A stretch of DNA of 64,000 nucleotides from the sequence record OL631479.1. The stretch is one strand, 5' to 3'. The stretch comes from Escherichia phage ECML-10. How positions within the stretch are numbered: the stretch's first letter is position 1; the number at the start of each line of letters is the position of its first letter. Below are positions 1 through 64,000 of this stretch, in pieces. The notes beneath the pieces were generated by a model. That model did no database searches. It saw only the letters and a program-made list of their open reading frames with translations, and was not told the origin of the DNA. Both the position numbers and the translations under genes were made by a program.

Positions 1-15
1 CTAGGAGAACTAGAT

Positions 16-324
16 ATGCTTAAAATTTTTATTGTTGAAGATAAAGATATTGTCCAGTTGTATGCAAACGAGAATCATAAAGGTATGATTCTGAAGAAGG
101 CAAGCAACCTTCATGAAAACACAATTCAACCTGGCGATGTAATTAAGATCTGTGGTTATATGATACCAGACTCCTTGATGAAAATAACCCACCACTGGGG
201 GTCTAATCCGTTCCTTTTTGAAAAGTATTGGGATGTTGAGTCACTTATTGCAGAGAGTGATGATGCATTCCATTACAGCATCCAACCATCTTGCAGAATA
301 ACTAACAGGAGGGTCTTTGAGTAG
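16..324 (+). CDS. hypothetical protein
   Basis: ATG preceded by AGGAG RBS; 102 aa ORF, no recognisable motif. Confidence 0.45.
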   Translation: MLKIFIVEDKDIVQLYANENHKGMILKKASNLHENTIQPGDVIKICGYMIPDSLMKITHHWGSNPFLFEKYWDVESLIAESDDAFHYSIQPSCRITNRRVFE

Positions 325-1456
325 AGAATATCCACTTATTGAGTCCATAGATTGTCTGGCTGATCTTCTTGAACCTGACGCTATAGTTTATTATGACTTC
401 GATCAGGTTGCATATCAAGCTGCAGCAAGTTGTGAAAAAAGGACAATTGAGGTAACACACAAAGCCTCCGGACGTAAGAAGATGTTTAAAACACGAACAG
501 AGTTCTGGGGGCGGCAGAAGAACACAGTTGGTGGTTGGTTAAAAGCTGAGAATACCAACCGTGAAGCTGCATGTAAAAAGGCTGGCAAGGAGTTTATTCC
601 GTGGACACGAGAAGATTTCGATGTCTTGGATATCCAAACCCCTGATCCTGTAGAGAACTGCTTGCACACAATTAAGTGTAAAGCGAATGCAGTCCTTAAT
701 TATCTCGGTATTCCGGAAGATCGGTGCGTGGGGGTACTTGGAGGCACAGGTAATTTCAGACTAGATCTTCCCATGCCGGAAAGATATAAAGCCAACCGTA
801 ACAATACTCTTCGACCACTGCTGCTTGGAGATGCAAGACAGTATCTCCAAAAGCAGTATAATGCTCAAGTGATCAACGGTATCGAGGCTGACGACTGGTT
901 AGCTATCCAGCAATTTGAAGGTTGGAACCACTACCAAAAAACAGGTAAGTTCAACAAGTTTATTATCTCTATTGATAAGGACCAAAGAACACTGCCGGGG
1001 CTTGTGTTCGATCCCATGCGAAACGATAAGGGAGATTTTGTAAGGGAAACCCCTATGCTGATCGATAACGGTATGGGGAACATCTTCATGAAGCCTAATG
1101 GAGAGGTTGGTGGTTACGGAATGCTGTTCTTCGGATACCAAATGCTGTGTGGTGACTCTGCCGACAATATCAAGCCGTATCAAGGACTTATCGGTAAGGG
1201 TAAGTTCGGGGATGCCTCAGCATTCTACCTACTGTCTCAGTGCAGCACTCCAAAGGAGATGTGGGTGGCTATTATTGATCAGTACAAGAAGTGGTTCCCG
1301 AAAGGTGTTGTTAAGTATACTGACTTCAATGGTGTTGATCGTAGAATTTCCGTAGGTCAATGGATGAGTATAATTTTTGACTGTTTGTATATGAAGCGAA
1401 CATTCAATGATCAAACAAAACTTGTTAACGTTCTTAGAAATGTTGGAGCAATTTGA
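317..1456 (+). CDS. 5'-3' exonuclease / flap endonuclease (FEN, T4 RNase H / T5 D15-like)
   Basis: TTG start 5 nt after AGGAGG; motifs YKANR and GIEADDWLA typical of the 5'-3' exonuclease/FEN family. Confidence 0.75.
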   Translation: MSREYPLIESIDCLADLLEPDAIVYYDFDQVAYQAAASCEKRTIEVTHKASGRKKMFKTRTEFWGRQKNTVGGWLKAENTNREAACKKAGKEFIPWTREDFDVLDIQTPDPVENCLHTIKCKANAVLNYLGIPEDRCVGVLGGTGNFRLDLPMPERYKANRNNTLRPLLLGDARQYLQKQYNAQVINGIEADDWLAIQQFEGWNHYQKTGKFNKFIISIDKDQRTLPGLVFDPMRNDKGDFVRETPMLIDNGMGNIFMKPNGEVGGYGMLFFGYQMLCGDSADNIKPYQGLIGKGKFGDASAFYLLSQCSTPKEMWVAIIDQYKKWFPKGVVKYTDFNGVDRRISVGQWMSIIFDCLYMKRTFNDQTKLVNVLRNVGAI

Positions 1457-1788
1457 TGACTAAAAATTCTGTAGATAGTGCAATTATGGAAGCTGTTTTT
1501 GAGGATGATCATACAACAGGGACACTTAAAACAAAAAATACATTCGTTGTTGCCACAGGTATGTGGCGGTTGTATGAAGATGACACCATTTCATACATCC
1601 TGTACACTGATGATTACGCAGATGACCGTGTATGGTCTGCTGTTTTAAAAGAGGATTGTGAACTGATTGAGGGCGAGCGGTTATGCATGTTCCCCAGTGT
1701 GGAAACAGATGTTAAGCTTTGCTCTCTCGTCTTGTTCAAAGATAAGGCTTATGCTCCTGATGAAGGAGAGGAGGATGAGGAAGTATGA
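1456..1788 (+). CDS. hypothetical acidic protein
   Basis: ATG overlaps upstream stop (TGATG); acidic C-terminus EGEEDEEV. Confidence 0.45.
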   Translation: MTKNSVDSAIMEAVFEDDHTTGTLKTKNTFVVATGMWRLYEDDTISYILYTDDYADDRVWSAVLKEDCELIEGERLCMFPSVETDVKLCSLVLFKDKAYAPDEGEEDEEV

Positions 1789-2414
1789 GAGAGCGTCTAT
1801 TATCCATAGACCAGTCGTTGACACACACAGCTTGCGTTGTATGGGACGATGGAAAGCCTGTTCATAAGGTTGTGTTACGAACTCAAAGCTCATCTGCAAA
1901 AGAGAAGAAACCAGGGACGGTTTCTTTTGCAACAGCTGCTGAGCGTATTGACTGGATCTGCAAACAGGTCAGATATTATATCCACACGCACGGAGTTGAC
2001 ACCGTGGTTATGGAAGGACTTTCCTTCGGATCTCGCGGGGATGCCACACGTGAACTGGCTGGGTTGTTTTACGGTCTCGAAGTTATGCTTTGGGATGCTT
2101 TAGCTGATTGTGAAAATGACGGCCTGTTTAAGGTTCACACAGTGACACCAACAACTGCCAAAAAGTTTGCTCGTAGTCATCTTCCTGAAGAACTTGCTTT
2201 TGAGGAGAAGAAAAAGCTTGACAAAAAGACAGGTAAAGAGCATACTGTGAAGAAACCTGTTACGATGGATAAAAAGTTGATGGTTAAGGCCTGCGAAGTA
2301 TCTGAACCAGGGTTCCTAGATGGGATCAATTTGGTACAAGGTAAGGCCGATCTCGCAGATGCTTATTGGATAGGCAGGGCGCATCTGGAGGGGTTATCGC
2401 AAAGCGTAAAATAA
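1785..2414 (+). CDS. RuvC-like Holliday junction resolvase (putative)
   Basis: ATG overlaps upstream stop; N-terminal LLSIDQS, central VVMEG, C-terminal GKADLADAYWIG resemble the RuvC acidic catalytic residues. Confidence 0.5.
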   Translation: MRERLLSIDQSLTHTACVVWDDGKPVHKVVLRTQSSSAKEKKPGTVSFATAAERIDWICKQVRYYIHTHGVDTVVMEGLSFGSRGDATRELAGLFYGLEVMLWDALADCENDGLFKVHTVTPTTAKKFARSHLPEELAFEEKKKLDKKTGKEHTVKKPVTMDKKLMVKACEVSEPGFLDGINLVQGKADLADAYWIGRAHLEGLSQSVK

Positions 2415-2971
2415 GAAAGAAAGCTGTCAAAGCCCCCGTTCATAGCGGGTGGCTAAAAGATTCTAAGGACATAGCCAACTTTCGAAAAGAATTGTCAGAG
2501 GAGCAGGATGGTCTTGATCCGATCTTGTGCGAGCCACTTCGTAAGCCTTGTTTAGATCATGATCATCTGACTGGTCGTTGCAGGGGTGTTTTGTCTCAGT
2601 GCACTAATACCTTTGAGGGGTATGTGCTTAAATACTGGATGAAATACTGTAACGAGTATACAGATTGCAGTTTATCAGAGGCGTTGCGCCGGATGGCTGA
2701 CTATCTGGAGAAAGACTACAGCGACTTCCCGCTCCACAAAAACTACAGAGATGATATGACAAAGTTCTTGAGGAGATGCTCTAAAGCTACGATTATTGCA
2801 CGAGCAGAATCAGATCTCAATCTTGTCATTAATCCAGAGTGCACCAAGCATGAGGCTATTGAGTCCTACATGCAGGAGTTTATAAAGAAAACTGAGGAGA
2901 GAGATTTCTATGGGGATGAAAAAGGTATTCAATCCTTGCGACTCAGTCCTGATCAGGATGAAATACCGTAA
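2366..2971 (+). CDS. recombination endonuclease VII-like (T4 gp49 family)
   Basis: motif CLDHDHLTGRCRGVLSQCTN matches the EndoVII DHDH-TG-RG-C-N signature; start uncertain (TTG in track, overlaps upstream gene). Confidence 0.65.
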   Translation: MDRQGASGGVIAKRKIRKKAVKAPVHSGWLKDSKDIANFRKELSEEQDGLDPILCEPLRKPCLDHDHLTGRCRGVLSQCTNTFEGYVLKYWMKYCNEYTDCSLSEALRRMADYLEKDYSDFPLHKNYRDDMTKFLRRCSKATIIARAESDLNLVINPECTKHEAIESYMQEFIKKTEERDFYGDEKGIQSLRLSPDQDEIP

Positions 2972-3131
2972 CTGGAAAGGTGTTGTTGCAGATCGCTGCG
3001 TTACTGAGCCTAATTTATGGTTTGGCTCTACAGAGTATCATAAAGAAGAGCAGTGGTTGATGCATGCCTTTGATGTAGACAAGGGCGAATATCGTGACTT
3101 CGCTTTAAAAGACATTCTTCAGTTTTACTAA
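2910..3131 (+). CDS. hypothetical protein
   Basis: 73 aa ORF overlapping the 3' end of the endonuclease VII gene in another frame. Confidence 0.3.
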   Translation: MGMKKVFNPCDSVLIRMKYRNWKGVVADRCVTEPNLWFGSTEYHKEEQWLMHAFDVDKGEYRDFALKDILQFY

Positions 3132-3137
3132 GGAATT

Positions 3138-4127
3138 TTGACGATGATGGCAAAGTTAACTCTTGAGCAAATTTTAACACTAAAGCAGCAGGGATACACT
3201 AATAGACAAATTGCTCGTGAATTTTTAGGCCGTGAGTCACGTGAGAGTTGGATCCGACTACAGCTTAAACGTGCACAAGAGAATATGTCAGAGATTGTAG
3301 GAGAAGCAACGGAGCGCTTCCTTGAAGAACACAAAGGAGCTAAAGTTTGGGTGTATGATACAGAAACATCACCAACAAACGGCTGGTTCTTTGGGCACTA
3401 TAAGACCAACATTCAAACCTGCGGTATTGAAATTATGCCCTATATGCTAACTTTCGCAGGTAAGTGGTTAGACAGTCCTAGTGTGGTTGACTGCGCTCTT
3501 CCCGATTACAAAATGTGGGATGAGGATATTCACAATGACCTCGAATTGATTCAGGACTTGTGGTATTATCTGGATAAATGTGATGTCGCAGTAGCCCACA
3601 ATTCAGGTTTTGACTGTGGGTGGGCAAACCAACGATTTGCATTTCACGGGTTGCCTCCAACAAGCCCATACAAAGAGGTTGACACCCTTAAAATGATCAA
3701 GAAGGCATTCCGTTTGAATGCAAACACTTTGGAGTATGCATGCAAATACTTCCAACTTGCCAGACAGAAACTGATTGACCACACATTTGAAATGTGGATC
3801 AAGTGTGTTCATGGTGATCTTGAGGCGTTTAAACAGATGCGGGAGTACAATGTTGGTGATATCCTATCTCTGGAAGGCCTGTATTTGCTGGCACGCCCGT
3901 TTGCTAAGCAGCACCCCAACATGTCATTGTACTACCAGGATGAGGAGCCAAAAGTTCGTTGCCCACGCTGCGGTGGAGAACACCTTCACGAGGAAGAAGC
4001 TTTGGCGTATACTCAACTGAGTGCATTTAAAACATATCGCTGCGAAGGTTGTGGATCTGTTGTTCGTGACCGTAACAACATCCGTACCAGAGAAGAAATG
4101 AAAAACACCCTGATTCAGATAATCTAA
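3138..4127 (+). CDS. DnaQ-like 3'-5' exonuclease with N-terminal HTH-like segment and C-terminal CxxC zinc ribbon (putative)
   Basis: AAGGA RBS; exo-like motifs VYDTET, AVAHNSGFDCGW, YNVGD; C-terminal CPRCGG...CEGCG. Confidence 0.5.
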   Translation: MTMMAKLTLEQILTLKQQGYTNRQIAREFLGRESRESWIRLQLKRAQENMSEIVGEATERFLEEHKGAKVWVYDTETSPTNGWFFGHYKTNIQTCGIEIMPYMLTFAGKWLDSPSVVDCALPDYKMWDEDIHNDLELIQDLWYYLDKCDVAVAHNSGFDCGWANQRFAFHGLPPTSPYKEVDTLKMIKKAFRLNANTLEYACKYFQLARQKLIDHTFEMWIKCVHGDLEAFKQMREYNVGDILSLEGLYLLARPFAKQHPNMSLYYQDEEPKVRCPRCGGEHLHEEEALAYTQLSAFKTYRCEGCGSVVRDRNNIRTREEMKNTLIQII

Positions 4128-4136
4128 TCAAGTATA

Positions 4137-4165
4137 GGGAGGCTTGCGCCTCCCTTTTCCTTTTG
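4137..4165 (+). terminator. intrinsic terminator
   Basis: GGGAGGC-ttgc-GCCTCCC hairpin followed by TTTTCCTTTT. Confidence 0.6.
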
Positions 4166-4173
4166 GAGGCACT

Positions 4174-4992
4174 TTGAGCAAGAAAGAGTCCAACGACAAA
4201 TATTACACAAACCCTGAGTATGCAGAATATCTTGTTGGTAAAGTAAAAGATAAGTATGGAAATTGTGCATACGTTGAGCCTTCTGCTGGAAGGGGTTCTT
4301 TTTCAAAACTATTTTCAGAGATACTGTCTTACGATCTAGTACCAGATCCTGAATTTGAAGGACCAACACCGTGCATTCAGGCAAACTTCTTGGAGGTGCA
4401 TCCCAAGGCAGATGTCTTCATAGGTAACCCACCATTTGGCAAGAATTCATCTTTAGCTTGCAAATTCTTTAACCATTGTGCATCATTGCTAGAGCTTGGA
4501 GGGGCTATAGCCTTCATCTTGCCACGGACATTTGAAAAAATATTTTTTGCAAACAAACTGGACATGTCGATGCACCTTGTCTACAGTGAAAGGTGCCCTA
4601 AGAACTCGTTTCTACTTAATGGCAAACCTTATGACGTGCCGTGTGTTTTCCAAATTTGGGAGAAAAAGGCGTGCAACAGGGATCCTGTAGAGATTGGGGA
4701 GAATAAGTTATTTTCTTTTAGCACTCCAGATGACTACGACTTCTGTGTAAGACGTGTTGGGTATAATGCTGGAAAAGTATTGGGGGAGGATGACCCAAAA
4801 TCTGAAGAATCAACATATTTCATAAAATCTTTAGTTGACGGTGTTGACAGAGTGTTTGCTGAATGCTATTCTTCTTTTCAAGAAGAAGCAGGTAAGACTG
4901 CCGGAATGAAGAGTATAGGTAAGAAAGAACTACAATACATTTTGGAGACTAGGTATGATCAAAAGCATAGACTTGACCAAAGAACTTACTGA
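4174..4992 (+). CDS. DNA N6-adenine methyltransferase (putative)
   Basis: motifs DKYYTNP, EPSAGRGSF and NPPFG; start placed at in-frame TTG after the terminator, uncertain. Confidence 0.6.
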   Translation: MSKKESNDKYYTNPEYAEYLVGKVKDKYGNCAYVEPSAGRGSFSKLFSEILSYDLVPDPEFEGPTPCIQANFLEVHPKADVFIGNPPFGKNSSLACKFFNHCASLLELGGAIAFILPRTFEKIFFANKLDMSMHLVYSERCPKNSFLLNGKPYDVPCVFQIWEKKACNRDPVEIGENKLFSFSTPDDYDFCVRRVGYNAGKVLGEDDPKSEESTYFIKSLVDGVDRVFAECYSSFQEEAGKTAGMKSIGKKELQYILETRYDQKHRLDQRTY

Positions 4993-5413
4993 TGCAAAAG
5001 CTTTTGGTGAGACAGCGGTACAAAGGGGGCAGGCGATGGGACTGGCACTACCTTTCGTATTAAAAGAGCACTTTACAGATTTTCAACTTATCAAGGGTGA
5101 TAAGGGAATGCTTATCCTGGAGCATAAGTTGAGTAAGAAACGCTATAAAGTTGTTTTTAATTCTAAAGCTCCAACAAAACTGGGATTCAGAACTTACAAT
5201 CTTAACCCATCCTACACTAAGGGTGTTGGAAGGGTAGAACAACAGCATTTCAGTGCCAGAGCTTCTTTAGCCCCTTTGATGCTAAATTTCTCAGGGGTGG
5301 CTTTAGGATACCTTGATAAGAAAAGAGTTCTTCATGTCCGTTTCACAGACTTTGTAACGCTTCTAGCCAACAACGAGGTTGATGAAAAGGGACGTGTAAA
5401 AACAAACTTCTAA
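4955..5413 (+). CDS. hypothetical protein
   Basis: 152 aa ORF, GGAGA-like RBS. Confidence 0.45.
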   Translation: MIKSIDLTKELTDAKAFGETAVQRGQAMGLALPFVLKEHFTDFQLIKGDKGMLILEHKLSKKRYKVVFNSKAPTKLGFRTYNLNPSYTKGVGRVEQQHFSARASLAPLMLNFSGVALGYLDKKRVLHVRFTDFVTLLANNEVDEKGRVKTNF

Positions 5414-5440
5414 TAACGCATAGTATGATTGGAGAACGCA

Positions 5441-5632
5441 ATGACACTAAAGTTAACAATTCCAGACAGCTTTTCAGAAGACTTTATCCCAGAAATGATG
5501 GGTAAGATGCGATCATTGCTTGATCAGATCGAGGAAGCTGTTTGGGAAGACGATGCTGTAGTGGCTAACGAGCTGGTAGATAAGTGTAAAAGTATTATTG
5601 ATGCAGTTGAAGAATACCACGGAGGTTTTTGA
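5441..5632 (+). CDS. hypothetical small acidic protein
   Basis: ATG after TTGGAGA; 63 aa. Confidence 0.4.
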   Translation: MTLKLTIPDSFSEDFIPEMMGKMRSLLDQIEEAVWEDDAVVANELVDKCKSIIDAVEEYHGGF

Positions 5633-6246
5633 TGGATATTATTGTTCTTAACGCCCCACCCAGCAGTGGTAAGGATCACATTGCAGATCTCTTGTTGGAA
5701 GCTATTCCTAACTCACACCACCGTGAGGTTAAGGAGATGCTCTTCAGTGTGGCAATTAAGGCAGCTGGTGTAACTCCTCAACTCTGGAATGCACTTTATG
5801 ACCGCCACTACAAAGAAGAGCCTTGCCCTTTCTTAATGATAGACGGCAAGCATGTTTCTCCGCGAGAATGGATGATCCATTGTAGTGAAAATCTGATTAA
5901 ACCTATCTTTGGTGAAGATGCTTTCGGTAAAGCCGCAGTCGCATCTTTGAAGAAAGATTTCCCTAAAGGTAAAGGGGTTGTTGTTTACTCCGATGGTGGA
6001 TTCAAAGAGGAGCTGGCATGCCTTAGCGAGTACGCGTACAGCACAGGTGGAGATCTGTTGTTGTTCCGTATTCACCGTGTCGGATATGACTGGGGAAATG
6101 ATTCCAGAACCTATCTAAGTCTGGAAAAGAACGGAATAAAAGGAATTGAGTTCGATGTTGTAAACCCTGAAGGTGCACCTTGGGAATGTGCATCGGAGAT
6201 TGTGTGCAAGTATATTGATGCTAAAGAGGCCCAAGAAGAATGTTAA
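5632..6246 (+). CDS. deoxynucleoside monophosphate kinase (T4 gp1-like)
   Basis: N-terminal P-loop-like IVLNAPPSSGKDHIADLL resembling T4 dNMP kinase; GGAGG RBS. Confidence 0.6.
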   Translation: MDIIVLNAPPSSGKDHIADLLLEAIPNSHHREVKEMLFSVAIKAAGVTPQLWNALYDRHYKEEPCPFLMIDGKHVSPREWMIHCSENLIKPIFGEDAFGKAAVASLKKDFPKGKGVVVYSDGGFKEELACLSEYAYSTGGDLLLFRIHRVGYDWGNDSRTYLSLEKNGIKGIEFDVVNPEGAPWECASEIVCKYIDAKEAQEEC

Positions 6247-6833
6247 TCGGTATTGATGTAGATTTGACACTGGTAGATTCAGGAACAGCATGGTGGGAGT
6301 GGTTGGAGCGTTTATATGGTCCAGCCAGTAAGACAGTCACTAAACCTTCTAATGGGTTAATGTATTACGATCTGTCAAAGTATTGGCCTGATCGCCCCAA
6401 AGAAAACATCATAGGGCCTTTTGATTTCTGGAGTGACCCGTTCCTCTACGACTTTCTTAAGCCTGAAGAGGGGGCTATTGAGGTTATGAAAGATTTGGTG
6501 GCTCGTGGTCACAAGCTTGCATTTATCTCGGTATGCAAGAAAGGTCACCTTGCATCTAAATCAAGGTTCTTAAAGCGTTGGACTAGTGATTTTATGGATC
6601 TGGACGATCACACCCAGGGTCACGGCTTCTACGCCACGCATTTCAAGGGAAATGTGGCTGTAGATGTTATAATTGACGACAGGCATGAATACCTGAACCA
6701 ATTCGCTTCACGCCCTGAAGTTATTAAAATCCTAAAAGATACGCCTTATGAGCAATTTGAGGAGTTAAAGGTTAGTGTTGACTATACCGCTAATAGCTGG
6801 TATAAAATAGGAAAGTTTTTAGAAGGTATTTGA
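6240..6833 (+). CDS. HAD-superfamily phosphatase, putative 5'-deoxynucleotidase
   Basis: N-terminal HAD motif I GIDVDLTLVDSG; start overlaps upstream stop (ATGTTAA). Confidence 0.55.
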   Translation: MLIGIDVDLTLVDSGTAWWEWLERLYGPASKTVTKPSNGLMYYDLSKYWPDRPKENIIGPFDFWSDPFLYDFLKPEEGAIEVMKDLVARGHKLAFISVCKKGHLASKSRFLKRWTSDFMDLDDHTQGHGFYATHFKGNVAVDVIIDDRHEYLNQFASRPEVIKILKDTPYEQFEELKVSVDYTANSWYKIGKFLEGI

Positions 6834-6834
6834 A

Positions 6835-7035
6835 ATGGGCAGATGTTCTAAAGGTGGCGATCCTGTAGTCAGATACGGTGACTGGCTAGAGGTGTATGAT
6901 CTGGGAGGTAAGCTGGTGTATGCCTCCAGGATCACCCAAGACATGTGCTCCGATATGTTCAACAGATACCTTGCATTTAAGGCCAACATAAACCCAGACG
7001 AAATTTCCAAAATTAAAACAAGGAGAGCTAAATAA
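6835..7035 (+). CDS. hypothetical protein
   Basis: 66 aa ORF tightly packed between neighbours. Confidence 0.4.
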   Translation: MGRCSKGGDPVVRYGDWLEVYDLGGKLVYASRITQDMCSDMFNRYLAFKANINPDEISKIKTRRAK

Positions 7036-8018
7036 TGCTAAAACTGTGCACTGCAAAGATCATTGCTGACAGCATTTCCGAGAAAGGTAAGCGCATCACA
7101 ACTTTTGAGCTAGAGTATCCTCGAATTATTCACTCAGAGCTTATGACGCACCGAGTGTTCAGCCGAAACGCCATGTCTTCCCGTGCAGTGCCTGTCGGAA
7201 AGATGCTGCAACAGATTGTGGAGAATCCGGCAATGCCAGTTCGCTTCGGTGTAAATAAGCGAGGAATGGAAGATGGTGGGGAACACGATCAAAAGATCCG
7301 TGTAGAGTACACTGATATGGAGCTAACTCCGGAAGAGTTTTGGAAAGAAGCTGCAAAAAACGCCGCTTGGCATGCAGAGAAGTTTGCCCTTGCTGGTTAC
7401 CATAAGCAAGTATGTAACCGCTTAGTGGAGCCTTTTCAGCGCATGAAAACAGTTGTAACAAGCACCGAGTGGAATAATTTTTTCCACCTCCGTTGCTGGC
7501 ACGATGCGGATCCTACGATTCAGATGTTAGCTAATTGTATGTGGGAGGCTCTTGTGAATAGCACTCCTGAAATCCTTAAACCGGGTCAATGGCACACTCC
7601 ATATGTAGAGCACGTTTATTTGGACGGGGAGTTTAACTACGCTGTACGTGACACAGAAGGAAAGCTCTGCATTCTCGATACTAAAGAAGCTCTGTCTATC
7701 AGTGCTAGTTGCTGTGCACAAGTATCTTATCGAAATATTGACAGCACGTTTGAAAAGGCAGACAGTGTGGCTAAAAAATTGATTGGTGGGGATCGTATTC
7801 ATGCAAGCCCTTACGAGCACCAGGCAACACCTATGGATCACGATAACGCAATGGAACGTTTAAACTACTACCTGTCTTCATGTGAAATCACACAAGACAT
7901 CAGTACTTGGCAGGAAGGTGTAACCCATCAAGACCGTGATGGTAAATTCTGGTCTGCCAACTTTTGTGGGTGGGTTCAGCACAGACAACTGCTTAATAAC
8001 CACTTCGTGAAAGGTTAA
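7035..8018 (+). CDS. thyX: ThyX-like FAD-dependent thymidylate synthase (atypical)
   Basis: AAGGAGAG RBS; segment LMTHRVFSRNAMSSRAV resembles the ThyX RHR-x7-S signature but with T in place of the first R; 327 aa is longer than typical ThyX. Confidence 0.55.
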   Translation: MLKLCTAKIIADSISEKGKRITTFELEYPRIIHSELMTHRVFSRNAMSSRAVPVGKMLQQIVENPAMPVRFGVNKRGMEDGGEHDQKIRVEYTDMELTPEEFWKEAAKNAAWHAEKFALAGYHKQVCNRLVEPFQRMKTVVTSTEWNNFFHLRCWHDADPTIQMLANCMWEALVNSTPEILKPGQWHTPYVEHVYLDGEFNYAVRDTEGKLCILDTKEALSISASCCAQVSYRNIDSTFEKADSVAKKLIGGDRIHASPYEHQATPMDHDNAMERLNYYLSSCEITQDISTWQEGVTHQDRDGKFWSANFCGWVQHRQLLNNHFVKG

Positions 8019-8047
8019 TCCTATCACAGCGATAGGTAACTTTTGTG

Positions 8048-8076
8048 TTGACTAATAGTATTAGATAATCTATAAT
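8048..8076 (+). promoter_or_regulatory. sigma70-like promoter
   Basis: TTGACT-17 nt-TATAAT. Confidence 0.55.
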
Positions 8077-8103
8077 AATGGCTCACTTTGTTGGTGAGCC
8101 AGA

Positions 8104-8578
8104 AATGGAGACAGATATGAGTAATGTTATGATTCCTAAAAAGACATTTATTTCAGTTACTTTGGATTTCCTATCTACCGTTCCCGGGTTTAACGTTCGC
8201 ACACGAAACGGTCTCCGAGCTGCACTCTTTGCCGTAGGGTTTGATTTAAAAAGTATTGATGTTCTTCGTGGAAAAAACGTTCGATGCAAAAATAAGCCAA
8301 CACATTATCGAAAGGCAGATGTATTTGCTGGTGTCATGCGTGCAGACTTTAGATACCCGCAAATGTATAACGGTGTAGATATTTTAGATGTGGATAAAGC
8401 ACCTGGTGAGGCAATGCTTGTTCAAGATCTTCCGTATGATATTCCTGTAGAGGATCGTGTTAATGTAAGAAAGTATACAAAACAATCTGAAAAGGCTGAA
8501 GATATTCATATTGTTGATGAACCTTTCAATTTTGAAGATCTGCATCGCCTGGAAAAATTATTCGGTATTGAAAGCTAA
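8104..8578 (+). CDS. hypothetical protein
   Basis: ORF downstream of promoter; start uncertain (ATG at 8104 or 8116). Confidence 0.45.
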
Positions 8579-8588
8579 GGTGGTGAAG

Positions 8589-8819
8589 ATGAGTCATAAC
8601 TCCAAGTGGAAGGATCTTGGTTTTGCAAGTCGGTCAGAGTATGTTGGTTGGCTTTGGTTCAACGGCCTGACAAATGATATTAAAATGTATGATGATGTTT
8701 ATTATGACGAGTATACAGGCAAAATTATAAATATCTCTGTAGAAGAGGATACCTTTATCCAGCAAGATACTGATACCTGCCTTGATAAATACGTTGATGA
8801 AGTGGAGGAAGCAAATTGA
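8589..8819 (+). CDS. hypothetical acidic protein
   Basis: ATG after AAGGTGG RBS. Confidence 0.4.
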   Translation: MSHNSKWKDLGFASRSEYVGWLWFNGLTNDIKMYDDVYYDEYTGKIINISVEEDTFIQQDTDTCLDKYVDEVEEAN

Positions 8820-11131
8820 TCACCAAGGTAATTAAAAGCAACGGATGTGAAGTGGCATTCGATCCAGAACGTTTAAATAAGGCAGCTATTTTCGGTGACG
8901 ACGGTAACGGCAATTGGTCACATATTGCACTGGATGCATACAAACGACTGTATGATGGATGTACAACCAAAGAAGTTAACCAAGCTATCATAGACTCCTG
9001 TGTTAGCCGTAAAGACGAAGCACATTCCTGTATGGCTGGTCGTGTTCTTATTGGTCAGATTTATAAAGAGGCTTTTGGAGGGTTTACAAAGATCCCTTCC
9101 TTACCATCATTTTACAACGACATGGTTGAGAAAGGGTATTGGGAGGATATGGGATATAGCTTTACCGAGCTAAACACTTTAGACGCTGTTATTGACCACA
9201 GTAAAGATCTCGGTTATGGCTATGCAGTCCTTAAACAGTTTCGCGACAAATACGGGATCAAGGATACTCTTAAAGACACCTTGTTTGAATCTCCCCAGAT
9301 GATGTTTATGGGGATAGCAATGGCTGTCATGAAGAATATGCCGAAAGAACGTCGTATCAACGATGTTGTAAAATTATACACTTATCTGTCCGACTTAAAG
9401 ATCAATGCCCCGACACCGTACTTAAACGGGCTGCGCACAGGTAAGACAGGGTATGCATCTTGTTGTGTAATAAAAGCTGACGATACAGCAAAATCTATTG
9501 GTGTGGCACGTGAAGTTGCGTACACAATGACGGTTAACCAAGCAGGTATCGGCTACTATTTATCATCAAGATCTGCAGGTGATGGTGTTCGCGGTAACAC
9601 TATTAAACACATGGGTAAGATTCCATATTATCGAGGTATTGACGCTGGGGTTAAGGAGAACAGGCAACAATCACGTGGCGGTTCTGCAACAGTATCATTC
9701 CTTGCACTAGACCCGCAGATTGATGAGCTAATCCGCTTGAGAAACCCTATGACTGTTGCTTCAAAAAGAATCAACACCATGGACTACTCCATCGGTATTA
9801 ATAGGTCGTTTATCAACCGTGTGGCTAAGAATTTAGATTGGATGCTTGTTTCTTATAAGCACGCTCCTCAACTGCATGAGGGTATCTTCACCATGTCTAT
9901 GGAGGAGTTTGATGCAGAGGTTGATCGTATTGCTAAAGATGACAGTATCCCTAAAACATGGATCCGAGCCAGAGATCTTGCTGTTGAACTGATCACGCAG
10001 CGTACTGAGGTGGGAAGGCTGTATGTATACTGGACAGATGAGATGAATAGACATACACCTTTTAAAGATGTGATCTATTCAAGTAACCTGTGTGCAGAAA
10101 TAGCCCTCCCTACAAAAGGCTATTCAGATATGCGTAATATCTTCAAGTACGATGCTGATGATGGAGAGGTTGCATTGTGCTTCCTGTCATCTCTTGTAGC
10201 TGGAAGGGTTACTCCAGAGGAGTATGAGGATGTTGCATACTACACGGTGCTTATGATTGACAATGTTATGGAAATCATGACATATCCGTATGAAAATATG
10301 GAAAGCACAGTTAAAAAACGCAGATCCATCGGGGTTGGCCTTACCAATGTTGCACATTTTATTGCCAGCCACAAGGTTACTTACGGATCTCCTGAAAGTA
10401 AACAGCTTGTTCACGATCTTGCAGAACTTCACAGCTACAGCTTGCATAAGGCAAGTTTACGGTTGGCAAAAGAGCGTGGTGTCTGCGAGTGGATGCATAA
10501 AACAAAATATCCAGAAGGTTGGTTACCAATCGACACCTATAACAAAGAGGTCGATAGCGTGGTGAAAGATCCTTCTCTTAAACAGGATTGGGAAGGGTTA
10601 CGTAAAGAAATTATTGAAAATGGTGGGCTACGTAATAGCGTTCTTGAAGCATATATGCCTAATGAAAGCTCTTCGCTGGCAACAAACACCACTAACGGGG
10701 TTTATCCTGTCCGTGAGCACATTATCTTTAAAAAGTCGCCACAAGGGCAGGTGCTGTTTATCGTTCCTGACTATGATGAGTTGAAAGAGTATTACACCTC
10801 GGCTTGGGACGTTGATACTAACGACATGATCGATATGTATGCTGTGATTCAAAAATTTACAGGTCAGGCAATCAGCGCGGATTTATACATAGACTACACC
10901 AAGTTGAAAGATGGTAAAATTTCAATGAAGGAGCAGCTAGGGTACCTTATCCGTGCCACTAAATTCGGGATGAAGACATGGTATTATTTAAACTCCAGGG
11001 TTGGTGCTGGTGACTCATTGGCAGAGGAACTTCATGCCAAGAAACAGGCTGAAGATGAAACCAGAAAGAACTACCCTTTGATTGCAGATAGTTCGGTTGA
11101 AGATCCGTATTGCGAAAGTTGTGCACTATAA
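8816..11131 (+). CDS. nrdA: ribonucleotide reductase class Ia large subunit
   Basis: N-terminal ATP-cone (VIKSNGCEVAFDPERL), active-site NLCAEIALPT, 771 aa. Confidence 0.9.
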   Translation: MITKVIKSNGCEVAFDPERLNKAAIFGDDGNGNWSHIALDAYKRLYDGCTTKEVNQAIIDSCVSRKDEAHSCMAGRVLIGQIYKEAFGGFTKIPSLPSFYNDMVEKGYWEDMGYSFTELNTLDAVIDHSKDLGYGYAVLKQFRDKYGIKDTLKDTLFESPQMMFMGIAMAVMKNMPKERRINDVVKLYTYLSDLKINAPTPYLNGLRTGKTGYASCCVIKADDTAKSIGVAREVAYTMTVNQAGIGYYLSSRSAGDGVRGNTIKHMGKIPYYRGIDAGVKENRQQSRGGSATVSFLALDPQIDELIRLRNPMTVASKRINTMDYSIGINRSFINRVAKNLDWMLVSYKHAPQLHEGIFTMSMEEFDAEVDRIAKDDSIPKTWIRARDLAVELITQRTEVGRLYVYWTDEMNRHTPFKDVIYSSNLCAEIALPTKGYSDMRNIFKYDADDGEVALCFLSSLVAGRVTPEEYEDVAYYTVLMIDNVMEIMTYPYENMESTVKKRRSIGVGLTNVAHFIASHKVTYGSPESKQLVHDLAELHSYSLHKASLRLAKERGVCEWMHKTKYPEGWLPIDTYNKEVDSVVKDPSLKQDWEGLRKEIIENGGLRNSVLEAYMPNESSSLATNTTNGVYPVREHIIFKKSPQGQVLFIVPDYDELKEYYTSAWDVDTNDMIDMYAVIQKFTGQAISADLYIDYTKLKDGKISMKEQLGYLIRATKFGMKTWYYLNSRVGAGDSLAEELHAKKQAEDETRKNYPLIADSSVEDPYCESCAL

Positions 11132-11135
11132 TTTT

Positions 11136-11157
11136 AAAGGGGCTTCGGCCCCATTTT
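11136..11157 (+). terminator. intrinsic terminator
   Basis: GGGGC-ttcg-GCCCC hairpin followed by ATTTT. Confidence 0.55.
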
Positions 11158-11170
11158 AGAGGTTAGAATA

Positions 11171-12259
11171 ATGGCTGTATTTAATGCTGAGAACACCGCT
11201 CATAAAACTGGTGACTATCCGCTGTTTCTAGGACAGCAAATGGGTATGTATGACTCTATCAACAAAAAATATCCACAACTGTTTGAACTATACAAAAAAC
11301 AAAAAGAGCAAGATTGGGCAGAGGATGAAGTGGATTTGTCGCAATCTATTTCAGATTTTGTAACATGCTCCAAGTCAACTTATGACGTGATGGTGCAGAC
11401 CTTGATGTGGCAATGGGAGGCTGATAGCGTTGCGGCAAGATCGATCATCTGCCTCTTTTCACCATTCATCACTAATAGTGAGCTTTTCACTCTATTGATG
11501 AAACAGTCAGAGATTGAAGTTCTTCACGCACTAACTTACTCAGAGATTGTTAGACAATGCCTCCCCAATGCCCGTGAGATTATAGAAGAGATTCAGGAAA
11601 ACCAAAACGTTCTGAGCAGATCTGGCGTTATTGTCAAATACATGCAAGAGCTCGAGGTTATTGGTGCAAAATACCGACTGGATCCTTCTAGTGTTGAAGA
11701 AGATGTTGTGCGGAAATGCATTCTTAGAGCGCTTTTTGCACTTTTAGCCCTGGAAAGTATTGAGTTTATTGCAAGTTTTGCATGCACTTTCGCAGTAGCT
11801 GAACAGGGTATCTTTGTTCAGGTGGCGCAGCTTGTTCAAAAAATCATGCTTGACGAAATGCTACATTCGAAAGGTGATTTTGCCATCATTGATATCCTGC
11901 TTAATGATCCCACATGGGAGAAAAGCTTCCTTGAGATAAAGGGGGAGTTAAAAGAGATTCTTGATGAAGTACGAACCAAAGAGTACGGTTGGAGTGACTA
12001 TATTTTCAGCGAAGGAAGGGCGATTATAGGTCTTAACTCACCGTTGCTTAAAGAATGGGTTGACTATAACTGCTCACCGATTTATGATTACTACGACATC
12101 GACAAAGACTTTGTGCCGCCAACAAAGGACCCGCTACCGTTTATGCAGGTGTGGATGAAACCTTCATTGCAACAGACGGCGAACCAAGAAATGTCGAACA
12201 CTGACTACCGCGTCAACACAACTGTTAACGACGCTGAAGAAGAAATTTGGGAGTTTTAA
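11171..12259 (+). CDS. nrdB: ribonucleotide reductase class Ia small subunit
   Basis: 362 aa directly after nrdA; diiron-ligand-like E..H segments (LDEMLHSKGDF). Confidence 0.85.
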   Translation: MAVFNAENTAHKTGDYPLFLGQQMGMYDSINKKYPQLFELYKKQKEQDWAEDEVDLSQSISDFVTCSKSTYDVMVQTLMWQWEADSVAARSIICLFSPFITNSELFTLLMKQSEIEVLHALTYSEIVRQCLPNAREIIEEIQENQNVLSRSGVIVKYMQELEVIGAKYRLDPSSVEEDVVRKCILRALFALLALESIEFIASFACTFAVAEQGIFVQVAQLVQKIMLDEMLHSKGDFAIIDILLNDPTWEKSFLEIKGELKEILDEVRTKEYGWSDYIFSEGRAIIGLNSPLLKEWVDYNCSPIYDYYDIDKDFVPPTKDPLPFMQVWMKPSLQQTANQEMSNTDYRVNTTVNDAEEEIWEF

Positions 12260-12262
12260 TAT

Positions 12263-12541
12263 ATGAGCTGCGAAAAATCTTTTTTCATCATCATTTACGG
12301 TAAGGATAACTGCCCACATTGTGTCAGAGCAAAAGAATTTGCAATCAGCAAAGGTCTGCCTTTTGTATATAAGACACTTGGCGAGGGCTACACAAAAGAA
12401 GAGCTTATTGAGAAGTGTAGTCCAATCGTCCCCCGAACGTTGCCGCAGATCTTCTTAGAAAGCGATCTTGACAGTATCCATATAGGCGGTGCCGACGATT
12501 TCATCTCTTTTGTTAAGAATGGTTTTGGAGAGAAAAAGTGA
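12263..12541 (+). CDS. glutaredoxin/thioredoxin-like redoxin (NrdH/NrdC-like)
   Basis: CPHC active-site motif near N-terminus, 92 aa, between nrdB and nrdD. Confidence 0.6.
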   Translation: MSCEKSFFIIIYGKDNCPHCVRAKEFAISKGLPFVYKTLGEGYTKEELIEKCSPIVPRTLPQIFLESDLDSIHIGGADDFISFVKNGFGEKK

Positions 12542-13398
12542 AAGTTGTAAAACGGGACGGTAGAGAAGAGTTCTATAACGGAATTAAGGTGATCAAGGCG
12601 GCAGAGTCCGCCTTATTTGAGTCTGGACATACTGAAGAAGAAGCTTACCGGATCGCCTGCGAGGTTAATGAAGTTGTTGCTAACAATCTACCAACCGACC
12701 AGTGCACGATCTCTGTAAAAAATATCCATATCCTTGTTGAAGACGCTCTTATGGATATGGGTTTAAAATGTGCAGCCAGAGAATACATCCAGTATAGGCA
12801 GACAAGAGATAATAACAGAGAGGCAGGTGGAAAACTGCTCGCAGATATTAGTGGCTTCTTGGATCGCACTTGTGATGAATTTACAAAAGAAAACGCAAAT
12901 AAGCCTACCAATCATGTACACACTCATCGTGACCTGCTTGCAGGCATCCTTAGCAAACACCTTGCATCAACACAGATCCTGCCAGACCGTGTCTCAGAAG
13001 AGCACAATAAAGGCTTCATCCATGTGCATGATCTTGACTACTTGATCAGTCCGTTAACAAACTGTTGTTTGGTAAATTATCCAGATATGTTGGAAAACGG
13101 ATTCAACATTGGTAACGCCCATGTCAGTAAGCCGAAGTCAATAGGGGTTGCAACAACAATCCTTAGCCAAATCTCTAGTGCGGTAGCTAGTGCTCAATAT
13201 GGGGGTCAGACTATGAGCCATATTGATCATTATCTGGCACAGTATGCTGAAGCGACCTATGAGAAGAACCTTAAATTTTGCCAGGAACATTGGTTGCCAG
13301 ATGCTGAGACTGTTGCAATGCAAATGACAGATAAAGACGTATTTGACAGTATGCAGACATTACTTTATCAAATCAACACGTTAACCTCTGTCAACGGT
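12538..13398 (+). CDS. nrdD: anaerobic ribonucleotide reductase, exon 1
   Basis: GTG start overlapping upstream stop; ATP-cone N-terminus; ORF closes with a stop immediately after ...TSVNG, which continues in frame after the intron. Confidence 0.8.
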
Positions 13399-14195
13399 TA
13401 ACAAACTGGCCGTTGTAAAACTCTCCTAACCTCATAAGAGGGGTCGGTAAATCCGGCTAACGGGGAACGCTAAGGCGAAAGCTATGCCAATCCCGTGACT
13501 AGTTCTTACAGGAGTTGGAACGGTTGTAACGACTAACGAAAGGCAGAGATGCTTGACAAACATTTCTGAACCAAGTAGTGTAGGGGTTAGTTGAAATACT
13601 AACTTCGAAATGGAGAGGCTCTATGAAAAAGATCATTCTTAATGGTGAAGAATCAAACTATGTGATTGATGAGGTTGGAAACGTATACGGAAAACGTGGA
13701 ATGCTACACCCAATATTGTGGGGAGGTTATGGAAAAGGTAACAAGCATGTTAAACGCCGTTATATGTACTCTTTCAACCACAAAGGTAAAAAGATTCGAA
13801 TCCAAACCTCAAGGATTGTTGCCTTGTATTGTTTGCCGGATGTCCCAGAAGACCCTGAAAACTGGGAAGTGAATCATAAAGATGGCAATACATTGAATGA
13901 TCATCCGTCTAACCTAGAGTGGGTTTTGCCGGAAGATAATAAGAGACATGCTTTCCGAACAGGACTTTGTCCAGGTAAGTGCTATAGGAAAGTGCAGGCA
14001 TACAAAGGGAAAACCTTGGTGGGTGAATATCCTTCACTCTATGCCTGTGCAAAAGCCTTAAATTTGAACGTAGGTAACGTTCATAGGGCTATCGAAGGAA
14101 ATGCCGAAGGTAAGCATCTCACAATAAAGGGTTATTATCTTATTGAAGTAGAGTAAGAGATAGTCTGGCCCTGTGGAAACACAGGGAGGAGACAG
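13399..14195 (+). mobile_element. group I intron in nrdD carrying an HNH homing endonuclease ORF
   Basis: about 800 nt between nrdD halves; exon 1 ends in U, intron ends in G; fused junction reads TSVNG|QTPFITLSLG; structured non-coding flanks around the endonuclease ORF; boundaries approximate. Confidence 0.6.
13623..14156 (+). CDS. HNH homing endonuclease (intron-encoded)
   Basis: GGAGAGG RBS; motif WEVNHKDGNTLNDHPSNLEWVLPEDN typical of HNH family. Confidence 0.8.
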   Translation: MKKIILNGEESNYVIDEVGNVYGKRGMLHPILWGGYGKGNKHVKRRYMYSFNHKGKKIRIQTSRIVALYCLPDVPEDPENWEVNHKDGNTLNDHPSNLEWVLPEDNKRHAFRTGLCPGKCYRKVQAYKGKTLVGEYPSLYACAKALNLNVGNVHRAIEGNAEGKHLTIKGYYLIEVE

Positions 14196-15458
14196 CAGAC
14201 TCCATTCATCACATTAAGTTTAGGACTGGATACCTCGGTCTTTGGTAGAATGATTACCAAAAACTACTTGAAAGTCCACAAAATGGGTCTTGGTGAAGAA
14301 CGTATCACACCTGTGTTCCCTAAAGTGCTGTTCTTCCTAGAAGAGGGTGTCAACATGAACCCTGGAGATCCTAACTATGATTTGAAACGATTAGCTCTGG
14401 AATGCTCTGCAGAGCGGATTTATCCTGACTTTGTTTCTGTTCCACTAAATCGTAAAGTGACAGGCTCGACAGATGGTAAAGTAACGAGCATGGGTTGCCG
14501 GAGTTTTCTTAGCAAATACAATGACTTGGAAACAGGCGAGGAGAAATACCTTGGTAGATTTAACTTAGGCGTTGTTAGCCTTAACCTGCCAATGATTGCG
14601 GCAAAAGCTAAGACGGAAGGTGTTGATTTCTTTGCCGTTCTTGACGAGTATCTGGATTTGGCATATGAAGCTCACCTTGTAAGGGTTAACCGTCTGAAAG
14701 GCACCAAAGCAGGGCAGAACCCTATCATGTGGTGTGAAGGCGCTCTTGCTCGCCTGGATCCTGAAGAGAGTATTGATAAACTCTTCTATGACGGGTACGC
14801 TTCCATCAGTATTGGGTATATTGGTGTGTATGAAACCTGTCAGATTTTGGGCAGGGAGGGTGACAAGGCTTTAGCTCTTGGAATACTTCAGCACATGAGA
14901 GATGCTTGTGAGCGATACAAGAAGGAAAGTAGACTAGCGTTTAGCTTGTACGGCACCCCTTCTGAGAGTCTATGCTATAAAGCTGCAACCTGTCTGGATC
15001 GTGAATATCCTGAAGTGTTGAAGCACGAGCATGAATATCTCACCAACAGTTTCCATCAGCCAGTATGGATCAATAGCTCTCCTTTTGATAAGTGGGAGTA
15101 TGAGGAAGGTTTTGCTATGATCTCCTCTGGTGGCAACATCGGATACGTAGAGACACCAAATCTGAAAAACAACTTAGATGCTTTGGAAGCTCTTGTTGAT
15201 TTCGGATATAAACACATTATGTATTTTGGTATCAACCAGCCTGTGGATAAATGTCTCAAGTGTGGTTTCTCTGGTGAGTTCAGTGCAACAGCTAAAGGCT
15301 TTGTATGCCCAGAGTGCGGAAACCATGAAGAGGGAACGATCAGCGTAATTCGACGTGTGTCTGGATACCTTTCCAGTCCTAACTCTCGTCCTTACAATAA
15401 AGGTAAGCAAGCGGAAGTTATCGAGCGAGTTAAGCACTACGGAAGTTGTGGTTGCTGA
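14196..15458 (+). CDS. nrdD: anaerobic ribonucleotide reductase, exon 2
   Basis: C-terminal zinc ribbon CLKCG...CPECG and glycyl-radical motif RRVSGY; exon start inferred from reading-frame continuity. Confidence 0.8.
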   Translation, partial: QTPFITLSLGLDTSVFGRMITKNYLKVHKMGLGEERITPVFPKVLFFLEEGVNMNPGDPNYDLKRLALECSAERIYPDFVSVPLNRKVTGSTDGKVTSMGCRSFLSKYNDLETGEEKYLGRFNLGVVSLNLPMIAAKAKTEGVDFFAVLDEYLDLAYEAHLVRVNRLKGTKAGQNPIMWCEGALARLDPEESIDKLFYDGYASISIGYIGVYETCQILGREGDKALALGILQHMRDACERYKKESRLAFSLYGTPSESLCYKAATCLDREYPEVLKHEHEYLTNSFHQPVWINSSPFDKWEYEEGFAMISSGGNIGYVETPNLKNNLDALEALVDFGYKHIMYFGINQPVDKCLKCGFSGEFSATAKGFVCPECGNHEEGTISVIRRVSGYLSSPNSRPYNKGKQAEVIERVKHYGSCGC

Positions 15459-15524
15459 TACTTGACAAAAGCCACAAGGATGTGGCACACTTAGTTCAAA
15501 GATTAGAGCTAAGAAGGTTCAGCA

Positions 15525-16652
15525 GTGTCCAGAAAACTTACAACAGATGAGTTTATAAAGAGGGCAAAAGCAGTTCATGGAGATAAGTATGATTACTCTA
15601 AGGTTGAGTATGTAAATGCCTGCACCAAGGTTATAATTATCTGCCCATATCATGGAGAATTTGAACAAGCTACCCACCAACACCTTGCAGGACGAGGCTG
15701 CCGGGAATGTGGAAAGCTAAAAATGGCACAAAGCCACATTATACCACATAAGGAGTGGTTGAATGTTATCCAAGAGGTCAATCCTTATGTCGAAGTGATT
15801 GGAGAAATAATAAGCTGCAGAACAAAAGTGCCGTGCCGCTGCAAAATTTGCAGTCATGAATGGTCAGCAATGCCTTATCTTCTTAAACAAGGACATGGGT
15901 GCCCTAGATGCGGCAAGCTAAAATTCGCACAAAGCAGAGCTATAGCCCATACCGAGTGGGTCGAGGACATAACGAAGAAAAATACATATATTGAAATAGT
16001 AGAAAGGGTTAAAAATAGCGATACACCAGTATTGGCACGATGCAAAATTTGTAGTCATGAATGGTTAGCAAGACCATCCCATCTTAAACGAGGGCATGGG
16101 TGCCCTAGATGTAAAGGCAATGCAAAGAGATCCCATGTGGAATGGGTAGGGCATATAAAGGTTGTCAATCCAAGTATTAAAGTGCTTGGAAAAATTAAAA
16201 ACGGCAGTGCAAAAGTATTATGTAGGTGTAAGATTTGTGATTATGAATGGTCTCCTGCTCCTATTAGGCTCAAGCAAGGACATGGGTGCCCTAGATGTGC
16301 TAACTACGGCTTTTTATCGTACAATCACGGCAAACTTTACATTATGGTTGATGACTTAGAAGTACCAACACTTATGAAGATCGGTATTAGCGTCAGTGTC
16401 GAAGAGAGAAAAGATAGGATATTGAAAAGTGCCAAAAGGGCAGGGGTAGGTATTTATGATCTCTACCTGGCGAAAACGTGGGAAGGATCAACTCAAAACA
16501 TGGCAGATTTAGAAAAATCTGTGCATAAGGCCTTCAGCAAGTATAAAATAAACTTCCCTGTAAAATTTGATGGTAGCACAGAATTCTTCTACTACAGGCC
16601 TGAAGTGTTTGACACGGTGGAAGAAGTATACAGGAAGATTTGTGGTAAATGA
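15525..16652 (+). CDS. zinc-ribbon repeat protein with C-terminal T5orf172/GIY-YIG-like domain (putative freestanding homing endonuclease)
   Basis: GTG start; four repeats of C-x-I-C-x-H/Y-EW...GHGCPRC; C-terminus YIMVDD...KIGIS...TEFFY. Confidence 0.5.
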   Translation: MSRKLTTDEFIKRAKAVHGDKYDYSKVEYVNACTKVIIICPYHGEFEQATHQHLAGRGCRECGKLKMAQSHIIPHKEWLNVIQEVNPYVEVIGEIISCRTKVPCRCKICSHEWSAMPYLLKQGHGCPRCGKLKFAQSRAIAHTEWVEDITKKNTYIEIVERVKNSDTPVLARCKICSHEWLARPSHLKRGHGCPRCKGNAKRSHVEWVGHIKVVNPSIKVLGKIKNGSAKVLCRCKICDYEWSPAPIRLKQGHGCPRCANYGFLSYNHGKLYIMVDDLEVPTLMKIGISVSVEERKDRILKSAKRAGVGIYDLYLAKTWEGSTQNMADLEKSVHKAFSKYKINFPVKFDGSTEFFYYRPEVFDTVEEVYRKICGK

Positions 16653-16704
16653 TCGTAGAAAGATATGCATATCTTAAATATGCTATTAACTAAGGAGGTT
16701 CAGT

Positions 16705-16821
16705 ATGTCATCGGGTATCTATAAAATCTGCAAGTGCGGTTGTCATTGTAATCTTCGTTGGTGCAAGGCACTGGACGATTTTATTTGGCATTGCCCTAAA
16801 TGTGATGCGGAGTATCTATGA
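16705..16821 (+). CDS. small Cys-rich protein (38 aa)
   Basis: strong AAGGAGG RBS; CKCGCHCN...HCPKCD; stop overlaps nrdG start (ATGA). Confidence 0.4.
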   Translation: MSSGIYKICKCGCHCNLRWCKALDDFIWHCPKCDAEYL

Positions 16822-17291
16822 ACATTGCCGGATACACAGAAATATCTTACACCGAAGGGCCAGGTATTAGAACTGCCTTATGGGTATCTGGGTGCCCACA
16901 CGCCTGCCCTGGTTGCTTTAATCAGGCATTTTGGTCAAAAGATAAAGGAAGAGAGTTCACTGAAGAAGACTTGCAAAAAATCTTGTCAGATTTAGATAAC
17001 CCGTCTGTGTGCGGTATCTCTCTGCTGGGTGGAGAACCCTTAGCATACTATAATGAGCCAGATATTATTAACCTGATGGAGAAAATTAAGGAAAAATTTG
17101 GTGACAAGAAAACTATTCTTGTATATACTGGGTTCACATTTGACCATATCTCTAGCGATGTTCTTAAACTGGCTGATATCATCATTGACGGTAAGTATGT
17201 AAAAGATTTACCAACCAAGAAACCGTTCCGAGGTAGCGATAACCAAAGAATGTTTAAAAAAGTATCAGGCGGTTGGGTTCAGGTAGACTAG
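16818..17291 (+). CDS. nrdG: anaerobic ribonucleotide reductase activating protein
   Basis: radical-SAM cluster motif CPHACPGC near N-terminus, 157 aa, adjacent to nrdD. Confidence 0.8.
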   Translation: MNIAGYTEISYTEGPGIRTALWVSGCPHACPGCFNQAFWSKDKGREFTEEDLQKILSDLDNPSVCGISLLGGEPLAYYNEPDIINLMEKIKEKFGDKKTILVYTGFTFDHISSDVLKLADIIIDGKYVKDLPTKKPFRGSDNQRMFKKVSGGWVQVD

Positions 17292-17294
17292 TTG

Positions 17295-17324
17295 TTGACA
17301 AAGCTTTGTTTAGATAGGTATAAT
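17295..17324 (+). promoter_or_regulatory. sigma70-like promoter
   Basis: TTGACA-18 nt-TATAAT. Confidence 0.55.
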
Positions 17325-17355
17325 TATCGTAAAATGAAAGCAGAGGAGGTGCCAA

Positions 17356-17469
17356 ATGGCTAAAAAAGCCTTGAAGAAGGCGTACAAGAAAGAGATTGCG
17401 CTTGAGCTTAAGAAAAAACACAAGCGTGAAAAGAAACATCATGAGGATGAAGAGGGGGTGCAACAGTGA
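17356..17469 (+). CDS. small Lys-rich basic protein (37 aa)
   Basis: GAGGAGG RBS; MAKKALKKAYKKEIALELKKKHKREKK; stop overlaps next start. Confidence 0.35.
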   Translation: MAKKALKKAYKKEIALELKKKHKREKKHHEDEEGVQQ

Positions 17470-17816
17470 CACAAGAACGTATCGATTTGGCTAATAAGTT
17501 TGTAGATCTCATTTTGCCACGGTTAGTTACTCAACATGCAGACGCTATTTCTACTAATCTTGATGGCTTACGTCTAATGCTAAATCGCACAGATGACCCT
17601 CGTATTCGGGCTGATTTAGAAGCCTCTGCCAACAAACTGGAAAAGTTCTTGCAAGTAGATACGCAAGAAGCCTTACACAAGATTATGGTGGAAGGTTTCT
17701 CTAAAGAATTTACCATTAAAGAGCTTAAGGAGCTGATCCACCAAGAAGAGATGAATATCCGAGTTCAGGCTGTTGCAAGCAGCATGGAGGCGGCTATTGA
17801 AAAACTGTTGCAGTAA
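17466..17816 (+). CDS. hypothetical protein
   Basis: 116 aa ORF, GTG start. Confidence 0.4.
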   Translation: MTQERIDLANKFVDLILPRLVTQHADAISTNLDGLRLMLNRTDDPRIRADLEASANKLEKFLQVDTQEALHKIMVEGFSKEFTIKELKELIHQEEMNIRVQAVASSMEAAIEKLLQ

Positions 17817-17854
17817 AAGTACTTGGCACATCTCAATCTGAAAGGAGTCCCAAC

Positions 17855-18643
17855 ATGGGTCGAGCTAAAGAAACAAAACGCATGCGTGATGAAGCTAGAG
17901 AGGCTCGCAAATCTGATCGCCTGCGTAAGGCTGCTGAGAAATTTGCTGACGAACGAGAGCACACCGCTCCAGCTCTCCGACCAATGAATAAAAAGCAGCA
18001 AAAGTATCTTGATTATCTAGGGTCACGTAAGATTATTATTGTAAACGGTGTGTTTGGATCCGGTAAGACATTCATGGCATCTGCATATGCAGGTGATCTT
18101 CTGCGTAAGAATGAGATTGATAAGATCATTGTTGCACGTCCTTATGTACAGACCGGAAAATCAAGCGGATACAAACCGGGAACGTCAATGCAGAAGCTTT
18201 GGCCTTACCTTCGTAGTATGATGGACACGATTTGTCGTCGTGTTGGCAAAGGTGCTTTTGCCGCAATGCTGGGAGACGGTCAGAACAGCCGTATCGAGAT
18301 TTGTGAAGTTGAAAGCATTCGTGGTCGTAGTTTCGATGAGCGATGCTTTGTCCTGATTGACGAGGCACAGCAAACTAACCCTGAAGAAATGTTGTCAATT
18401 ATCACAAGGATCTCTGATCAGGCCACCCTTGTAATTATGGGCGATAATAGCCAACGTGACATCCCTGGTAAATCTGGCCTTGCATGGGTGACGGATTTCT
18501 TTACTCGTCATCCAGATCCTGAGGTTGGAATGATCAGCTTTGATAGTCCAGACGATGTCGTTCGTTCCGGGTTGGGTCGTCAGATTGCACTCAATCTTAT
18601 TGAGGATCGTGCAAATCATATTTGGACCCCTGTTTCCGAGTAA
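17855..18643 (+). CDS. phoH: PhoH-like ATPase
   Basis: Walker A GVFGSGKTFMAS and overall PhoH-like layout; GGAG RBS. Confidence 0.85.
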   Translation: MGRAKETKRMRDEAREARKSDRLRKAAEKFADEREHTAPALRPMNKKQQKYLDYLGSRKIIIVNGVFGSGKTFMASAYAGDLLRKNEIDKIIVARPYVQTGKSSGYKPGTSMQKLWPYLRSMMDTICRRVGKGAFAAMLGDGQNSRIEICEVESIRGRSFDERCFVLIDEAQQTNPEEMLSIITRISDQATLVIMGDNSQRDIPGKSGLAWVTDFFTRHPDPEVGMISFDSPDDVVRSGLGRQIALNLIEDRANHIWTPVSE

Positions 18644-18687
18644 TACAGAAGGGTGGTTATTCCACCCTTAAATATCTAAAACAGTTG

Positions 18688-18716
18688 TTGACAAATAGGC
18701 AAGCTTTAGATATTAT
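18688..18716 (+). promoter_or_regulatory. sigma70-like promoter
   Basis: TTGACA-17 nt-TATTAT; spacer resembles that of the promoter at 17295. Confidence 0.5.
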
Positions 18717-18742
18717 TATCGGACAAAACAAGGAGAAGGACA

Positions 18743-19056
18743 GTATGGCCACAATACAAGAGAAACTGAATAAAATATACTGCCTGTTTGTCTATAACGG
18801 CGAGACAATTTTGGCATATAAAGGATCCAAGAATGTATGGATCAAGGACAGTGGTGGTAATATAATCAATTTAGCGTTGCTACGTGAGCGCCGACACAGA
18901 TTCTTTATCGAGTCTAGAATTATTGAAAGTAGTACCTGCTACAGAACAGGCGATAAAGTAATTGTTGACAATGATACGTGGTATGTGGTAGACTGGCAAT
19001 CATTGAGCTGTGATGCTTCTGACAATCGTAAGTACTCTATAGTGATTGCTAAATAA
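18743..19056 (+). CDS. hypothetical protein
   Basis: ATG after AAGGAGAAGG RBS downstream of promoter. Confidence 0.45.
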
Positions 19057-19116
19057 AGGTAAATGTGAATCAGGTTTAAATAAATAGCTTTCAACTTCCA
19101 ATATTAAGGATTTCTC

Positions 19117-20166
19117 ATGAATTTAACACCTCGCAGCACCATGGTACACGGCATGAAAGAAAAACAGAACGGTTTCGAACCTATGAGTAATAAAATGTTC
19201 GGTATGCCGGGTGGTATTATGGAAACATACAGCTACCCAACACCAGTTGTTGACCACGTTCTTTATATCGACGATTTGGAAGACTTACAAGATCATATGT
19301 CTCGTCTGCAGACGATCCGTATGGCTCAGCCGGAAGAAAGCATTCGGGTGATCATCAATAGCCCTGGGGGTTGCGTGCACATTGCAATGGCTTATCTGCA
19401 GGCATTCCGCGAGTCTCAGGCAAGCGTTGTTGCACATGCTGAAGGGATGTGTTGCTCTGCTGGAACAATCTTATGGCTTGGTTGCAAAGAACGTACTGTG
19501 GCTCCGGACACAGAATTTATGTTCCACTACTATCAAGGTGGCACTTATGGTAACGGTGTGAACATGAATACTCAGGTCAGCTACTGGAAAAAACGTTTTG
19601 AACGCCTGATCGAAAAATACTACGGTGAGGTGCTGACAGAAGATGAGATCGCATCCATCACAGCTGGTGGCGAAGTGTGGTTGGACGGAGAAGAGCTGGC
19701 AGCACGCACTGGAGCTATTATTCTGGATGAAGGCAACATACAACGCATCCAGAACGGACAAAAACCGAAAAAGCTTCTGGCAAAAGGTGATGAGGAAGGC
19801 GTGTTAGGTGAAGCAGGTCTTCCGGAGATTCACCAGTGCACATCTTTAGATGAGTTAGTTCATGCTGTTGAATCTGCAAAAGAGGGTGGTTCGAAAGGTG
19901 ATGTTCACACTGTGTTCCTGAATCTGCAGATGGAAAGTGGCGAGACCGTCCGAATTGCCCTGGGTGAGATTACTTCAGAAGATCTGCAGAGATTCTCTGT
20001 CGTTGAACTTCAGGATATTCTGTCTCAATTGAAGACCACTCTGAACGGCGGTGAAGAGGTTAAGGTGAAAGATAAGACTCGCAAGCGTCTTGTGGACAAT
20101 ATTATTAAAACAGCAAAAGAGCTCAATGAAAAAATCCTGGGTGCAGGAATTGTCGAAGAAGCTTAA
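19117..20166 (+). CDS. ClpP-like serine protease
   Basis: segments INSPGGCVHIAMA and GMCCSAGT resemble the ClpP nucleophile region; 349 aa with C-terminal extension. Confidence 0.6.
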   Translation: MNLTPRSTMVHGMKEKQNGFEPMSNKMFGMPGGIMETYSYPTPVVDHVLYIDDLEDLQDHMSRLQTIRMAQPEESIRVIINSPGGCVHIAMAYLQAFRESQASVVAHAEGMCCSAGTILWLGCKERTVAPDTEFMFHYYQGGTYGNGVNMNTQVSYWKKRFERLIEKYYGEVLTEDEIASITAGGEVWLDGEELAARTGAIILDEGNIQRIQNGQKPKKLLAKGDEEGVLGEAGLPEIHQCTSLDELVHAVESAKEGGSKGDVHTVFLNLQMESGETVRIALGEITSEDLQRFSVVELQDILSQLKTTLNGGEEVKVKDKTRKRLVDNIIKTAKELNEKILGAGIVEEA

Positions 20167-20177
20167 ACATTAATTCT

Positions 20178-20200
20178 AAAGCCCTCTTCGGAGGGCTTTT
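20178..20200 (+). terminator. intrinsic terminator
   Basis: AAGCCCTC-ttcg-GAGGGCTTTT. Confidence 0.65.
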
Positions 20201-20217
20201 ATGATCTGGAGATTTGC

Positions 20218-20751
20218 ATGACTTGTGCTAGAAAACCTGATGAACAACGTAACGCATACGATGAGTATGTGACACCGGAGTGGTGTGCAGAAGGGCTGTA
20301 TGACCTCATTCCGTTCCCAGAAGATTGGACCTATTTGGAGCCTTGCAGAAATAGCGCCTCAGGCGTGTTCTACTCCCGTATGCCGTTAGGATCTGCATGG
20401 GGAGAAATCCAAGAAGGTGTTGACTATCTGAATACAGAATACAACCATGTTGACTGTATTATCACCAACCCACCGTACAGCTTGGCTCGTGAGTTTGTAG
20501 ACAAGGCGTTGAAAGATGCTGACGTAGTTATTATGCTTTTGCGTCTTAATTTTCTGGAAAGCAAAGCCAGATTTGAATGGTGGCTTGATAATGCACCTAC
20601 CACTGTGATCACAATATCTAAGCGTCCATCATTCCAATCGAATGGCAGAACTGACGGGCAAGCATATGCATATTTTGTATGGGACAAGAAAAACCGTCTA
20701 GACTTGCCGCCATTTATGTGGTTGGCACCACCAGAGGCAGATTTGAAATGA
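20218..20751 (+). CDS. small DNA methyltransferase (N6-adenine/N4-cytosine type, NPPY)
   Basis: motif DCIITNPPYS; 177 aa. Confidence 0.55.
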   Translation: MTCARKPDEQRNAYDEYVTPEWCAEGLYDLIPFPEDWTYLEPCRNSASGVFYSRMPLGSAWGEIQEGVDYLNTEYNHVDCIITNPPYSLAREFVDKALKDADVVIMLLRLNFLESKARFEWWLDNAPTTVITISKRPSFQSNGRTDGQAYAYFVWDKKNRLDLPPFMWLAPPEADLK

Positions 20752-20753
20752 AA

Positions 20754-21032
20754 ATGAGTGCTAAGGACAAGTTGCACCAGTTAGCGCTAAAACGTCCTGT
20801 AACGCTCCCTGACGAGCTTAACTCCATTTATGATGCGATTGTAGGGGAGATACAAAATAAAGCGTTAGCAGGCTTTCTGGGATGCGGATTTTCGATAAAT
20901 CTACCCTCACATCTCTCAGATTACTTCCCGCATATTGTTGGGGATTTGAGGGCAGGAGGTCTGCAGGTAGATGTTGTTGGCATCTCTCCAGAGAAAAATA
21001 ACACGGTTGCCTACTTGACAGTAACCTGGTAG
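20754..21032 (+). CDS. hypothetical protein
   Basis: ATG just after methyltransferase stop. Confidence 0.4.
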   Translation: MSAKDKLHQLALKRPVTLPDELNSIYDAIVGEIQNKALAGFLGCGFSINLPSHLSDYFPHIVGDLRAGGLQVDVVGISPEKNNTVAYLTVTW

Positions 21033-21066
21033 TTGTGTATTGTTGTTATCAACAAGGGGGTCATTT

Positions 21067-21306
21067 ATGTACAAGTCATTTTCAATTTACTCAAGACAGG
21101 CGAAACACTACACAGAGATCCTGATTACTCAGAAAAAATCTGTAGAGGGTGAGTGGGAGTATCACCATAAAATGTTGCGTCCAGCTTGGGTTTTTGATAG
21201 ACTTATTGCTATGATCCCTCTTGGAGAAGTATACCCTCTGACAGGTCATAGGGATGCTTGGGATTTAATTGATTACATAGATTCATTTAAGGAGCCCAGT
21301 GTATGA
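21067..21306 (+). CDS. hypothetical protein
   Basis: ATG after AAGGGGG RBS. Confidence 0.4.
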   Translation: MYKSFSIYSRQAKHYTEILITQKKSVEGEWEYHHKMLRPAWVFDRLIAMIPLGEVYPLTGHRDAWDLIDYIDSFKEPSV

Positions 21307-21701
21307 AGATTGAGATCACTAAAGAAGGTAAGAAAGTGTCTGGAGACTATGCAACAGTAATTCGAGATTTAATGTTTGAAACCACCAAGTTCGGCACATC
21401 TAAAGTTGGTCAAACGGTGAGTGTGCAAGGTAATATCACCTCAGGAGAGAAGATAATCATCGTGATCAAAGGACAAGATCCTGTGGAAGGAACAGTGGGC
21501 CGAGGAGGCTACCTGTGCATTTCTGAAGAACCGCGCATGCTGGTTGCTGATGACTCCACAGGTAAAAAGCGGGTATGTAACACTGACGAGGTGATGATTA
21601 TCTATCCAGTCAACCCAGATGATCCTGCAACATGGATTGTGGGGAATGAAATCTTCTCTTTAGAAGAGTTATCCTTCCCAGCTCCGCGCTCTGTTCAGTA
21701 A
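21303..21701 (+). CDS. hypothetical protein
   Basis: 132 aa ORF, overlaps upstream stop. Confidence 0.45.
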   Translation: MKIEITKEGKKVSGDYATVIRDLMFETTKFGTSKVGQTVSVQGNITSGEKIIIVIKGQDPVEGTVGRGGYLCISEEPRMLVADDSTGKKRVCNTDEVMIIYPVNPDDPATWIVGNEIFSLEELSFPAPRSVQ

Positions 21702-21740
21702 TAATTTATCTTACCAGGGACGGTAGAAGTAGGAGGTAGC

Positions 21741-21974
21741 ATGAAAGTTAAATTTCTTACAGATTTAGGGTACCCTTCCTTGGTTGACTGCGTTGGTAAA
21801 ATTGTGGAAGCAAAACGACTATCTGCAAACGATAATGTTGTCATGGTTAAGGGAAAAGATTTACTATCTGCAGGTGCAGAGTCTGGCAGGATCTCTCCTG
21901 ACTATACGTATTACCTGTCTTTAAGTAATCTACCAGAACGAGGCGGCAAAGGCCTTGAAGTTGTGGAGGAGTGA
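21741..21974 (+). CDS. small acidic protein, paralog family member
   Basis: MKVKFL... start, K-G-K-D-L-L-S-A-G-A core, C-terminal EVVEE; AGGAGG RBS. Confidence 0.5.
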   Translation: MKVKFLTDLGYPSLVDCVGKIVEAKRLSANDNVVMVKGKDLLSAGAESGRISPDYTYYLSLSNLPERGGKGLEVVEE

Positions 21975-22498
21975 CAGGTATGCTACTGGTTGATTGGAAA
22001 GATTTTTATGGCGATAAAGACCCGAAAGCATTTATATATAAGCCTTGGAGATACTCAGAGAGTCAAATTGCTGCAATAAACCTTACAGCAAAGCGCCGAA
22101 AAATTATTGAAAGTAAATATAGATACGCCCAGCTAGTGGCTGGTGTTTCTCCACAGGTAGAGGGTTTTGTACTTAAACTGTACGAAAAGTTTATGAATTA
22201 CGATTTGTCATTCGTGAAGGTGGGCGAGGATTTATCCCCTGGTAACAACGTAACCCGTTGGAAAGTTTCGTGTGACAAAAAACTCCCGATCAGTATTGAG
22301 GTGTGTCGATACTGGGGGTATCATGATTGTGGATTGTATGACTACCATGATGTGGAAATAAAGCCACGCAATCATCTAAGCGACCCAGAAAAAGATTACT
22401 TGAAGCATGTGATTCTTTCCATGTTTGGAGGGTATATCACAGAGAAAAATAGCGAAGACAGAGTATCCTTTCTTAACAGTTTGAACCAGGAGATGTAA
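21971..22498 (+). CDS. hypothetical protein
   Basis: 175 aa ORF, overlapping stop/start. Confidence 0.45.
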   Translation: MTGMLLVDWKDFYGDKDPKAFIYKPWRYSESQIAAINLTAKRRKIIESKYRYAQLVAGVSPQVEGFVLKLYEKFMNYDLSFVKVGEDLSPGNNVTRWKVSCDKKLPISIEVCRYWGYHDCGLYDYHDVEIKPRNHLSDPEKDYLKHVILSMFGGYITEKNSEDRVSFLNSLNQEM

Positions 22499-22499
22499 T

Positions 22500-22736
22500 A
22501 TGGCCATAGATACTGTGTTGGTTTGGTATTGCGCATTGACCTTTCTGACAATGGTTGTTTTAGCAACTCTTTGCATCATATCTTGTAGAAAAATTAAGTT
22601 TGACGACTTTATAACTATAATCACTGCCGCACCTTTTTGGCCTGTCGTTCTCTTCATTGTTGTTATGTGCTTGGTAGATCACTGTAAAACCGTCAGAAAA
22701 ATGAAGGAGGCAGATAAGAATGGTAACAGTGACTGA
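22500..22736 (+). CDS. small membrane protein
   Basis: two hydrophobic helices (VLVWYCALTFLTMVVLATLCII; FWPVVLFIVVMCLV). Confidence 0.4.
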   Translation: MAIDTVLVWYCALTFLTMVVLATLCIISCRKIKFDDFITIITAAPFWPVVLFIVVMCLVDHCKTVRKMKEADKNGNSD

Positions 22737-22956
22737 AACTGTTTATACTGTTCTTAGGGAGATTGCATTCTATACAGACCTTAGTTCAGTATCTTCATGG
22801 GAAAAGAGTGTGTATTTAAAATGGTGCGTGAAATTAGAGGTGACCTTCTAATGTTTCAAGCCATGTTTATTGAAATGCTCTCCGGAGTATTACTGCTGGT
22901 AGCCATTTTGGGTGGTGCGGCACTAATGTATAATTATCTTGAAAAAGGGGACAGTA

Positions 22957-23142
22957 ATGACAAAAAATAAATCCTTAGAACAGGCTGAAAACCTTCTCCA
23001 CGAGCTGGTAAAGGAGTGGAAAGTTGAATACTCAGATTTTAATGCAAGAGAGGGGGAAGATTATTGGCCTACGGAGCGCTCAGAGGGAGAGTGGTATCAA
23101 GATTTCATAGAATGGTTATATCAGACGTGTGATGAGGGGTGA
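22957..23142 (+). CDS. hypothetical acidic protein
   Basis: ATG after AAAAGGGGA. Confidence 0.4.
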   Translation: MTKNKSLEQAENLLHELVKEWKVEYSDFNAREGEDYWPTERSEGEWYQDFIEWLYQTCDEG

Positions 23143-23145
23143 CGA

Positions 23146-23600
23146 TGTTTGTTAAATATGTAAAAACGTGCCTCAACAACCTTGGTAGAGAGCATTGGTA
23201 CACCTTGCTTGAAAAAGGAGAAATTTTAACAAAATCTGGAAAGATAACTTTGATACCCTTGGATGATAAAGACCCGTCACTACTTGTCATAGATGATTAC
23301 GTTACAGGTGTGTCGTACGAGGTCTCTGTGGAGAGGTTAATACGCAGATCTGGAGGGCCTTATGACCGAAGAGAGTATGTTTTCGATTCTGTTACAGAGA
23401 AGGAGGATCCGTCTCTAATGTTTAGGATGGTAATCAGGGATATGAAATCATCTATAAATAGGATCGTAAAGGACATTAAAGAGCCTTTTAGGGTAAAAGT
23501 TAAGAAGTTTTTTGATTCTAAGATTAACATACTCGCCGTTGTGCTAGGCGTAATTCAACTTCTGTTAATTTTGCACTATCTTGAACTGTTGTTCAAGTAG
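23146..23600 (+). CDS. hypothetical protein with C-terminal TM helix
   Basis: ATG overlapping upstream stop; C-terminal ILAVVLGVIQLLLILHYL. Confidence 0.4.
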
Positions 23601-23660
23601 TGTGCAACAAGGCACAAAGGATGTGCCATGATTAAATAAACTAAGAAAGAGGTAGAGAGA

Positions 23661-24008
23661 ATGCCAAAGATTAAGTCGGTATTAATGTGGGCAGCTGTTG
23701 TAGCTTTTGTAGGATACTGGACTTGGGAAACTGAATTAAAAGATATCGGATATACCAGTCTTGAGAGCAAGGCATGCATTGGCATAACCGATGCATTCAG
23801 GCAAAATGCTATGGATCACGAATGTGTTGATGCAGATATAGATGAGAAACTGTCTAAGGACAAGGATTTTTACCATGGTCATGCCTTGCTTGATAGTGGT
23901 GACACTGTGGAATTCTGGTCGTGGTTCCGTGAAGATGGAACAATAAAGACAGCAGTAAAGATTTCCAACAAAGAGTTAATGCTGTTGCAGCAGAAGGAGG
24001 TGCAATGA
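23661..24008 (+). CDS. hypothetical protein with N-terminal signal/anchor
   Basis: GAGGTAGAGAGA RBS; N-terminal VLMWAAVVAFVGYWTW. Confidence 0.45.
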   Translation: MPKIKSVLMWAAVVAFVGYWTWETELKDIGYTSLESKACIGITDAFRQNAMDHECVDADIDEKLSKDKDFYHGHALLDSGDTVEFWSWFREDGTIKTAVKISNKELMLLQQKEVQ

Positions 24009-24292
24009 TTTGGATATCCTACACTGATGGCACCATGCTGTATACCGCAGGTACTAGGTATGAAGTTCAGGAGGACGATAAAAAATTTATCGTAAAAACA
24101 TTTGACAAGGACGACAACCTTTTGCTAGAATTGACTTACAAGGTTGGAGAGGTATCCGATATCCAATTGGATTGTGGTCATAAAGATAATCCACTCAAAA
24201 AACCTGGAATAGGCAAGGCTTCAGAAGAACGTTTGTCTCGTATTGCAGAAAGCGTTTCTCCCCAAAAATCTAAGAAGAGGAGTAGAAAATGA
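24005..24292 (+). CDS. hypothetical protein
   Basis: 95 aa ORF overlapping upstream stop. Confidence 0.4.
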   Translation: MIWISYTDGTMLYTAGTRYEVQEDDKKFIVKTFDKDDNLLLELTYKVGEVSDIQLDCGHKDNPLKKPGIGKASEERLSRIAESVSPQKSKKRSRK

Positions 24293-24489
24293 GTGACAAA
24301 ATTCTTAAATTTAATACCTACTATGAGAATGATTTGAACGATCTGTATTATATAGTGCGTAGCGAAAACCCGAATGTAGTACTGTTTTGCCGAGAACCTT
24401 TCAAAGGAGAGGAGATTGAATCTACCATGAATGTGGATCAGATTTCACACCTGCTGCTCCTTGGATCATTAAAAGAGGCAGTATTCTAA
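24289..24489 (+). CDS. hypothetical protein
   Basis: 66 aa ORF. Confidence 0.35.
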   Translation: MSDKILKFNTYYENDLNDLYYIVRSENPNVVLFCREPFKGEEIESTMNVDQISHLLLLGSLKEAVF

Positions 24490-24508
24490 ACCAGGATGGA
24501 GGGTTTTT

Positions 24509-24694
24509 ATGAAGCACTATTGTCTGTCTGGCAGAATGGGTGCAGATTGTGATTGGGTTTTCTTAAAACTTGTCAGTATTCGAGAGTTCATTCCAGAGGA
24601 AGAGCAAGAAAGTGAGCTGATGTCATGGATCAACCATTACGGTAACACTTTTCGGCATGTTAAGGTGGAAGAGTTGCCAAGCGAGGCTGATTGA
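24509..24694 (+). CDS. hypothetical protein
   Basis: 61 aa ORF after GGATGGAGGG. Confidence 0.35.
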   Translation: MKHYCLSGRMGADCDWVFLKLVSIREFIPEEEQESELMSWINHYGNTFRHVKVEELPSEAD

Positions 24695-24789
24695 CTATGA
24701 TTGCATCAATATTAACGTTTATGGGTGGCGTGGCATTCGGATTCATTGTTTGCCTGTTTATAGTGATTATGTCTATGCGAGGCTGAATT

Positions 24790-25083
24790 ATGAAACTTTT
24801 TGAGTGGTTTAAAAAGTTTAAATATAAAGCTGTAGCCATCGTGCCGTGGTCCATTCAGTGGGTGGACGATGAGGGATTACCAATTCCAGGTGATAAAGAC
24901 ACGGGATACTGGATCATGCTTGAGAACGGGTTCGGTAAACGGAAATATTCCTGCACGGATACCTCAGGAGCATCTTTTAGGAGAATTCCTGGGTATAAAT
25001 GTATGATTGTGTGGAAGATGTCTGGTGTACCTCCGGCCAATGCACAATATCTTACTACCAATCCAACCACAGAAGAGGACTAG
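24790..25083 (+). CDS. hypothetical protein
   Basis: 97 aa ORF. Confidence 0.4.
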   Translation: MKLFEWFKKFKYKAVAIVPWSIQWVDDEGLPIPGDKDTGYWIMLENGFGKRKYSCTDTSGASFRRIPGYKCMIVWKMSGVPPANAQYLTTNPTTEED

Positions 25084-25085
25084 TA

Positions 25086-25367
25086 ATGAAAAAGATTTGC
25101 GATACAGATGTGGAGTTCAAGGTGTGTAGTAAGGAGACCTATTGGGAAGTGAGACAAAAGGTATATTTGTTTGGACTTATCCCATATTGGTCCAAATTCT
25201 ACTGGGGAGCAGATGAATTAGGGAGATATGCCACCAAAGCTATGGCGCTTATAGGTATAGCTGAATATATTGCTGCTAGGGACAGGGCTGGAAAAACCTG
25301 CTACTACACTGCTGACGAGATTCGTAACAGTGTTTACGTCCCCCAACCACCTGAAGGAGACCGTTGA
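25086..25367 (+). CDS. hypothetical protein
   Basis: ATG at 25086; 93 aa. Confidence 0.4.
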   Translation: MKKICDTDVEFKVCSKETYWEVRQKVYLFGLIPYWSKFYWGADELGRYATKAMALIGIAEYIAARDRAGKTCYYTADEIRNSVYVPQPPEGDR

Positions 25368-25591
25368 TGAAAGTTAAAGTTTTAGATTCAAGCTTCTATA
25401 TTGGTCAGGAGCCTTTAGTGGGTAAAGTGTTTACCGCTGTCCATAACGAAGATTATCCTGACCTTTTAAAAATAAAGGGTGCAGATCTTATTGCCGCTGG
25501 TGCATCTCAGGAATGCTTTGACAGTCAGTGGACCTACAACTTTGCCCTAGGTGAGGATGTAGAGATAGTGGAGGACGATCATGAAGGTTAA
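25364..25591 (+). CDS. small acidic protein, paralog family member
   Basis: MKVKVLDSSFYIGQ..., IKGADLIAAGA, C-terminal EIVEDDHEG. Confidence 0.5.
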   Translation: MMKVKVLDSSFYIGQEPLVGKVFTAVHNEDYPDLLKIKGADLIAAGASQECFDSQWTYNFALGEDVEIVEDDHEG

Positions 25592-25835
25592 AATTCTTGA
25601 TTCTAACGTCTACTTGGGGCAATCCTTCCTGAAAGGAAAGGTCGTACCTGCGGTATACTTTGAAGGGTTGCCGTGGGATGATCCTGTGCGGCAACATCAC
25701 AGTTATGTAGGCCACAACGTGGTGTTTATCTTGGGATCAGACCTGATCACCGCTGGTGCACCTGAATATTATTTCGGGGAAGAGTCCTATTATGCCTTTG
25801 GGGTAGGGTCAGATGCAGATATTGTAGAGCTGTGA
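25581..25835 (+). CDS. small acidic protein, paralog family member
   Basis: MKVKILDSNVYLGQ..., GSDLITAGA; close paralog of 25364-25591. Confidence 0.5.
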   Translation: MKVKILDSNVYLGQSFLKGKVVPAVYFEGLPWDDPVRQHHSYVGHNVVFILGSDLITAGAPEYYFGEESYYAFGVGSDADIVEL

Positions 25836-25847
25836 TGGGTAACCGTT

Positions 25848-26246
25848 GTGAAAAATAAACTGTTCAAAGTTACAATGAAAATTCGCGGAGCTTGGAGCGT
25901 AAAGCAAGGGCGTATCCCAGAATTTGAGAAAGATTTCTACGTAGTCTCCACCTCGGAGGAGGCTGCATGCTGGCAGGCTGGCTATGCCTATGCAAGAACC
26001 TGGTACGAAGGATACCAGACTGGGGGCTATGACGGAGAAATTGTCAGCAAGGGTGTAGAAGAAATTAATGTGTTGACAAGTGAAAAAGTTTTTGTTATAG
26101 TGCATCCAGATTCCAGAGTGAAGCATTACTGGAATGCCAGAACAAAAACTTGGACACCGTTTGCAGACTCTGCTACACCACTTTTAAACCAAAAAGCTCT
26201 TGACTCTGCCCCGAGCTATGGGGTTGTTGAAGAAAAGCTAAACTGA
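25848..26246 (+). CDS. hypothetical protein, paralog of 28057-28452
   Basis: shared segments VIVHPDS..HYWNARTKTWTP versus VMRHPHS..YYWDVLNNEWTP. Confidence 0.5.
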   Translation: MKNKLFKVTMKIRGAWSVKQGRIPEFEKDFYVVSTSEEAACWQAGYAYARTWYEGYQTGGYDGEIVSKGVEEINVLTSEKVFVIVHPDSRVKHYWNARTKTWTPFADSATPLLNQKALDSAPSYGVVEEKLN

Positions 26247-26263
26247 AACAGTGAGGTGTCACT

Positions 26264-26554
26264 ATGATGGATTTAATTCTAAATATTGATAACGCAGAAG
26301 AATTTAAAGACGATGGTGTAACAAGCATGGACAAACCCTGCTCTGCTAAGGTTGACTCAAAATGGACCTACAAGTTTGACGGAGAGATCTTTGCAAATGA
26401 TGAGAAGGTTGTAGATGCTGCAGCCATTTTAAACGCTCTAGGGTACGACCCTGTGAATTCTTTGATCAAGGATCCTGTTGAGTTTGCAGAGTATGTTCGA
26501 AAAATGGCAGATCTTGCTGCGGATATTTTAAAAACTATAGACAACAAGCTGTAA
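26264..26554 (+). CDS. hypothetical acidic protein
   Basis: 96 aa ORF. Confidence 0.4.
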   Translation: MMDLILNIDNAEEFKDDGVTSMDKPCSAKVDSKWTYKFDGEIFANDEKVVDAAAILNALGYDPVNSLIKDPVEFAEYVRKMADLAADILKTIDNKL

Positions 26555-26560
26555 AAACTG

Positions 26561-26589
26561 TTGACACAACGCTTCAGATTTAGTATCAT
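26561..26589 (+). promoter_or_regulatory. sigma70-like promoter followed by leader hairpin
   Basis: TTGACA-17 nt-TATCAT; hairpin AGAGGGTTTGGTTCCCTCT at about 26598-26620 before the RBS. Confidence 0.45.
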
Positions 26590-26636
26590 TGTTTTCAAAG
26601 AGGGTTTGGTTCCCTCTTCTTTAAAAGGAACACGTT

Positions 26637-26954
26637 ATGCAAATTGAAATCACTGGCAACGTAGAAATCACTGAAGGTATGGTGTCTTTCATTTCCCACA
26701 AAATGTCTAAGCTGGAGCGTTTGCACCCCTCTGCCAACTATACACGTGTGAGTGTAAAAGTTGAAAATGATCACCAGGAAGTCATGGCGTTCATTTTTGA
26801 CACTTCCGGAAAAGAAGTTATTGCCAAAGCTAAAGGCAGTGACGCTTACGAGGCAACTGACCGTATGGTAGATGTTGCAGCACGTCAGTTGGCTAAATGC
26901 GGTGGAAAGAAAGGTAAAGGGAAGGGCAAAGTAAAGATTGACTTTGGAGAATGA
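26637..26954 (+). CDS. hypothetical protein with Gly/Lys-rich C-terminus
   Basis: 105 aa; C-terminal GGKKGKGKGKVK. Confidence 0.45.
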   Translation: MQIEITGNVEITEGMVSFISHKMSKLERLHPSANYTRVSVKVENDHQEVMAFIFDTSGKEVIAKAKGSDAYEATDRMVDVAARQLAKCGGKKGKGKGKVKIDFGE

Positions 26955-27091
26955 GGTGCTACAATGGGCGTGATTAAGAAATTAGTACCAAATGTAGAGA
27001 TTGCATGCTTTGAAATTATGTTTGCAATCGCAGTTGTAGTTAATGTGTTAGGTTACGGCTATTAATATCAAATAATTGAGGAGACCTCTAA

Positions 27092-27361
27092 ATGAAAATT
27101 AAATTATTCAAAACTGAGCTGGCAGACAAAAACTGTGGACTGGTTGAAGGCATGATCGTTGAAGCACAACCAGTGGACTACATGAAGGTAGTTCGTGATG
27201 CCTTGGGTGAAGGCTTTGATCTGATGGAGCCAGCTCTGCGAGAAGATGTTATCGAGATGGCTAAAAAGCACACACCTGAAGGCTTGGTGGTGTTTGTTGC
27301 ACCGGGTAACGGAGAAGAGTTGATTGTAACTCCTGATGTGTATGAGATTGTAGAAGAGTAA
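27092..27361 (+). CDS. small acidic protein, paralog family member
   Basis: MKIKLFK..., C-terminal YEIVEE; GAGGAGA RBS. Confidence 0.5.
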   Translation: MKIKLFKTELADKNCGLVEGMIVEAQPVDYMKVVRDALGEGFDLMEPALREDVIEMAKKHTPEGLVVFVAPGNGEELIVTPDVYEIVEE

Positions 27362-27456
27362 TCCTGCTTGGATTAGCATACTTCTCTCAATAAAAAGAAA
27401 AGTTTGTAATTATTTGTGGGAAAGGAATCCCCATCTCTTGCCAGAGGTGATACTAT

Positions 27457-27720
27457 ATGATTGTTTATTTTAAAACTTCAGGTGGATACCCTGATTCTCA
27501 AAGCTTGATCGGAAAAACGTGCACAGCATACTCACCTCTTGATGAGGAGGTAAGCGATATTCTACGAGATATGTATCGGATTGATCCCCAAGAAGCTTTT
27601 GATCAAAACCTTGTATTTGTCAAGGGCTCAGACATGAAGTCTTTGGGAGCATTCCCTGAAGCAGATGATGATGCCGTTTATTCGTTCATGACTCCTTTTG
27701 AAGCTATGGTTGTTGGGTGA
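27457..27720 (+). CDS. small acidic protein, paralog family member
   Basis: VFVKGSDMKSLGA core. Confidence 0.45.
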   Translation: MIVYFKTSGGYPDSQSLIGKTCTAYSPLDEEVSDILRDMYRIDPQEAFDQNLVFVKGSDMKSLGAFPEADDDAVYSFMTPFEAMVVG

Positions 27721-27724
27721 GAAT

Positions 27725-28057
27725 ATGAAAGTACGATTTATTGGTGAAACAATTCCTGTGCATCTCCGGTCGCCTGAAGATTCTGCAGATCTTGCATCTC
27801 AGAAGGCGAGAGGTTATGATAAGAAAGTAATCTCAAACGATGTAGAACTTGAGGCTACTAGTTTACCTGACCCTGCTGCATTCTTTAATCATTATGGATA
27901 CTATTTCAGCAATCTGATGAATATCGGTGAGCTTGTGTTTATTAGTGGTGGAGAAATTGTTAGCAAGCTTGGCGGCGATCCGGATGTCTTTCATGAAACC
28001 TGTCCTTTTGCATTTGTGGTAGGTTCAGATGTGGAAGTTATTGAGGAGGTGCGGTAA
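27725..28057 (+). CDS. small acidic protein, paralog family member
   Basis: MKVRFIGE..., VFISGGEIVSKLGG, C-terminal VEVIEEVR. Confidence 0.5.
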   Translation: MKVRFIGETIPVHLRSPEDSADLASQKARGYDKKVISNDVELEATSLPDPAAFFNHYGYYFSNLMNIGELVFISGGEIVSKLGGDPDVFHETCPFAFVVGSDVEVIEEVR

Positions 28058-28452
28058 TGGTAAGACTATACCGTGTTGAGTATAGCTCAGATACTGTATA
28101 CAACGTAAGAAGCAAAGATCGCAGCGACAGAGTGCAAGAAATGTATGTTCTTGCCGACAGTCCGCTATCTGCAGCGTTCAAGGCAGGGGCTCTTGCATCT
28201 CGTTGGAAATTTGAAGGTGGATCTTTCTATGAAGAAACCCTTGAAGATTCTGTTGTTATTTCTTCTGTAGAGGTTTCAGATGACTACGAAGGGAAAAAGT
28301 TCGTAATGCGGCACCCACACAGCAACATTGCGTACTACTGGGATGTTCTGAACAACGAGTGGACCCCAGATCTTCAGAAGGCTACTGTGCTAACACCGTT
28401 TTTGGCAGATAAGTTTCCACCAGAAGGTAATTTATCCGCACTGTTTCAGTAA
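28057..28452 (+). CDS. hypothetical protein, paralog of 25848-26246
   Basis: see 25848-26246. Confidence 0.5.
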   Translation: MVRLYRVEYSSDTVYNVRSKDRSDRVQEMYVLADSPLSAAFKAGALASRWKFEGGSFYEETLEDSVVISSVEVSDDYEGKKFVMRHPHSNIAYYWDVLNNEWTPDLQKATVLTPFLADKFPPEGNLSALFQ

Positions 28453-28470
28453 TTTTCTTGCACACAGGTG

Positions 28471-28499
28471 TTGACAACGCCAACCCTGTGTGAAATAAT
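28471..28499 (+). promoter_or_regulatory. sigma70-like promoter with flanking 8-bp inverted repeat
   Basis: TTGACA-17 nt-AATAAT; CACACAGG ... CCTGTGTG brackets the -35 box. Confidence 0.45.
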
Positions 28500-28531
28500 A
28501 CCTTCATCTTAACAAGACAGGAGACCGATTG

Positions 28532-28789
28532 ATGAAGATTAAATTGAAAAACCTTGAAACGGCAGAGATTCAGGACGGTGTAGATTTCCGTTCTAAAGAT
28601 GGTGACATCTTAGAGGTAAATCTTCCAACCTACACGCTGATTAAAGGTTTTGGCAACGTTCCGGAAGAGGATATTCCAGAAATTCTTATGATGTTGATTC
28701 TTGACGGAACTGTGTTTGTAGGTGAAGGTGAGAACGCTATTGCAATCCCAAGCCATTTTTATGAAGTAGTCGACGAAGAGGTGCTGTAA
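28532..28789 (+). CDS. small acidic protein, paralog family member
   Basis: MKIKLKNLE..., C-terminal YEVVDEEVL. Confidence 0.5.
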   Translation: MKIKLKNLETAEIQDGVDFRSKDGDILEVNLPTYTLIKGFGNVPEEDIPEILMMLILDGTVFVGEGENAIAIPSHFYEVVDEEVL

Positions 28790-29140
28790 ATGAAAGTAGA
28801 AATTACCGGTTTTGATGTGAATGCGGTTCCGGAAGATATTTTATCTAAATTGCCGGAAGGTTTTGGTAACGGTGTTGTGGTGGATGCTGTTCCTCCTACC
28901 AAAGACATTCTGCTGCAGTATGGTGTAGCAGAGGAAGATGTTGATAAAGTTCTTACAATGATGGCAATCGATCGTGTTGTCGTTGTTAAAGGTCTCGATA
29001 ATTTTGAGAGTGATCCTCTGATTATTCGTGGAGATGACTACAAAATCATCGATAATGAAGGCCAAGAGTTCTATGAGCCTTGTGCAGAAGATATTCTTAA
29101 CTTATTACTGGAAGCAGGCACCGAAGAGGAGGACGAATAA
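28790..29140 (+). CDS. small acidic protein, paralog family member
   Basis: MKVEITGF..., VVVVKGLD, C-terminal TEEEDE; strongly acidic. Confidence 0.5.
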   Translation: MKVEITGFDVNAVPEDILSKLPEGFGNGVVVDAVPPTKDILLQYGVAEEDVDKVLTMMAIDRVVVVKGLDNFESDPLIIRGDDYKIIDNEGQEFYEPCAEDILNLLLEAGTEEEDE

Positions 29141-29469
29141 TGAAGATTGACCCGTTACTGAAGGCTCGTGCAGAAAAAGCGTACACCATTAAGCTGACCA
29201 ACCTGGTTCCTACTTGTCATCCAGATGTAGGTTGGCCCGAAGGTTTGGTGGAGGGAACTGTAACAGCTGCATACCTTCCTAACATCAAATACCTCATGGA
29301 GATCTTAGAGATGGATGAGGAAACTGCAGAACAGTTCCAGTTGGATATGAAACAGAGTGGGACTCTGGTTATTCACGGGTGGTATAATACTAAAGATGCA
29401 GAAGACCCTCTGGTAACTTCTAATCTGGCATATGAAATCTTAGGGCCTTTGAACCTGGAGGAAGACTAA
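29140..29469 (+). CDS. small acidic protein, paralog family member
   Basis: MKIDPLL..., C-terminal LNLEED. Confidence 0.45.
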   Translation: MKIDPLLKARAEKAYTIKLTNLVPTCHPDVGWPEGLVEGTVTAAYLPNIKYLMEILEMDEETAEQFQLDMKQSGTLVIHGWYNTKDAEDPLVTSNLAYEILGPLNLEED

Positions 29470-29756
29470 TGAAAGATCTGGTTAAGATTAAGATTAAAGA
29501 TACCAATGGGGAGCTCAGCCATTTTGGAATTAATGATGGTGACGAGCTGATCGCACACCTGCCTACCAAGGAGGTTGTAAGCAAAGCAGTTGCCGGAGAA
29601 GAAGCTGCAATGCAGGCTGCAGGTGTGGATGAAAACTATGTAGCTATGTGCATGTGCCGAGATCAGGTTGTTCTGTATAAAGCGTATCGACCAAACGGAG
29701 CCACGGAGTGGCTTGTATTCCGACCCGAAGGATATGAAATCTTAGAGGCACTATGA
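29469..29756 (+). CDS. small acidic protein
   Basis: MKDLVKIKIKD..., C-terminal YEILEAL. Confidence 0.45.
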   Translation: MKDLVKIKIKDTNGELSHFGINDGDELIAHLPTKEVVSKAVAGEEAAMQAAGVDENYVAMCMCRDQVVLYKAYRPNGATEWLVFRPEGYEILEAL

Positions 29757-29845
29757 TAAATCTTGCCAAGGTTGCAACGGCACTGTTAATTATTTGCTGG
29801 TCAGTAACCTTAACACTGTGTCTTGTATTTCAGTGAGGTGCTTGT

Positions 29846-30109
29846 ATGAACATCCTGATGTGGGTTATAGCAGTGGCGTTTGTTGCATGTTTTTGCTGCT
29901 GGGTTGCGGTGAGGATTTCTGTAGCTACCCTTCGGAAGTTGGGGTTCTCAGAATGGGATATTAATATCCTTTCTTTTCGCAATGAGACAATATCAGCCGC
30001 CCTGCTTTGTAAGAAATTCAAGTGGGAACCTTGTGAGGTCATGAACTATCTAAGAACGGGAGATATCCCTGAAAGATTTAAAAAAGTTCTTGACGGTAAG
30101 GATAAATGA
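29846..30109 (+). CDS. small membrane protein
   Basis: N-terminal TM helix WVIAVAFVACFCCWVAV. Confidence 0.4.
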   Translation: MNILMWVIAVAFVACFCCWVAVRISVATLRKLGFSEWDINILSFRNETISAALLCKKFKWEPCEVMNYLRTGDIPERFKKVLDGKDK

Positions 30110-30264
30110 TAGTATAGTGACTAACAAGAGGTGAGGAATGACAGATTTTACTGAAGCTTTAATGATGGCCTTGTCTGTTTTAGCGCTATCGGTGTGTTTT
30201 GGGGCGTTATTCACATCTCTGGTTAAAGTTTTACATACAGTATTATTACCCAAGGAGCGCAGTA

Positions 30265-30516
30265 ATGACGAAGATTGACTTGAATGCTGGCGACCATGTT
30301 GTTGTCAAATGCATCGGAGATTATCTTGGATTCACAATCGGCAATACTTACGAGGCGGTAGTGGCGAAGGTTTATCATGATAAAGTCCTCAGTCTTGTAT
30401 TTGACTGCGATGATGATGGGGATGACCGATACGTCTGTGAGGTGCTGGCACGAGACGATAGTGAAGACCAGAAATTCCTGGTTATTGAACTGAACGGTAT
30501 TTTTGTAGAACGTTAA
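30265..30516 (+). CDS. hypothetical acidic protein
   Basis: ATG at 30265; 83 aa. Confidence 0.4.
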   Translation: MTKIDLNAGDHVVVKCIGDYLGFTIGNTYEAVVAKVYHDKVLSLVFDCDDDGDDRYVCEVLARDDSEDQKFLVIELNGIFVER

Positions 30517-30544
30517 TTTAAAACAACATAAGGAGACTCTTACT

Positions 30545-30850
30545 ATGGCTAAATCTAAAGTTGAACTGTTCACCTCTCTTCCTTCTGACACTGCAGAGCG
30601 TGATCGCCTTCGCAAAACAATCGAAGAACTGGTGGAACTCCAACTTCAGATTAAAGATCTGAAAGATGCCATCAAGGATATCATTCTTGTTGAGAAGCAG
30701 GATCATCTGTATTCTCCTAAATTCATCAAATCTCTGGTGGCTACCGAGTTCGATATTCGATATGAGGCTGAAAAACGTCGAGCTAAAATCGAAGAAGAGG
30801 TTGAGCACATGTCCGAGGCAGACATTCTGTTCAAACGCTCTGTAGAATAA
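30545..30850 (+). CDS. hypothetical coiled-coil protein
   Basis: AAGGAGA RBS; heptad-like charged sequence. Confidence 0.45.
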   Translation: MAKSKVELFTSLPSDTAERDRLRKTIEELVELQLQIKDLKDAIKDIILVEKQDHLYSPKFIKSLVATEFDIRYEAEKRRAKIEEEVEHMSEADILFKRSVE

Positions 30851-30856
30851 TGACAA

Positions 30857-30882
30857 AGAGAGGGGCTTGGGCCCCTCTTTTT
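30857..30882 (+). terminator. intrinsic terminator
   Basis: AGAGGGGC-ttgg-GCCCCTCT followed by TTTTT. Confidence 0.7.
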
Positions 30883-30905
30883 ACTATCTATGAAGGAGAT
30901 TTGAG

Positions 30906-31232
30906 ATGGGTATACCGATCACTGTAAAAGAATTGAATGAACGTGATGCAGGTGGTCTATGGCCTGCACGAAAAATACGCTGCGTCTACATGAAAGAGAA
31001 CCTTGAACATCTTGATCAACAGATCAAGGTCGGTGATATTTTCGAGGTCTTCTATTCCAATCGTCGCAACTGGGAAACCATTCAGCCTTCTGGTTTTGTT
31101 CTTGCCAAACTTGACACTGGAGAAGTGATTATCCCAGGGTTGGATATTGTCTTCGAAATTATCCAGGAGTGGGATCCGGATAAGATTAGATATGAAGAGT
31201 TATTCGGTGAAGGTATTATCAAACCTGTGTGA
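30906..31232 (+). CDS. hypothetical protein
   Basis: 108 aa ORF after GAAGGAGA RBS. Confidence 0.45.
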   Translation: MGIPITVKELNERDAGGLWPARKIRCVYMKENLEHLDQQIKVGDIFEVFYSNRRNWETIQPSGFVLAKLDTGEVIIPGLDIVFEIIQEWDPDKIRYEELFGEGIIKPV

Positions 31233-31240
31233 GGTGGATT

Positions 31241-31540
31241 ATGTCTACAAAGACGGCTAAATACTCCTACATGCCATCAACCTCTGCAGAGGTAGATTTT
31301 AGTTTCGATGTGTTTCCACTGTTTGAGGTGGTTCTGGCATACCCAACAATACTATCTACTCCGGAATCACTTGTGCCTGTTAAGTTGCAGAACGCCATGC
31401 ATTCTATGCACTACAACAATAAATGCAGGCACAGATGGTGTCAGGACGAGGAAAAAGATCTGGATAGTTTGAGAGATTTTGACAGTCACCTTTTGACACC
31501 TTTCAGCTACTCCAACCTTGATAAGCCATCATGGGTATAG
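31241..31540 (+). CDS. hypothetical protein
   Basis: ATG after GAGGTGG. Confidence 0.4.
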   Translation: MSTKTAKYSYMPSTSAEVDFSFDVFPLFEVVLAYPTILSTPESLVPVKLQNAMHSMHYNNKCRHRWCQDEEKDLDSLRDFDSHLLTPFSYSNLDKPSWV

Positions 31541-31565
31541 CAAAATATCAAATTTAAGACACCTA

Positions 31566-31592
31566 GGACGCTCTGTGGCGTCCTTTTCTTTA
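31566..31592 (+). terminator. intrinsic terminator
   Basis: GGACGC-tctgtg-GCGTCC followed by TTTTCTTT. Confidence 0.7.
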
Positions 31593-31753
31593 TCTGGTGC
31601 ACGATTGCATACCTTGGACAGATAATCTCCTTACAGAGCGTTTAAGAGCTTCCTACAAACAACTCTCTTTTTCGAGCGTAGCGAGAACGCACGTCCGTTT
31701 TGACCCAAATCCCCATACGCTCGGATTTTAACCAAACCCTCGCGGCGTTTCTA

Positions 31754-31782
31754 TTGACACATTACCGCTCCAGTGATAGTAT
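31754..31782 (+). promoter_or_regulatory. sigma70-like promoter
   Basis: TTGACA-17 nt-TAGTAT. Confidence 0.5.
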
Positions 31783-31900
31783 CCACACATAGTTTGTAGA
31801 ATATGGAATACACAATGAGAACATTGTCCGAAGTTTTAGTAGTGATCCTGATGATCATTACGTCCATAGCGGCTGTTGCCGGAATACTCACGGGTGGAAC

Positions 31901-32113
31901 ATGATCAACACGCATGCACCTGAAGAGACATCCGAAGGAGTGACCATATGTCCATTGTCTGAGCCAGTGAAAGAGGAAAACTTCGATTCTGAAGATTCTC
32001 CATCTTCGCTCCAGGTAGATCCTGAGGCTGATGACCTAACGTGGGAAGACATCGTAGACATCTGGTTCTCCATTATGCCTGAGCACGAAGAGTTCAGAGG
32101 TGGTAGACTATGA
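31901..32113 (+). CDS. hypothetical acidic protein
   Basis: 70 aa ORF; a possible 29-aa hydrophobic peptide ORF lies just upstream (about 31816-31905). Confidence 0.35.
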   Translation: MINTHAPEETSEGVTICPLSEPVKEENFDSEDSPSSLQVDPEADDLTWEDIVDIWFSIMPEHEEFRGGRL

Positions 32114-32234
32114 AGCACCGAGCCCACACAGGTTCCTCATGCTAAAGCATGGCCTGAAGAGGCAAACGTGTATAATTCCAGTGCATTGGAACGTATAAAA
32201 CCCTGTTCACACTCTCATTTCCAGAGGAGATTTC

Positions 32235-32450
32235 ATGAAGATAGAAATATTTGGTGGAGCTGACAACACTCGTGGCCTGATTTACCTTGAATTCGATGAA
32301 ACATACCTGCCAGAGGTGTTAAATATAGACTCTGTTGCTGAGGCTTTGGGAGTAAACCCTAAAGAACTCCACTCTTGTGCTGAGATCGATGGTTGGGAAG
32401 AGACCATGAACATTGATTTCAGTGAAGTAGAGGATGAACCGCTGGACTGA
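32235..32450 (+). CDS. small acidic protein, paralog family member
   Basis: MKIEIFGG..., C-terminal EVEDEPLD; last plus-strand gene. Confidence 0.45.
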   Translation: MKIEIFGGADNTRGLIYLEFDETYLPEVLNIDSVAEALGVNPKELHSCAEIDGWEETMNIDFSEVEDEPLD

Positions 32451-32577
32451 CACACAATTAGCTGCCCGGCTAAAGTGCTGGAAGCACCTATAACACATCT
32501 TTCAACTAAATTTCCCACCACCACAATCACTTACCTCCCACACATGACTGTTTGCTTGTTTAGTGAGCAGTCATGCC

Positions 32578-32605
32578 TTGACATTCTTGCCTATCCTGAT
32601 AAAAT
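32578..32605 (+). promoter_or_regulatory. sigma70-like promoter facing into ORF-poor region
   Basis: TTGACA-16 nt-TAAAAT; no credible ORF downstream. Confidence 0.4.
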
Positions 32606-34030
32606 TAAGTTCTTCTCTTTTCTTTTACCGAGTAATTCGGGTTTTCTGTTCTCTTCGGTTTGAAGGGGTATGGAGATACACCTGAGTGAACAGGGTGAAC
32701 AACCGAACATTTGGCTATGGCATTAGCATGGCGAAGCGGACGGGTGACGAAAGAGGGGCCGGAGGACACCAGTCACTGCCATATGATATATGGGTGATAA
32801 CCTGAAGAGTCTGAATAAGTGTTTAAGTACCAGTCAGAGGAAAAGGTGAATGGTAGCCGAAGGGGGAGGGGGTTTCTTGTATCTTTAATTTGTATATTAT
32901 GTATACATTCGTAAACCAATCTCATCTGAATCTGTTTACCACACAAAGTGGATAGAGACAAATATTACCTATTAAACTTGAATTATTTATAGAAAATACT
33001 ACAACACTACTTAAGTATTTGATTTTACACACAAATCCTGCAGATATTCACCCCCCATATTTAACATACTTGTAACATATTCCATACTCTACCTGACCGA
33101 TCAACTCACCCAACTACATCCTCCATATTTCCCCTGTCTGTACTACCCCTGCCCAGCCGGGAGTCCCGTCATATCTGGCTTTCCAGCAAATATCACACCC
33201 ACAAATATCATTGCCTGAAGAGGGTTTCATCCCATAATACATGCCTTACCTGAAGAGCGCTTCATATACCCCGTAAATTTTTTAATTGACACCCTCCCCG
33301 CCGCCGGAGGGGGTTGGCTTTTCCCACACAGACCCGAAGAGCCAGCCAGAAATATCTGAACAGGTCCAGCTATGCCACGATTTTGACCTGACCTACAGGA
33401 GTGCTTCCCTGTCAGGAGCCGGTAGCGACTGGAGTGCTGCCAGGCGGACGAAATGGGAATACTTCTCATTCTTATAATAATTCTCAAATATCGAGGCAGT
33501 GAGGCAAATTAATAGGTGAGGCCGTTCACACAGTGGCACAACATTTGCAACCTATCTTGTGTGGGGGAATGAGAATACCTATCATTGTGAGAATAGTTAT
33601 CATTACGGGCAATTTAACATAATACCCATTATGCGCACCACTGGCGATCCATACAGGGATTGATAACATGAGTTACTGTTTATGCATATAACAATTATAT
33701 TTCTTACTATTTGTGTGGGATATAGTTAGCAGCCAATAGATTAGATATTGACCTGTAGACTTCTGACCGTCCAGACGTCTAAACGCCCACACAACAAGGC
33801 TTATACATACATCGCTGAATGTAAACAGGGCCGCAAAAATGCTACCATACCAGATTGTAAATTTTTCATACAGCACTTGACAAAGAGGAGAAAAACTTGT
33901 CTGACACTTTAGACACAATAGTGACATAATGGTGACACACTGGGCATACTCAACACACTGGATACAATAACAGTTGTTACTATTGCATGCTTCACTGTTC
34001 ACGTATAGATTGTTTACACAGAGATGATAA

Positions 34031-34311
34031 GCCATGCCATTCGTTTGCATGACAATAATTAACTTGTTTACAATCTTTCACTGGCTATGCCAGGTGACCT
34101 TTGGTCACCCCTTCGGGTGTTTCTATGACATAATATAAAAGCAGGGCAACTATTAGAAGATCTATAGTTGCCTTGCTTGTTATGTCACGATTAACTAAAT
34201 ACAAGGCAACTATGATCTGATTAATAGTTTGCAGACAAACTATCACGGGGGTGATGGTTACTGCTTTTATATTATGTCGCGACTCCGTCGCGCCATGCCA
34301 TTCGTTTGCAT
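34031..34311. repeat. composite palindrome/iteron locus bounded by 20-bp direct repeats
   Basis: direct repeats GCCATGCCATTCGTTTGCAT at 34031 and 34292; perfect 18-bp inverted repeat GACATAATATAAAAGCAG (34127) / CTGCTTTTATATTATGTC (34261); GGCAACTAT / ATAGTTGCC palindrome at 34145-34172 with more copies at 34205 and 34310; GGTGACC..GGTCACC at 34093. Confidence 0.7.
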
Positions 34312-34924
34312 AGTTGCCTTATTGTTACGAATAAAACAATTGCATTGTTAATGATTTCTTATCTTTCTCTTAGTCATCTAATGATTCCAGTCAGTATAGT
34401 AATGTACAGTAAACATTAGACGACTAAAGATTTCTCTGTTTATTATAACTCACCGTTATAATTTCGAGCTGTTTACGAAAAATGTTGACATCCTAGCCGA
34501 TTTATGTTATGCAGTTTACACGAATAATTATTTTATGCAGGTATTGACTATTCCGTTATTCTATGGTTGGAATAAATACTTAGCAGGCTATAGACTGGTG
34601 AGCGTACGTAAATTCTGAGATCTGGCGGCTATAGTTATACTCGATTTTTCACGTAGAACACGCTTTTGTGGTTATGTAAGTGCATGAATTATAAGAATTT
34701 TTATTTGTTGACAAGATATTGAAGATATGCATCAGGTTAAAATTTATGCAATAGCGGCATTACGTGCAATTTTGGAAGGAAAAGCGTGTAAAAATGGCCC
34801 TGCTACCACACAATGAAAGGTTATGCAATAGCTATTTTACATGTATATTTGTACAGTGTGTGGGATTGATGGCTCGTCAATTATTCCACTTGCCAGGTAG
34901 GGCCGTTTGTGGTAGGAAAAGAGA

Positions 34925-34951
34925 AGACAAAAAGAAAGGGGCTTTAAGCCC
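34925..34951 (-). terminator. intrinsic terminator for the leftward gene block
   Basis: minus-strand GGGGC-uuaaa-GCCCC followed by UUUCUUUUU. Confidence 0.65.
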
Positions 34952-34972
34952 CTGACCGTTCATCTTGTTGTA

Positions 34973-35236
34973 TTATTTGTTGCTCATCCAGTTTTCCCAA
35001 GCTGCCTGATAATCTGCCTCACTACGGCGGATCTCTTCTTGTTCTTCAAGTCGGATCTCTTCTTCCAGGTACCCCAAGATGTCAGCCTTTTTGGTCTGGC
35101 GTAGCATCCAGTCATCTTTTTTGCGGGTAAAGATCTTATAAGCTTTCTCGCAAACCTCTTTTTTGCTACCTTTCTGGACTTCCAGAACACGATAAGCCAT
35201 ATATTGAACTAGTTTGAGCTGGTCAAGACGTTTCAT
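34973..35236 (-). CDS. hypothetical protein
   Basis: AAAGAGGAAAAA RBS; 87 aa. Confidence 0.5.
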   Translation of the reverse strand: MKRLDQLKLVQYMAYRVLEVQKGSKKEVCEKAYKIFTRKKDDWMLRQTKKADILGYLEEEIRLEEQEEIRRSEADYQAAWENWMSNK

Positions 35237-35298
35237 GATGTTTTTCCTCTTTATGTGGTTTTTGTTCAGTGGGCCTTTTGGCCCGTGTCATTATCTTA

Positions 35299-35571
35299 TT
35301 ACTTACGGCGGCAGAATTCAAGCGTTTTTAATTGATAATCTTCCTCAGCCTGGAGTACAACCGCCTCGATCATTTCGTTGGCATTGTTGAAGCCATACCC
35401 TTTAGCGAACTCATCCGCACCACCTTCGTGATCATGTTCTGCGTTCATCGCTTCCACGAAATGGAATTCAAGATTATTGAGATAAGGGCTTGATGTTCCG
35501 TCCTCTTTTTCGATGAGATCCCAAATAGCATTAAAACGTGATTCGACTTCTTGATTAATCCAGCTTGACAT
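35299..35571 (-). CDS. hypothetical acidic protein
   Basis: AGAGAGGAAAA RBS; 90 aa. Confidence 0.5.
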   Translation of the reverse strand: MSSWINQEVESRFNAIWDLIEKEDGTSSPYLNNLEFHFVEAMNAEHDHEGGADEFAKGYGFNNANEMIEAVVLQAEEDYQLKTLEFCRRK

Positions 35572-35782
35572 AATGTTTTCCTCTCTTCTGGTTGTTGTGT
35601 GGGCACTTTTGCCCCTTCAAGATAAATGTTACCCCACCACCTGGCAGATGTCAACGGTTTTTATAGTTCTTATATGACAGGCAGGCCCGGTGATTGTCTC
35701 CCCCCGTCGCCAGGTGCCTGCCGTGTAATAAGTATAACAAAAAACAGGACCATTGCAAGCCCTGTTTTCTAGTTAATAAGGA

Positions 35783-35974
35783 TTATATTTTTTCGCCTAT
35801 GTAGTCCGGTCGGTTTTTCTCTGTCATGCGCTTTAGCAATTCTTGCATGTTACTTATGGCTTGTAGTGTATCCTCTTCCAGACTTGAATCAACATAATCA
35901 GGATCGTCTATGACCTTTCTATGATTATGATAACGCAGTACCGCCAATACCTTTCTAACTTGTTCAACATTCAT
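35783..35974 (-). CDS. hypothetical protein
   Basis: 63 aa ORF; weak RBS. Confidence 0.35.
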   Translation of the reverse strand: MNVEQVRKVLAVLRYHNHRKVIDDPDYVDSSLEEDTLQAISNMQELLKRMTEKNRPDYIGEKI

Positions 35975-36123
35975 TTTTATCGCTCTTTAAAACAAGGTGC
36001 CAACCGTTTCTAGTAGATCACTGACCACCAGGACAATACTGATCAGCACATATCTAACCATAAGGGGAAAGAGCGCCAGCGATCCCGCCACAATCCCCAA
36101 GGTAATGATTATCTTTTTCACGG

Positions 36124-36408
36124 TTAACGGTTAACGTAAGCTTTACCGTTCACGGTTATGGGTAGATCCTCCAGGTCTGGATCTTCCTTAAGGTCGCGAG
36201 CAAGCTCACCGCACCGGATACCCTCGAATCCGTAGTACTCTGTTGTACCGTCATTAAAAGTTTTAGCGGCAAGGCATAAGCGATAAGTAACCCCGATTTG
36301 ATTGACGGCATGGATATCCGTTAGATCAACCTCTTTTGCCAGCTCTTTAGCCATTACAGGCGCATTAAGTCCAACAACCAGGGCAACTACTGCGATCATC
36401 TTTTTCAT
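36124..36408 (-). CDS. secreted/periplasmic small protein
   Basis: AAAGAGGATAG RBS; N-terminal signal-peptide-like MKKMIAVVALVVGLNAPVMA. Confidence 0.5.
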   Translation of the reverse strand: MKKMIAVVALVVGLNAPVMAKELAKEVDLTDIHAVNQIGVTYRLCLAAKTFNDGTTEYYGFEGIRCGELARDLKEDPDLEDLPITVNGKAYVNR

Positions 36409-36499
36409 TGTGTCTATCCTCTTTCTGCTACGTTTAAGGCGGCGGTAACCGCCTGTTTATGTTTTGTTGGTTAATTTTCGGGTATCGGTATAAATTAAA

Positions 36500-36715
36500 C
36501 TATGCTGTACGCTCAACTATAACAACGGCTTGAGGGATCTCACCTTCAACCACTATCAAGGCTTTTTTCTGCGTGATAGATATCTTTACCCGCTTCAGTG
36601 TGGCGGTAAAATCTTTCATTTCGTCACGTGGTGTTTTAGTGCAATGCCAGATCTCGGGCTTGCCGATCTGTAAGCTGCGCAAGAATTCCGTTTTACCTGT
36701 TTTATTCGTGATCAT
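36500..36715 (-). CDS. hypothetical protein
   Basis: ATG after AAGGTGA; 71 aa. Confidence 0.4.
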   Translation of the reverse strand: MITNKTGKTEFLRSLQIGKPEIWHCTKTPRDEMKDFTATLKRVKISITQKKALIVVEGEIPQAVVIVERTA

Positions 36716-36917
36716 TTGATTCACCTTATCCAATACCGTGGGAAGATAGGATCATGTTAGCCATAGTTGCAACCACTCCAACCGATAATGCCAGGCCAAC
36801 TACTACAACCGTGAAAATTTTATCTAACATGATTCTACCCTCATTAATGGGCGTTGCCTTATTGCCCCGCCCTACGAAATACATTCTACCTGATTTACAA
36901 TTGTTGTCAAACTATTT

Positions 36918-37096
36918 TAACGATAATCATCATATGCTTTATTGACCTGGCGAATATAACATTCAAAAGCTAGATCAATAGATTTATATTCACGGATATA
37001 TTCACCATAGGAAACCACATACATTTCTATAGCTTCCTCATATGCGAGGAGAATAGAATCTAAGCCTACGATCTCAGTCTTTGCAATAATAGCCAT
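36918..37096 (-). CDS. hypothetical small protein (59 aa)
   Basis: ATG after AAAGAGGATAAAAA preceded by GC hairpin; not in the 60-aa ORF track. Confidence 0.4.
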
Positions 37097-37172
37097 GATT
37101 TTTATCCTCTTTGTGGTTGGTGGGGCTTGTTGCCCCCATTTGATTTATATATTACAGTCTTATATGGTCATG

Positions 37173-37406
37173 TCAACTATTTTCAAAAAATTTTTCTGCT
37201 GTGATATTTTTCCCGGTAGGGTTCGCTACTTTTAAAATTCTATCATGCACCGGACGCCCGAAAGAATAAGATCCGTATACAGTAAACCAATAATTGCCGT
37301 CAGGCTGTACTATTACCGTCGCATATGGTACGCCTTTTTCGTTTTTGCTGACAAAATAGATCACATTGCCATTAATAGCCTCGGCGCGTTTAATTTGTTC
37401 CATCAT
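37173..37406 (-). CDS. hypothetical protein
   Basis: AGGTGA RBS; 77 aa. Confidence 0.45.
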   Translation of the reverse strand: MMEQIKRAEAINGNVIYFVSKNEKGVPYATVIVQPDGNYWFTVYGSYSFGRPVHDRILKVANPTGKNITAEKFFENS

Positions 37407-37469
37407 GATGATTCACCTATCTTTATTTTTTCATAGTTTCAGGAGGGGGCCTTTTCGGCCCCGCCAGGT

Positions 37470-37754
37470 TTATTTATTGATAGCGTGCAGCGGGAAAGGT
37501 ACGCCAGGTTGATAGATAACCTTTACAACCTCATCAGGACAAAAGAAATTGCAGAACTCACCGCAATAGGCCTCATCCTCTTTCAACTCTTCATCAACAT
37601 ACTCAAAAAAGTAGTCGATGCTTGGATAATCTTGACCAGGGTTATAATCAACCATAGTGAGGACCAGTTCAAGATCATTGCGGATGATATGCATACCAGC
37701 TTTTAAATACTTCGCTTCCATTTTTACTACATCGCCAGCGGTAACAATAGCCAT
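37470..37754 (-). CDS. hypothetical acidic protein
   Basis: start placed at internal ATG (MAIVTAGDVV) with RBS. Confidence 0.45.
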   Translation of the reverse strand: MAIVTAGDVVKMEAKYLKAGMHIIRNDLELVLTMVDYNPGQDYPSIDYFFEYVDEELKEDEAYCGEFCNFFCPDEVVKVIYQPGVPFPLHAINK

Positions 37755-37979
37755 GGTTTTAACTCCTGTTTCTGTTAATGATTGGAGGCATAACCCCCCT
37801 CGACAACTCTTATTATCCATATTGTAGGGCTTGATGCAAGTACTTCTTTAAAAAATTTTTAAGTGCCTTGGAGGCCGCTGTAACGCCAAAATAATAAAGG
37901 CCATGCAACCGCATAGCCTTTATGTGATTATATCGCTGCAGGCCCTGCTAGGGGCCTTATTTTGCATCATTTGCCGGAA

Positions 37980-38279
37980 CTATACAGAGAAAACATCGTT
38001 CACAATAGCGATCACAATGCCGCCCACCTTGTCACGGTCAACAATGCACAAATCACCATAGATCATGTGGTAGTCTGGATGATCTTTCACGGAATAGTCA
38101 ATGAGCGTTTTCTTGTCGTCCAGCTTTGTAACTTCCATTCTCATAACGATATGAGAATCATCAAAGGCATTATTCCGAAAAGTCATAGCCTGACCACCAT
38201 GGCACCCAGTGATCTCCACTTCCACACCGTCTACGATCTGACCATTAAAGAAATAAAGATTATTAGCCAGGATAAACAT
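37980..38279 (-). CDS. hypothetical protein
   Basis: ATG after AAGGAGTG RBS. Confidence 0.45.
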   Translation of the reverse strand: MFILANNLYFFNGQIVDGVEVEITGCHGGQAMTFRNNAFDDSHIVMRMEVTKLDDKKTLIDYSVKDHPDYHMIYGDLCIVDRDKVGGIVIAIVNDVFSV

Positions 38280-38324
38280 GTTTATCACTCCTTGTTAACT
38301 GCGTGTTATTTTTACCACGATTAA

Positions 38325-38376
38325 AATTTACTTTACTGATGGCCCTGGCGTCAAGGCCATCTAAAAATAAATTTAC
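38325..38376. repeat. conserved ~50-bp intergenic stem-loop element, copy 1
   Basis: TTTACTTTACTGATGGCCCTGGCGTCAAGGCCATCTAAAAATAAATTTAC; 7-bp stem GATGGCC/GGCCATC. Confidence 0.7.
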
Positions 38377-38573
38377 AGGCCTACAATCTCTTTGATTCGT
38401 TTAACTGCTGCCTCAGCGCCTTGGGGGTAGAAATTATGGTAACCGATCACGCGAGTGATACTAATTGCAGTTTGATGATCTTCATAATAGCCCTTGAAGA
38501 TTTCTTGACCGTCAATCAGCACGGCAATTTTTTCTTCTTTTTTGAAGTTAATAACGCGGATATTGTTGCTCAT
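38373..38573 (-). CDS. hypothetical protein
   Basis: AAAGGAGAAACAAA RBS; 66 aa. Confidence 0.5.
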   Translation of the reverse strand: MSNNIRVINFKKEEKIAVLIDGQEIFKGYYEDHQTAISITRVIGYHNFYPQGAEAAVKRIKEIVGL

Positions 38574-38830
38574 TTTGTTTCTCCTTTCTGGTTTTTGTGT
38601 TGGTGGGGATTAGCTCCCCGTTGATTATTATTATCCATATTTCGGACCGGATTGCAACACCCCGGAAGAAAAATTTTTTGAAAAAGTTAGGCCCCCAGGG
38701 ATCGGGGGCCGTTATCAGTTACTTACAGCGATAAAATACATCCCTACGCCTAACAATATTTCAAGGGCGATGATCTCAAGCCATACCATAACCCGGCGCA
38801 CCTTATCGGTGCGGGGCTTATCCTTGGTTG

Positions 38831-39078
38831 TCATCGTCTCCCCCTTTCATCCTGGTAGTAGTGACGTGGTTTACAATGGCCCCCAGGAGTACCATCACCA
38901 CGCACATCACAAGAAAAATTATCTCTGTCGTTGTTCGATCCATTGTTATAAAATTCCTTAAGATCAGGCCTGAAAATAAAGCGTTCGTTATTGAATCCAT
39001 CACGCCAGGCGGCTGGCTTCAAATCTTCATCAAAGGGATTAATTAACGTGGTATTATTTAAACGGCTGGCCCACATAT
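38831..39078 (-). CDS. hypothetical protein (frame choice uncertain)
   Basis: two overlapping minus-strand ORFs here (38831-39094 and 38818-39003); neither can be preferred with confidence. Confidence 0.3.
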
Positions 39079-39425
39079 TTTCTATTCCTCTCAAATAGGC
39101 GATCCGCCTCAGTTAAACAAATCTCATGGGCGTGATCTCTGGTTTTAGCTTCATCGAAAACCTGTTGTGCAAGGCTGCAGCGTAGGGAGACTGGAAGATC
39201 ACTATAATAGGCGTTGACAAATGTTTGCGCGTCATACAGGTCGGAAAATACTTTACCCTTTCTATTATCGCCTTTGTCAACAATTGCAAGGATAACAAGT
39301 ACAATAGTTGCAACCACCCCCAGGAAAATAGATATAATAAACCATAAAAAGGCGGATCTACCCATCTTGCCAGCGATCCAGGCGTTAAACAAGGCAACTA
39401 ATACGGCCAAAATAATAAATTCCAT
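39054..39425 (-). CDS. membrane protein (two predicted TM helices)
   Basis: start at MEFIILAV after AAAGAGG; hydrophobic helices FIILAVLVALFNAWIAG and FLWFIISIFLGVVATIVLVILAIV. Confidence 0.5.
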   Translation of the reverse strand: MEFIILAVLVALFNAWIAGKMGRSAFLWFIISIFLGVVATIVLVILAIVDKGDNRKGKVFSDLYDAQTFVNAYYSDLPVSLRCSLAQQVFDEAKTRDHAHEICLTEADRLFERNRKYVGQPFK

Positions 39426-39489
39426 TCTATGTACCTCTTTTGCAGTTCTGTTTAACAATAAGGCGGCAAATATGCCGCCTGTTACCTGA

Positions 39490-39870
39490 TTAAAAATTAT
39501 CGCCGTAAATCTTTCCGCTTTCTGCCCACACCACCACGCGGGGCATACTATCCCACACGTCTTGTTTTAGATTGAGCGCGTGCAATTCTTCGGTGGTGCC
39601 CATACCAGGCACGGGCTGATTGTATACTGCAAAACGACCACCTGCATAATCATAGGCCAGGGTTAAATCACACTGAATCATCTTTTTGATCATGGCGTTG
39701 AGCATAGCGTTAGCCGCATACTGGTCACGTTTTAAAGGCAACTCTTTGATTAGTTTGCGATAGTTTTCAATGTGATCGCACACTGTTTCACGTGGAAGAT
39801 CTTTCATATCCTCGCGAAAGGTAACCAGGTTAAACATAACGGTGTCAATAGCTTTAGTAGTGTTTTTCAT
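39490..39870 (-). CDS. hypothetical protein
   Basis: AAAGAGGAAAACATT RBS; 126 aa. Confidence 0.5.
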   Translation of the reverse strand: MKNTTKAIDTVMFNLVTFREDMKDLPRETVCDHIENYRKLIKELPLKRDQYAANAMLNAMIKKMIQCDLTLAYDYAGGRFAVYNQPVPGMGTTEELHALNLKQDVWDSMPRVVVWAESGKIYGDNF

Positions 39871-39960
39871 AATGTTTTCCTCTTTGTTTTGTGTGGGGCA
39901 AACGTCTTGCCCCCCTTGAGTTTTAATATAGCAAGTTTTTAGATTATTGCAACACTTTAT

Positions 39961-40137
39961 TTATGAAAAACTCATCTCTCCATATTCATCCACATCAAAC
40001 CGCCAATCATTGGCCTCAATAAGGCCGATCAGGTTTTCGGTAGTGAACTGTTCTAGATAGGCCTCCTCCAGGTCTACGTAAACCTTGCGGGATAGCTCCC
40101 GTACCGTCTCGGTGATCAGCTCTTCCAGGTCTTCCAC
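39961..40137 (-). CDS. hypothetical small acidic protein (58 aa, GTG start)
   Basis: first ORF downstream of the minus-strand promoter at 40185-40212; weak RBS. Confidence 0.3.
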   Translation of the reverse strand: MEDLEELITETVRELSRKVYVDLEEAYLEQFTTENLIGLIEANDWRFDVDEYGEMSFS

Positions 40138-40158
40138 TTTGTTTTCTTTGTTAGTGGC

Positions 40159-40212
40159 GGGAAGTTTTCCCGTTTACATGCTTAAGTATACTTATCGAGA
40201 TTTACTTGTCAA
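40159..40212 (-). promoter_or_regulatory. sigma70-like promoter with palindromic operator-like leader
   Basis: minus strand TTGACA-16 nt-TATACT followed by GTAAACGGGAAAACTTCCC (palindrome GGGAA-aac-TTCCC). Confidence 0.55.
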
Positions 40213-40462
40213 CACTATTTTTTAAATTATTGTGGCGCAAAATGTTTAAAATCTCTTCAACGTCATCAACACGGCGGCAATTTTTAAACGCTACCAATTG
40301 CCCCAAGATTTTGATCACTGGGCGGCCTTGCCAGTGCCCCTGGAGAAAGCGCGCTTTAACTTTATCGGTGGAACTATCACGCCACCAAACTGCTTTATTA
40401 TTGCAGTAGTAAAAATTATTCAGGACAACATCAACTTTATCAAAATTTTTTAATTTACGCAT
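40202..40462 (-). CDS. hypothetical protein
   Basis: GAAGGAAGGAG RBS; 86 aa. Confidence 0.5.
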   Translation of the reverse strand: MRKLKNFDKVDVVLNNFYYCNNKAVWWRDSSTDKVKARFLQGHWQGRPVIKILGQLVAFKNCRRVDDVEEILNILRHNNLKNSVDK

Positions 40463-40707
40463 GGCGTTTACTCCTTCCTTCTTGCTTTGATGTGGTTAGT
40501 ATATCCGGACTGTTCCAAGGTGTCAATCTTTAAATAAAATCACTGTTAATGATATTTTTAACACCATAAAACGGCCCTAGGTGATGTTTTCAGGTCAATA
40601 AAGGGGATTGCATAGGTAGGGGCTTTTGTGGCGTTTGTGGGGCCAACCAGGGGCGCTATTCGTAGGATAGAAATAAAAAGCCCCGCACAATGGCGGGGCG
40701 TTGGTTG

Positions 40708-40905
40708 CTATTTGTCTTTATGGCGGTACCGTTCCGCCTGTCGTTCACGTTCCAAAAGCAGGCCCGGCAGTTTACGATCATAATGATTCCGCCAGATCTT
40801 CCCAAATCTTTTTGGCTTATTTAGTTTATTGTTACGCTGGCGGCGTTCCGGCAGCTCTTCGGAATCATGAGATCGCTTTACAATCTTTTCAAAATTAATC
40901 TTCAT
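40708..40905 (-). CDS. small highly basic protein
   Basis: ATG after AAGGGGGG; Arg/Lys-rich (RRQRNNKLNKPKRFGKIWRNHYDRK). Confidence 0.45.
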   Translation of the reverse strand: MKINFEKIVKRSHDSEELPERRQRNNKLNKPKRFGKIWRNHYDRKLPGLLLERERQAERYRHKDK

Positions 40906-41243
40906 ATATTCCCCCCTTGCTAACTTCAATATTGGCCTGAATAGCCCGGATACGGCGCTTTATAACTTCCTGATCTGTGTGATCGTATCCCCAAAAGTCT
41001 ACAATTTTTGCGCCCCCCGCTTCCAGGCGGTACAGTGTTTCCTGCATTTTGTAAGCCGGGATCGGTCGCGGTGTTACTTGGTCACCTTCTTTATTTTTAT
41101 ACTTTATAATATAATCTTCATTATCGTTGAATGTCCAAAATGGATATTCTGCAAGGGCGGTACTTTCCTTTTTATCCTGGATCTTGTTTACAATTAAAGC
41201 CGTAGCAATAGCGCCAATAATAAAACTAGCCCCGCTGATCATG
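40895..41243 (-). CDS. membrane-anchored protein
   Basis: ATG after AAAGGAGAAAG; N-terminal TM helix ISGASFIIGAIATALIV. Confidence 0.5.
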
Positions 41244-41317
41244 TACTTTCTCCTTTCATTGTGTTGATAAACTATCTTTATAGATGGCCCTGCTACCAGG
41301 ACCACCGAAAAACCAGC

Positions 41318-41563
41318 TTATTTGACGATACCGACAAAACAGATCCCGCCTTCCCCTATATAGGCAATATCGGTAATTTGATAATTTGTCAAGATCCGCG
41401 TGTTCAGATCATTAATAAAATCGGTCATCGCGTTGGTGTAGTTGTCTTCCGTGTCTAAGGCATAATCCCAGGTGTAAACCTTTTTACGTCCGAAGCCTTT
41501 TACCATGATACGGGCGCTTTTGGTGTTGGTAGGGGCATAATATTTGGTGATTAGTGCTGCCAT
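41318..41563 (-). CDS. hypothetical protein
   Basis: ATAGGAG RBS; 81 aa. Confidence 0.45.
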   Translation of the reverse strand: MAALITKYYAPTNTKSARIMVKGFGRKKVYTWDYALDTEDNYTNAMTDFINDLNTRILTNYQITDIAYIGEGGICFVGIVK

Positions 41564-41604
41564 GGTTTTAACTCCTATGCATTAGTTCAGTGTTAACAGT
41601 ATAA

Positions 41605-41656
41605 CGTTTACTTTATTGATGGCCCTGGAGTCAAGGCCATCTAAAAATAAATTTAC
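41605..41656. repeat. conserved ~50-bp intergenic stem-loop element, copy 2
   Basis: TTTACTTTATTGATGGCCCTGGAGTCAAGGCCATCTAAAAATAAATTTAC. Confidence 0.7.
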
Positions 41657-41994
41657 TCGTTTTCTTCCAGTTCTGCAAGCTCTTCTTTCACTTCTTCAAG
41701 CTCTGTATGCAATTCCTGGTATTCTTCATCGTCCTCAATATCCAGGCTGTCGATGTAGTCGCTAAATCCGCAGCGGTAAGCGATAGGATCTAGCTCCTTG
41801 AGGATACGCGACGGAAGAAAAGAAATGTTTCCGATCATAATTTCGCCGTAGATCTCGTCTAACCATTCATCATAGTTTTCGTCGTACTTGTCCTCGTCGA
41901 TTTCAAAGTTATCGATCTTGTTCTCAAGGTCTGCGATCTGTTTTTTCAGCGCGGCGATCTGCATAGCTTTTTCTGCGGCGGTCATAGTAGTCAT
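41653..41994 (-). CDS. hypothetical acidic coiled-coil protein
   Basis: AAAGGAGAAAACACT RBS; 113 aa, Glu/Asp-rich. Confidence 0.5.
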   Translation of the reverse strand: MTTMTAAEKAMQIAALKKQIADLENKIDNFEIDEDKYDENYDEWLDEIYGEIMIGNISFLPSRILKELDPIAYRCGFSDYIDSLDIEDDEEYQELHTELEEVKEELAELEENE

Positions 41995-42019
41995 AGTGTT
42001 TTCTCCTTTTGTGTGCTCT

Positions 42020-42073
42020 GGGAAGTTTTCCCGTTTACGTGTTTAAGTATATCGATCTAAGTTAGTTTGTCAA
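42020..42073 (-). promoter_or_regulatory. sigma70-like promoter with palindromic operator-like leader (paralog of 40159-40212)
   Basis: minus strand TTGACA-16 nt-TATACT followed by GTAAACGGGAAAACTTCCC. Confidence 0.55.
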
Positions 42074-42193
42074 TTAAAAATTTAAGAAAAATTTTGCAAA
42101 ACTGTTAGCGCTACTCATTAACATTTGCGCCAGGATGTAACCGACAACGCAAACGATAATAGTTATCTTTGTGTATTGGCGTGTAGTGCTCAT
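42074..42193 (-). CDS. small hydrophobic peptide (39 aa)
   Basis: ATG after AAAAAGGGGG; TM-like ITIIVCVVGYILAQMLM; not in the 60-aa ORF track. Confidence 0.35.
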   Translation of the reverse strand: MSTTRQYTKITIIVCVVGYILAQMLMSSANSFAKFFLNF

Positions 42194-42225
42194 CTTAAAG
42201 CCCCCTTTTTCGCTTAGTTGAGATT

Positions 42226-42276
42226 AGTTTACTTTATTGAAGGCCCTGGAGTCAAGGCCATCTAAAAATAAACTTA
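42226..42276. repeat. conserved ~50-bp intergenic stem-loop element, copy 3
   Basis: TTTACTTTATTGAAGGCCCTGGAGTCAAGGCCATCTAAAAATAAACTTAG. Confidence 0.7.
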
Positions 42277-42678
42277 GTAAGTTTTCAGTACTTTACCGTC
42301 CAACCTGTCAAGCTGGATCTCGATAGCTGCAGAAAACCTATTGTAAACCACATCGCCCATAGAATCCAACCAGTCTATGACATTATACACTTGCTCTTTG
42401 TTCTTGCAGGTCCGGATCCGTTTCATGATGTAAGCCGGATCAATATTGGTACTCTCGTTGGTGTTCCCCTGTACCTGGTTTGCCGTATTAGTTACATCTT
42501 TAATGGCCTTTACCACCACCTGGAATGGCTTTAAGGTGCCTTTTGCGTTCATCTCACGCGCTTTTGCGGCGCGGTTGTTATATGTTACACAACGGCGGCA
42601 AATGTTGACCAAATGCATGTCAATAATTTTTTCATCGTTTGCCAGTTCGTTCATGATGCGGCGTACGTTCTTATTCAT
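42274..42678 (-). CDS. hypothetical protein
   Basis: CAGAGGAAAAGCT RBS; 134 aa. Confidence 0.5.
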   Translation of the reverse strand: MNKNVRRIMNELANDEKIIDMHLVNICRRCVTYNNRAAKAREMNAKGTLKPFQVVVKAIKDVTNTANQVQGNTNESTNIDPAYIMKRIRTCKNKEQVYNVIDWLDSMGDVVYNRFSAAIEIQLDRLDGKVLKTY

Positions 42679-42757
42679 AGCTTTTCCTCTGTGTTGGCGG
42701 GATGTTCCCCGCCTTTTGTGTCTAGTTTACTTAAATTTTGCAGCGTGTCAATGATTT

Positions 42758-43156
42758 TTATTCGTGGGCGCATGTTACAATGTGCTTTTTATAGCCTAGG
42801 TGGTCAGCAAGTGCCGACAAAAACTCTTCTTCGTAGATCCAGCCGTCGGCAGTGATCCCCATAGCATTTAATGCGCTCTCAAGTGCTGCGTTAGCTTTAT
42901 CATAACCGTGACCGCCCGCCTTGCCGCCAGTATAGCCGTACTTATTGTTCTTGTTGTCGTGTATCCAAAAAACGCAGTAGTGAGTGTTCCCGCTGGCGGC
43001 GGCATAATACCGGATCTCAGCTACTTCGTGCAAATTATTGTCATCGTCCAGGCCCACCAGATTATAAGCCTTGTAAAATCCACGATCACGGCGGCAGTTC
43101 TTGACATCAGAAAAAGAAAAGTCCGCATTATCAAAATTAAAGGTAGTGGTTTTCAT
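42758..43156 (-). CDS. hypothetical protein
   Basis: AAGAGGATAAAATC RBS; 132 aa. Confidence 0.5.
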   Translation of the reverse strand: MKTTTFNFDNADFSFSDVKNCRRDRGFYKAYNLVGLDDDNNLHEVAEIRYYAAASGNTHYCVFWIHDNKNNKYGYTGGKAGGHGYDKANAALESALNAMGITADGWIYEEEFLSALADHLGYKKHIVTCAHE

Positions 43157-43220
43157 GATTTTATCCTCTTAGTGTCTTTTGTGCTTTTAGTGTATTTTGT
43201 GTCAGGCCATATGTCAATAC

Positions 43221-43418
43221 TTATTTTTTATTAAACCAGTGGTTGATCTGGCCTTTTGTCAGGGCGCAACGATTAAGTTGGTGCCGGGTATAGCTCTGAC
43301 CGCGACGGAATTTATAAAGGCCTTGCCCGTTGTTGATGGTTACGTCCACCTGGCAAACCATTTGATCGGTGACCACCTGGCGAGTGCTGCGACGTACTTT
43401 GATTCCGTAGGCGTTCAT
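43221..43418 (-). CDS. small basic protein
   Basis: ATG after AGAGAGGATAAAAAAATC; 65 aa. Confidence 0.45.
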   Translation of the reverse strand: MNAYGIKVRRSTRQVVTDQMVCQVDVTINNGQGLYKFRRGQSYTRHQLNRCALTKGQINHWFNKK

Positions 43419-43497
43419 GATTTTTTTATCCTCTCTGTTAATTAGTGTGGTGTTGTTCACCTTGCGAGGATAAGAATAACAAGAACTGTCCGAGCTG

Positions 43498-43657
43498 TCA
43501 ACCATTAGTTAAAATTATTTTTGCCCCTGCCAGGTTAACCATCATTTTTTCGTACTCTTCTTTATGTTCCAACGCTCCCGCCATAGCCTTTTCAACCAGG
43601 GCGATAGCCTCAGCGTCATTAATAGCTACATTTTCCAGGGGGATTATATTACCTTTC
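43498..43657 (-). CDS. hypothetical small protein (53 aa)
   Basis: ATG after GGAGGTACAAAA; not in the 60-aa ORF track. Confidence 0.4.
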
Positions 43658-43818
43658 ATTTTTGTACCTCCCCTTCAATTGTTACCTATCCTATAGCATA
43701 GGCCCACCAGGTTTACAAGCCTTCATTCTCTCCTGCCTGGTCAGTTAGGTCCTGCCAGGCTGGCCCCGCCAGGTTGCAGCGGTTAGCGCATCAGGTTAGA
43801 AAAATTTTTTGAAAAGTG

Positions 43819-43950
43819 TTGACAGCGGCCCCGCCAGGTGGCACAATATACCTATCGAAAGGACGGCAGGCACCGGTGACGGGGGAGACAACCACCGGGG
43901 ATGGGCGCTGCATAAAATGAGAACGGTTATCATTATCATTTAAAAATTTA
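43819..43950 (+). ncRNA. candidate small RNA unit 1 (promoter plus ~90-nt structured transcript)
   Basis: AT-rich UP-like tract, TTGACA-17 nt-CACAAT, then CCGGUG stem with loop containing GGGAGACAAC, ending GAGAACGGTTATCATTATCATTT; no ORF. Confidence 0.35.
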
Positions 43951-43961
43951 TGCAAAAAATC

Positions 43962-44075
43962 CTTGCTTTCTTTGTCCTGTGTGATACTATAATAACAAGC
44001 CGGGGCAACAGGGGCCGGGAGACAATCACCGGGCCTGCCCGTTATTCTGCAAACGAGAATGATTATCATTCAAAA
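43962..44075 (+). ncRNA. candidate small RNA unit 2 (paralog of unit 1)
   Basis: TATAAT at 43988, then GGGAGACAATCACCGGG and GAGAATGATTATCATT, homologous to unit 1. Confidence 0.35.
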
Positions 44076-44179
44076 TTCTAAATGAGAACTCCTCGCATTT
44101 AATAAATTTAATTAGCATGCTAATTACCCTCCGTAACAATTTCCTATAAAACAGTATCCCATAAAATATTCCCATATAG

Positions 44180-44640
44180 AAATTTTAAAAATCCATTTCT
44201 GAAAACGAAAAATCGATTTCGTCCCCAAAAATTTCAGGTCGAGATCCGGAACGATTTCCAGAAAATCCGATTCAGAAAACGAAAAACAGATCGAGTACTG
44301 AGAAATTTATCGAGAAAAATTTTCAGAAAATCCAAGCCATGAAATGAAAAGTAGATCGAGTACTTGGAAAGCTGCACCGCAACTTCAAGATAGTGGTTAG
44401 ATTGTTACCATAGAAGGTTAAGGGCAAGTGGAGGAAGTTCTAGTAGAGGGAGGTTAGCATGTGTGGGAAATCTATAATGGTGGCCTGGAATATGGTGCAA
44501 ACGATAGGATGAGTTATTCAGCTTGTCGCGCCTACTCTGAAAAATCCATTTTAGTTTTCGATCCATTTTCTGATTTTCTAAGAATTTTAAAATATCCAGC
44601 CCGGTGAAATATCAAAAGGAGGAAATCCATTTTAGAAATC
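44180..44640. repeat. iteron-like degenerate direct-repeat region
   Basis: repeated CAGAAAATCC(R)ATT, GAAAACGAAAAA and AGATCGAGTACT motifs in an AT-rich ORF-free stretch. Confidence 0.6.
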
Positions 44641-44675
44641 CCCCTTACACTTGATATGCCAGGAATTTTCAAGTA

Positions 44676-45005
44676 TCAGCTGTCTTTGTTTTTAGGTTTG
44701 TACATGCGTAAAGGTATGGTCTTTGTAACATTCCATTTCCTCAATCCTTCCCAGCTCCAGTTGTGGGCGTGGTATCCGGTTATGCATGCACTACTGGAGT
44801 GATCGTAAGCATAAGAGAACGCTAAGCGCACCAGGTGGGGCCAGTCCTTCCATGGTTGTGGACCGTAAGCTTTTCTCCAACACCGACACAAACTAAATGT
44901 CTCAAGGATAGGAAGGATAACAAACCCATACACTGTCACCAAAATAGTCAGTGCAATGATTGTCAGGAACACATACCCTGCAGTTGAAATGATGATCTCT
45001 GTCAT
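44676..45005 (-). CDS. membrane protein
   Basis: AAAGGGGA RBS; N-terminal TM helices. Confidence 0.5.
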   Translation of the reverse strand: MTEIIISTAGYVFLTIIALTILVTVYGFVILPILETFSLCRCWRKAYGPQPWKDWPHLVRLAFSYAYDHSSSACITGYHAHNWSWEGLRKWNVTKTIPLRMYKPKNKDS

Positions 45006-45199
45006 TTGTCGTCCCCTTTCTTACGGATATAAATGTGAGAACCTGCCTGTATATAAATTTCTCGACCATCTTCTGCGAAGATGTGGAATACACGGTCACC
45101 TTCGTACTCAATACGAGATATCTTCATAATGGTCTTTCCACCTGGGATACGGATCTCGTCCCCCACAGCGATGTTCCATGCAGATTTAAGCTTAAACAT
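45002..45199 (-). CDS. hypothetical protein
   Basis: ATG after GGAGGGTGCAG; 65 aa. Confidence 0.45.
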   Translation of the reverse strand: MFKLKSAWNIAVGDEIRIPGGKTIMKISRIEYEGDRVFHIFAEDGREIYIQAGSHIYIRKKGDDK

Positions 45200-45437
45200 C
45201 TGCACCCTCCTTTGGGAACTTGAACTCTGGCATAGCCATATACGCTACAACAGGGTTGTGATCAAAGTAGAACTGACCGTTAATTATCCCGGTTTTACTC
45301 ACATAGTTACCAGATCCTGCAAGAACAACCTCGCAAGCTCCGAAATCTACATTGCCATCCTCATCAGCCATGGCTACGATATACTTTCCTAGAGGCATGT
45401 TTTTAACGCCGTCTACAAATGTCCACCCTTTGTTCAT
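45192..45437 (-). CDS. hypothetical protein
   Basis: CAGGAGATAAAGT RBS; 81 aa. Confidence 0.45.
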   Translation of the reverse strand: MNKGWTFVDGVKNMPLGKYIVAMADEDGNVDFGACEVVLAGSGNYVSKTGIINGQFYFDHNPVVAYMAMPEFKFPKEGADV

Positions 45438-45457
45438 ACTTTATCTCCTGCACTTTC

Positions 45458-45790
45458 TTAAGGTAACCAGTAAACAATCTCGCCTTTCAGCTTCATGTCG
45501 TTTCCAACATAAATTTCCCAGCCATCCATCTTAGCAACTGTAGGCCCAAAGTCATCCGCACCCCTTACCTCTTTCCAGGCTCCGTAGTCAGGTTGCCAGA
45601 TATAGAATCCACCTTCTTTGTCCCATGCTCCGTACACTACGTTTAACAGGTTTCCCATTGCAACAATGGTGGGCCGTGGGAATAATACATCTACAGATGC
45701 GCCACAATTTCGGGTATCTTTTAAGTTGCAATCCCAAAAGATGTCTGCCAGTGTGGCGGCGATAGCTTTACGTCTTTCTAATGTTACCAT
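45458..45790 (-). CDS. hypothetical protein
   Basis: 110 aa ORF. Confidence 0.45.
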   Translation of the reverse strand: MVTLERRKAIAATLADIFWDCNLKDTRNCGASVDVLFPRPTIVAMGNLLNVVYGAWDKEGGFYIWQPDYGAWKEVRGADDFGPTVAKMDGWEIYVGNDMKLKGEIVYWLP

Positions 45791-45799
45791 GTATCATAC

Positions 45800-45991
45800 T
45801 CACTTGTTGTTAATAAGTTCTAAAACTTTCTGTCTTACTTTGTCAAGGTCTGTTGATTCAAAAACTGTGCGATATCCCCAACTTTGCCCATAGGAGTGAC
45901 TGCAATCTCCGTAGCACCATTGCTCAATTTGATAGTATTCAAGGAAGGGGTGCTGTCTAACTATGATGCCATCCCGGTTAAAAATTACCAT
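45800..45991 (-). CDS. hypothetical protein
   Basis: 63 aa ORF. Confidence 0.4.
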   Translation of the reverse strand: MVIFNRDGIIVRQHPFLEYYQIEQWCYGDCSHSYGQSWGYRTVFESTDLDKVRQKVLELINNK

Positions 45992-46054
45992 AATACGTCG
46001 CTCTCTGTTAGTCTGTGCGTATATTATACACTGTAGTTTTCAGATGTCAATCTT

Positions 46055-46306
46055 TTACAGGTTACTCCAGTATGCTCGGCATTTACATTTCGGGCAATGA
46101 GGCTCTTTTATGTAATAACCATCAGTCTTTGGAACACTTTTTGGTGCAGTTTTAAGATTGTACCGAGTAAAACACCGGAAGCAGGTTACCTCTCCAACCT
46201 GTTGATCGTTTATCCACTCGCCAGAGTAAAGCTCTCTCTTGTTTCTCATAATTCTCTCCCAAATCCTCTGCAATCTTATACCAAAATCTCCAGCCAGAAA
46301 GCACAC
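46055..46306 (-). CDS. small Cys-rich (zinc-ribbon-like) protein
   Basis: CFRCF...CPKCKC; start uncertain. Confidence 0.4.
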   Translation of the reverse strand: MCFLAGDFGIRLQRIWERIMRNKRELYSGEWINDQQVGEVTCFRCFTRYNLKTAPKSVPKTDGYYIKEPHCPKCKCRAYWSNL

Positions 46307-46499
46307 GGGAACACTTTGATGATTGAATCTTTACCTGGTTCAGCAGTTCTTTTTCCGTAGGGTAGGTAGAAATACCCTCCTGCAGATTCGAACACAGCCC
46401 CTTCGGTTGTATCTATCACAGCCAGAATTAAGATTTTAGTCTCCATAGTGCTCCCTCTCTCAATCGTTGTGGTGACTATACCATCTCAAAAACCAGCTG

Positions 46500-46958
46500 T
46501 CAACACTTTTTGTACTCCACCACGATAATATTCATATCAAAAGTGGCAAGGTTAATAACGTCCTCTACGTGCTCCCACTTCAAACCGCCTATGCCGCACC
46601 CGATCTTAGGGATGTAGAATGGTAAAGTCGATCCACTGAATACCTCATTGACTAGCTCAAAGCCTTTCAGGATTGAGAAATATTCAGCATTAGGCCCTGG
46701 GTAGAACTGAGTATACAGATTGATTCCGTAGACAATACCTCTCGGAGATAAGTGCTCCCATCGGGAGAACGCACCCAGTTTACTTAGGCAACCATATCTA
46801 GTCTCTTTGTCAGCTGCCAATGCTTGAGGGAACTCACGGGAAATCTGTTTTGCTATCCCCTTGCCCATTGTGTGGAAGCAGTTACAACCGTGGATCAGGT
46901 GACCAGCACCGCTCTTAAAAAGGGAGATTAAATCTCCCTCTACAGTATCAATAATCAC
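46500..46958 (-). CDS. macrodomain protein, DarG/TARG1-type (putative ADP-ribosyl hydrolase)
   Basis: GTG start overlapping upstream stop gives MIIDTVEGDL...; motifs HGCNCFHTMGKGIAKQISREFP and PKIGCGIGGLKWEHVED closely match recalled DarG macrodomain segments. Confidence 0.7.
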   Translation of the reverse strand: MIIDTVEGDLISLFKSGAGHLIHGCNCFHTMGKGIAKQISREFPQALAADKETRYGCLSKLGAFSRWEHLSPRGIVYGINLYTQFYPGPNAEYFSILKGFELVNEVFSGSTLPFYIPKIGCGIGGLKWEHVEDVINLATFDMNIIVVEYKKC

Positions 46959-47373
46959 GGTATGCCAGCTCCTCTTCCGCAATTTCAAAAAACTCAGTCC
47001 AGCACTGTGGCATATTGGAGTTACCGAAGTGGCTTTCATAGTAAAGGTTCTCACCACTTGGAAGATAGAAATCTGTTACCTCATAGAATCCACAATCGTC
47101 GCACTCGCCTTCTTCAAACTTAGCCTCAACCTTAATACCGAGGAAGGTGAAAAGTTTATGGATATCTTCAGTTTCGAACTCCCAGTGAATGTTGTTTTCC
47201 GCATCGGTGTAGAACTGGATCAGCAGACCATTGTCCAGTTTACCAAAATACTCTGTGAAGTAACTTCCTTCCCAGAAATCTTTATGACAAATAATATCCA
47301 TGCGTTTGCCCATAATAATGGTGTGAGCGTTTTGGGCATCGTCACGAATCAGTTTTGGCATTTCATAGATCAT
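46948..47373 (-). CDS. hypothetical acidic protein
   Basis: CCGGAGAACTAAG RBS; 141 aa. Confidence 0.45.
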   Translation of the reverse strand: MIYEMPKLIRDDAQNAHTIIMGKRMDIICHKDFWEGSYFTEYFGKLDNGLLIQFYTDAENNIHWEFETEDIHKLFTFLGIKVEAKFEEGECDDCGFYEVTDFYLPSGENLYYESHFGNSNMPQCWTEFFEIAEEELAYRDY

Positions 47374-47441
47374 CTTAGTTCTCCGGGTTCAACAGGTGGT
47401 GGTGCTACAGGAAGATCATAAAACATGGCTATCACAGTCTC

Positions 47442-47639
47442 TTACACAGGAATTGCTTCAAATAGACCGTTATCTATACCGTCCTTCAGATAGAGATTAT
47501 ATTCTATGTCGGTATCTGTATAAAGGGCAGCATCCAGCATTCTATCCGTGAGTCCATCCATCGGGTGGAGAAACCACCACCCACGCCAGTCAAAGTAACA
47601 GCCTGGTGCATCTTCTCTTACACGGATTCGATAAATCAT
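47442..47639 (-). CDS. hypothetical protein
   Basis: ACAGGAGG RBS; 65 aa. Confidence 0.45.
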   Translation of the reverse strand: MIYRIRVREDAPGCYFDWRGWWFLHPMDGLTDRMLDAALYTDTDIEYNLYLKDGIDNGLFEAIPV

Positions 47640-47735
47640 GGGCAGTGGCCTCCTGTTAGCTATACATCCCAGTTTTCTTCGTTCATCACGTCCTCCCGTT
47701 CTATGAAGTTATAATTGCACACCTTTCAACCTGTG

Positions 47736-48152
47736 TCAACAGAAAACTTCAACAAATTCTTCCACAGTTTTAATGTCGTGGGAAAAAGGTTTACGGCTAT
47801 AGCGGGCAATAGCACTATCAACCACCGCCCGGTACTCCAAATCTTCAGAATATTTCATGAAGCATTGCAGCGTCTCTGGGCAGATAGCTAAATAGCTCCA
47901 CCACCCCTCTTCAGATTGGTAGTCGAATCCCATACTCTCCAACCATGAAGCATATACTCCTGCACCCTCTAGCCAGTGGGTATTTTCATCAAGAAATTTA
48001 TTCACCGACATGTGTGCTTCCAGGCACTCGTCAAGCTCTTTTCCGTTAACCAGCCATGCACTGACTGTGGCGCATCCGAGGTCTACAGATTGAGTTGGCA
48101 GGTTGTATTGGTCATAGTTCTCAGGTTTAACAATGATATCTTCTAATGTCAT
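47736..48152 (-). CDS. hypothetical acidic protein
   Basis: GGAGATCTGAAAA RBS; 138 aa. Confidence 0.45.
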   Translation of the reverse strand: MTLEDIIVKPENYDQYNLPTQSVDLGCATVSAWLVNGKELDECLEAHMSVNKFLDENTHWLEGAGVYASWLESMGFDYQSEEGWWSYLAICPETLQCFMKYSEDLEYRAVVDSAIARYSRKPFSHDIKTVEEFVEVFC

Positions 48153-48214
48153 TTTTCAGATCTCCTTATACAAAAATGCCCCACCCTTTCGGGCAGGGCT
48201 ATGTTAGTTAGGTG

Positions 48215-48838
48215 CTAAAAGTATTCATAGAGGTATCCATCTGGGGCTGGAATTTTTTCATGAATGTAGTAATCAACACATATTCCGGTTTCTCTTCTGC
48301 AAGAATTGTGGGATACCCATTCTTTGAGAACGTTGCCATTCATGTCCAGCCTCCTTACATTTTTACACCGTCTACCGCTGGTGCTTCTATGCAACAGAAT
48401 ATCCTCTGTCTGCTTGTCTTTATTTTCTCCCCAAGTCGTTAAACGGATATTATCAAAAGAGTACCCTTTGAAATCATCTATCCTGTCACAAGAAGGCTTT
48501 TTCCTTTTGTCGTATCCGCTGGCTACCCACTGGTCATACAACTCTTTGTAACCGTTTAGGTATAGCCACTCCTTAAACTCTTTTTTGGTGTAAGTCGGAG
48601 GTGGGTGACCTCTCTTCTTACTGTTGCACTTTTGAGTCTTGTACAACACGCGGATCACACCTTTTTCTGAAGAGTCGTGGGAAAATTGGTCAGCCTCCCT
48701 GCTGGCCTTCTTGCAACACTCTTTGCACTTATTAAGATGACCGTCAGACATCTTTGGGTGTTTGTAGAACTCGGAGAGGTTTTTCACCTCTCCGCACTTG
48801 ATGCACCTCTTACAATGCGTGGATTCTACTTTTGCCAT
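48215..48838 (-). CDS. zinc-finger protein, possible nuclease or DNA-binding protein
   Basis: start at [16 protein letters not shown] after GGTGGG; CxxC...CxxCC cluster; function not recognisable. Confidence 0.4.
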
Positions 48839-50081
48839 ATTGCAAACCCACCGGAGCGAAAGGTATGTCATCACAGAAGTCGTACTGTGCTGGATTCTGA
48901 TCCATCGGGTCATCTTCCTCATCATTTACAGGAGGGGCGTCTACAGTGTTTTGCTGTGGAGCTGCTTCCTGTTTGGCAGCCTGAGGTTCTTGATGGTCAG
49001 TTGACCCAGCACCGTTCTTGATCCAATCGTACAACGGCTCAGCCAGATTAGTCAAGACATCTTTTGCTTCTACAGTAATTGCCGCTGCAAAATCATCAAC
49101 TTTCGTTTTCTTGTCAATACGGCGACAAGCGTTCAACACTGCATTACCGACACTGGCACCTACTTCATCTTCAGTTCGGTTGGTGGCTTGAGCATACTCT
49201 TTCTTAAGCTCAATGGTGACTACGTGCAGTGTTTTAGCCACGCCCAGTGGGTCGTCTACCTTAAACCCGCGATCCAGGATGATCTGCAACGCATTGATGC
49301 TATGCCCCGTTTCCACACCGATAGGGTCGTAAGAGGATTTACGCTTGCCACCGGAGCCTTGAGTGCCGTTCTCTGCCTTAGGAGGATAGGCCTTGAAACC
49401 ACTGATAATGTTTCCAGTGTCTTTGTCAACAATGGCTGCAACACGACCACCTACCACCAGGTCTTTAAGCTGCTCATCAGTGACAACCATAGCACCTTCG
49501 CCAATCTTGTGGTCATTAACAGTAACCACGTTGCCAACAATCTGAGTCACATCACCATAGATGCGTAAAACGTCCTGATTGGCATTCTGCTGAGGTTTCT
49601 GCTTCTGGCCTTGTGATTGTGCACCTTGTTGCTGTTTTTGCTGCTGAGTCGCTGCTGGAGCCTCTCCTGCACCCAGCTTGACCATCTTAGCCAGTGAGCC
49701 TTTGTAATAGGTCTTACCGTTATGCTCGTTTGCCTTCAAAGGGATATTTACGATCCATCCTGGCGTTACGGTTTCCCACTTGTCATCAATCTTAACAGAG
49801 ACAGAGTCTTGATGCCCCGGTTTAAGCAGCTTATCACCCATGCTGATCCAGACTTCTTCACCGCCTTGAAGCAGGTTATCAGAGGAATCCAGTTCAGAAA
49901 TCAGTAAAGAGATAGTGTGGCTGGATTCAATTTTCTTACCTTGCCACACGGTGGTTTTAATACCTGTTGCAGGATCAGCCCCTTTAATAGGTTTAATGCT
50001 AACACGCTTGATCATGCCGTGAGCCAGTAAAACAGTTTCACGCGGATTCATCGGGTTAGCGAATTGTTGAATAACGCTCAT
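48810..50081 (-). CDS. putative ssDNA-binding protein (SSB-like acidic tail)
   Basis: AAGGAGA RBS; Gln-rich linker; acidic C-terminal region ...[23 protein letters not shown] resembling the bacterial SSB DDDIPF tip, followed by a 15-aa extension. Confidence 0.45.
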
Positions 50082-50446
50082 TATTTGTCTCCTTGTTCTT
50101 CGTTAGTGTTTGCCGTGTGTGCAAACCCTGCTTGAATTAATTTGTCCTGAACTTGAGCCAACAGGCCCATTGCAAAACTTGTGGTCCCAGAGAGGGCCAT
50201 CAACATATCTCGTTGTTGAGCTACCCAACCTAAGGCATAGTCCAAACGACGATATTTTTCTTCTTCACGCAGAGCCTGAAATAATTGTTCAGCCTCCGGT
50301 TGTTGTGTGAGCTCCTGAAGTCTTCCCATGAAAGAAGAAAGCACTAGCAAAAGAGACACTTGATCTTTACTTAACCCTAAGAAAAATTCTTGAGGTTGTT
50401 CTTGCTCGTTCATCGCAACCGACTCTTGATCGTTCATTTGTTCCAT
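50081..50446 (-). CDS. hypothetical protein
   Basis: GGAGATTCCATA RBS; 121 aa. Confidence 0.45.
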   Translation of the reverse strand: MEQMNDQESVAMNEQEQPQEFFLGLSKDQVSLLLVLSSFMGRLQELTQQPEAEQLFQALREEEKYRRLDYALGWVAQQRDMLMALSGTTSFAMGLLAQVQDKLIQAGFAHTANTNEEQGDK

Positions 50447-50529
50447 TATGGAATCTCCGATTTTATTTGAACAACATAGAAGGAGACACTATTTTAGCAT
50501 CCCCTTCTGTAAATTACAATAGGTATTTG

Positions 50530-50775
50530 TTAGCCAATCACTTCGAAAGTTCCCCAATTCCCGTCCAGCAGGCAGGTGATCGGATCCCCATCGTCGTCAA
50601 AGATTTCAAAGTTTTCAGCATCCAGGATGTGGCCCTCGAACACAATACTTTCGTCGCCACCACCAGAGATAACAGCGTATTCCTTACCTTGTGTCAAGTT
50701 TTGACACCCTTTGCCACCAAAACCTACTTCAACACAACGTACTTTCTGTCCTGCGCGAGCAACTACTTCAGCCAT
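50530..50775 (-). CDS. hypothetical protein
   Basis: CAGGAGACC RBS; 81 aa. Confidence 0.45.
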   Translation of the reverse strand: MAEVVARAGQKVRCVEVGFGGKGCQNLTQGKEYAVISGGGDESIVFEGHILDAENFEIFDDDGDPITCLLDGNWGTFEVIG

Positions 50776-50792
50776 CTTAAGGTCTCCTGATA

Positions 50793-51095
50793 TTAATCGT
50801 CAAGTTCAAAATAGATTTTAACAGCTTCATCAAAGATTGGAATCCCGATGTTGTTGATAAGCTGCCAAACTACCATATCTTTACCGGGGTCTGGGAGAAT
50901 GTCAACCTTTCTCCATGCGCTGTATATCCAGTTCGGACCACCTTCTGCACTAACTGGCAGATTTTCACCAGCCTCCTGCAGATACTTATACAGCAAAAGA
51001 TATTCTGGATACTCTAGAACACTGTCCTCTGTAGTGTATAGCAGTTCACGGTATACTTTTAAGAACCCTGCGGGGGTGATGTTTTCAGTCTTCAT
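50793..51095 (-). CDS. hypothetical protein
   Basis: start at MKTENITP after AGGAGAGG. Confidence 0.45.
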   Translation of the reverse strand: MKTENITPAGFLKVYRELLYTTEDSVLEYPEYLLLYKYLQEAGENLPVSAEGGPNWIYSAWRKVDILPDPGKDMVVWQLINNIGIPIFDEAVKIYFELDD

Positions 51096-51477
51096 TTGCT
51101 GCCTCTCCTGCATTCATCAGATCTGCCATAGCGTCACCAACGAAGAGAACAACCACATCGTTGACAGCGTCAGTATCATCTTTGTTGACGTTGCTGAATT
51201 TAGGACACACAGCAATGATCATATAGACACCGTTACCCACCTGAACTGTCCGTGTGGTGCACATCATGGCGGTATTTGTGCCTTCTTTGAAGGCGAAGCC
51301 TTGAAGACGCTCCTCTAAAGTGTTACCGGTAGATTTCAGAAGCGCCAGCTCGTCCAAGGCATAGATGATATCTCCGGAAGTTAGTGTTGCCTTGCCATCA
51401 GACACCATAATCACTCCATCAGCACCGTCAAGCTTAGAGGCTTCAAAGATATCAATATCCCAAATATTTTTCATCAC
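51085..51477 (-). CDS. hypothetical protein
   Basis: GAGGAAG RBS; 130 aa. Confidence 0.45.
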   Translation of the reverse strand: MMKNIWDIDIFEASKLDGADGVIMVSDGKATLTSGDIIYALDELALLKSTGNTLEERLQGFAFKEGTNTAMMCTTRTVQVGNGVYMIIAVCPKFSNVNKDDTDAVNDVVVLFVGDAMADLMNAGEAANED

Positions 51478-51734
51478 GCTTCCTCGTCGTCTAAGGAGTT
51501 GAAGATTTCACCGAAGTATTCTAAGACTTCTAGCTCCCGTGTGGTGCAGAAAACACAGTCACCGTTGTCATCCTCGATAACGGCCTCTTTACCCAGCACA
51601 TCTACTTCAAGTTTATCGTTCAACAGGACAGCCCCTGTGTAAACTTTGTCGGCTGTGCAGTCCCGAAAAGCAGAGTCCTTCTCCAGATAGTCTGGCTTAA
51701 CCTTGGCTTTAATTCGTTGATATTGTTTGGTCAT
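51474..51734 (-). CDS. small Cys-containing protein, paralog of 51798-52052
   Basis: start at MTKQYQ after AAAGGGGA; KPDYLEKDSAFRDCTADKVY / DDNGDCVFCTTRELEV mirrors the neighbour. Confidence 0.45.
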   Translation of the reverse strand: MTKQYQRIKAKVKPDYLEKDSAFRDCTADKVYTGAVLLNDKLEVDVLGKEAVIEDDNGDCVFCTTRELEVLEYFGEIFNSLDDEEA

Positions 51735-51797
51735 TACTGTGGTCCCCTTTCGTTTGGATAGGGCCATTATAATAGGTCCTATCACTGTTGTCAAGTA

Positions 51798-52052
51798 TTA
51801 ATGTTCAGGTTTTACAAAAACTACCTCGTTAACAGTGCACCAGACAGAGTCCCCTTCATCATCTTTAAAGGTAAGGCACTGTGCTGAGTTTTCCAGCTCA
51901 TCAATCTCTTCTTGTGATAAAGGAGCCCCTTCTTCCAGAAGGGCTTTTACCAAAGGGTTCTCACAAAACTCTGCTTCATAAATTGCACCGACTGTGCAAT
52001 CTTTAAAAGCTCGGTCATTTGCAACGCATTCTGGCTTCAAAGTAATTTTCAT
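51798..52052 (-). CDS. small Cys-containing protein, paralog of 51474-51734
   Basis: GAGGAGA RBS; KPECVANDRAFKDCTVGAIY / DDEGDSVWCTVNEVV. Confidence 0.45.
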   Translation of the reverse strand: MKITLKPECVANDRAFKDCTVGAIYEAEFCENPLVKALLEEGAPLSQEEIDELENSAQCLTFKDDEGDSVWCTVNEVVFVKPEH

Positions 52053-52128
52053 CTTGGCAGTCTCCTCAGTTATTTAAAAATCAACGCTCTGTTTGTGTGA
52101 AGCATCTTATATCTAATCTTACTTCTTG

Positions 52129-52500
52129 TCAATGGCTATTTTCAATCAGCCACGCAGGGTCGAGGTAAATTTGTTGGCGTGTTGCCCAATGACAAACTTC
52201 ATTGTACATCTGAATCTCTTTGTCTGTCAATTCACGAATAGGCTCATCTATACCCTCATTTTTGTGGTAATCCCAGTCGGCATCGATTTCCCACAGCCAT
52301 GACTTGTTGTCACCACGCTTACGCACACAAAAGTCACCCGGACGGCCTGCCAATGCATTTAAGAACTCGTTCTCCGCTCGCTCTTGGAGAATACTAAGGA
52401 GCAAAACGTTAGAACATGACCGTAGAATATGCTTCAGCTCACAATCATCAATCTCAACTTCAATACGTTGTTTGACTGTGTGGGTACCTTTTACTAACAT
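52129..52500 (-). CDS. hypothetical protein
   Basis: start at MLVKGTH after AGAGGAGG. Confidence 0.45.
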   Translation of the reverse strand: MLVKGTHTVKQRIEVEIDDCELKHILRSCSNVLLLSILQERAENEFLNALAGRPGDFCVRKRGDNKSWLWEIDADWDYHKNEGIDEPIRELTDKEIQMYNEVCHWATRQQIYLDPAWLIENSH

Positions 52501-52510
52501 CCTACCTCCT

Positions 52511-52705
52511 CTAAACGAACTCTGCAAGGGTTGTGTTGTTCACTGCACCGCAGTAAATGGAGTATCCCAGCCCATTAGAGTGCAGAAACCACGGCGTTCC
52601 GAAATTATCTTTCACGTAGACATCGCCGTTGCTTGTAAAGGGCCAATATTCTTCGCCAAGGGTAAAATACCTACTCATACCTTCAGCAAGATACTTTACT
52701 TTCAT
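52511..52705 (-). CDS. small protein, W-F/Y-L paralog family
   Basis: GAAGAGGACC RBS; GTPWFLHSNGLGYSIY. Confidence 0.45.
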   Translation of the reverse strand: MKVKYLAEGMSRYFTLGEEYWPFTSNGDVYVKDNFGTPWFLHSNGLGYSIYCGAVNNTTLAEFV

Positions 52706-52929
52706 AGGTCCTCTTCTACAGCTACAAACTTGGCAAGCAGGGTGGTTCCGTAGATATGATACTCACCGTTTGCCAGATGGGAGATAAACCAGGCAATCCC
52801 TTCCTCGTCTTTAATCATCTTGTTTGCACGATTTTTATCGTAATAAACCTCGTAGGTCTTTCCTTCTTTAAAGAATGACAGGTCTGTCATCTTTTCTTCT
52901 ACAAAAGTAGCTTTAACCAAAGTTGTCAT
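52702..52929 (-). CDS. small protein, W-F/Y-L paralog family
   Basis: AAGGAGA RBS; EGIAWFISHLANGEYHIY. Confidence 0.45.
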   Translation of the reverse strand: MTTLVKATFVEEKMTDLSFFKEGKTYEVYYDKNRANKMIKDEEGIAWFISHLANGEYHIYGTTLLAKFVAVEEDL

Positions 52930-53210
52930 TGATCGGTCTCCTTCTTGTTAAGTCTGAATACTGCAATAATAACATTCCCAAGGTGCAGTGTCAAATCATT
53001 TCCAAGATACCACAACATTCCACGGTCATCTTTGATGAAAGGGTAACAATCTGGTGCCTTCCAGACATTGTACACTTTCCCAACCTGAAAGAAATCAGGC
53101 CCTGTTGGGATTTTGGTACCAGGCCACACTTGAGATACCTGAACACACTCCACCTGCATAATAACAGGGATAGTCATAGATGTAAATGTTTTTGTTGGTT
53201 CTACTACCAT
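52926..53210 (-). CDS. small protein, W-F/Y-L paralog family
   Basis: start at MVVEPTK after AAGAGGAG; RGMLWYLGNDLTLHLGNV. Confidence 0.45.
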   Translation of the reverse strand: MVVEPTKTFTSMTIPVIMQVECVQVSQVWPGTKIPTGPDFFQVGKVYNVWKAPDCYPFIKDDRGMLWYLGNDLTLHLGNVIIAVFRLNKKETDQ

Positions 53211-53259
53211 AAAAGTCTCCTCTTTGCTCAACAACACTTCCATGTGTTGATAGTTTACA

Positions 53260-53613
53260 TTAGTGACAATCACCCCAATTACGACCACACAAGTATTCAC
53301 CTGTGATCTGGAACGGGACTCCCATCATTTTAGAAGCTTGCCAGAAGCAATGTACCACCATTTCGCCCACAGGACTCCAGATAAGTTCAAGCTTTCCGTC
53401 ATCGTTCAGGATAGGATCGTACACCGTGTTTCCGTCTCTGTCAACCACTTCGTTTCCGTTTTCATCCTTGCGTGCCTTTTTGTACTTATGACCGTCAAAC
53501 ACATGAAGTTTGGCCTCCTGCTCTGCCTTAAATGCTTCCAATTCTTCAATTGTGTCGAAGGTGTACACAGTCTTATACTTAGGCGTGTCAGGAACCTGAA
53601 GTTGGTACTCATC
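53260..53613 (-). CDS. family A DNA polymerase, exon 2 (C-terminal segment)
   Basis: begins DEYQLQV and ends GRNWGDCH, matching the recalled T7 gp5 C-terminus after the HDE motif (HDEIQV ... ends in CH). Confidence 0.7.
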   Translation of the reverse strand, partial: DEYQLQVPDTPKYKTVYTFDTIEELEAFKAEQEAKLHVFDGHKYKKARKDENGNEVVDRDGNTVYDPILNDDGKLELIWSPVGEMVVHCFWQASKMMGVPFQITGEYLCGRNWGDCH

Positions 53614-54456
53614 CATCTGTTCAGGTAGGTCGTTAAGCTACCCCGCACCATTACGTGCATAGCCATACAGTTTCCTGTATGGATCGGACTACCTCACTGC
53701 CTTGGTAACAAGGCACCTCCCATTTCGACCGCACTTGCTGGCCTACTCTACTCGCTTCTTCACACCAACCTGTGTTGGAGCTATGCTTTCGATAGTCTCT
53801 GAACGTTACTACCAGGTGTAGTTTTTAGAGATATGTTTCCACTGTCTTCTTTGCTTTATAGCCCTGACGGTCTCATAAGGATATCCAAGATCCCTAATCT
53901 CGCATTGTCGTAGACCACTCTGCAACAGTTCGCAAATCTCTATTACCTCATCTTCTGTCAGCACAGCGTTGGCATTATACTCACCAACTGGCCTTACTCT
54001 GAGGTCATTATCATAGGCGTGCTTGATATTTCCACCAGGGGTGGTCCATTCCAGGTTCCAGTATGCATTGTTGTACTTATTCCCATCCTTATGGTTCACC
54101 CATGTGAGCCTTTCAGGATCTGGGTTTGATACAAAGCATTCAGCAACCAGGTGGTGGACACCTTTTGTGCACTGCTTCCCCTCGATTAGCATGGTTACGC
54201 AAAGGTAACCTCTACCATTATCAAAACAAAACATTGTTGTATGATCACGTTTCGATAAAGGTATTGTTCCATCATCAAACACGGTATACCCGTGATAATC
54301 AGCTGTTCTAGCCATTTTAACTACACCCCTTTAGTCTTCGCTGCGGATTAGCATATTGAGCTTTTACCATACTCAGGTGTAAAAGTCAACTTAGCTTTCC
54401 CGTCAATTAAAGAGGTTATTCGACATAGATCACTCTATGAAGCCACAATGTTATTT
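53614..54456 (-). mobile_element. group I intron in the DNA polymerase gene carrying an HNH homing endonuclease ORF
   Basis: exon 1 ends ...IIYYH then K-stop, exon 2 starts DE: the insertion sits inside the HDE motif; exon 1 ends in U and intron ends in G on the coding strand; about 840 nt. Confidence 0.65.
53809..54315 (-). CDS. HNH homing endonuclease (intron-encoded)
   Basis: motifs GVHHLVAECF and WVNHKDGNKYNNAYWNLEW typical of the HNH family. Confidence 0.8.
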   Translation of the reverse strand: MARTADYHGYTVFDDGTIPLSKRDHTTMFCFDNGRGYLCVTMLIEGKQCTKGVHHLVAECFVSNPDPERLTWVNHKDGNKYNNAYWNLEWTTPGGNIKHAYDNDLRVRPVGEYNANAVLTEDEVIEICELLQSGLRQCEIRDLGYPYETVRAIKQRRQWKHISKNYTW

Positions 54457-56880
54457 ATGGTAATAGATAATACGACGAACACCTTCATCGTACCACCCAC
54501 GCTTCACCATTTGGTGGTGCATAAGTATCCCAACCAAGTCACACAGCGATGCACCACCATTCTGTTGGTATGCATTAAGTAAAGAGTGTTTAGATCGGGT
54601 CCAGATGGCATGACCATCAAAAGAGTAGATAAACTTCTTACCCGTTGCTTCCCAGAATTTCTCCAGATCCTCTTTACGGCCCTTAAGACCAGGGTTGGCA
54701 TCCCAAAGCGCATCGATTACCCTTTGTCCCAACTCTGGAGAGATGTCCAGCATATCTGCAACTTTATCTTTTTGTGCCCCGTACATAACCCCATACGTGA
54801 TAGGTTTACCGTCGTTACGGGACACCTCTCTGCCTGCTACTTTTGTATATGCCTCAGCATTGTTTTGGTGTGCGTCTCCGTTACTTACAACATCGTAATA
54901 CAGGCCGTTGTCGAACTCAAAGGCACCCCAAGCCCCGATAAGCTGCTCTAAGTTGGACCCGTCGATACCGATCTCAAAGTATCCTGGAGGAACACCCCAC
55001 AAGCTACGCATCTCTTTACCCATAACCACTTTAGGAGAGGGTTTAGGCATGTTTGCACAAATACTGTGTTTCTGTCTGGAAGTGTTTGTTAATCCAGAGC
55101 TTTTAGCAGGAAGCTTATGGTCAATCTTCAAACGTGGGTGATTAAGAAGACCAGTGTCAACCTTATCCTCCTTGATTGGATCAAGTACCGATCTGCGGTT
55201 TCGCAATGATAACCATAAGACGATATCTTTAGCCATCTCTCCGTTCAATTTTTCAAGATTCGGACACAGGTGTCCAAACGTATCTTTCAGTTGCGGAGAA
55301 GTAATAAGTGCCCTAGCTTTTCTACGTATTTTCCCGAATACTTCCTTTTTAATCCTTTCGGAGTTAGGAAAGCTTCGGAACTTGTGCACGGTTGTCTGGA
55401 ACTTAGCATCAGTTTTGTTCCAGAAGTTGATAATTAGGTCACAATACTCTGACTCCAAAAGCTCGTCCATATATGCATATACTCGTGCATCAACATCTGC
55501 ATCAGGTAAAGCTTTCTTCTTGCTGTCTTTAGTTACATCCTTAGTTCTCCACATTGTCGGAAGCCAACCAGCACTGATCAGGTATCGCTTAATGTCGTCC
55601 TGATTGCTGATTTTCATAGGTATCTTGCAGTCCGGCATTCGCTTCTGCTGTAGATCACTTATTGCCTGATCCATTAGCTCTTTAGGTAAAGGTTGTGGTG
55701 TGGAGGTGCCCTTAATATAGCCTCTCAAGAAATCAGCCATCTTATCGTGGTCTTTGCAGCCCATCTCTTCACACCATTTTATCCCCATCTTACTGACATC
55801 TCCTGTAGAGGTAAATGCTCGCTTAGGTGGGGCTTTGAACTCTAAAGCACTCATGTCCACAGGATAGCCAAGCTTATCTTTTAACCATTTCCAACCATTA
55901 TTAGAGATTGTCCCATCTTGGTTAAACGGCTTTTCAGGGAACTTGGGCCGCTGAGACATTGACAGCTCTTTTAAAGGCAGTTGTGGTTCAACACGATCAG
56001 CGATTTCTTTCATCCACGCATCGCAACGGTCACGTAAAGCAATAGCTCCATCTATGTCGAAGTATACACCCTGACGGGCCTGCAGCTCCATCAGGAAGTG
56101 CTGCAACATGCCTCGACGTAATGCGTTCTTCCAGGTGATCTTCTTGAACCCTTTCGGCTTCTCTTTGGCAGGATCGTACATAAAGTTCTGCATGTCAGAT
56201 TTGCCGTAGAATACACCTTTTGATTCCGCTACCAGCTCTTTCCAGAGCAGCTCCTGGATGATAACGTCCTCAAATACACGATCCACATACTTCCATAACG
56301 GAAGATCGCGCCAGTCATCAATTTGAACTTTCTGGTTACCAAGGGCGTAGCCCCATGCCATAAGGCCGTGAGGACCAACAGGCTGCATTTTCTTAGTAAC
56401 CGGGTTGAATACAGAGTCCGGACAACCTTTTGGTAAAGGGCGATCAGGCCACAAGATTCGGCTCATCGCCAACGTATCAAACAGGTTAACCTGGTGATCG
56501 TTGATAGTCCCCATACATTTAGGATCACGGAACATATCAAAATGAATACCAGATAATCTTTCCATCAGCATAAAGTCATAACTGTAGCAGTTATGGCAGT
56601 TCAAAGCTGTTGGTGACCAGTCAGAATTTCCTGTAAGCCAACCTTCCAACTCTGAAAAATCTGCTATGCGAACTTCAAAATCTTTATAAAGAGTTTTCTT
56701 TGCCAGAATGAAGTTCTTAGCCTTTTCTATATCCTCCTCGGAGTAGTGTGTGCGGTCATTTAGAGGAAGGAACAGCATAAAACGGTTCTTATTCAGCTCT
56801 TTAAACAGGCCGCAGTGATAATAAAGATCTAGGTCTTCTAGTAAACCAGAGGCCTCAAGGTCGAAAGACCACATACTCAT
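54457..56880 (-). CDS. family A DNA polymerase, exon 1 (3'-5' exonuclease and most of the polymerase domain)
   Basis: AAGGAGAAC RBS; N-terminal exo motif FDLEASGL; motif-B-like RNDGKPITYGVMYGAQ; reading frame stops one codon after the H of HDE. Confidence 0.8.
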
Positions 56881-56938
56881 ATACAGTTCTCCTTAAAGGG
56901 GAGGCGGTTGTACTACCCCTCCCACTCTTGGTTAAACA

Positions 56939-59017
56939 TTAAAAAGGTGTTTCATCGTCTTCAAAACCGGGAACAGGGTCAGAGGACGGATCATCATACG
57001 GAAGGTCTTCTTGTGTGTCAACAGGGTTAACAGTAGGAGTTACAACCTTATCGGCCACAACCCTACCTACAGGTGTTTCTACAACTGCGTGCTCTTGATC
57101 CTCAAACATAGCTTGAGGTCTCCAAACAACCTCCCCACCTTCGCCGTCTGTGAACATCTGCATTTCTTTGTCCCAGTACCAGTTGCTGGCATCATGGAAC
57201 TTACCTGTGTGGGGATCCATAACTAAGGTATCCGCAATGCCTAACGTTTTTGCTGGGCGGTTTTTAAGACCTACCAGTCGGACACGTCCACGGGAACGAT
57301 CCACCATCTCTTCTGCCTCCACCCCAACAACTACCCAGCTAAGCTGCTCCAATCCGGCACTACCCCGAAGGTTCTCTTTTCGTACAGGGTACCAGAAAGG
57401 TAACGGATTCCCATCCTTGTCCTTTGGAGGCACAATCTCTGTGCGTTTCAGGTGAGCGATCACCAAGATAAATACATTAAACTGCTTACAGAACGCGGCT
57501 AGTTGCGTCATAGCCATGTCAAGTTCTTTGCGCTCATCCTTAACATTAAGCCCTGAAATTACCATGGACAGGTGATCCAGTACAATGTAACGGCAGTGAT
57601 ACAGACACACCATTTGTTTAAGCTTAGTGATCAACTCATCTACAGGAATAGACCCAAAATGCTTGAACACTTTGATTTTTCCAGCCTTGGCCCAAGATTG
57701 GTGAATCTCAGCATGCTCCTGATCAGTCAGGAACTGACTAGGGTCTTCAACAAACTCTTTAACATCAAACCCCAACTGGTTGGCGTATAGAGAGTTAATT
57801 GCTTCCTCAGGGTCCTCTTCAAGGTGAATCAGACACAGGCGATCATCCTCTTCATAATCATCGGCTTTAGGGCATGTCGGATCCATCAAGTATTTTGCAA
57901 TGCAGTGCTCTAGTTTCTTGGCTACAGTTGTTTTACCACCGCCAGATGGGCCTGTCAGCATCATCAAGGTGCCTTTGTGGAGTCCTTTCAGCATCTTCTG
58001 CAATTTAGGGAACTCCGCGCTGATATCTACGCCATTAGAAGTCTTCTTACGAAGAGATTCAATGGAGAAGTCTTCTAAATCAGATACAGCATCGGGCACA
58101 TATTTGACTGGGTGACGGAACATGTTGACAATATCTTCCAGCTTTTTAGCCTTCAGCATGTCACGGATATCTTTTACACCGTCAGGGTCGTTTACCTCGC
58201 TAGGGTATTCCACGTGGTAAACGTTATCAGCCATCAAAAATGCCGCGATATTATGTGTGGCTTCAACACCTTTGATAACGTGTTTTTGCTTCTCTACCTC
58301 GTTAGCTGCATCGTTGTCCATTGCAAGGACCACTGTTCCGTAGCTACGGATAAATTTCTCATTGTTTGCAAAAGTATCTACTGCGTTTGCACATCCACAG
58401 TTAATTCCAACAAAAGGCAGGCAGGGTTTTCCTGCCAGATCACCCCCGTTGATAACTGCATCGATCCCGTCCTGGACCTCTTTAGCCCACTGTTTCACCT
58501 TTGCCGGGGCTTTAGCGTTGGTGAGAATCCCTTTTACTTGTATCTGATATGCAGCCTGCCACGCTGCAATAACATCACCTTCCCCCTCACAAACGTTAAT
58601 TTGCTTACGGTTGTTGGAAGATGCACACAGCTTTTGCCCAAACATCTGGGAGTTAGCCTTTACTATGCCAACAACGGAGAAATGGCCCCTTTGCTCTTTA
58701 GGAATCGTCCAGTCACGCTTTTTGAAACCTGACAGATTTCCGTAGCGGTCGTAATATGGGAAATATGTTGCAGTGACTGTCACACCGTCTTCTTGGGACA
58801 ATGCTGATCGCACACCAAAATATTGTGCAGCCATCAGACCGATATTTTGTTGTGGGACAGGGACAATTTTAGTATTTTCTAAAACAGTCTCTACAGTTTC
58901 AACTTCTTTTTCATCACGATAGTCTCGTTTCACACTTCCCCCACTTTTATACTTAGTTGCTTTCGGGTTTGGCTCACCGAAACGGTTGTATGCAGATGCC
59001 ATAAATTTACTTCCCAT
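56939..59017 (-). CDS. bifunctional primase-helicase (T7 gp4-like)
   Basis: TOPRIM-like NVCEGEGDVIAAW in N-terminal half; Walker A MMLTGPSGGGKTT in C-terminal half; 692 aa. Confidence 0.75.
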   Translation of the reverse strand: MGSKFMASAYNRFGEPNPKATKYKSGGSVKRDYRDEKEVETVETVLENTKIVPVPQQNIGLMAAQYFGVRSALSQEDGVTVTATYFPYYDRYGNLSGFKKRDWTIPKEQRGHFSVVGIVKANSQMFGQKLCASSNNRKQINVCEGEGDVIAAWQAAYQIQVKGILTNAKAPAKVKQWAKEVQDGIDAVINGGDLAGKPCLPFVGINCGCANAVDTFANNEKFIRSYGTVVLAMDNDAANEVEKQKHVIKGVEATHNIAAFLMADNVYHVEYPSEVNDPDGVKDIRDMLKAKKLEDIVNMFRHPVKYVPDAVSDLEDFSIESLRKKTSNGVDISAEFPKLQKMLKGLHKGTLMMLTGPSGGGKTTVAKKLEHCIAKYLMDPTCPKADDYEEDDRLCLIHLEEDPEEAINSLYANQLGFDVKEFVEDPSQFLTDQEHAEIHQSWAKAGKIKVFKHFGSIPVDELITKLKQMVCLYHCRYIVLDHLSMVISGLNVKDERKELDMAMTQLAAFCKQFNVFILVIAHLKRTEIVPPKDKDGNPLPFWYPVRKENLRGSAGLEQLSWVVVGVEAEEMVDRSRGRVRLVGLKNRPAKTLGIADTLVMDPHTGKFHDASNWYWDKEMQMFTDGEGGEVVWRPQAMFEDQEHAVVETPVGRVVADKVVTPTVNPVDTQEDLPYDDPSSDPVPGFEDDETPF

Positions 59018-59801
59018 TAATTCTGCTCCTTACTGCAGGCTCGTTTGCTAAGAATACGGCTTTTGCCCAGCCACGTGGTGTGAGGCTTCGGATCATCTTC
59101 GTTCTTGCACTCTTTCCACCCAGCTTAGCGTGTTGCATGGAGTACCCACTAACCGCGTCAACTATTTGCGGGACAGGTTTTGTGTCCGGGATTATAAATC
59201 CATTACCTATCCAGCCGCAAGTTATTTTTGGATAGGCATCACGTGGAGCTATAAATTCAGGAAACCAGGGGTTTACATCATCCTCCGGTAAATACCCGCC
59301 ATAGTCAGAAGGGTGAAAACGGTAATCAGGTTTGCGCCACAGTGTGGACATAACACCCACAGGATTCTCTACATGCCACGGGCAATCGTAAATCTCTCCT
59401 AGCTCTTCCGCAACCCGAGCATCCTTTACAGCATTAATTTGGATCAAAGGATCCTTAGCCAGCTTTTTCTTAAAATGTGCAGCACCTGATACCGCTAAAT
59501 GCGTGCACGGAGGAAATGCAAGAATAAAGTCTGGAGCTGGATACATGCAAAAAGTTTCCTGAGGGAACCATGGGTCAATCCAATAATCCACATAGTGAAT
59601 GTTAGGATGATCGGTTATCACCTCTGCATAACTGCCGTGGTCAGCACCTTCTGCATTAAAGCACAGGTACAGGTACCCAGCTTTTGCCCAGTCAATAACT
59701 GCACCACCAGACCCGTCAAATAGACTCCACACAACACCTTTGTGGTAGTGTTCTTTGTAGATGAATTTCAATTTGCTGTCTCCTAATGCAAAAAGCCCCA
59801 C
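59007..59801 (-). CDS. compact DNA (cytosine-5)-methyltransferase-like protein
   Basis: motif I WSLFDGSGG, motif IV FPPCTH (catalytic Cys), motif VI ENPVG; only 264 aa. Confidence 0.5.
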   Translation of the reverse strand: MGLFALGDSKLKFIYKEHYHKGVVWSLFDGSGGAVIDWAKAGYLYLCFNAEGADHGSYAEVITDHPNIHYVDYWIDPWFPQETFCMYPAPDFILAFPPCTHLAVSGAAHFKKKLAKDPLIQINAVKDARVAEELGEIYDCPWHVENPVGVMSTLWRKPDYRFHPSDYGGYLPEDDVNPWFPEFIAPRDAYPKITCGWIGNGFIIPDTKPVPQIVDAVSGYSMQHAKLGGKSARTKMIRSLTPRGWAKAVFLANEPAVRSRINGK

Positions 59802-59822
59802 CCTTTCGGGCAGGGCCTAGTG

Positions 59823-60305
59823 TTAAACCCGGATACCTATTGTATACTCGGTGGATACCAATGTCAAATCTAAATTTAAAATTTCTTGCATCTCATAATA
59901 TGCGTCCAGGGTTAGATACATTTCCCCATCCTTTTCTACATACTTGTCCAAGTGCTTGAGGCATTTCGGATAACTATCAAGTGCAGCTTTCAGGCACTCA
60001 AACTCTGTGCTGTTGATGAATCCTTCCATCTTGGCTACCCGTTCTGGGGTAATGATAGCACTGTAGTGAGATTTAGCCTCCTGAATGCAATGGGTCCAAG
60101 CATCAACCTTCTCTTCGAAAAGTCCAAAGAACTTCTTTTTGGTAAGCTTCAGATTCTTTAAGTGCTTAAGCACTCGGTTGCCGATTACAGCCACATCACG
60201 AAACTTAAGAATCACTTTGTCGATATCTTCGCGACCTATTTTCACAAAACAGGCCTTACACATTTCAGGGGAGGAATAACCAACTTTCCACATAAAATCT
60301 GACAT
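59823..60305 (-). CDS. hypothetical protein
   Basis: 160 aa ORF. Confidence 0.45.
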   Translation of the reverse strand: MSDFMWKVGYSSPEMCKACFVKIGREDIDKVILKFRDVAVIGNRVLKHLKNLKLTKKKFFGLFEEKVDAWTHCIQEAKSHYSAIITPERVAKMEGFINSTEFECLKAALDSYPKCLKHLDKYVEKDGEMYLTLDAYYEMQEILNLDLTLVSTEYTIGIRV

Positions 60306-60317
60306 ACCACCTTCTCC

Positions 60318-60713
60318 TTATTCCTGAAAAGCAACGATATCATATGAACTTGCAGACGATCCTAGTGAAGAATGACTCCAGTCTAGGTTATCAGAGTAGT
60401 CAGCGTACTGTGCACCACTGCGTAGTTTATATTTTACCCACTTACCTGGTGCAGGGTTTTCACCACCTTCCCATACTTCCCAGTCTTCTGGCAGGCCGTC
60501 CTGAGGGTAGTCATCCACCTCACTAATAATCTTAGGGTTTGGCTCCAAGATCCATGCAGGCTCTTCCTTCCGGGTAAGTGTCCACACAGCGTAGGTATCT
60601 GAGCAGGCGCATGATAGCAAAGTATATCCACTATTCAGAACTTCTGCAAGCTCTTTTTCAGCATCTTCTAATTTGGTTAAGTGGTATTGGATAATCTTCA
60701 CACCTGTAATCAT
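60318..60713 (-). CDS. hypothetical protein
   Basis: 131 aa ORF. Confidence 0.45.
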   Translation of the reverse strand: MITGVKIIQYHLTKLEDAEKELAEVLNSGYTLLSCACSDTYAVWTLTRKEEPAWILEPNPKIISEVDDYPQDGLPEDWEVWEGGENPAPGKWVKYKLRSGAQYADYSDNLDWSHSSLGSSASSYDIVAFQE

Positions 60714-61015
60714 CAGAAACCTCCAACTTCTTCAGCAAATGCAGCTGCTGTCGTCGCTGCATCCAGATAGGACTCTAGTTCACGGGCTGCACGTTTGTAA
60801 ATTGAGTGGCGCATATCGTTTGGCAGTTGGTGGAAGTCCACCTCTTCACCGTTGTGGTAAACACGCACATCGGTAATTTGTCTAAATCCGTAATAGTCAA
60901 CATCAGAGTCACGGCACTCCGAGTCTGGCAACTGGACAACTGCTTGAGCTTCCACAGTAAACATATCGTCAAGTTCGAAATCGATTTCAAAAGTGTATGG
61001 TTTATAACGTTTCAT
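60713..61015 (-). CDS. hypothetical protein
   Basis: AAGGAAG RBS downstream of GGGGAGG hairpin; 100 aa. Confidence 0.45.
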   Translation of the reverse strand: MKRYKPYTFEIDFELDDMFTVEAQAVVQLPDSECRDSDVDYYGFRQITDVRVYHNGEEVDFHQLPNDMRHSIYKRAARELESYLDAATTAAAFAEEVGGF

Positions 61016-61075
61016 CGTTTAGTGCTTCCTTAGTTTTTGTGGGGAGGAGTGCCTCCCCTTTATACTTACATCTTA

Positions 61076-61417
61076 CTACTGGAGGTCTTCAGAGTCAAGC
61101 TCAAAAAGAATCAAACTGTGCATACCTGCAGAGAGATCAACACACCCTGCAACGATAAGGGTCTGATAGTAAGGTTCAGCACCCTCGATGTCTTCGTTAA
61201 AATCCACAACAAGATAGTCACCTTTGTTAAAGGTGTATTTGTCCGATGTAAACGCAAAACCTGCCCAGTCCCCTACTGCAGGATCTTTATCAGTCACCTT
61301 TGTTAGCAGTAGATCTTTTTCACGAGATCTTTTAGTAAAATCGTGAATCACAACATCCTTCTCTTCAGGAGTTGGATTGCCACACACGTAGTTAACGATA
61401 TTTCTCCACAAACTCAT
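61076..61417 (-). CDS. hypothetical protein
   Basis: 113 aa ORF overlapping helicase stop. Confidence 0.45.
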   Translation of the reverse strand: MSLWRNIVNYVCGNPTPEEKDVVIHDFTKRSREKDLLLTKVTDKDPAVGDWAGFAFTSDKYTFNKGDYLVVDFNEDIEGAEPYYQTLIVAGCVDLSAGMHSLILFELDSEDLQ

Positions 61418-62784
61418 ACGTCCCCCTCTTCTGCTCTGGTTTCAAAATCTTTCCTGACAATTTTGTCTAAGTCAGGGAATGTTGTATTGTAAAACTCTAC
61501 AACTCGCGGGTCAACAATAATGTCAACTTCTCTTAGTGGACGCAACAAGTTTATTCCTTGTATTGTCTTAACTCGACTCAAAGCAACATACGTCATCCCC
61601 GGAGAGAAAGCTCCGTTCTTTCCAAGGTCTAGGTTGTAACAATCTAGCGTAAGTCCTTGACTTTTATGAGATGTTACGGCGTACCCAGATTTCAGAGGAA
61701 GTTGCTTGTATGACCCAATCACTACCCTCTCTATAAACTTCTCCATCTTCCTTTCTGCAATGTTGTATCTCTGAGAGGGCTTATACTCGTTATTCTCCCA
61801 CAACCTCTGCTCTATGTCAACCTGTGTTCCATCTTCAAGCTCTACCACCACCGCCTTGTTCTTAAATTTAACAATTGTGGCACGTGTTCCGTTAACATAA
61901 TAAGGTACTTTGTGCGTCGGGTCAACATCGTTGGCGGTTATCATAACTTTCATGCCAATTTTCAACTTCATCTCCTGCTCAACCGGCAGGGTGGAGGGAA
62001 ACTTACCCTTCATTTCACCAGTGTATACCTTCTCTGGGGCGTTGATGGCATCATAGAACCTTCTGTTTACTTCCTCTGCTTGTTTGTTGGTGGCGCAAAT
62101 TGTGAGAGCATCTGTTGGTACACCACCTTTGTAACAGCGAGCATTAAGTTCTGCTACAACCTCTTTTATGCGACGACCCTCACGAACACAGTTGAGCATT
62201 GTGGCAAATCGAATAGACTCCTGTCGGAACTGATCTATTAGGGCTATGTTGTGGAGGTCAAGCTCTTTCCAAGATTCGGTATAGCAACATAGGTCCGTAT
62301 GGTAGAAGTTGAAGTAGGCTTCCTTCTCCATAGAAGAGACAACAGGGAGTGCCTGGTAAAAATCGCCAAACAATATGACCTGTATGCCTCCGAAAGGTTT
62401 GTCATTTTTTCGAAGGAAGCGAAGTTTCCTATCCATCTCTATAAACTTATCAGCACGGATCATAGAGATTTCATCGATAATTAGGATGGTAAATGCCTTG
62501 CTTTTCAAAGGCTTTGCTGTTTTTGCCCTTATTGCGGTCCAGTCTGACTCCATGCTCACACCTGCTGCAAGATCGAAGGTTCGGTGTGCTGTTGCTCCAT
62601 TAACGTTTAAAGCGGCTACCCCTGTCGGGGCAACCGTTATGCAAGAGTCTCCATACATTGACTGGATCATGTTGATGAGATACGTCTTCCCACAACCTGC
62701 AGGTCCTGAAACGAAGACATTCTCACCGCTCATGATTGCAACGAGGGCAGCATCTGTGCCTACATCATACTGCCCTTTTTCCAT
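61414..62784 (-). CDS. SF1B DNA helicase (Dda/RecD/Pif1-like)
   Basis: Walker A FVSGPAGCGKTY, Walker B IIDEISM, and TSHKSQGLT motif. Confidence 0.75.
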   Translation of the reverse strand: MEKGQYDVGTDAALVAIMSGENVFVSGPAGCGKTYLINMIQSMYGDSCITVAPTGVAALNVNGATAHRTFDLAAGVSMESDWTAIRAKTAKPLKSKAFTILIIDEISMIRADKFIEMDRKLRFLRKNDKPFGGIQVILFGDFYQALPVVSSMEKEAYFNFYHTDLCCYTESWKELDLHNIALIDQFRQESIRFATMLNCVREGRRIKEVVAELNARCYKGGVPTDALTICATNKQAEEVNRRFYDAINAPEKVYTGEMKGKFPSTLPVEQEMKLKIGMKVMITANDVDPTHKVPYYVNGTRATIVKFKNKAVVVELEDGTQVDIEQRLWENNEYKPSQRYNIAERKMEKFIERVVIGSYKQLPLKSGYAVTSHKSQGLTLDCYNLDLGKNGAFSPGMTYVALSRVKTIQGINLLRPLREVDIIVDPRVVEFYNTTFPDLDKIVRKDFETRAEEGDV

Positions 62785-63989
62785 TACGCCTCCTCGTAAA
62801 GAATGTCGATAGTGTTACCGTCACGATCAACTACATATTCAATAGGGTCTCCATCTTTGCGTGCTTCCGGAGCTACCACAATCTCATAGCGGCATGCACG
62901 GCACTTAGCGCTATTGTGTTGATATGGCACACTAACTACATCTGCAGGGTCAACCATGACAGTCATTACAGTGCCGTAGCTCTTTGCATACTCTTTGCTG
63001 GCGCAGTGTAAGCCATAGGAGCACGCAGCTTCAGGATCATCCTCTACAAAGTTACGAGGCATGGATACAAAAGCACCTTGGTATTGTGGGACTTTACCAC
63101 TGTGCCAATCCACCCACTTGCTGCCGTTAAACTGAACCCCTTTGTAGCAAATGATTCGACCATCTTCTGCAATCTGAATATCATTGGCCTGCATAAAATC
63201 GTAGAGCATGTTTACAGATTTTGCAGAAGGATTGCGTAGCAGGCGAACGAGGAATTTCACATAGCGGTCATCCAGCGTTCCGTCTGCATAATCTTTCTCA
63301 ATTTTCTTTGCAATGGTGGATCGCATCTCTACACCGTAGTAGTAGAGCTTACCATCTTTCATGATCAGGTTGTCTGCAAGTGTGGTGAACTCATTCTTGC
63401 GTTCCAGCCAGACAAGGATTTCACCAATTGCCTCATCATATTCCTGAACAGAGATATGGTCGAAGACTTTCTGGTAAATTTCCTCACTTTCGCTGCGGCG
63501 AATTTCAAAAATTCCTTCGTTGCAGGTGATCTGGAGGAGTTCCCCGCAAATAACTACCAAAGGCTCGATGCTTCGAGTCTGTTGCTGAGACACACTGCTC
63601 ACCACTTCCAGCACCGGATCTTTGACTTCTACTAAAGGTTCTTCTGACTTGATTGCTACCCCAGTAAACCCCACACCGTGAACAACACACAGTGGGTATA
63701 CCACGACCCAACGTTTAACGGAACCTTCGCCTAAGTCTAAGATCATGGCGTACTTACCGTTATCTTCCAGCCCATATCTAAATAAACGGGCCTCTTCACG
63801 GGTTTCAAAATCCTCACGGGTGTAGCAGACGCTGTCACGGTCAGGATCGAACAACTCTGGGGCACCAACTGCCAGTGTCCAGGTTGTGTCGCCTTTCTCA
63901 ATGGCACATGTGAAACCCTTCTTCTCAAGTTCTGCACGGCGGTCACGTGCTTCTTTACGAGTTTTGAAATGTTCGTAGATGAAAATCAT
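62784..63989 (-). CDS. hypothetical protein with tandem N-terminal repeats
   Basis: 401 aa; two similar ~45-aa N-terminal units (FKTRKEARDRRAELEKKGF... / FETREEARLFRYGLEDNGK...). Confidence 0.45.
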   Translation of the reverse strand: MIFIYEHFKTRKEARDRRAELEKKGFTCAIEKGDTTWTLAVGAPELFDPDRDSVCYTREDFETREEARLFRYGLEDNGKYAMILDLGEGSVKRWVVVYPLCVVHGVGFTGVAIKSEEPLVEVKDPVLEVVSSVSQQQTRSIEPLVVICGELLQITCNEGIFEIRRSESEEIYQKVFDHISVQEYDEAIGEILVWLERKNEFTTLADNLIMKDGKLYYYGVEMRSTIAKKIEKDYADGTLDDRYVKFLVRLLRNPSAKSVNMLYDFMQANDIQIAEDGRIICYKGVQFNGSKWVDWHSGKVPQYQGAFVSMPRNFVEDDPEAACSYGLHCASKEYAKSYGTVMTVMVDPADVVSVPYQHNSAKCRACRYEIVVAPEARKDGDPIEYVVDRDGNTIDILYEEA

Positions 63990-64000
63990 CTTGGTCTCCC

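Follow-up and report, generated by a model that had tools for sequence, protein, structure and literature searches.

Predicted operators for the host iron repressor Fur accompany a conserved promoter-linked element in a gene-free gap of an rV5-like Escherichia phage

INTRODUCTION

In the primary origin of phage T7, an A+T-rich segment lies after two tandem promoters, phi1.1A and phi1.1B. In phage T4, the small RNAs known as species 1 and species 2 (rnaC and rnaD) lie in a tRNA cluster and are processed from tRNA precursors. For rV5, the replication origin is undefined; the changes in skew along its genome follow gene orientation, and rV5 encodes a primase-helicase similar to T7 gp4 (PMC3606486).

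Here, we analyze 64,000 nucleotides (the window) of Escherichia phage ECML-10 (OL631479.1), which is an rV5-like Vequintavirus. A preliminary description of this DNA, made from its letters, had pointed to two adjacent promoter-driven units at 43819-44075 and had likened them to the paired stable RNAs of T4-like phages, or equally to a protein-binding regulatory module. Our results suggest that, in this virulent phage, the iron status of the host is tied to a key region of control, which may be the replication origin. The specific reading that we prefer, to which we assign a probability of roughly 35%, is that the host iron repressor Fur gates the entry of transcription into a region that exerts control in cis and is probably an origin activated by transcription.

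RESULTS

A conserved noncoding element follows a predicted sigma70 promoter

The two rightward units at 43819-44075, each a promoter plus an element, lie within a 1-kb gene-free gap amid leftward early genes. They are only part of this gene-free module, which extends from ~43680 to 44670, and all annotated neighbors of 43819-44075 are leftward. The promoters and the copies of the element, which we call U, are as follows.

43690..43718, minus strand: leftward sigma70-like promoter TTGTAA-17-TATAGG, read from the sequence, at the left edge of the gene-free gap
43797..43847, plus strand: P1, an UP-like A/T-rich tract AGAAAAATTTTTTGAAAAGTG followed by TTGACA-17-CACAAT, from a promoter scan
43854..43912, plus strand: U1, G+C-rich element with core GGGAGACAACCACCGGG at 43883-43899, from the sequence and a 17-mer match
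43963..43993, plus strand: P2, TTGCTT plus an extended -10 TGaTACTAT or TATAAT, read from the sequence
43997..44049, plus strand: U2, G+C-rich element with core GGGAGACAATCACCGGG at 44017-44033 and the end ..TGCCCGTTATTCTG, from the sequence and a 17-mer match
35626..35758, minus strand: U3, a third cassette with promoter TTGCAA-16-TATACT (35758-35731) and core at 35702-35686, from a 17-mer match

Both promoter-like sequences reported earlier (TTGACA...CACAAT and ...TATAAT) were found as stated. P1 has TTGACA at 43819, a 17-nt spacer, and CACAAT at 43847, scores 10/12 with a TG before the -10, and fits the Certrevirus early-promoter consensus AAAA(N3)TGTTGAC (PMC7344957). Its tract plus -35 is 93% complementary to 37171-37197, inside the leftward gene cluster. 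In P2, TTGCTT at 43963-43968 is paired with either TGnTACTAT (43985-43990, spacer 16) or TATAAT (43988-43993, spacer 19), and other genera retain the placement of the -35 and -10 but differ in spacer sequence. The leftward promoter at 43690..43718 would serve the gene at 43659..43498; CCTGGTGG occurs in its spacer, in that of P1, and in that of a promoter at 35.6 kb.

Is the association between U and a promoter fixed? A sigma70 match of at least 9/12 with its -10 ending 26-41 nt upstream of the core was found for 21 of 24 distinct U copies and for only 6% of random windows, and the hexamers of these promoters hold their positions while their spacers vary. These data show, at the level of sequence, that the link is fixed and that U follows a sigma70-type promoter. 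P1 and P2 themselves are probably active.

U is a G+C-rich, promoter-proximal element of ~50 nt with the core G-AGACAA-N-CACCG-N4-TG. The 17-mer GGGAGACAAYCACCGGG is shared by 43883-43899, 44017-44033, and, on the minus strand, 35686-35702; three matches in the window compare with 0.10 expected, and 0/100 shuffles reached three. The proposal of two tandem, homologous, noncoding elements, each close to a promoter, was borne out. The copy at 35686-35702 had been missed in the first reading. Each genome carries two to three U copies, and U1 looks like a mosaic, with a 5' half like that of U3 and a 3' half like that of U1 in the related locus L076.

U2 has homologues of 72-88% identity in Seunavirus, Certrevirus, Mydovirus, and Phapecoctavirus, and its core is present in Pseudomonas Nankokuvirus. 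Nine columns are invariant in an alignment of 22 U sequences, and the U of an Escherichia coli Phapecoctavirus and that of Pseudomonas phage PAK_P3 are identical at about 24/25 nt (hand count). Comparison of the 16 kb around the module with two Pseudomonas phage loci (L015, 12 kb; PAK_P3 L322, 3.5 kb) gave one protein match, so the flanking proteins are almost entirely unconserved. As judged from these alignments, U is strongly constrained in phages of hosts from E. coli to Pseudomonas. Leaderless plus-strand ORFs running through U were rejected, since the reading frame through the core differs between loci L003 and L004, and we conclude that U is not coding. Likenesses to ops, sigma54, rrn boxA, and Pho-box sequences inside U were partial and, by eye, not kept across homologues.

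Discrete trans-acting small RNAs are an unlikely explanation

Could P1 and P2 each produce an abundant RNA of ~50 to 90 nt whose loop, GAGACAAUCACC, binds a conserved host or phage target in trans? The 3' ends of such RNAs would arise by processing or at a Fur roadblock, and their link to iron would resemble that of RyhB or PrrF1/PrrF2. We regard this explanation as unlikely, although several observations agree with it. The promoters immediately upstream of U are strong and conserved, and U is not coding. Each U copy can fold as a hairpin with the conserved core in the loop; the z-scores of the three window copies range from -2.1 to -2.7; for U1, the minimum free energy is -20.1 kcal/mol, and comparison with dinucleotide shuffles gives z = -2.3. 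A subset of 10 sequences shows a terminal helix that is 95% paired, including one compensatory pair and numerous G-U pairs, and in the Seunavirus, Certrevirus, Mydovirus, and Phapecoctavirus copies, this helix joins the predicted 5' end to the segment before the Fur box. The many G-U pairs, together with recovery of the fold on the plus strand only, assign the helix to the plus strand. In other genera, the neighboring slot holds a different conserved element (element X) with its own promoter, which indicates that the locus hosts noncoding transcription units, and small-RNA-like cassettes that combine a promoter, a Fur box, and a terminator occur in many unrelated viral contigs.

Against discrete RNAs, we found no plus-strand terminator-like site for either unit between 43000 and 45200. 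The folding and covariance analysis across related phages put forward in the preliminary description gave no consensus fold over the 22 homologues, whose mean z-score was only -1.3; covariation in the helix was not significant, the observed value being reached by 129/500 shuffles; and natural variants break the inner stem without compensation (U2 of L026). The evidence for RNA structure is weak. No complement of U, as a possible trans target, occurs in the 64-kb window at up to 3 mismatches, and no U homologue was found in 5,426 E. coli genomes. Rfam gave no hit in the window at the gathering threshold, nothing relevant in the gap at E values up to 5, and nothing relevant in four related loci; a match to the Lst thermometer (E = 0.12) was attributed to chance. 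ARAGORN found no tRNA or tmRNA genes in the 64-kb window. Finally, the RNA-seq tables of the related phage PAK_P3 list no small or antisense RNA with the U core, which goes against the expectation of discrete transcripts. The likeness to paired T4 stable RNAs gained no support, for want of tRNA genes, an Rfam match, a plus-strand terminator, a fold common to the 22 homologues, significant covariation in the helix, or a listed PAK_P3 RNA with the core. Known RNAs of related phages were also compared and set aside: sRNA1 and sRNA2 of PAK_P3 differ in sequence and location, and the noncoding pseudo-ToxI RNA of phiTE (Certrevirus) is not a homologue and maps elsewhere, next to tRNA genes.

The 3' box is a consensus Fur site at a fixed distance from U

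The preliminary description had noted a box at the 3' end of each unit that recurs at 33569-33607. This was confirmed: GAGAAnnnTTATCATT lies at 43919 and 44055 and again at 33571 and 33589, four occurrences against 0.28 expected, with 0/100 shuffles reaching four. The box is part of a longer, 19-bp palindrome of 9-1-9 form, one of the two forms (9-1-9 and 7-1-7) in which the Fur inverted repeat is described, and the full palindrome, AATGAGAATnATTCTCATT, matches the published Fur consensus, being identical to that of Xanthomonas (PMC1790865). We found AATGAGAATnATTCTCATT without mismatch in at least 120 bacterial contigs spanning many phyla; at the loci sampled, its neighbors encode FecI-type sigma factors, a TonB-receptor plug, Peripla_BP_2, FeoA, an Fe2+ transporter, a ZnuA-type protein, and Fur itself. 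The sites in the window, with scores over the 18 positions compared with the 9-1-9 consensus AATGAKAATnATTMTCATT and no strand assigned, are as follows.

43916..43940: Fur box 1, two overlapping sites, AATGAGAACGGTTATCATT and AACGGTTATCATTATCATT, 16/18 and 15/18
44052..44070: Fur box 2, AACGAGAATGATTATCATT, with the perfect inner palindrome GAATGAT-T-ATCATTC, 17/18
44081..44099: Fur-like box 3, weaker, AATGAGAACTCCTCGCATT, 14/18
33452..33604: Fur box cluster in the central noncoding region, at 33452, 33568, and 33586, 16, 16, and 15 out of 18

The phage sites score 15-17/18, and the E. coli operators fepA-fes, fepD-entS, and fepB-entC score 14-15/18 on this one scoring metric, which picks out the three known Fur-controlled intergenic regions of the E. 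coli ent/fep cluster. Seven sites in the window reach at least 15/18, with 0.3 expected, and those read or placed against the ORF list are noncoding. The Fur boxes of homologues in other genera score 18/18. We conclude from these matches that the 3' box is a consensus operator for Fur, and the fallback suggestion of a protein-binding regulatory module was right for this box.

The boxes are phased with respect to U: the first is found at +30 to +34 relative to the core, additional ones recur at 29-bp intervals, and each locus has one to five. The two sites of box 1 match 15/19 positions of the E. coli 19-mer; the first starts 30 nt after the U1 core, and the box ends 23 bp upstream of the P2 -35. 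Box 2 starts 32 nt after its core, as in nearly all homologues, and box 3 comes 29 bp downstream of box 2, a spacing shared with the arrays of other genera. Just upstream of the 33452..33604 cluster is a leftward promoter-like site, 33647-33619. The weak candidate leftward promoter TTGAAT-18-CAGAAT lies over box 2; a minus-strand small RNA made from such a Fur-overlapping promoter was considered and rejected, given that no U-run comes after its hairpin in most genera and that the -10 (CAGAAT/CTGAAT) is not kept in other genera, whereas the plus-strand promoters are.

Might the arrays instead soak up host Fur as the phage genome multiplies, de-repressing iron uptake for phage iron enzymes such as ribonucleotide reductase, with the promoters and U serving a separate, neighboring function? 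Such a Fur sponge would be the natural counterpart of FURTA titration, in which one Fur box on a multicopy plasmid suffices to de-repress fhuF::lacZ. Its sites score as well as or better than host operators, one to five of them stand at a fixed 29-bp spacing, and the window has two clusters. The exact palindrome is also present in at least 120 viral contigs, often in tandem arrays (L172, L136, L163, and L196), where about one would be expected by our own estimate of the size of the collection. We nonetheless hold titration as the main function to be decidedly unlikely. A sponge needs no register with U, yet in nearly all lineages the first box is placed 30-34 nt beyond the core; the Pseudomonas relatives have the module but no Fur box; boxes are few per genome; and host transcription may already be impaired by the time genome copy number is high.

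U copies also occur in sense orientation

The description of the units as antisense to the surrounding genes applies at 43819-44075, where all neighbors are leftward, and fails as a general rule. U3 has the same sense as the leftward genes and lacks a Fur box, and a second U copy in Certrevirus is likewise in the sense of the genes; both are upstream of ordinary early genes, with no iterons nearby. In U3, a terminator-like hairpin overlaps the -35, and a second promoter, TTGACA-17-TAACAT (35654-35626), follows the core.

These copies bear on a further explanation, that U acts in cis as a leader, either as a put- or nut-like antitermination signal or as a 5' stem-loop against 5'-end-dependent decay, with Fur as an independent gate downstream. 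The distance between U and the predicted start of an early-type promoter never exceeds about 10 nt, and each genome has two to three copies; U3 and the second Certrevirus copy head sense transcripts for early genes; the helix of the Seunavirus and Certrevirus copies starts at the predicted 5' end; and conservation from E. coli to Pseudomonas phages would suit a universal partner, such as RNA polymerase. However, no long operons follow: U3 precedes just two genes and then a terminator at 34953-34937, and U1 and U2 lead into noncoding DNA. Sequence is also strongly and structure poorly conserved, the opposite of what a simple stabilizing hairpin would show. This explanation is, in our judgment, quite improbable.

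That the 92-aa minus-strand ORF at 43791..44069, a hypothetical protein in GenBank records (annotated as a CDS in JES2013, as ORF185, and in MaxTheCat), is a real gene with the repeats internal to it is practically untenable, because the 94%-identical relative L053 has two in-frame stops, the frame is disrupted in L076 and L016, substitutions among relatives are flat across codon positions (7/7/5, with no third-position bias), no ribosome-binding site is seen in the sequence before the ATG, and other genera keep the pattern of promoter, core, and palindrome rather than any reading frame. These comparisons show that the annotated ORF is spurious and not coding; the segments earlier called ORF-free are thus overlapped by an annotation and free of a gene.

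Tandem promoters face an A+T-rich stretch and three iterons

Downstream of the Fur boxes, the gap contains two further features, neither assigned to a strand.

44100..44170: A+T-rich stretch, 25-29% G+C, with low G+C continuing to 44200, from the G+C profile
44170..44370: iterons, three direct repeats of ~62 nt each at spacings of 74 and 65 nt, from a repeat search

The iteron core is GAAAAyGAAAA..GATCGAGTAC. The iteron block is kept in other genera; it and the block of U2 plus Fur box are the only ones that match genera outside the Vequintavirus-like phages. Pseudomonas phages have the same order of promoter, U, and iterons without Fur boxes, and a core, TCGAGTAC, recurs in their three iterons. 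Tandem promoters P1 and P2 lie directly upstream of the A+T-rich segment, as in an origin of the T7 type, and the gap may function as an origin. The skew changes in the window, as in rV5, follow gene orientation.

Several findings count against an origin. The gap contains no DnaA boxes, IHF consensus sites, or excess of GATC. No recognizable initiator gene lies beside the module, where the neighboring proteins are uncharacterized and not conserved, and no conserved neighbor protein that might bind the iterons was found between this phage and PAK_P3-type phages. The sense copies of U described above, ahead of ordinary early genes, are easier to reconcile with a general leader or regulatory cassette than with a part specific to origins.

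Published Hi-C data on PAK_P3 showed a hairpin formed by folding of a 14-kb early region, with two gene-free sequences at its tip. Gene-free gaps of >300 bp number exactly two in the 45- to 75-kb interval of PAK_P3, and one of them is the U module. In PAK_P3 coordinates, the module corresponds to 50571-51080, with a start predicted near 50882 on the minus strand. Gene maps therefore make it a suggestive possibility that the U-module gap is a Hi-C anchor. The authors of that work describe the gene-free tip sequences as "devoid of transcription"; if one of these is the module, this argues against strong transcription through it, at least in PAK_P3.

DISCUSSION

How might these parts work together? 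In the reading that we prefer, that of Fur-gated entry transcription, the unit is a conserved phage cassette consisting of a host sigma70 promoter, ~50 nt of U, and at least one 19-bp Fur palindrome. Both cassettes would fire rightward, against the leftward early genes, into ~100 bp of A+T-rich DNA and then the three iterons. The 1-kb gap would exert control in cis, and its most likely role is that of a transcription-activated replication origin or a genome-organizing locus. Fur-Fe2+ on the phased boxes would be an operator or a roadblock that determines whether P1 and P2 transcripts enter the gap and how deep into it they run. The G-rich U transcript, or a hairpin in the displaced nontemplate strand, may help to form or process a priming RNA-DNA structure. 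That Fur binds the phage boxes in vivo, and the direction in which iron affects phage transcription, we infer. The position of the boxes, ~+50 to +110 from the predicted P1 and P2 starts, is unlike the classical repressor arrangement, which overlaps the -35, the -10, or the start, and so weighs against gating by Fur.

A wider version of this reading, in which Fur serves as a sensor or target and Fur arrays, in register with U and iterons, form an iron-gated, transcription-primed origin or folding anchor that also titrates Fur as the genome multiplies, both in rV5-like phages and in many unrelated uncultivated ones, is unlikely. If it is true, U would be a new class of origin or leader element of enterobacterial Vequintavirinae and Stephanstirmvirinae and of Pseudomonas Nankokuvirus.

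Virulent phages are usually thought to run a fixed program. Here, a lytic phage appears to carry operators for a host metal sensor that match the consensus better than the host's own, at fixed spacing beside one of its most conserved noncoding elements. If Fur binds them, iron status would feed directly into early transcription or replication of the phage. Because infection sites are iron limited, this would be relevant to phage therapy, and the module offers a handle on the origin of therapeutically used rV5-like, phi92-like, and PAK_P3-like phages. The presence of the palindrome in at least 120 unrelated viral contigs suggests that the strategy is widespread; we found no earlier description of it in a limited search of the literature.

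Comparison with described systems places the module near several of them. Like T4 species 1 and 2, the units are paired, small, and noncoding in a large virulent coliphage, but here there are no tRNA genes and the units have their own promoters. The PeSL cassettes of T4-type phages, thought to mediate modular shuffling, also combine an early promoter with a stem-loop that recurs between small early genes, and the mosaic copies seen here (U1, with the 5' half of U3 and a different 3' half) and the terminator-like hairpin over the -35 of U3 resemble them. In our module, however, the stem-loop is downstream of the promoter, its core is kept across host genera, and it comes together with Fur boxes and iterons. 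Repeated elements just after early promoters, with a conserved loop, are shared with HK022 put and with the nut sites of lambda and P22. The P22 boxB loop contains GACAA, as does the U loop. No small conserved stem closes the GACAA loop of U, though, the copies do not head long operons, and we found neither an N-like protein nor evidence of antitermination.

Two tandem, homologous, noncoding units with Fur boxes also recall RyhB of E. coli and the tandem PrrF1/PrrF2 of Pseudomonas. Those RNAs differ in that their Fur box overlaps the promoter, rather than lying 50-110 nt downstream of the start, and in that they are discrete RNAs, ~90-110 nt long, with their end at a Rho-independent terminator, which is absent here; there is no sequence similarity or Rfam hit. 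The iteron origins (lambda ori, P1 oriR, and plasmid oriV) share at least three direct repeats with partly palindromic cores beside A+T-rich DNA, whereas our repeat units are long (~62 nt) and widely spaced and have no DnaA or IHF sites or adjacent initiator gene. The G-rich start of the transcript is analogous to that of the T7 origin, the T4 R-loop origins oriF and oriG, and the priming RNA II of ColE1. With the T7 origin, the likeness extends to two tandem promoters facing a short A+T-rich stretch and to a T7 gp4-like primase-helicase encoded by the phage, and it is one of analogy, not homology: in place of promoters for a phage polymerase, the ECML-10 module has promoters of the host sigma70 type, and to these it adds iterons and Fur boxes.

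Two units with probable promoters share a conserved non-coding element

The promoters, shared segment and 3' box that a preliminary description had assigned to two tandem rightward units were found where it had placed them; a third copy of the shared 17-mer had been missed. This 17-mer (GGGAGACAAYCACCGGG) occurs at 43883, at 44017 and on the minus strand at 35686-35702, three copies against 0.10 expected in the window. It belongs to U, a G+C-rich, promoter-proximal element of about 50 nt, and the additional copy is termed U3.

Units and promoters
43797-43940, plus strand: unit 1 (promoter P1, U1, Fur box 1)
43819-47, plus strand: P1, TTGACA-17-CACAAT, 10/12 with TG
43963-44070, plus strand: unit 2 (promoter P2, U2, Fur box 2)
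43963, plus strand: P2 as read in the sequence, TTGCTT, then TGaTACTAT or TATAAT
35626-35758, minus strand: U3

A similarity search found the 2-kb region 94 to 97% identical to many Vequintavirus (rV5-like) E. coli phages (best match, JES2013) with genomes of ~137 kb. In annotated relatives, all genes for several kilobases on either side of the units are on the minus strand, and both units sit within a gap of ~1 kb (~43680-44670) lacking a credible gene. Sixteen or seventeen records titled "Campylobacter phage" (host C. jejuni; H16, H17, H20, H21, and others) are 95 to 100% identical to this region, and one of 75.6 kb (MG065659) is 100% identical across 331 queried bases. These unannotated records look mislabelled or contaminated.

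One annotated reading frame spans both units.

43791-44069, minus strand: 92-aa ORF, "hypothetical protein" in GenBank (JES2013 ORF185; MaxTheCat bas57_0099)

We rejected it as a gene: in a 94%-identical relative the frame is interrupted by stop codons, and in more distant relatives it is disrupted. Its substitutions are distributed 7/7/5 by codon position, and the sequence comparisons indicate that it is an annotation artefact.

Unit 2 with its box is 70 to 88% identical in Seunavirus, Certrevirus, Mydovirus, and Phapecoctavirus, every time in a gap flanked by oppositely oriented genes. Nine columns (G-AGACAA-N-CAC-G-N4-TG) are invariant among 22 distinct U homologues. Because the reading frame through the core differs between two of these loci (L003 and L004), U is non-coding. 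It is also present in Pseudomonas Nankokuvirus phages (e.g., PAK_P3, CHA_P1, and Ab03), where ~24 of 25 nt around the core, counted by hand, are identical to those of an E. coli Phapecoctavirus; the 16 kb around the window module and the two Pseudomonas-phage loci compared share a single protein match. U3 and a second Certrevirus copy are intergenic in the early cluster and have the same sense as their genes; a Fur box is present at the Certrevirus copy and absent at U3.

Outside Vequintavirus, the unit 1 slot is filled by a different conserved element with its own promoter, element X. The pair of homologous units is thus a Vequintavirus-specific duplication.

L003 1385-1470; L004 1340-1430; L005 1325-1415; L006 1315-1405: element X, ~100 nt, containing GCCACCCCACGGCGAAAAGGCGGGGCTAAC and then GGTCGGAAGGTGGATCGCCGGTAG

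Element X is highly conserved in Phapecoctavirus, Seunavirus, Certrevirus, and Mydovirus and encloses a variable hairpin (RNAalifold, -19.8 kcal/mol, 18 pairs, one compensatory pair). It had no Rfam match and is not present in the window.

P1 and P2 are very probably early-type host promoters. The A/T tract and -35 of P1 agree with the published Certrevirus early-promoter consensus, AAAA(N3)TGTTGAC (PMC7344957), and are 93% complementary to 37171-37197 in the leftward gene cluster. A sigma70-like match (≥9/12, with the -10 ending 26 to 41 nt 5' of the core) precedes 21 of 24 distinct U copies, compared to 6% of random windows; across lineages the hexamer positions are kept and the spacer sequences vary. 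Given a predicted promoter at this place, U would begin a transcription unit in every lineage.

Two further motifs lie near the promoters. GCCAGGT (part of CCWGG) is repeated 5' of and within the U-promoter spacer in the window (43525-43840) and in PAK_P3 (50900-50990); the window holds 15 copies versus 6.1 expected, and its densest CCWGG cluster is at 43600-43900. Directly 5' of the P2 -35, the non-Vequintavirus loci L003-L006 conserve a direct repeat, TGTAAAGA-N3-TGTAAAGA, which is absent from the window and could serve as a UP-type or activator site.

The 3' box is a predicted Fur site

The box (GAGAAnnnTTATCATT) occurs at 43919, 44055, 33571, and 33589 (four versus 0.28 expected in the window), and its full form in other genera is a 19-bp palindrome, AATGAGAATnATTCTCATT. 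In a scan of one genome per species, the exact palindrome was found in at least 120 bacterial contigs from very different phyla. Its neighbours in the sampled loci encode FecI-type sigma factors, a siderophore-type ABC ATPase, Peripla_BP_2, a TonB-receptor plug, an Fe3+-type binding protein, ZnuA, an Fe2+ transporter, FeoA, and Fur itself. The palindrome is the published consensus for Xanthomonas Fur, the iron repressor, and is near those of Shewanella and Bacillus (PMC1790865).

We scored sites by simple match count out of 18 to the 9-1-9 palindrome consensus. Across the 24-kb ent/fep cluster of E. coli K-12, hits of ≥13 were almost confined to three known Fur-controlled intergenic regions, whose operators scored 14 to 15, versus 15 to 17 for the phage sites. 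The window has seven sites of ≥15 (0.3 expected), at 33.45-33.6, 42.15, and 43.9-44.1 kb, non-coding where read in the sequence or compared with the ORF list. We are highly confident that Fur should bind the phage boxes.

Fur-like sites outside the two units
42152-42170: isolated site, AACGATAATAGTTATCTTT, 15/18, intergenic, flanked by two leftward early genes
33647-33619, minus strand: promoter-like site directly 5' of tandem Fur boxes
33604-33568, minus strand: two tandem Fur boxes
33470-33452, minus strand: third box
33311-33292: terminator-like hairpin

Within the central convergent region, the minus strand of 33290-33650 could specify a non-coding transcript of ~320 nt under Fur control. 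Separately, a 55-nt repeat family in the leftward early cluster probably provides its terminators.

38322-38376, 41267-41321, 41602-41656, 42223-42277: 55-nt repeats, hairpin GATGGCCCTGG..CAAGGCCATC, then an A-rich run

At least 120 IMG/VR contigs, varied in size, also carry the exact palindrome; extrapolating from how often an earlier pattern matched by chance, we estimate that about one match would be expected at random. In many copies the palindrome lies directly after a strong promoter whose discriminator is G+C rich, and an intrinsic terminator follows it; others form tandem arrays or adjoin DnaA boxes. Phage use of Fur sites therefore seems widespread. Our literature search found no published description of such use, of Fur boxes in the control regions of virulent phages or of the G-centred palindrome.

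Unrelated viral contigs (L084, L114, L134, L155, L158, L184, L189, and others) share the order TTGACA-N17-(G/T)ATAAAAT, G+C-rich discriminator (CGGCGCC), exact palindrome and, often, intrinsic terminator. This cassette, in several cases antisense to the adjacent gene, resembles a small transcription unit repressed by Fur. In L132 and L199, exact palindromes abut DnaA-box clusters (TTATCCACA / TGTGGATAA), suggesting that origin-like regions in other phages or elements carry Fur sites.

Promoter, U and iterons form the module core

The first Fur box begins 30 to 34 nt past the U core in nearly all enterobacterial copies, and additional boxes follow at 29-bp intervals (offsets 32, 61, 90, and 119/128; one to five per locus). 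Beyond them lie a stretch of 25 to 29% G+C and three iterons. Only the U2-plus-Fur-box and iteron blocks match genera beyond the Vequintavirus-like phages. Pseudomonas phages lack the Fur box but keep the promoter, U and a set of three iterons whose TCGAGTAC core is that of the window iterons; these three components are therefore the conserved core, and the Fur array is an insertion in enterobacterial phages, in fixed register.

PAK_P3 (KC862299) ~50780-50800, minus strand: near-perfect sigma54-like site in place of the Fur boxes, TGGCAC-N5-TTGCA (TGGCAT in the Pseudomonas-phage locus L015)

The host rtcBA operon, which is sigma54/RtcR dependent, is induced ~80-fold on PAK_P3 infection; any connection with this site is conjectural.

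U is constrained in sequence

The window U copies are individually foldable (z = -2.1 to -2.7), and over 22 homologues the mean z is -1.3 on the plus strand and -0.75 on the minus strand. MAFFT and RNAalifold gave no consensus fold for this full set. A helix recovered only on the plus strand joins the predicted 5' end to the segment right before the Fur box in the ten copies from Seunavirus, Certrevirus, Mydovirus, and Phapecoctavirus (95% paired, one compensatory pair, many G-U pairs). Its covariation is at shuffle level, with 129 of 500 shuffles of this subset reaching the observed value, and natural variants in L026 disrupt the inner stem without compensation. Thus, across related phages U is clearly constrained in sequence, and constraint on its structure is unproven. 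The G-U-tolerant helix would fit RNA or a displaced non-template DNA strand alike.

No small or antisense RNA with the U core appears in the RNA-seq tables of PAK_P3. The suggested analogy to T4 small stable RNAs is not supported. That the units encode trans-acting small RNAs is unlikely. A Fur sponge, which the clustered sites might form, is quite improbable, and a cis-acting leader RNA, in which U would act on its own transcript, is very doubtful. These three roles are not mutually exclusive.

A possible Fur-gated control region

We favour, at a probability of about 0.35, Fur-gated entry transcription into a control region that would act in cis and would most likely be an origin activated by transcription or a locus that organises the genome. 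This reading rests on the tandem promoters, the A+T-rich DNA with iterons, deep conservation that does not depend on the genes alongside, and a possible Hi-C anchor. Against this reading, we found no DnaA or IHF sites in the gene-free gap, and the extra U copies are sense oriented. The origin is a candidate role, and the purpose of the cassette is less certain than the predicted identity of its promoters and Fur sites.

In rV5, the origin could not be located, the map has a non-coding box, and a T7 gp4-like primase-helicase is encoded (PMC3606486). In the 45-75 kb interval of PAK_P3, exactly two gaps of >300 bp contain no genes.

50571-51080: gap 1, U module
62818-63738: gap 2, at least six ATTGTGTAAC-type repeats in both orientations

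We infer, beyond what the Hi-C authors state, that the U module is one of the two PAK_P3 Hi-C anchors, the gene-free, reportedly untranscribed sequences at the tip of its hairpin-folded 14-kb early region; gap 2 may be the partner anchor or another cis-acting site.

Follow-up and report, generated by a model that had tools for sequence, protein, structure and literature searches.

Among the small early genes of Escherichia phage ECML-10 lies a stretch crowded with repeated motifs, which raises the question of what these repeats are for: small proteins, RNA, or DNA that is read by a protein. The locus was studied in a window of 64,000 nucleotides (the whole stretch of DNA analysed; record OL631479.1), which belongs to the genome of a Vequintavirus, an rV5-like E. 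coli myophage. The 3 kb around the array share 94-98% identity with more than 100 Vequintavirus genomes, including rV5, JES2013, MaxTheCat, and FV3. The array is located inside a gene-free gap of approximately 1 kb (43660-44675) within a long run of small leftward early genes, in agreement with the placement between leftward gene blocks given in a previous description from the letters of the DNA (here called the sequence-only reading). That description suggested an iteron-like array that could serve as a replication origin or as a binding array for a phage or host protein. Of the two roles, the binding array is well supported by the comparisons described below, while the replication origin is plausible and has points against it.

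Anatomy of the repeat array

The repeat content of 44170-44640 was compared with chance, the test that the sequence-only reading had named for its own refutation, and none of 300 dinucleotide shuffles of this interval equalled it. There are 16 exact 10-mer pairs (0.5 +/- 1.0 in the shuffles), and the best ungapped diagonal score is 24.5 (9.8 +/- 1.1 in the shuffles). The AT-richness ascribed to the stretch is likewise present, with 37% G+C at 44170-44640 vs approximately 43% for the window. GAAAACGAAAAA (starts 44201 and 44275) and AGATCGAGTACT (starts 44288 and 44353) were each reported twice, and both occur at these positions and nowhere else in the 64-kb window; in the 135-kb genome of MaxTheCat, GAAAACGAAAAA and the 10-mer GATCGAGTAC (from GATCGAGTACT) are restricted to the syntenic gap. 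The two direct repeats, described as roughly 65 bp, measure approximately 62 bp (44244-44305 and 44309-44370, 76% identity), and the degenerate and inverted copies were found as a third copy at 44170-44231 (61%) together with short inverted copies that link the left and right parts.

The motif CAGAAAATCC(G/A)ATT, by contrast, had been counted at least five times and has only one exact copy (44259), with two copies of CAGAAAATCC itself; at up to three mismatches, three copies lie in the gap, and the window-wide count is no higher than chance. A shorter core recurs instead. AAATCCATTT is present three times, every copy in the gap and on the + strand, and four of the five window matches of the degenerate core AAAWMCRWTTY are in the gap on the same strand (44189, 44263, 44542, and 44623), with near-copies at 44328 and 44559. 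Over the whole genome, four of its seven matches fall in the gap, in one orientation.

The array is composed of three direct units of 62-74 bp, followed by a centre of 167 bp and a right arm with more copies of box A. Each unit consists of an A/T tract followed by box A (AAATCCrwTTy) and then by box B (GATCGAGTACT; GATCGAG[T/A]AC). Compared with the middle unit, the units have identities of 61%, 100%, and 76%, at spacings of 74 and 65 bp. Box A is found three times in the left arm, each time 26 bp ahead of box B, and again in two or three copies in the right arm approximately 190 bp onward. The parts are as follows:

44170-44231, + strand: left-arm unit 1, degenerate but aligning in register with units from other genera; box A AAATCCATTTC (44189), GAAAACGAAAAA (44201), and box B decayed to ATCGATTTCG
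44244-44305, + strand: left-arm unit 2; box A AAATCCGATTC (44263), GAAAACGAAAAA (44275), and box B AGATCGAGTACT (44288); box A 26 bp ahead of box B
44309-44370, + strand: left-arm unit 3; A/T tract GAGAAAAATTTTC, box A variant AAATCCAAGCC (44328), and box B AGATCGAGTACT (44353)
44372-44538, no strand assigned: hypervariable centre of 167 bp, length kept; G-rich on the + strand, GC skew +0.5 to +0.7
44539-44640, + strand: right arm; AAATCCATTTT (44542 and 44623), CGATCCATTTT (44559), inverted copy TCTGATTTTCT (44569-44579), and AAATATC(A) (44590 and 44607)

The array differs from classical tandem iterons of 17-22 bp: the 11-nt core recurs four to six times in one orientation, but it is embedded in composites of 62-74 bp and split over two arms. 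Tandem Repeats Finder gave nothing beyond a trivial 12-bp repeat because indels distinguish the units. Inside the units, no conserved sigma-70 or phage late promoter was recognized by eye on either strand, and a promoter scan likewise returned none.

The arms and the centre evolve at very different rates. Between ECML-10 and rV5, 34% of sites differ in the centre vs 1-2% in the arms and 4% at the third codon positions of four flanking genes, so that the centre diverges about eight times faster than neighbouring synonymous sites. Between clades, its divergence is 33-35% vs 4-15% at the third codon positions of flanking genes. Across 103 records, the identity of the centre runs continuously from 100% to 68%, and its length is steady at 167-168 bp. 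A segment of fixed length that outpaces synonymous sites in its evolution could, if confirmed, become a subject of study in its own right.

Upstream elements and conservation of the module

Upstream of the array, the gap contains a series of elements on the + strand, antisense to the flanking genes:

43707-43834: cluster of five CCWGG sites, in and just right of the densest 200-bp CCWGG stretch in the 64 kb
43819-43847, + strand: promoter P1 (TTGACA-17-CACAAT), rightward and pointing at the array
core 43885, + strand: small structured RNA copy 1, a GC-rich stem-loop element downstream of P1
43919-43937: Fur-box-like site GAGAACGGTTATCATTATC, 15 of 19 matches to the consensus, after small RNA copy 1
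43963-44050, + strand: predicted promoter P2 (TTGCTT-16-TGaTACTAT, recognized by eye), together with small structured RNA copy 2 and its conserved loop GAGACAATCACC at 44019
44054-44068: Fur-box-like palindrome CGAGAATGATTATCA, 7-1-7 form, 12 of 14 matches
44083-44097: degenerate second Fur-like box TGAGAACTCCTCGCA, 29 bp from the first box
44109-44126: perfect 18-bp palindrome TAATTAGCATGCTAATTA, unique in the MaxTheCat genome, with the core TTAGCATGCTAATTA invariant in nine genomes
44133-44192: AT-rich segment of low stability, ranked third among the least stable 60-mers of the 64 kb; it directly precedes unit 1 and extends into it

The -10 region of P2 is conserved across genera, and the second small-RNA-like element (approximately 43954-44118) was found by sensitive blastn of the gap in other Vequintavirinae genera and in Phapecoctavirus. 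The small RNAs have a common stem-loop architecture in single-sequence folds, with modest z-scores. Rfam gave no match over the whole window at gathering thresholds and noise alone over the gap at permissive E-values, and a search for tRNAs found none. The Fur-like palindromes of the gap are so named by comparison with the Fur consensus, GATAATGATAATCATTATC, and its 7-1-7 form, TGATAATnATTATCA. At up to four mismatches, two of the three genome-wide matches to this consensus fall in the gap, and in Certrevirus and Phapecoctavirus three to four Fur-like boxes are present with the same 29-bp phasing. Their placement directly after phage small RNAs is a separate observation that, if confirmed, could likewise be pursued by itself. 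These palindromes keep one sequence across genera, whereas the boxes of the array drift between genera. The segment at 44133-44192, located 140-200 nt downstream of P2, is a candidate unwinding element.

The array itself aligns by blastn within Vequintavirus only, and other genera were compared by direct reading of the syntenic gaps of PVP-SE1 and LNA4 (Seunavirus), KpS8 (Mydovirus), Serratia phage Kashira, KaOmega, POP15, and PBES02 (Certrevirus), and Hena1 (Henunavirus). In each of these phages, a gene-free gap of approximately 1 kb contains three direct units, 63-78 bp in length, that line up in register with the ECML-10 units, and the comparison with related phages that the sequence-only reading had called for thereby showed the geometry of the array to be kept in other Vequintavirinae genera. 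The units share an A/T tract (AAAAATTTTTTCG) and a box B (GAAAAnCGATCGAG[A/T]AC) across genera, while box A reads GArAATACGwT in most, AAAATCCGATT in ECML-10, and AAAATCCATTTT in Hena1; in Seunavirus, the box A copies are inverted. In unit 3, box A is exactly 26 bp ahead of box B in ECML-10, PVP-SE1, LNA4, and KpS8, and the first right-arm box follows the box B of unit 3 at +188 in ECML-10, +190 in LNA4, +191 in PVP-SE1 and Hena1, and +193 in KpS8. Phapecoctavirus has different repeats at the same place, and the boxes of the array are therefore lineage-specific.

Within Vequintavirus, 111 of 116 records match the left arm at 90% identity or more. Conservation of the two arms is close to that of the adjacent genes (approximately 78-94% invariant columns in seven genomes), and 44541-44580 is nearly invariant among nine genomes. 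The proteins that flank the gap in other genera have no homologue in the ECML-10 window; these flanking proteins are unrelated between genera, and the non-coding module is therefore better conserved than its neighbours. Pattern scans of IMG/VR for two or three GATCGAG boxes at unit spacing gave, among the matches listed, none with the small-RNA core upstream. Judged from these alignments and readings, the array is part of a putative non-coding control module of approximately 1 kb that is conserved throughout Vequintavirinae, and this module appears to be the most conserved non-coding landmark that could be found in the subfamily.

Protein, RNA, or DNA site

Coding capacity was assessed by counting the variable sites per codon position (1/2/3) in an alignment of seven Vequintavirus genomes, with flanking genes as controls:

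44676-45005, - strand: control gene, variable sites 9/8/35
42758-43156, - strand: control gene, variable sites 5/2/35
43221-43505: third control gene, with a weaker bias, variable sites 6/6/13
left arm: 47-aa ORF, variable sites 10/12/8
centre and right arm: 99-aa ORF annotated in HMD-6, variable sites 17/15/19, with in-frame stops in two genomes

The stretch had been called free of ORFs, which is correct in so far as the ORFs tested have no coding signature and incorrect in that mechanical ORFs of 46-53 aa are present, some of them annotated in deposited records. In the 47-aa ORF, two codons have synonymous-only changes vs 20 with amino-acid changes, and the centre shows no codon periodicity. 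That the stretch encodes small proteins, with the repeats being incidental or duplicated small genes, is a reading with some outward support: a 48-aa ORF on the + strand follows a good Shine-Dalgarno sequence and is similar to PHROG 35702 from end to end, and a further full-length match was to PHROG 14993. However, the 48-aa ORF has only 15 codons in rV5, ORF lengths vary among relatives (34, 70, 84, and 99 aa) because of frameshifts and stops, and annotators call different ORFs in the gap. The two PHROG matches can be explained as echoes of annotations in close relatives, from which these families would have been built, and several of the "hypothetical protein" annotations across the gap in public records are probably spurious. 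The tested candidate ORFs lack the third-position bias of the two strong flanking controls, and the coding reading was rejected on this ground, with hardly any likelihood left to it.

A role as RNA is improbable as well. In this case, a long non-coding RNA transcribed rightward from P2 (P3 in other genera) would include the array, and either the repeats would bind an RNA-binding protein or the centre would fold into a functional domain. Rightward promoters are indeed located upstream, and the + strand of the centre, although 34% divergent, gives a consensus fold with 92.6% of cells paired and with six pairs that change on both sides, at a consensus energy of -18.4 kcal/mol vs -3.4 kcal/mol on the - strand. 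Against this, the centre folded as a single sequence does not outperform shuffles (z = -0.25), and the shuffle controls (8-18 of 500) are within the range that the tool reports for unconstrained alignments. Furthermore, 22 units from six lineages, aligned in register, have no consensus base pair, the Rfam search described above gave no match, and box A is inverted in Seunavirus, which would be tolerable for a DNA site and not for an RNA motif.

Two known types of repeat were also considered and rejected. CRISPR arrays have identical repeats of 28-37 nt and unrelated spacers of constant length; here, similarity spans the whole unit, the spacing is 63-78 bp, and the copies are 61-76% identical, which fits neither a CRISPR array nor solitary CRISPR repeats. 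Similarly, the RNA repeats of type III toxin-antitoxin systems (ToxI-like) are tandem, approximately 34-45 nt long, folding, and placed beside a toxin gene, whereas the present units have no fold, form no array detected by Tandem Repeats Finder, and have no family match in the adjacent genes.

The motifs are unique in the genome, non-coding, and devoid of an RNA fold, and they stay in register at fixed distances across genera whose flanking genes are unrelated; for these reasons, there is good support for the prediction that one or more sequence-specific proteins assemble on the array, which would act in cis as double-stranded DNA. The boxes drift between genera, whereas the Fur-like palindromes are constant, and this contrast, together with the uniqueness in the genome, the single orientation per genus, the A-tracts, and the fixed distances, points to one or more phage-specified binders that would form a complex of fixed geometry. 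A sequence that is free to change between arms held at a fixed length apart would be expected if the proteins bound to the two arms must meet through a loop or wrap whose size is set.

Candidate roles and comparison with known systems

The role proposed for the array, tentatively and with somewhat less than an even chance of being right, is that of a phage replication origin of the transcription-activated kind. Host RNA polymerase would start at the rightward sigma-70 promoters P1 and P2, and transcription would cross the Fur-box-like sites, by a presumed read-through, into the AT-rich segment at 44133-44192. The array with its bound protein would then help to open this low-stability DNA or keep it open, after which the T7-type primase-helicase and the family-A polymerase of the phage would load. 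In favour of an origin, P1 and the conserved P2 region are aimed at the array, the promoters are directed into a downstream AT-rich segment of low stability as expected of an unwinding element in a transcription-activated origin, and conserved boxes alternate with spacers that are fixed in length and free in sequence. A promoter joined to an AT-rich element is the pattern of the T7 primary origin and of T4 oriF and oriG, and conserved boxes with fixed-length, free-sequence spacers are the classical pattern of enterobacterial oriC. According to its annotation, the phage encodes both a family-A polymerase and a T7 gp4-like primase-helicase. The origin of rV5 was previously sought by skew analysis and not located (PMC3606486).

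Several points stand against the origin. No initiator gene was found beside the module, and a Pfam search with eight flank-derived proteins gave DUF7170 alone, which is on a small rightward ORF of two genera. The changes in GC and AT skew at the site are the reverse of those that a bidirectional origin should give. Searches of plasmids and of the E. coli genome revealed no similarity to known origins, the single "plasmid" match being a phage genome. In addition, a second and larger ORF-poor region at 32450-34970, between convergent transcription units, contains additional Fur-like boxes as well as the DNA of lowest stability in the window, and it is an equally legitimate origin candidate.

The same arrangement can be read as a packaging site or as a site of transcription control, both of which are less likely than not to be the main role. 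A pac site, which is an unlikely reading, would have the small terminase bind both arms and cut in the centre, and it may double as a rolling-circle origin. Two repeat clusters around a free centre of fixed length are what a bind-here, cut-there layout would look like, and repeated cutting and repair could explain the fast evolution of the centre. P1 pac is controlled by methylation; most of the other genera have four to six GATC boxes per approximately 200 bp, and the phage encodes adenine methyltransferases. In ECML-10, however, GATC is not enriched, with four per kb in the gap vs 5.5 per kb overall. Most characterised pac sites are located in or beside the small terminase gene, whereas the module is approximately 77 kb from the large terminase gene in a genome of 135 kb; in MaxTheCat, this gene occupies 683-2230, far from the module at 78.4-79.4 kb. 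Promoters, small RNAs, and host-factor-like sites are not expected at a pac site, and none of the deposited records examined begins or ends at the array. The packaging reading nevertheless agrees with the rV5-like genome being circularly permuted or headful-packaged (PMC3606486; PMC13211470), and ICP1, the polymerase of which is related, has a pac site and a predicted rolling-circle origin in an ORF-less space of 1.3 kb (PMC7145576).

Transcription control, for which there is a modest chance, would make the array a set of operators or roadblocks for a phage or host regulator. These would either keep the rightward small-RNA units apart from the leftward early operon, through termination or insulation, or time the switch from early to middle expression. 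The gap has rightward promoters between leftward gene blocks, and transcription would therefore converge over the array. A strong intrinsic terminator is absent, the one hairpin present being weak and AT-rich (44232-44195, - strand), and RNA read leftward from the centre is rich in C and poor in G, with less structure than shuffles (z = +1.6), resembling a Rho-loading site. The small RNAs also lack terminators and are followed directly by Fur-box-like palindromes. On the other side, other genera do not share the C-richness of the centre (skew -0.19 to +0.39), the confinement of the boxes to the array would imply a regulator with a single target site, and approximately 450 bp with six or more sites and a fixed spacer of approximately 190 bp is elaborate for a terminator or insulator.

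An extended form of the origin reading, which is speculative and carries little probability, treats the whole module of approximately 1 kb as an iron-gated, transcription-primed origin with a Fur roadblock on the phased boxes, comparable to a D-loop-like control region. Host Fur would act as a roadblock that sets the 3' ends of the small RNAs and gates the entry of polymerase into the unwinding element and the array, while the fast centre would be an exposed initiation or R-loop zone or a specificity cassette exchanged via the conserved arms. If true, the start of replication would be coupled to the supply of iron for the ribonucleotide reductase of the phage itself.

The literature searched describes neither the module nor the origin of a Vequintavirus, and it gives no pac position. 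Control regions that are rich in repeats and act in cis are familiar elements, and it is the composite layout and the subfamily-wide conservation that appear to be undescribed. The rV5-like phages (Vequintavirinae) are common therapy and biocontrol candidates against E. coli, Salmonella, Klebsiella, and Cronobacter, and the module offers a concrete target of approximately 1 kb for the mapping of an origin or pac site, for the search for the reader of box A and box B, and for shuttle or amplification vectors. Knowledge of it would also help in engineering these phages without damaging an essential cis element.

Several known systems share parts of this layout. The animal mitochondrial control region (D-loop) is also approximately 1 kb long and non-coding, with promoters, conserved blocks, hypervariable segments that evolve faster than synonymous sites, and a transcription-primed origin; the likeness is an analogy of layout without homology, transcription priming in ECML-10 being hypothetical. 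The ORF-less region of Vibrio phage ICP1 is likewise a geneless stretch of approximately 1 kb with cis-acting genome functions in a lytic myophage with a related polymerase, although it was mapped experimentally by read coverage and is likened to the ECML-10 gap by its description (Barth et al., PMC7145576). P1 pac and SPP1 pacL/pacC/pacR have in common with the array two clusters of short repeats around a centre, headful packaging, GATC repeats (in other genera), and phage-owned adenine methyltransferases, but the site of ECML-10 is far from the terminase, three to four times larger, and furnished with promoters, small RNAs, and Fur-like boxes.

The T7 primary origin (1.1A/1.1B with an AT-rich segment) and T4 oriF and oriG (a promoter with an unwinding element) resemble the module in having tandem promoters that lead into an AT-rich segment, and in the pairing of a T7-type primase-helicase with a family-A polymerase, for which a dedicated initiator is not needed. 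They differ in having no large repeat array or second arm, and the host sigma-70 promoters of ECML-10 would first drive conserved structured small RNAs. Compared with bacterial oriC and the iteron origins (lambda ori; P1, F, RK2, and pSC101), the units of ECML-10 are three-box composites of 62-74 bp with neither an adjacent initiator gene, nor a DnaA box, nor sequence similarity. What they share with these origins is the arrangement itself, namely, direct copies of a motif beside an AT-rich melting segment, host-factor-like sites mixed in, and conserved boxes with spacers that are free in sequence but not in length.

Small structured RNAs and the left edge of the module

The gene-free module (43660-44675) that holds the repeat array also contains a GC-rich, promoter-driven stem-loop element, which is found in three copies in the window:
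43850-43915, plus strand, stem-loop copy 1
43995-44050, plus strand, stem-loop copy 2
about 35640-35760, minus strand, stem-loop copy 3

The copies keep the loop GAGACAAyCACC, and copy 2 is kept across Vequintavirinae and Phapecoctavirus; its outer stem, judged by eye, seems to carry compensatory changes. The element has no match in Rfam and carries no intrinsic terminator. The counterpart of copy 3 in the relative MaxTheCat is covered by a 90-nt "hypothetical protein" annotation.

In other genera (loci L009-L012), the left edge of the module carries a small plus-strand ORF, upstream of the small RNAs, that belongs to one of two unrelated types: a DUF7170 protein of 60-63 aa (PVP-SE1 gp201 and KpS8 gp122) or, in Kashira and anhysbys, a protein of 88 aa in which one stretch looks like a helix-turn-helix. 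Neither type is present at this edge in Vequintavirus.

Approximately 130 bp around P1 (43707-43834), a rightward promoter upstream of the array, contain five CCWGG (Dcm) sites. Four of these fall within 43584-43783, which has more CCWGG sites than any other 200 bp of the window (six, versus three in the next best). MaxTheCat encodes a Dcm-like cytosine methyltransferase.

Array centre and an ORF-poor region at 32450-34970

The centre of the array (44372-44538) has kept its length while diverging about eight times as much as synonymous sites of the flanking genes, which could reflect hypermutation, allele exchange, or diversifying selection.

An alternative candidate for the origin or pac is the ORF-poor region at 32450-34970, approximately 2.5 kb long and flanked by convergent rightward and leftward gene blocks, which is probably the "non-coding" box on the rV5 genome map. 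It possesses several promoter-like TTGACA sites, exact direct and inverted repeats of 18-20 nt (34031/34292 and 34127/34261), and a 60-mer (at 32960) less stable than any other in the window, together with paired CAAATATCA motifs at about 33185-33215 that resemble the right-arm motifs of other genera.

Public records and window-specific stretches

Sixteen records titled "Campylobacter phage" (host C. jejuni) share 95-96% identity with E. coli Vequintavirus over 43000-46000, an identity that suggests mislabelled or contaminating phages. The PLSDB "plasmid" CP057073.1 (E. coli, cattle faeces) shows a 93% match to the array region, and its size of 137.6 kb makes it look like a Vequintavirus genome.

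Two window stretches of approximately 650 bp, 48206-48858 and 53747-54397, are without counterpart in MaxTheCat. The latter, which includes a 168-aa minus-strand ORF (53809-54315), may be a mobile endonuclease insertion; it adjoins the DNA polymerase gene, annotated in MaxTheCat as joined from two pieces.

Palindromes of the module and the ORF-poor region

Fur-box-like palindromes (TGAGAATnATTmTCA), matching the E. coli Fur consensus at up to 15/19, occur in both the module and the ORF-poor region, those of the module immediately after the small RNAs and followed by a perfect 18-bp palindrome:
43918-43937, 44054-44068, and 44083-44097, Fur-box-like, module
44109-44126, TAATTAGCATGCTAATTA, module
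33454-33468, 33570-33584, and 33588-33602, Fur-box-like, ORF-poor region

The 18-bp palindrome, placed between the Fur-like boxes and an AT-rich segment, occurs once in the MaxTheCat genome; all nine Vequintavirus genomes compared share its core unchanged, and the palindrome is absent at the corresponding position in other genera. Certrevirus and Phapecoctavirus have three to four Fur-box-like copies with a phasing of 29 bp. The Fur-box-like sequence is unchanged between phage genera of differing hosts; such constancy is what putative binding sites of a conserved host protein would show.

What the first reader, a model, noticed from the sequence alone, without database searches (positions are those of the whole stretch)
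46500..46958. Phage-encoded DarG/TARG1-type macrodomain, a candidate counter-defence against DNA ADP-ribosylation
The ORF carries HGCNCFHTMGKGIAKQISREFP and PKIGCGIGGLKWEHVED, which match my recollection of the DarG antitoxin macrodomain (VNTVNCVGVMGKGIALQF..., PPLGVGNGGLDWEDVE). DarG reverses DarT ADP-ribosylation of thymidine in ssDNA, and DarTG acts as an anti-phage system. A free-standing phage copy would plausibly neutralise DarT-like toxins or other ADP-ribosylating defences. It sits among small genes of unknown function.
Basis: partly seen in the sequence, partly recalled or inferred. Interest (0 to 1): 0.75.

Follow-up and report, generated by a model that had tools for sequence, protein, structure and literature searches.

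The report
Phage macrodomain, T4 AdfM homologue
This rV5-like E. coli phage gene encodes a small stand-alone ADP-ribose-removing enzyme, a clear relative of the T4 protein Tk.4/AdfM that lets T4 escape the DarTG2 defence system.

Summary
Window 46500-46958 (- strand) is a 152-aa ORF carrying both quoted motifs. It passes the Pfam Macro threshold. It folds with high confidence (pLDDT 96.5) into a macrodomain whose nearest solved structures are TARG1, Poa1p, DarG, BT1257 and SCO6735.

The window is a Vequintavirus, 98.4% identical to phage JES2013, where this gene is annotated 'phosphatase' or 'macro domain protein'.

The decisive result is that the protein is 39% identical over its full length (E=6e-41) to T4 Tk.4. 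A 2025 preprint named Tk.4 AdfM because deleting it sensitises T4 to DarTG2.

It is not a DarG:
- It has no DarT-binding C-terminal domain and no darT neighbour.
- The catalytic Lys of DarG (K80) and TARG1 (K84) is a Gln, present in 230 of 230 aligned homologues.
- The same Gln is essential in SCO6735, which removes DarT-made thymidine ADP-ribose.

The chimallivirus protein also called AdfM is a separate, Lys-type lineage much closer to DarG.

Best reading: an anti-DarT2 thymidine de-ADP-ribosylase of the Gln type. This is inferred by homology and is untested for this phage. It is a new member of a known kind, of modest interest.

The parts
46500..46958 (-). Macrodomain gene: 152 codons plus stop, GTG start at 46958. 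Free-standing ADP-ribosyl hydrolase candidate and homologue of T4 Tk.4/AdfM.
   Evidence: Translation. Pfam Macro above threshold. PHROG 335. AF2 pLDDT 96.5. Foldseek to TARG1, Poa1p and DarG. 39% identity to T4 Tk.4.
46851..46892 (-). Residues 23-36, HGCNCFHTMGKGIA: first active-site loop. H23 and N26 correspond to SCO6735 H24 and N27 and to DarG N22. It also holds the GxG phosphate-binding turn.
   Evidence: Alignments. Across family members, N26 is present in 233/233, H23 in 229/233 and G24 in 232/233.
46704..46721 (-). Residues 80-85, NLYTQF. Gln84 (codon 46707-46709) occupies the position of the catalytic Lys of DarG (K80) and TARG1 (K84), and of the essential Gln85 of SCO6735.
   Evidence: Alignments. 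Q84 is present in 230/230 and N80 in 231/231. SCO6735 Q85A and Q85E are inactive (PMC9411070).
46584..46610 (-). Residues 117-125, PKIGCGIGG: second glycine-rich diphosphate-binding loop. G120 and G122 correspond to SCO6735 G126 and G128. The position of TARG1 D125 is Gly here.
   Evidence: Alignments. G120 is present in 230/230 and G122 in 229/230.
46969..46974 (-). Shine-Dalgarno-like GAGGAG, 10 nt upstream of the GTG start, lying inside the 3' end of the upstream ORF.
   Evidence: Read from the sequence.
46948..47373 (-). Upstream 141-aa ORF of unknown function (phrog_8157). Its stop overlaps the macro start by 11 nt, so it is probably co-transcribed and translationally coupled.
   Evidence: No similarity to T4 Vs. 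The single-sequence AF2 model is unusable, pLDDT 49.
47711..47739 (-). Sigma-70-like promoter (TTGACA-17-AATTAT with TG, 10/12) upstream of the three-gene run 47639 to 46500. It is a candidate promoter for the macro transcription unit. A weaker alternative lies at 47524-47496.
   Evidence: Consensus scan only. Promoter-like sites are enriched in 30-50 kb: 71 found against 45.4 +/- 7.1 expected.
46475..46503 (-). Sigma-70-like promoter (TTGACA-17-TATAGT with TG, 11/12) overlapping the macro stop codon. It probably drives the next small ORF, 46446-46276.
   Evidence: Consensus scan only.

Best explanation
The gene encodes a stand-alone, catalytically competent macrodomain ADP-ribosyl hydrolase of the ALC1-like (TARG1/DarG/Poa1p-like) class. 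It belongs to the very large phage 'Tk.4-like' subfamily.

Proposed mechanism. The gene sits in a host-RNAP-type (sigma-70-like) promoter-rich block of small genes. This would fit early expression, but timing was not measured. The enzyme binds the ADP-ribose attached by a host DarT2-type toxin to thymidine in single-stranded phage DNA and hydrolyses the ribose-base bond. That releases ADP-ribose, restores a replicable template, and neutralises DarTG2 abortive defence. It does this without the toxin-binding C-terminal domain that the bacterial antitoxin DarG uses.

Catalysis is predicted to be lysine-independent, as proposed for SCO6735. Gln84, held by Asn26, would position the distal ribose, and a backbone-held water would act.

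What is shown here: the macrodomain fold, the class, the conserved active-site signature, and homology to T4 Tk.4. What is shown elsewhere: T4 Tk.4 is required against DarTG2, and the Gln-type enzyme SCO6735 removes dT-ADPr. What is inferred: that this Vequintavirus protein does the same thing.
For: Pfam Macro hit above the gathering score. AF2 model with pLDDT 96.5 and pTM 0.91. The top Foldseek PDB hits are all ALC1-like macrodomains: TARG1 (E=4e-10, TM 0.78-0.85), Poa1p, Taq and Mtb DarG, BT1257 and SCO6735. The family profile against PDB gives BT1257 9e-17, SCO6735 1.7e-16, Mtb DarG 2.5e-16 and TARG1 1.5e-14.

The protein is 39% identical over its full length to T4 Tk.4, E=6e-41, and both fall in PHROG 335. 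In T4, tk.4 was the single significant hit in a DarTG2 transposon screen, and its clean knockout sensitised T4 to DarTG2; it was named AdfM (preprint 10.1101/2025.11.20.689424).

The active-site signature is conserved in 234 family members: H23, G24, N26, N80, Q84, G120 and G122. These map onto SCO6735 residues H24, V25, N27, Q85, G126 and G128. In SCO6735, N27S, Q85A/E and G128E lose or strongly reduce dT-ADPr hydrolysis, and the enzyme rescues DarT toxicity (PMC9411070). That paper argues that thymidine-ADPr reversal is a unifying activity of the ALC1-like class.

The gene is single-copy and retained across the subfamily: at least 112 of 119 near-identical records, and 177 phage records at 60% protein identity or more. 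Some family members are fused to NADAR, the guanine-ADPr DNA hydrolase domain.
Against: There is no experiment on this protein or on any Vequintavirus homologue. The preprint built a Bas54 (Vequintavirinae) library, but its text does not report testing it against DarTG2.

The T4 evidence is genetic and comes from a preprint. The text read reports no in-vitro assay of Tk.4 and infers enzymatic ADP-ribose removal by analogy.

At 39% identity, substrate preference could differ. The 5-residue longer 'mobile loop' with K89, which SCO6735 uses as a DNA clamp, is absent here. By my count from the sequence the protein has 14 K/R and 15 D/E, so it is roughly neutral rather than strongly basic; no electrostatic surface was computed.

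The match to DarG HMMs is weak compared with chimallivirus AdfM: 48 bits against 133 bits. Macrodomains of this class also act on protein-linked ADPr, ADPr-1''-phosphate and O-acetyl-ADPr. Iyer et al. 2022 (PMC9503650) favoured soluble ADPr derivatives as substrates for phage macro domains. The Macro-NADAR fusions seen here lie in contexts that look like giant viruses, not coliphages.
Confidence: 0.6

Rival explanations
1. It reverses ADP-ribosylation of another macromolecule rather than, or in addition to, thymidine in DNA. Candidates are protein or RNA ADP-ribosylation installed by other host defence ADP-ribosyltransferases, or by a phage-encoded ART whose marks need trimming. DarT2 reversal would then be a side activity or absent.
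For: The closest structural neighbour is TARG1. SCO6735 is reported to remove ADP-ribose from both protein and DNA substrates, and the paper describes TARG1 as having a similarly wide substrate range (PMC9411070). The protein lacks the SCO6735 DNA-clamp loop.
Against: No ART, DarT or sirtuin gene was found among the neighbours or among the Pfam families listed for the window's larger ORFs. The only phenotype known for a close homologue is against DarTG2.
Confidence: 0.2
2. It is a small-molecule ADP-ribose-derivative hydrolase, as the database label 'phosphatase' implies. Possible substrates are ADP-ribose-1''-phosphate (Poa1p-like), O-acetyl-ADP-ribose, or ADPr-based by-products or signals made during infection. 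It would feed ADP-ribose/NAD+ salvage or remove immune messengers.
For: It is annotated 'phosphatase', from the A1pp motif, in T4, JES2013 and PHROG 335. Yeast Poa1p is the second-best PDB hit. The Poa1p residues probed by the deposited H23A and S30A mutants align with H23 and T30 here. Iyer et al. 2022 proposed soluble ADPr derivatives as preferred substrates for phage macro domains. In some Vibrio phages the homologue lies next to a ribose-phosphate pyrophosphokinase gene.
Against: The T4 homologue has a DarTG2-specific phenotype. At the Gln84 position Poa1p has Ser by my recollection of its sequence; this was not verified with a tool. Poa1p F152 aligns with Gly here. T30 is variable in the family, being T in 149 of 234 members. 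No RNA-repair (Tpt1/KptA, ligase) or NAD-salvage Pfam family was listed for the window, though 4 of the 29 families were not shown.
Confidence: 0.12
3. It is a catalytically dead ADP-ribose reader or sponge, because the catalytic lysine of DarG and TARG1 is missing.
For: K80/K84 is replaced by Gln, and TARG1 D125 is replaced by Gly.
Against: SCO6735 has the same Gln and no Asp, yet is reported to be more active than DarG or TARG1 on dT-ADPr DNA, and Q85A abolishes its activity. The Gln is present in 230 of 230 homologues together with Asn26, a pattern typical of an active site. T4 Tk.4 carries the same Gln and protects against DarTG2.
Confidence: 0.03

Closest known systems
T4 Tk.4 = AdfM(T4), anti-DarT factor macrodomain (Humolli et al., bioRxiv 10.1101/2025.11.20.689424)
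   Same: It is a free-standing macrodomain of about 150 aa, 39% identical over the full length (E=6e-41), and falls in the same PHROG 335. It has the same HGCNCFHTMG, NLYTQF and (P)xIGxGIG motifs, including Gln at the DarG K80 position. It is encoded in a run of small same-strand genes and its start overlaps the upstream gene.
   Different: It comes from a different phage family (Straboviridae, not Vequintavirinae) and has unrelated neighbours (vs and tk.3 there; unknown PHROGs here). The anti-DarTG2 phenotype is shown only for T4.
Streptomyces coelicolor SCO6735 and Bacteroides BT1257 (Gln-type ALC1-like macrodomains; PDB 5e3b, 2fg1)
   Same: These are stand-alone macrodomains with Gln in place of the catalytic Lys, and with the Asn that locks it, the His and the Gly-rich loops all conserved. 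They give the best profile-to-PDB scores (9e-17 and 1.7e-16). SCO6735 removes DarT-made thymidine-ADPr and rescues DarT toxicity.
   Different: Identity is only 26-28%. The phage family lacks the 5-residue longer mobile loop, including K89, that defines the SCO6735 subclass. SCO6735 and BT1257 are cellular proteins, and SCO6735 is DNA-damage regulated; they are not phage proteins.
DarG (DarG2) antitoxin of DarTG2 (PDB 5m3i, 5m31/5m3e, 7omu)
   Same: It has a macrodomain of the same class and is the best single-sequence PDB hit (E=5.9e-7). The DarG HMMs are hit over their macro part. Asn22 is conserved.
   Different: There is no C-terminal DarT-binding domain (152 aa against about 330-400) and no darT neighbour. 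Lys80 is replaced by Gln. The NCBIfam DarG score is 46 bits against a cutoff of 250.
Chimallivirus AdfM (PhiKZ gp104; Cell Rep 2026, PMC13309987)
   Same: It is a phage-encoded stand-alone macrodomain with the same proposed job, removing DarT2 ADP-ribose from DNA. For gp104 this is shown in vitro and in vivo.
   Different: It is only 23% identical (BLASTP E=3e-5). It keeps the DarG-type Lys (PTKD, K78) and scores 133 bits on the DarG model, against 48 bits here. It is imported into the phage nucleus. It looks like an independent, much more DarG-like lineage that received the same name.
Human TARG1/OARD1 and yeast Poa1p
   Same: TARG1 is the top Foldseek hit (TM 0.78-0.85), with Poa1p next. They share the overall fold and loop architecture. 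The His of the HxCN(C) motif is shared with Poa1p.
   Different: The TARG1 K84/D125 dyad is Q84/G124 here. Poa1p F152 aligns with Gly. Identities are 22-26%.

Membership tests
Macro domain superfamily (Pfam PF01661) | Profile match above the curated threshold | tested here: met
   27.4 bits against a gathering score of 22, E=3.4e-6.
Macro domain superfamily (Pfam PF01661) | Three-layer alpha/beta/alpha macro fold with glycine-rich ADP-ribose-binding loops | tested here: met
   AF2 pLDDT 96.5. 172 PDB matches at E<=1e-3; of the 50 listed, all are macrodomains except a set of computationally designed serine hydrolases. The GKG and GCGIGG loops are conserved.
ALC1-like (TARG1/DarG/SCO6735/Poa1p-like) macrodomain class | Closest sequence and structural neighbours belong to this class rather than to MacroD, PARG or viral nsP3 types | tested here: met
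   The best hits by sequence, profile and fold are TARG1, Poa1p, DarG, BT1257 and SCO6735. MacroD-like and viral nsP3 macros score far lower.
T4 Tk.4-like phage macrodomains (AdfM of T4) | Full-length homology to Tk.4 with the family signature H-G-x-N / N-x-Y-T-Q / G-x-G | tested here: met
   39% identity, E=6e-41, 150 of 152 residues aligned. Same PHROG 335. Signature residues invariant.
T4 Tk.4-like phage macrodomains (AdfM of T4) | Needed for phage growth on DarTG2-expressing hosts | not testable with these tools
   Shown only for T4. No published data were found for Vequintavirinae.
DarG (DarG2) antitoxin | Catalytic Lys80, with Asn22, in the macrodomain | tested here: not met
   Asn is conserved as N26, but Lys80 aligns with Gln84 in three independent alignments.
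DarG (DarG2) antitoxin | C-terminal DarT-binding domain; full-length match to the DarG model | tested here: not met
   The protein has 152 aa. NCBIfam NF048014 gives 46.4 bits against a cutoff of 250 and covers only positions 3-139 of 338. The PADLOC DarG model is covered over 4-141 of 329. No neighbour matches the rest of the model.
DarG (DarG2) antitoxin | Encoded in an operon with darT | tested here: not met
   Ten flanking ORFs gave no DarT or ART hit in Pfam, PHROGs or PADLOC. None appeared among the Pfam families listed for 60 window ORFs.
TARG1/OARD1 | Lys84/Asp125 catalytic dyad | tested here: not met
   Q84 aligns with K84. In GCGIGGLKW against GCGLDRLQW, Gly aligns with D125.
SCO6735/BT1257 subclass | Gln at the Lys position, locked by the conserved Asn | tested here: met
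   NLYTQF aligns with NMIGQH, and HGCN with HVCN.
SCO6735/BT1257 subclass | Mobile loop five residues longer, carrying K89 | tested here: not met
   There is a 5-residue gap in the query, T4 Tk.4 and other phage members relative to SCO6735 and BT1257. The defining feature is taken from PMC9411070.
Poa1p (ADP-ribose-1''-phosphate phosphatase) | Residues probed in the deposited mutant structures: H23, S30 and F152 | tested here: inconclusive
   H23 aligns with H23, S30 with T30 (variable in the family) and F152 with Gly. The Poa1p structure paper was not in the library.
Chimallivirus AdfM (PhiKZ gp104-like) | Close DarG2-like macrodomain with N23 and K78 | tested here: not met
   23% identity. 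Gln instead of Lys. 48 bits against 133 bits on the DarG model.

The most novel reading that the evidence does not exclude
The Tk.4-like phage macrodomains, including this Vequintavirus protein, may be a mechanistically distinct lineage of nucleic-acid de-ADP-ribosylases. They would be lysine-independent (Gln-type), would lack both the DarG toxin-binding domain and the SCO6735 DNA-clamp loop, and would have arisen independently of the Lys-type chimallivirus 'AdfM'. If so, phages have recruited anti-DarT2 macrodomains at least twice. The Gln-type enzymes may also have a wider substrate range than thymidine-ADPr, for example RNA-linked or soluble ADPr species. That would help explain why the family is so common: about 5.5% of all phage records, and 1305 clusters at 50% identity.
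Probability: 0.3. Interest if true: 0.45.

Novelty: new member of a known kind. Interest (0 to 1): 0.3.

Why it matters
If the inference holds, rV5-like (Vequintavirinae) phages, which are often considered for therapy and for biocontrol of E. coli O157, carry a built-in antidote to DarTG2. That bears on host-range prediction.

The more general point is that two proteins now both called 'AdfM' are different lineages with different active-site chemistry: Gln in T4 and rV5, Lys in PhiKZ. This matters for annotation and for mechanistic work on DNA de-ADP-ribosylation.

The finding does not open a new question. Phage macrodomains are abundant and long annotated, and their anti-DarT2 role has already been demonstrated in two other phage groups.

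Tried and rejected
- DarG membership was rejected. The score is far below the NCBIfam cutoff, the C-terminal domain is missing, there is no darT, and Lys80 is Gln.
- I looked for a 'split DarG', with the DarT-binding domain on a neighbouring ORF. Ten flanking ORFs gave no PADLOC, Pfam or PHROG hit of that kind.
- I asked whether the translationally coupled upstream ORF (46948-47373) is informative. It belongs to an unknown PHROG, has no similarity to T4 Vs, which holds the same position in T4, and its single-sequence AF2 model is unusable at pLDDT 49.
- I looked for a partner NADAR (AdfN, reported in Bas60-62), an ART or NAD-salvage genes in the window, by scanning 60 ORFs of 110 aa or more against Pfam. 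None appeared among the 25 families shown, but 4 further families were not displayed, so this is not a strict negative.
- I tried to find where the Macro-NADAR fusion proteins come from. The contigs are short or look like giant-virus DNA (DnaJ, RNA polymerase Rpb5), so they give only general support.
- The Poa1p structure paper was not found in the library.
- No tRNA genes were found in the window, and no Rfam match was found between 43.0 and 48.5 kb.
- No published DarTG2 sensitivity data were found for Vequintavirinae.

Full report
**What is in the sequence**

The minus strand of window 46500-46958 is an intact ORF of 152 codons plus a stop. The longest ORF in this frame starts further upstream, at 47057. 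The biologically sensible start is the GTG at 46958, for three reasons:
- It has a GAGGAG 10 nt upstream, and the ORF overlaps the stop codon of the preceding ORF (46948-47373) by 11 nt.
- It is the start annotated in the near-identical phage JES2013, ORF194.
- Homologues, including T4 Tk.4, start at the same residue with MII/MIV.

**Where the window comes from**

A 4-kb stretch around the gene is 98.4% identical to Escherichia phage JES2013 (Vequintavirus, rV5-like). It is 90-99% identical to 118 of the 119 matching records, 112 of which cover at least 80% of the stretch. In those records the gene is annotated 'phosphatase', 'macro domain protein' or 'hypothetical protein'.

The gene lies in a long run of small, same-strand ORFs, downstream in the direction of transcription from the replication genes (DNA polymerase, primase-helicase, rIIA/rIIB). 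All ten flanking ORFs belong to PHROGs of unknown function, apart from an endonuclease VII-like protein and a small zinc-binding protein.

Sigma-70-like promoter matches are enriched on this strand: 71 found against 45.4 +/- 7.1 expected in 30-50 kb. This would fit expression by host RNA polymerase, but it is only a consensus scan and timing was not measured.

**Is it a macrodomain?**

Yes.
- Pfam Macro is matched above the gathering score, 27.4 bits against 22.
- PHROG 335 is matched at E=8e-59.
- An AlphaFold2 model built on 55 homologues has pLDDT 96.5 and pTM 0.91.
- Its best Foldseek matches in the PDB are human TARG1 (E=4e-10, TM 0.78-0.85), yeast Poa1p, the T. aquaticus and M. tuberculosis DarG macrodomains, Bacteroides BT1257 and Streptomyces SCO6735.
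- A family profile against PDB sequences ranks BT1257 (9e-17), SCO6735 (1.7e-16) and Mtb DarG (2.5e-16) about equally, ahead of TARG1 and Poa1p.

All of these belong to the ALC1-like (TARG1/DarG/Poa1p-like) class.

**The decisive relative**

A tblastn search of the phage collection found homologues in 2814 of 50,697 records. Among them are the T-even phages, where the hit falls on gene tk.4 next to vs. I fetched T4 tk.4. The window protein is 39% identical to it over the full length (E=6e-41), with the same motifs, and both fall in PHROG 335.

A 2025 preprint on phage transposon sequencing (10.1101/2025.11.20.689424) reports three things about tk.4:
- It was the single significant hit when a T4 library was grown on a DarTG2-expressing host.
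- A clean tk.4 knockout sensitises T4 to DarTG2.
- The authors named it adfM, for anti-DarT factor macrodomain.

The same preprint built a library in Bas54, a Vequintavirinae phage. Its text does not report a DarTG2 test for that phage. I found no other data on DarTG2 and Vequintavirinae.

**Active site: not DarG-type but Gln-type**

In three independent alignments DarG Asn22 aligns with Asn26. The catalytic Lys of DarG (K80) and TARG1 (K84) aligns with Gln84, in the motif NLYTQF. TARG1 Asp125 aligns with Gly.

This is not an oddity of one sequence. I combined the 92 word-indexed homologues with 142 representatives from an exhaustive profile search, giving 234 proteins. In these, Gln84 is present in 230 of 230 aligned sequences, Asn26 in 233/233, His23 in 229/233, Asn80 in 231/231, and Gly120 and Gly122 in 230/230 and 229/230.

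The same Gln is found in SCO6735 (Q85) and BT1257. For SCO6735 the published work (PMC9411070) reports that:
- Q85A and Q85E are inactive.
- N27S is almost inactive.
- G128E has substantially reduced activity.
- The enzyme removes DarT-made thymidine-linked ADP-ribose faster than DarG or TARG1.
- It rescues DarT toxicity.

The authors proposed a lysine-independent, water-mediated mechanism. They argue that thymidine-ADPr reversal is a unifying activity of the ALC1-like class. The phage family keeps the equivalents of H24, N27, Q85, G126 and G128. It lacks the five-residue longer 'mobile loop' (with K89) that defines the SCO6735 subclass. It is therefore a third variant: Gln-type with a short loop.

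**Relation to DarG and to the other 'AdfM'**

The protein is not a DarG.
- It has 152 residues and covers only the macro part of the DarG models. NCBIfam gives 46 bits against a cutoff of 250. PADLOC gives 48 bits over positions 4-141 of 329.
- No neighbour matches the DarT-binding domain, DarT or any ART.

The chimallivirus AdfM (PhiKZ gp104; PMC13309987) removes DarT2 ADP-ribose in vitro and protects PhiKZ in vivo. It is a different lineage:
- It is only 23% identical to the window protein.
- It keeps the Lys, in PTKD, at K78.
- It scores 133 bits on the DarG model.

Two unrelated sub-lineages of the same class have thus received the same name.

**Breadth of the family**

An exhaustive profile search of 1.84 billion cluster representatives gave 1305 proteins at E<=1e-30 and 9855 at E<=1e-10. 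Nearly all of the top 150 are stand-alone proteins of about 145-200 aa.

A few are fusions: Macro-NADAR, Macro-NADAR-DUF4326 and DUF4326-Macro. NADAR is the domain that removes ADP-ribose from guanine in DNA, as in DarG1 and AdfN (PMC11825919). The fusion is therefore compatible with a shared role in reversing base ADP-ribosylation. However, the contigs I could inspect look like giant-virus DNA rather than coliphage DNA, so I give this little weight.

Iyer et al. 2022 (PMC9503650) had already noted that 41% of myoviruses encode a macro domain. They leaned towards soluble ADPr derivatives as substrates.

**Most likely function and its rivals**

The best-supported reading (confidence 0.6) is that the protein is a free-standing thymidine-ADPr DNA hydrolase that counters DarT2-type toxins, as its T4 homologue does, using SCO6735-like lysine-independent chemistry.
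- Shown here: the fold, the class, the conserved active-site signature and the homology.
- Taken from the literature: the T4 phenotype and the SCO6735 activity.
- Inferred: transfer of that function to this phage.

The rivals are:
- A different or broader macromolecular substrate, protein or RNA ADP-ribosylation (0.2).
- A small-molecule 'phosphatase/deacetylase' role, as the database label says (0.12).
- A non-catalytic reader (0.03), which the invariant Gln/Asn pair and the SCO6735 and T4 data argue against.

**Verdict**

Two corrections apply. The protein is not DarG-type in its catalytic residue or architecture. The idea is no longer novel, because macrodomain anti-DarT2 factors were reported for T4 (2025 preprint) and for chimalliviruses (2026). 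This gene is also already annotated as a macro domain protein in public records. It is a new, untested member of a known kind, and interest is modest.

Noticed in passing
window 44170-44640: A stretch with no convincing ORF carries three degenerate direct repeats of about 62 nt, spaced 65-74 nt apart (44170-44231, 44244-44305, 44309-44370; 61-76% identity). They share the core AAATCC(A/G)-TTC-GAAAACGAAAAA, and a further 16-nt copy lies at 44623-44638. This could be an iteron-like, origin or regulatory array. There was no Rfam match and no tRNA.
   Followed up: partly
window 30000-50000, - strand (e.g. 46050-46023, 46503-46475, 42073-42046, 40526-40498, 40212-40185, 36910-36883): Near-consensus sigma-70 promoters with a perfect TTGACA -35 box recur between the small ORFs: 71 promoter-like sites against 45 +/- 7 expected. 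One is a perfect 12/12 match at 46050-46023. Terminator-like hairpins are also enriched, 33 against 16 +/- 5. This suggests many short host-RNAP-driven transcription units.
   Followed up: partly
proteins P0111, P0165, P0197, P0185 (loci L005-L009): Members of the same Gln-type macro family occur fused to NADAR and/or DUF4326 domains (Macro-NADAR, Macro-NADAR-DUF4326, DUF4326-Macro). The contigs that could be read carry DnaJ or RNA polymerase Rpb5 genes and many ORFans, which suggests large eukaryotic viruses.
   Followed up: partly
phage records NC_055800.1 (Vibrio phage Brizo, 102895-103305) and ON922990.1 (Vibrio phage VPMCC14): In these Vibrio phages the macro homologue lies next to a gene annotated 'ribose-phosphate pyrophosphokinase'. 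This hints at a possible link between some family members and ADP-ribose/NAD+ salvage rather than DNA de-ADP-ribosylation.
   Followed up: no
window 46948-47373 (- strand): This 141-aa ORF (phrog_8157, unknown function) has a stop that overlaps the macro start codon by 11 nt. It has no Pfam or PADLOC hit, is unrelated to T4 Vs, and its single-sequence AF2 model has pLDDT 49.
   Followed up: partly
window 48215-48925 and 48810-50081 (- strand): The endonuclease VII-like gene (PHROG 1035; annotated start about 48841) overlaps the 3' end of a 423-aa ORF of unknown function (phrog_4477). That ORF has a long Q/K-rich low-complexity middle and a faint MukE/JetB-like match (E=0.015). A strong terminator-like hairpin follows at 48199-48178.
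   Followed up: no
window 1-29000 (+ strand): The left half of the window encodes a nucleotide-metabolism block: class I and class III ribonucleotide reductases with activase, ThyX, PhoH and a Clp protease-like protein. It lies on the opposite strand from the small-gene block that holds the macro gene.
   Followed up: no
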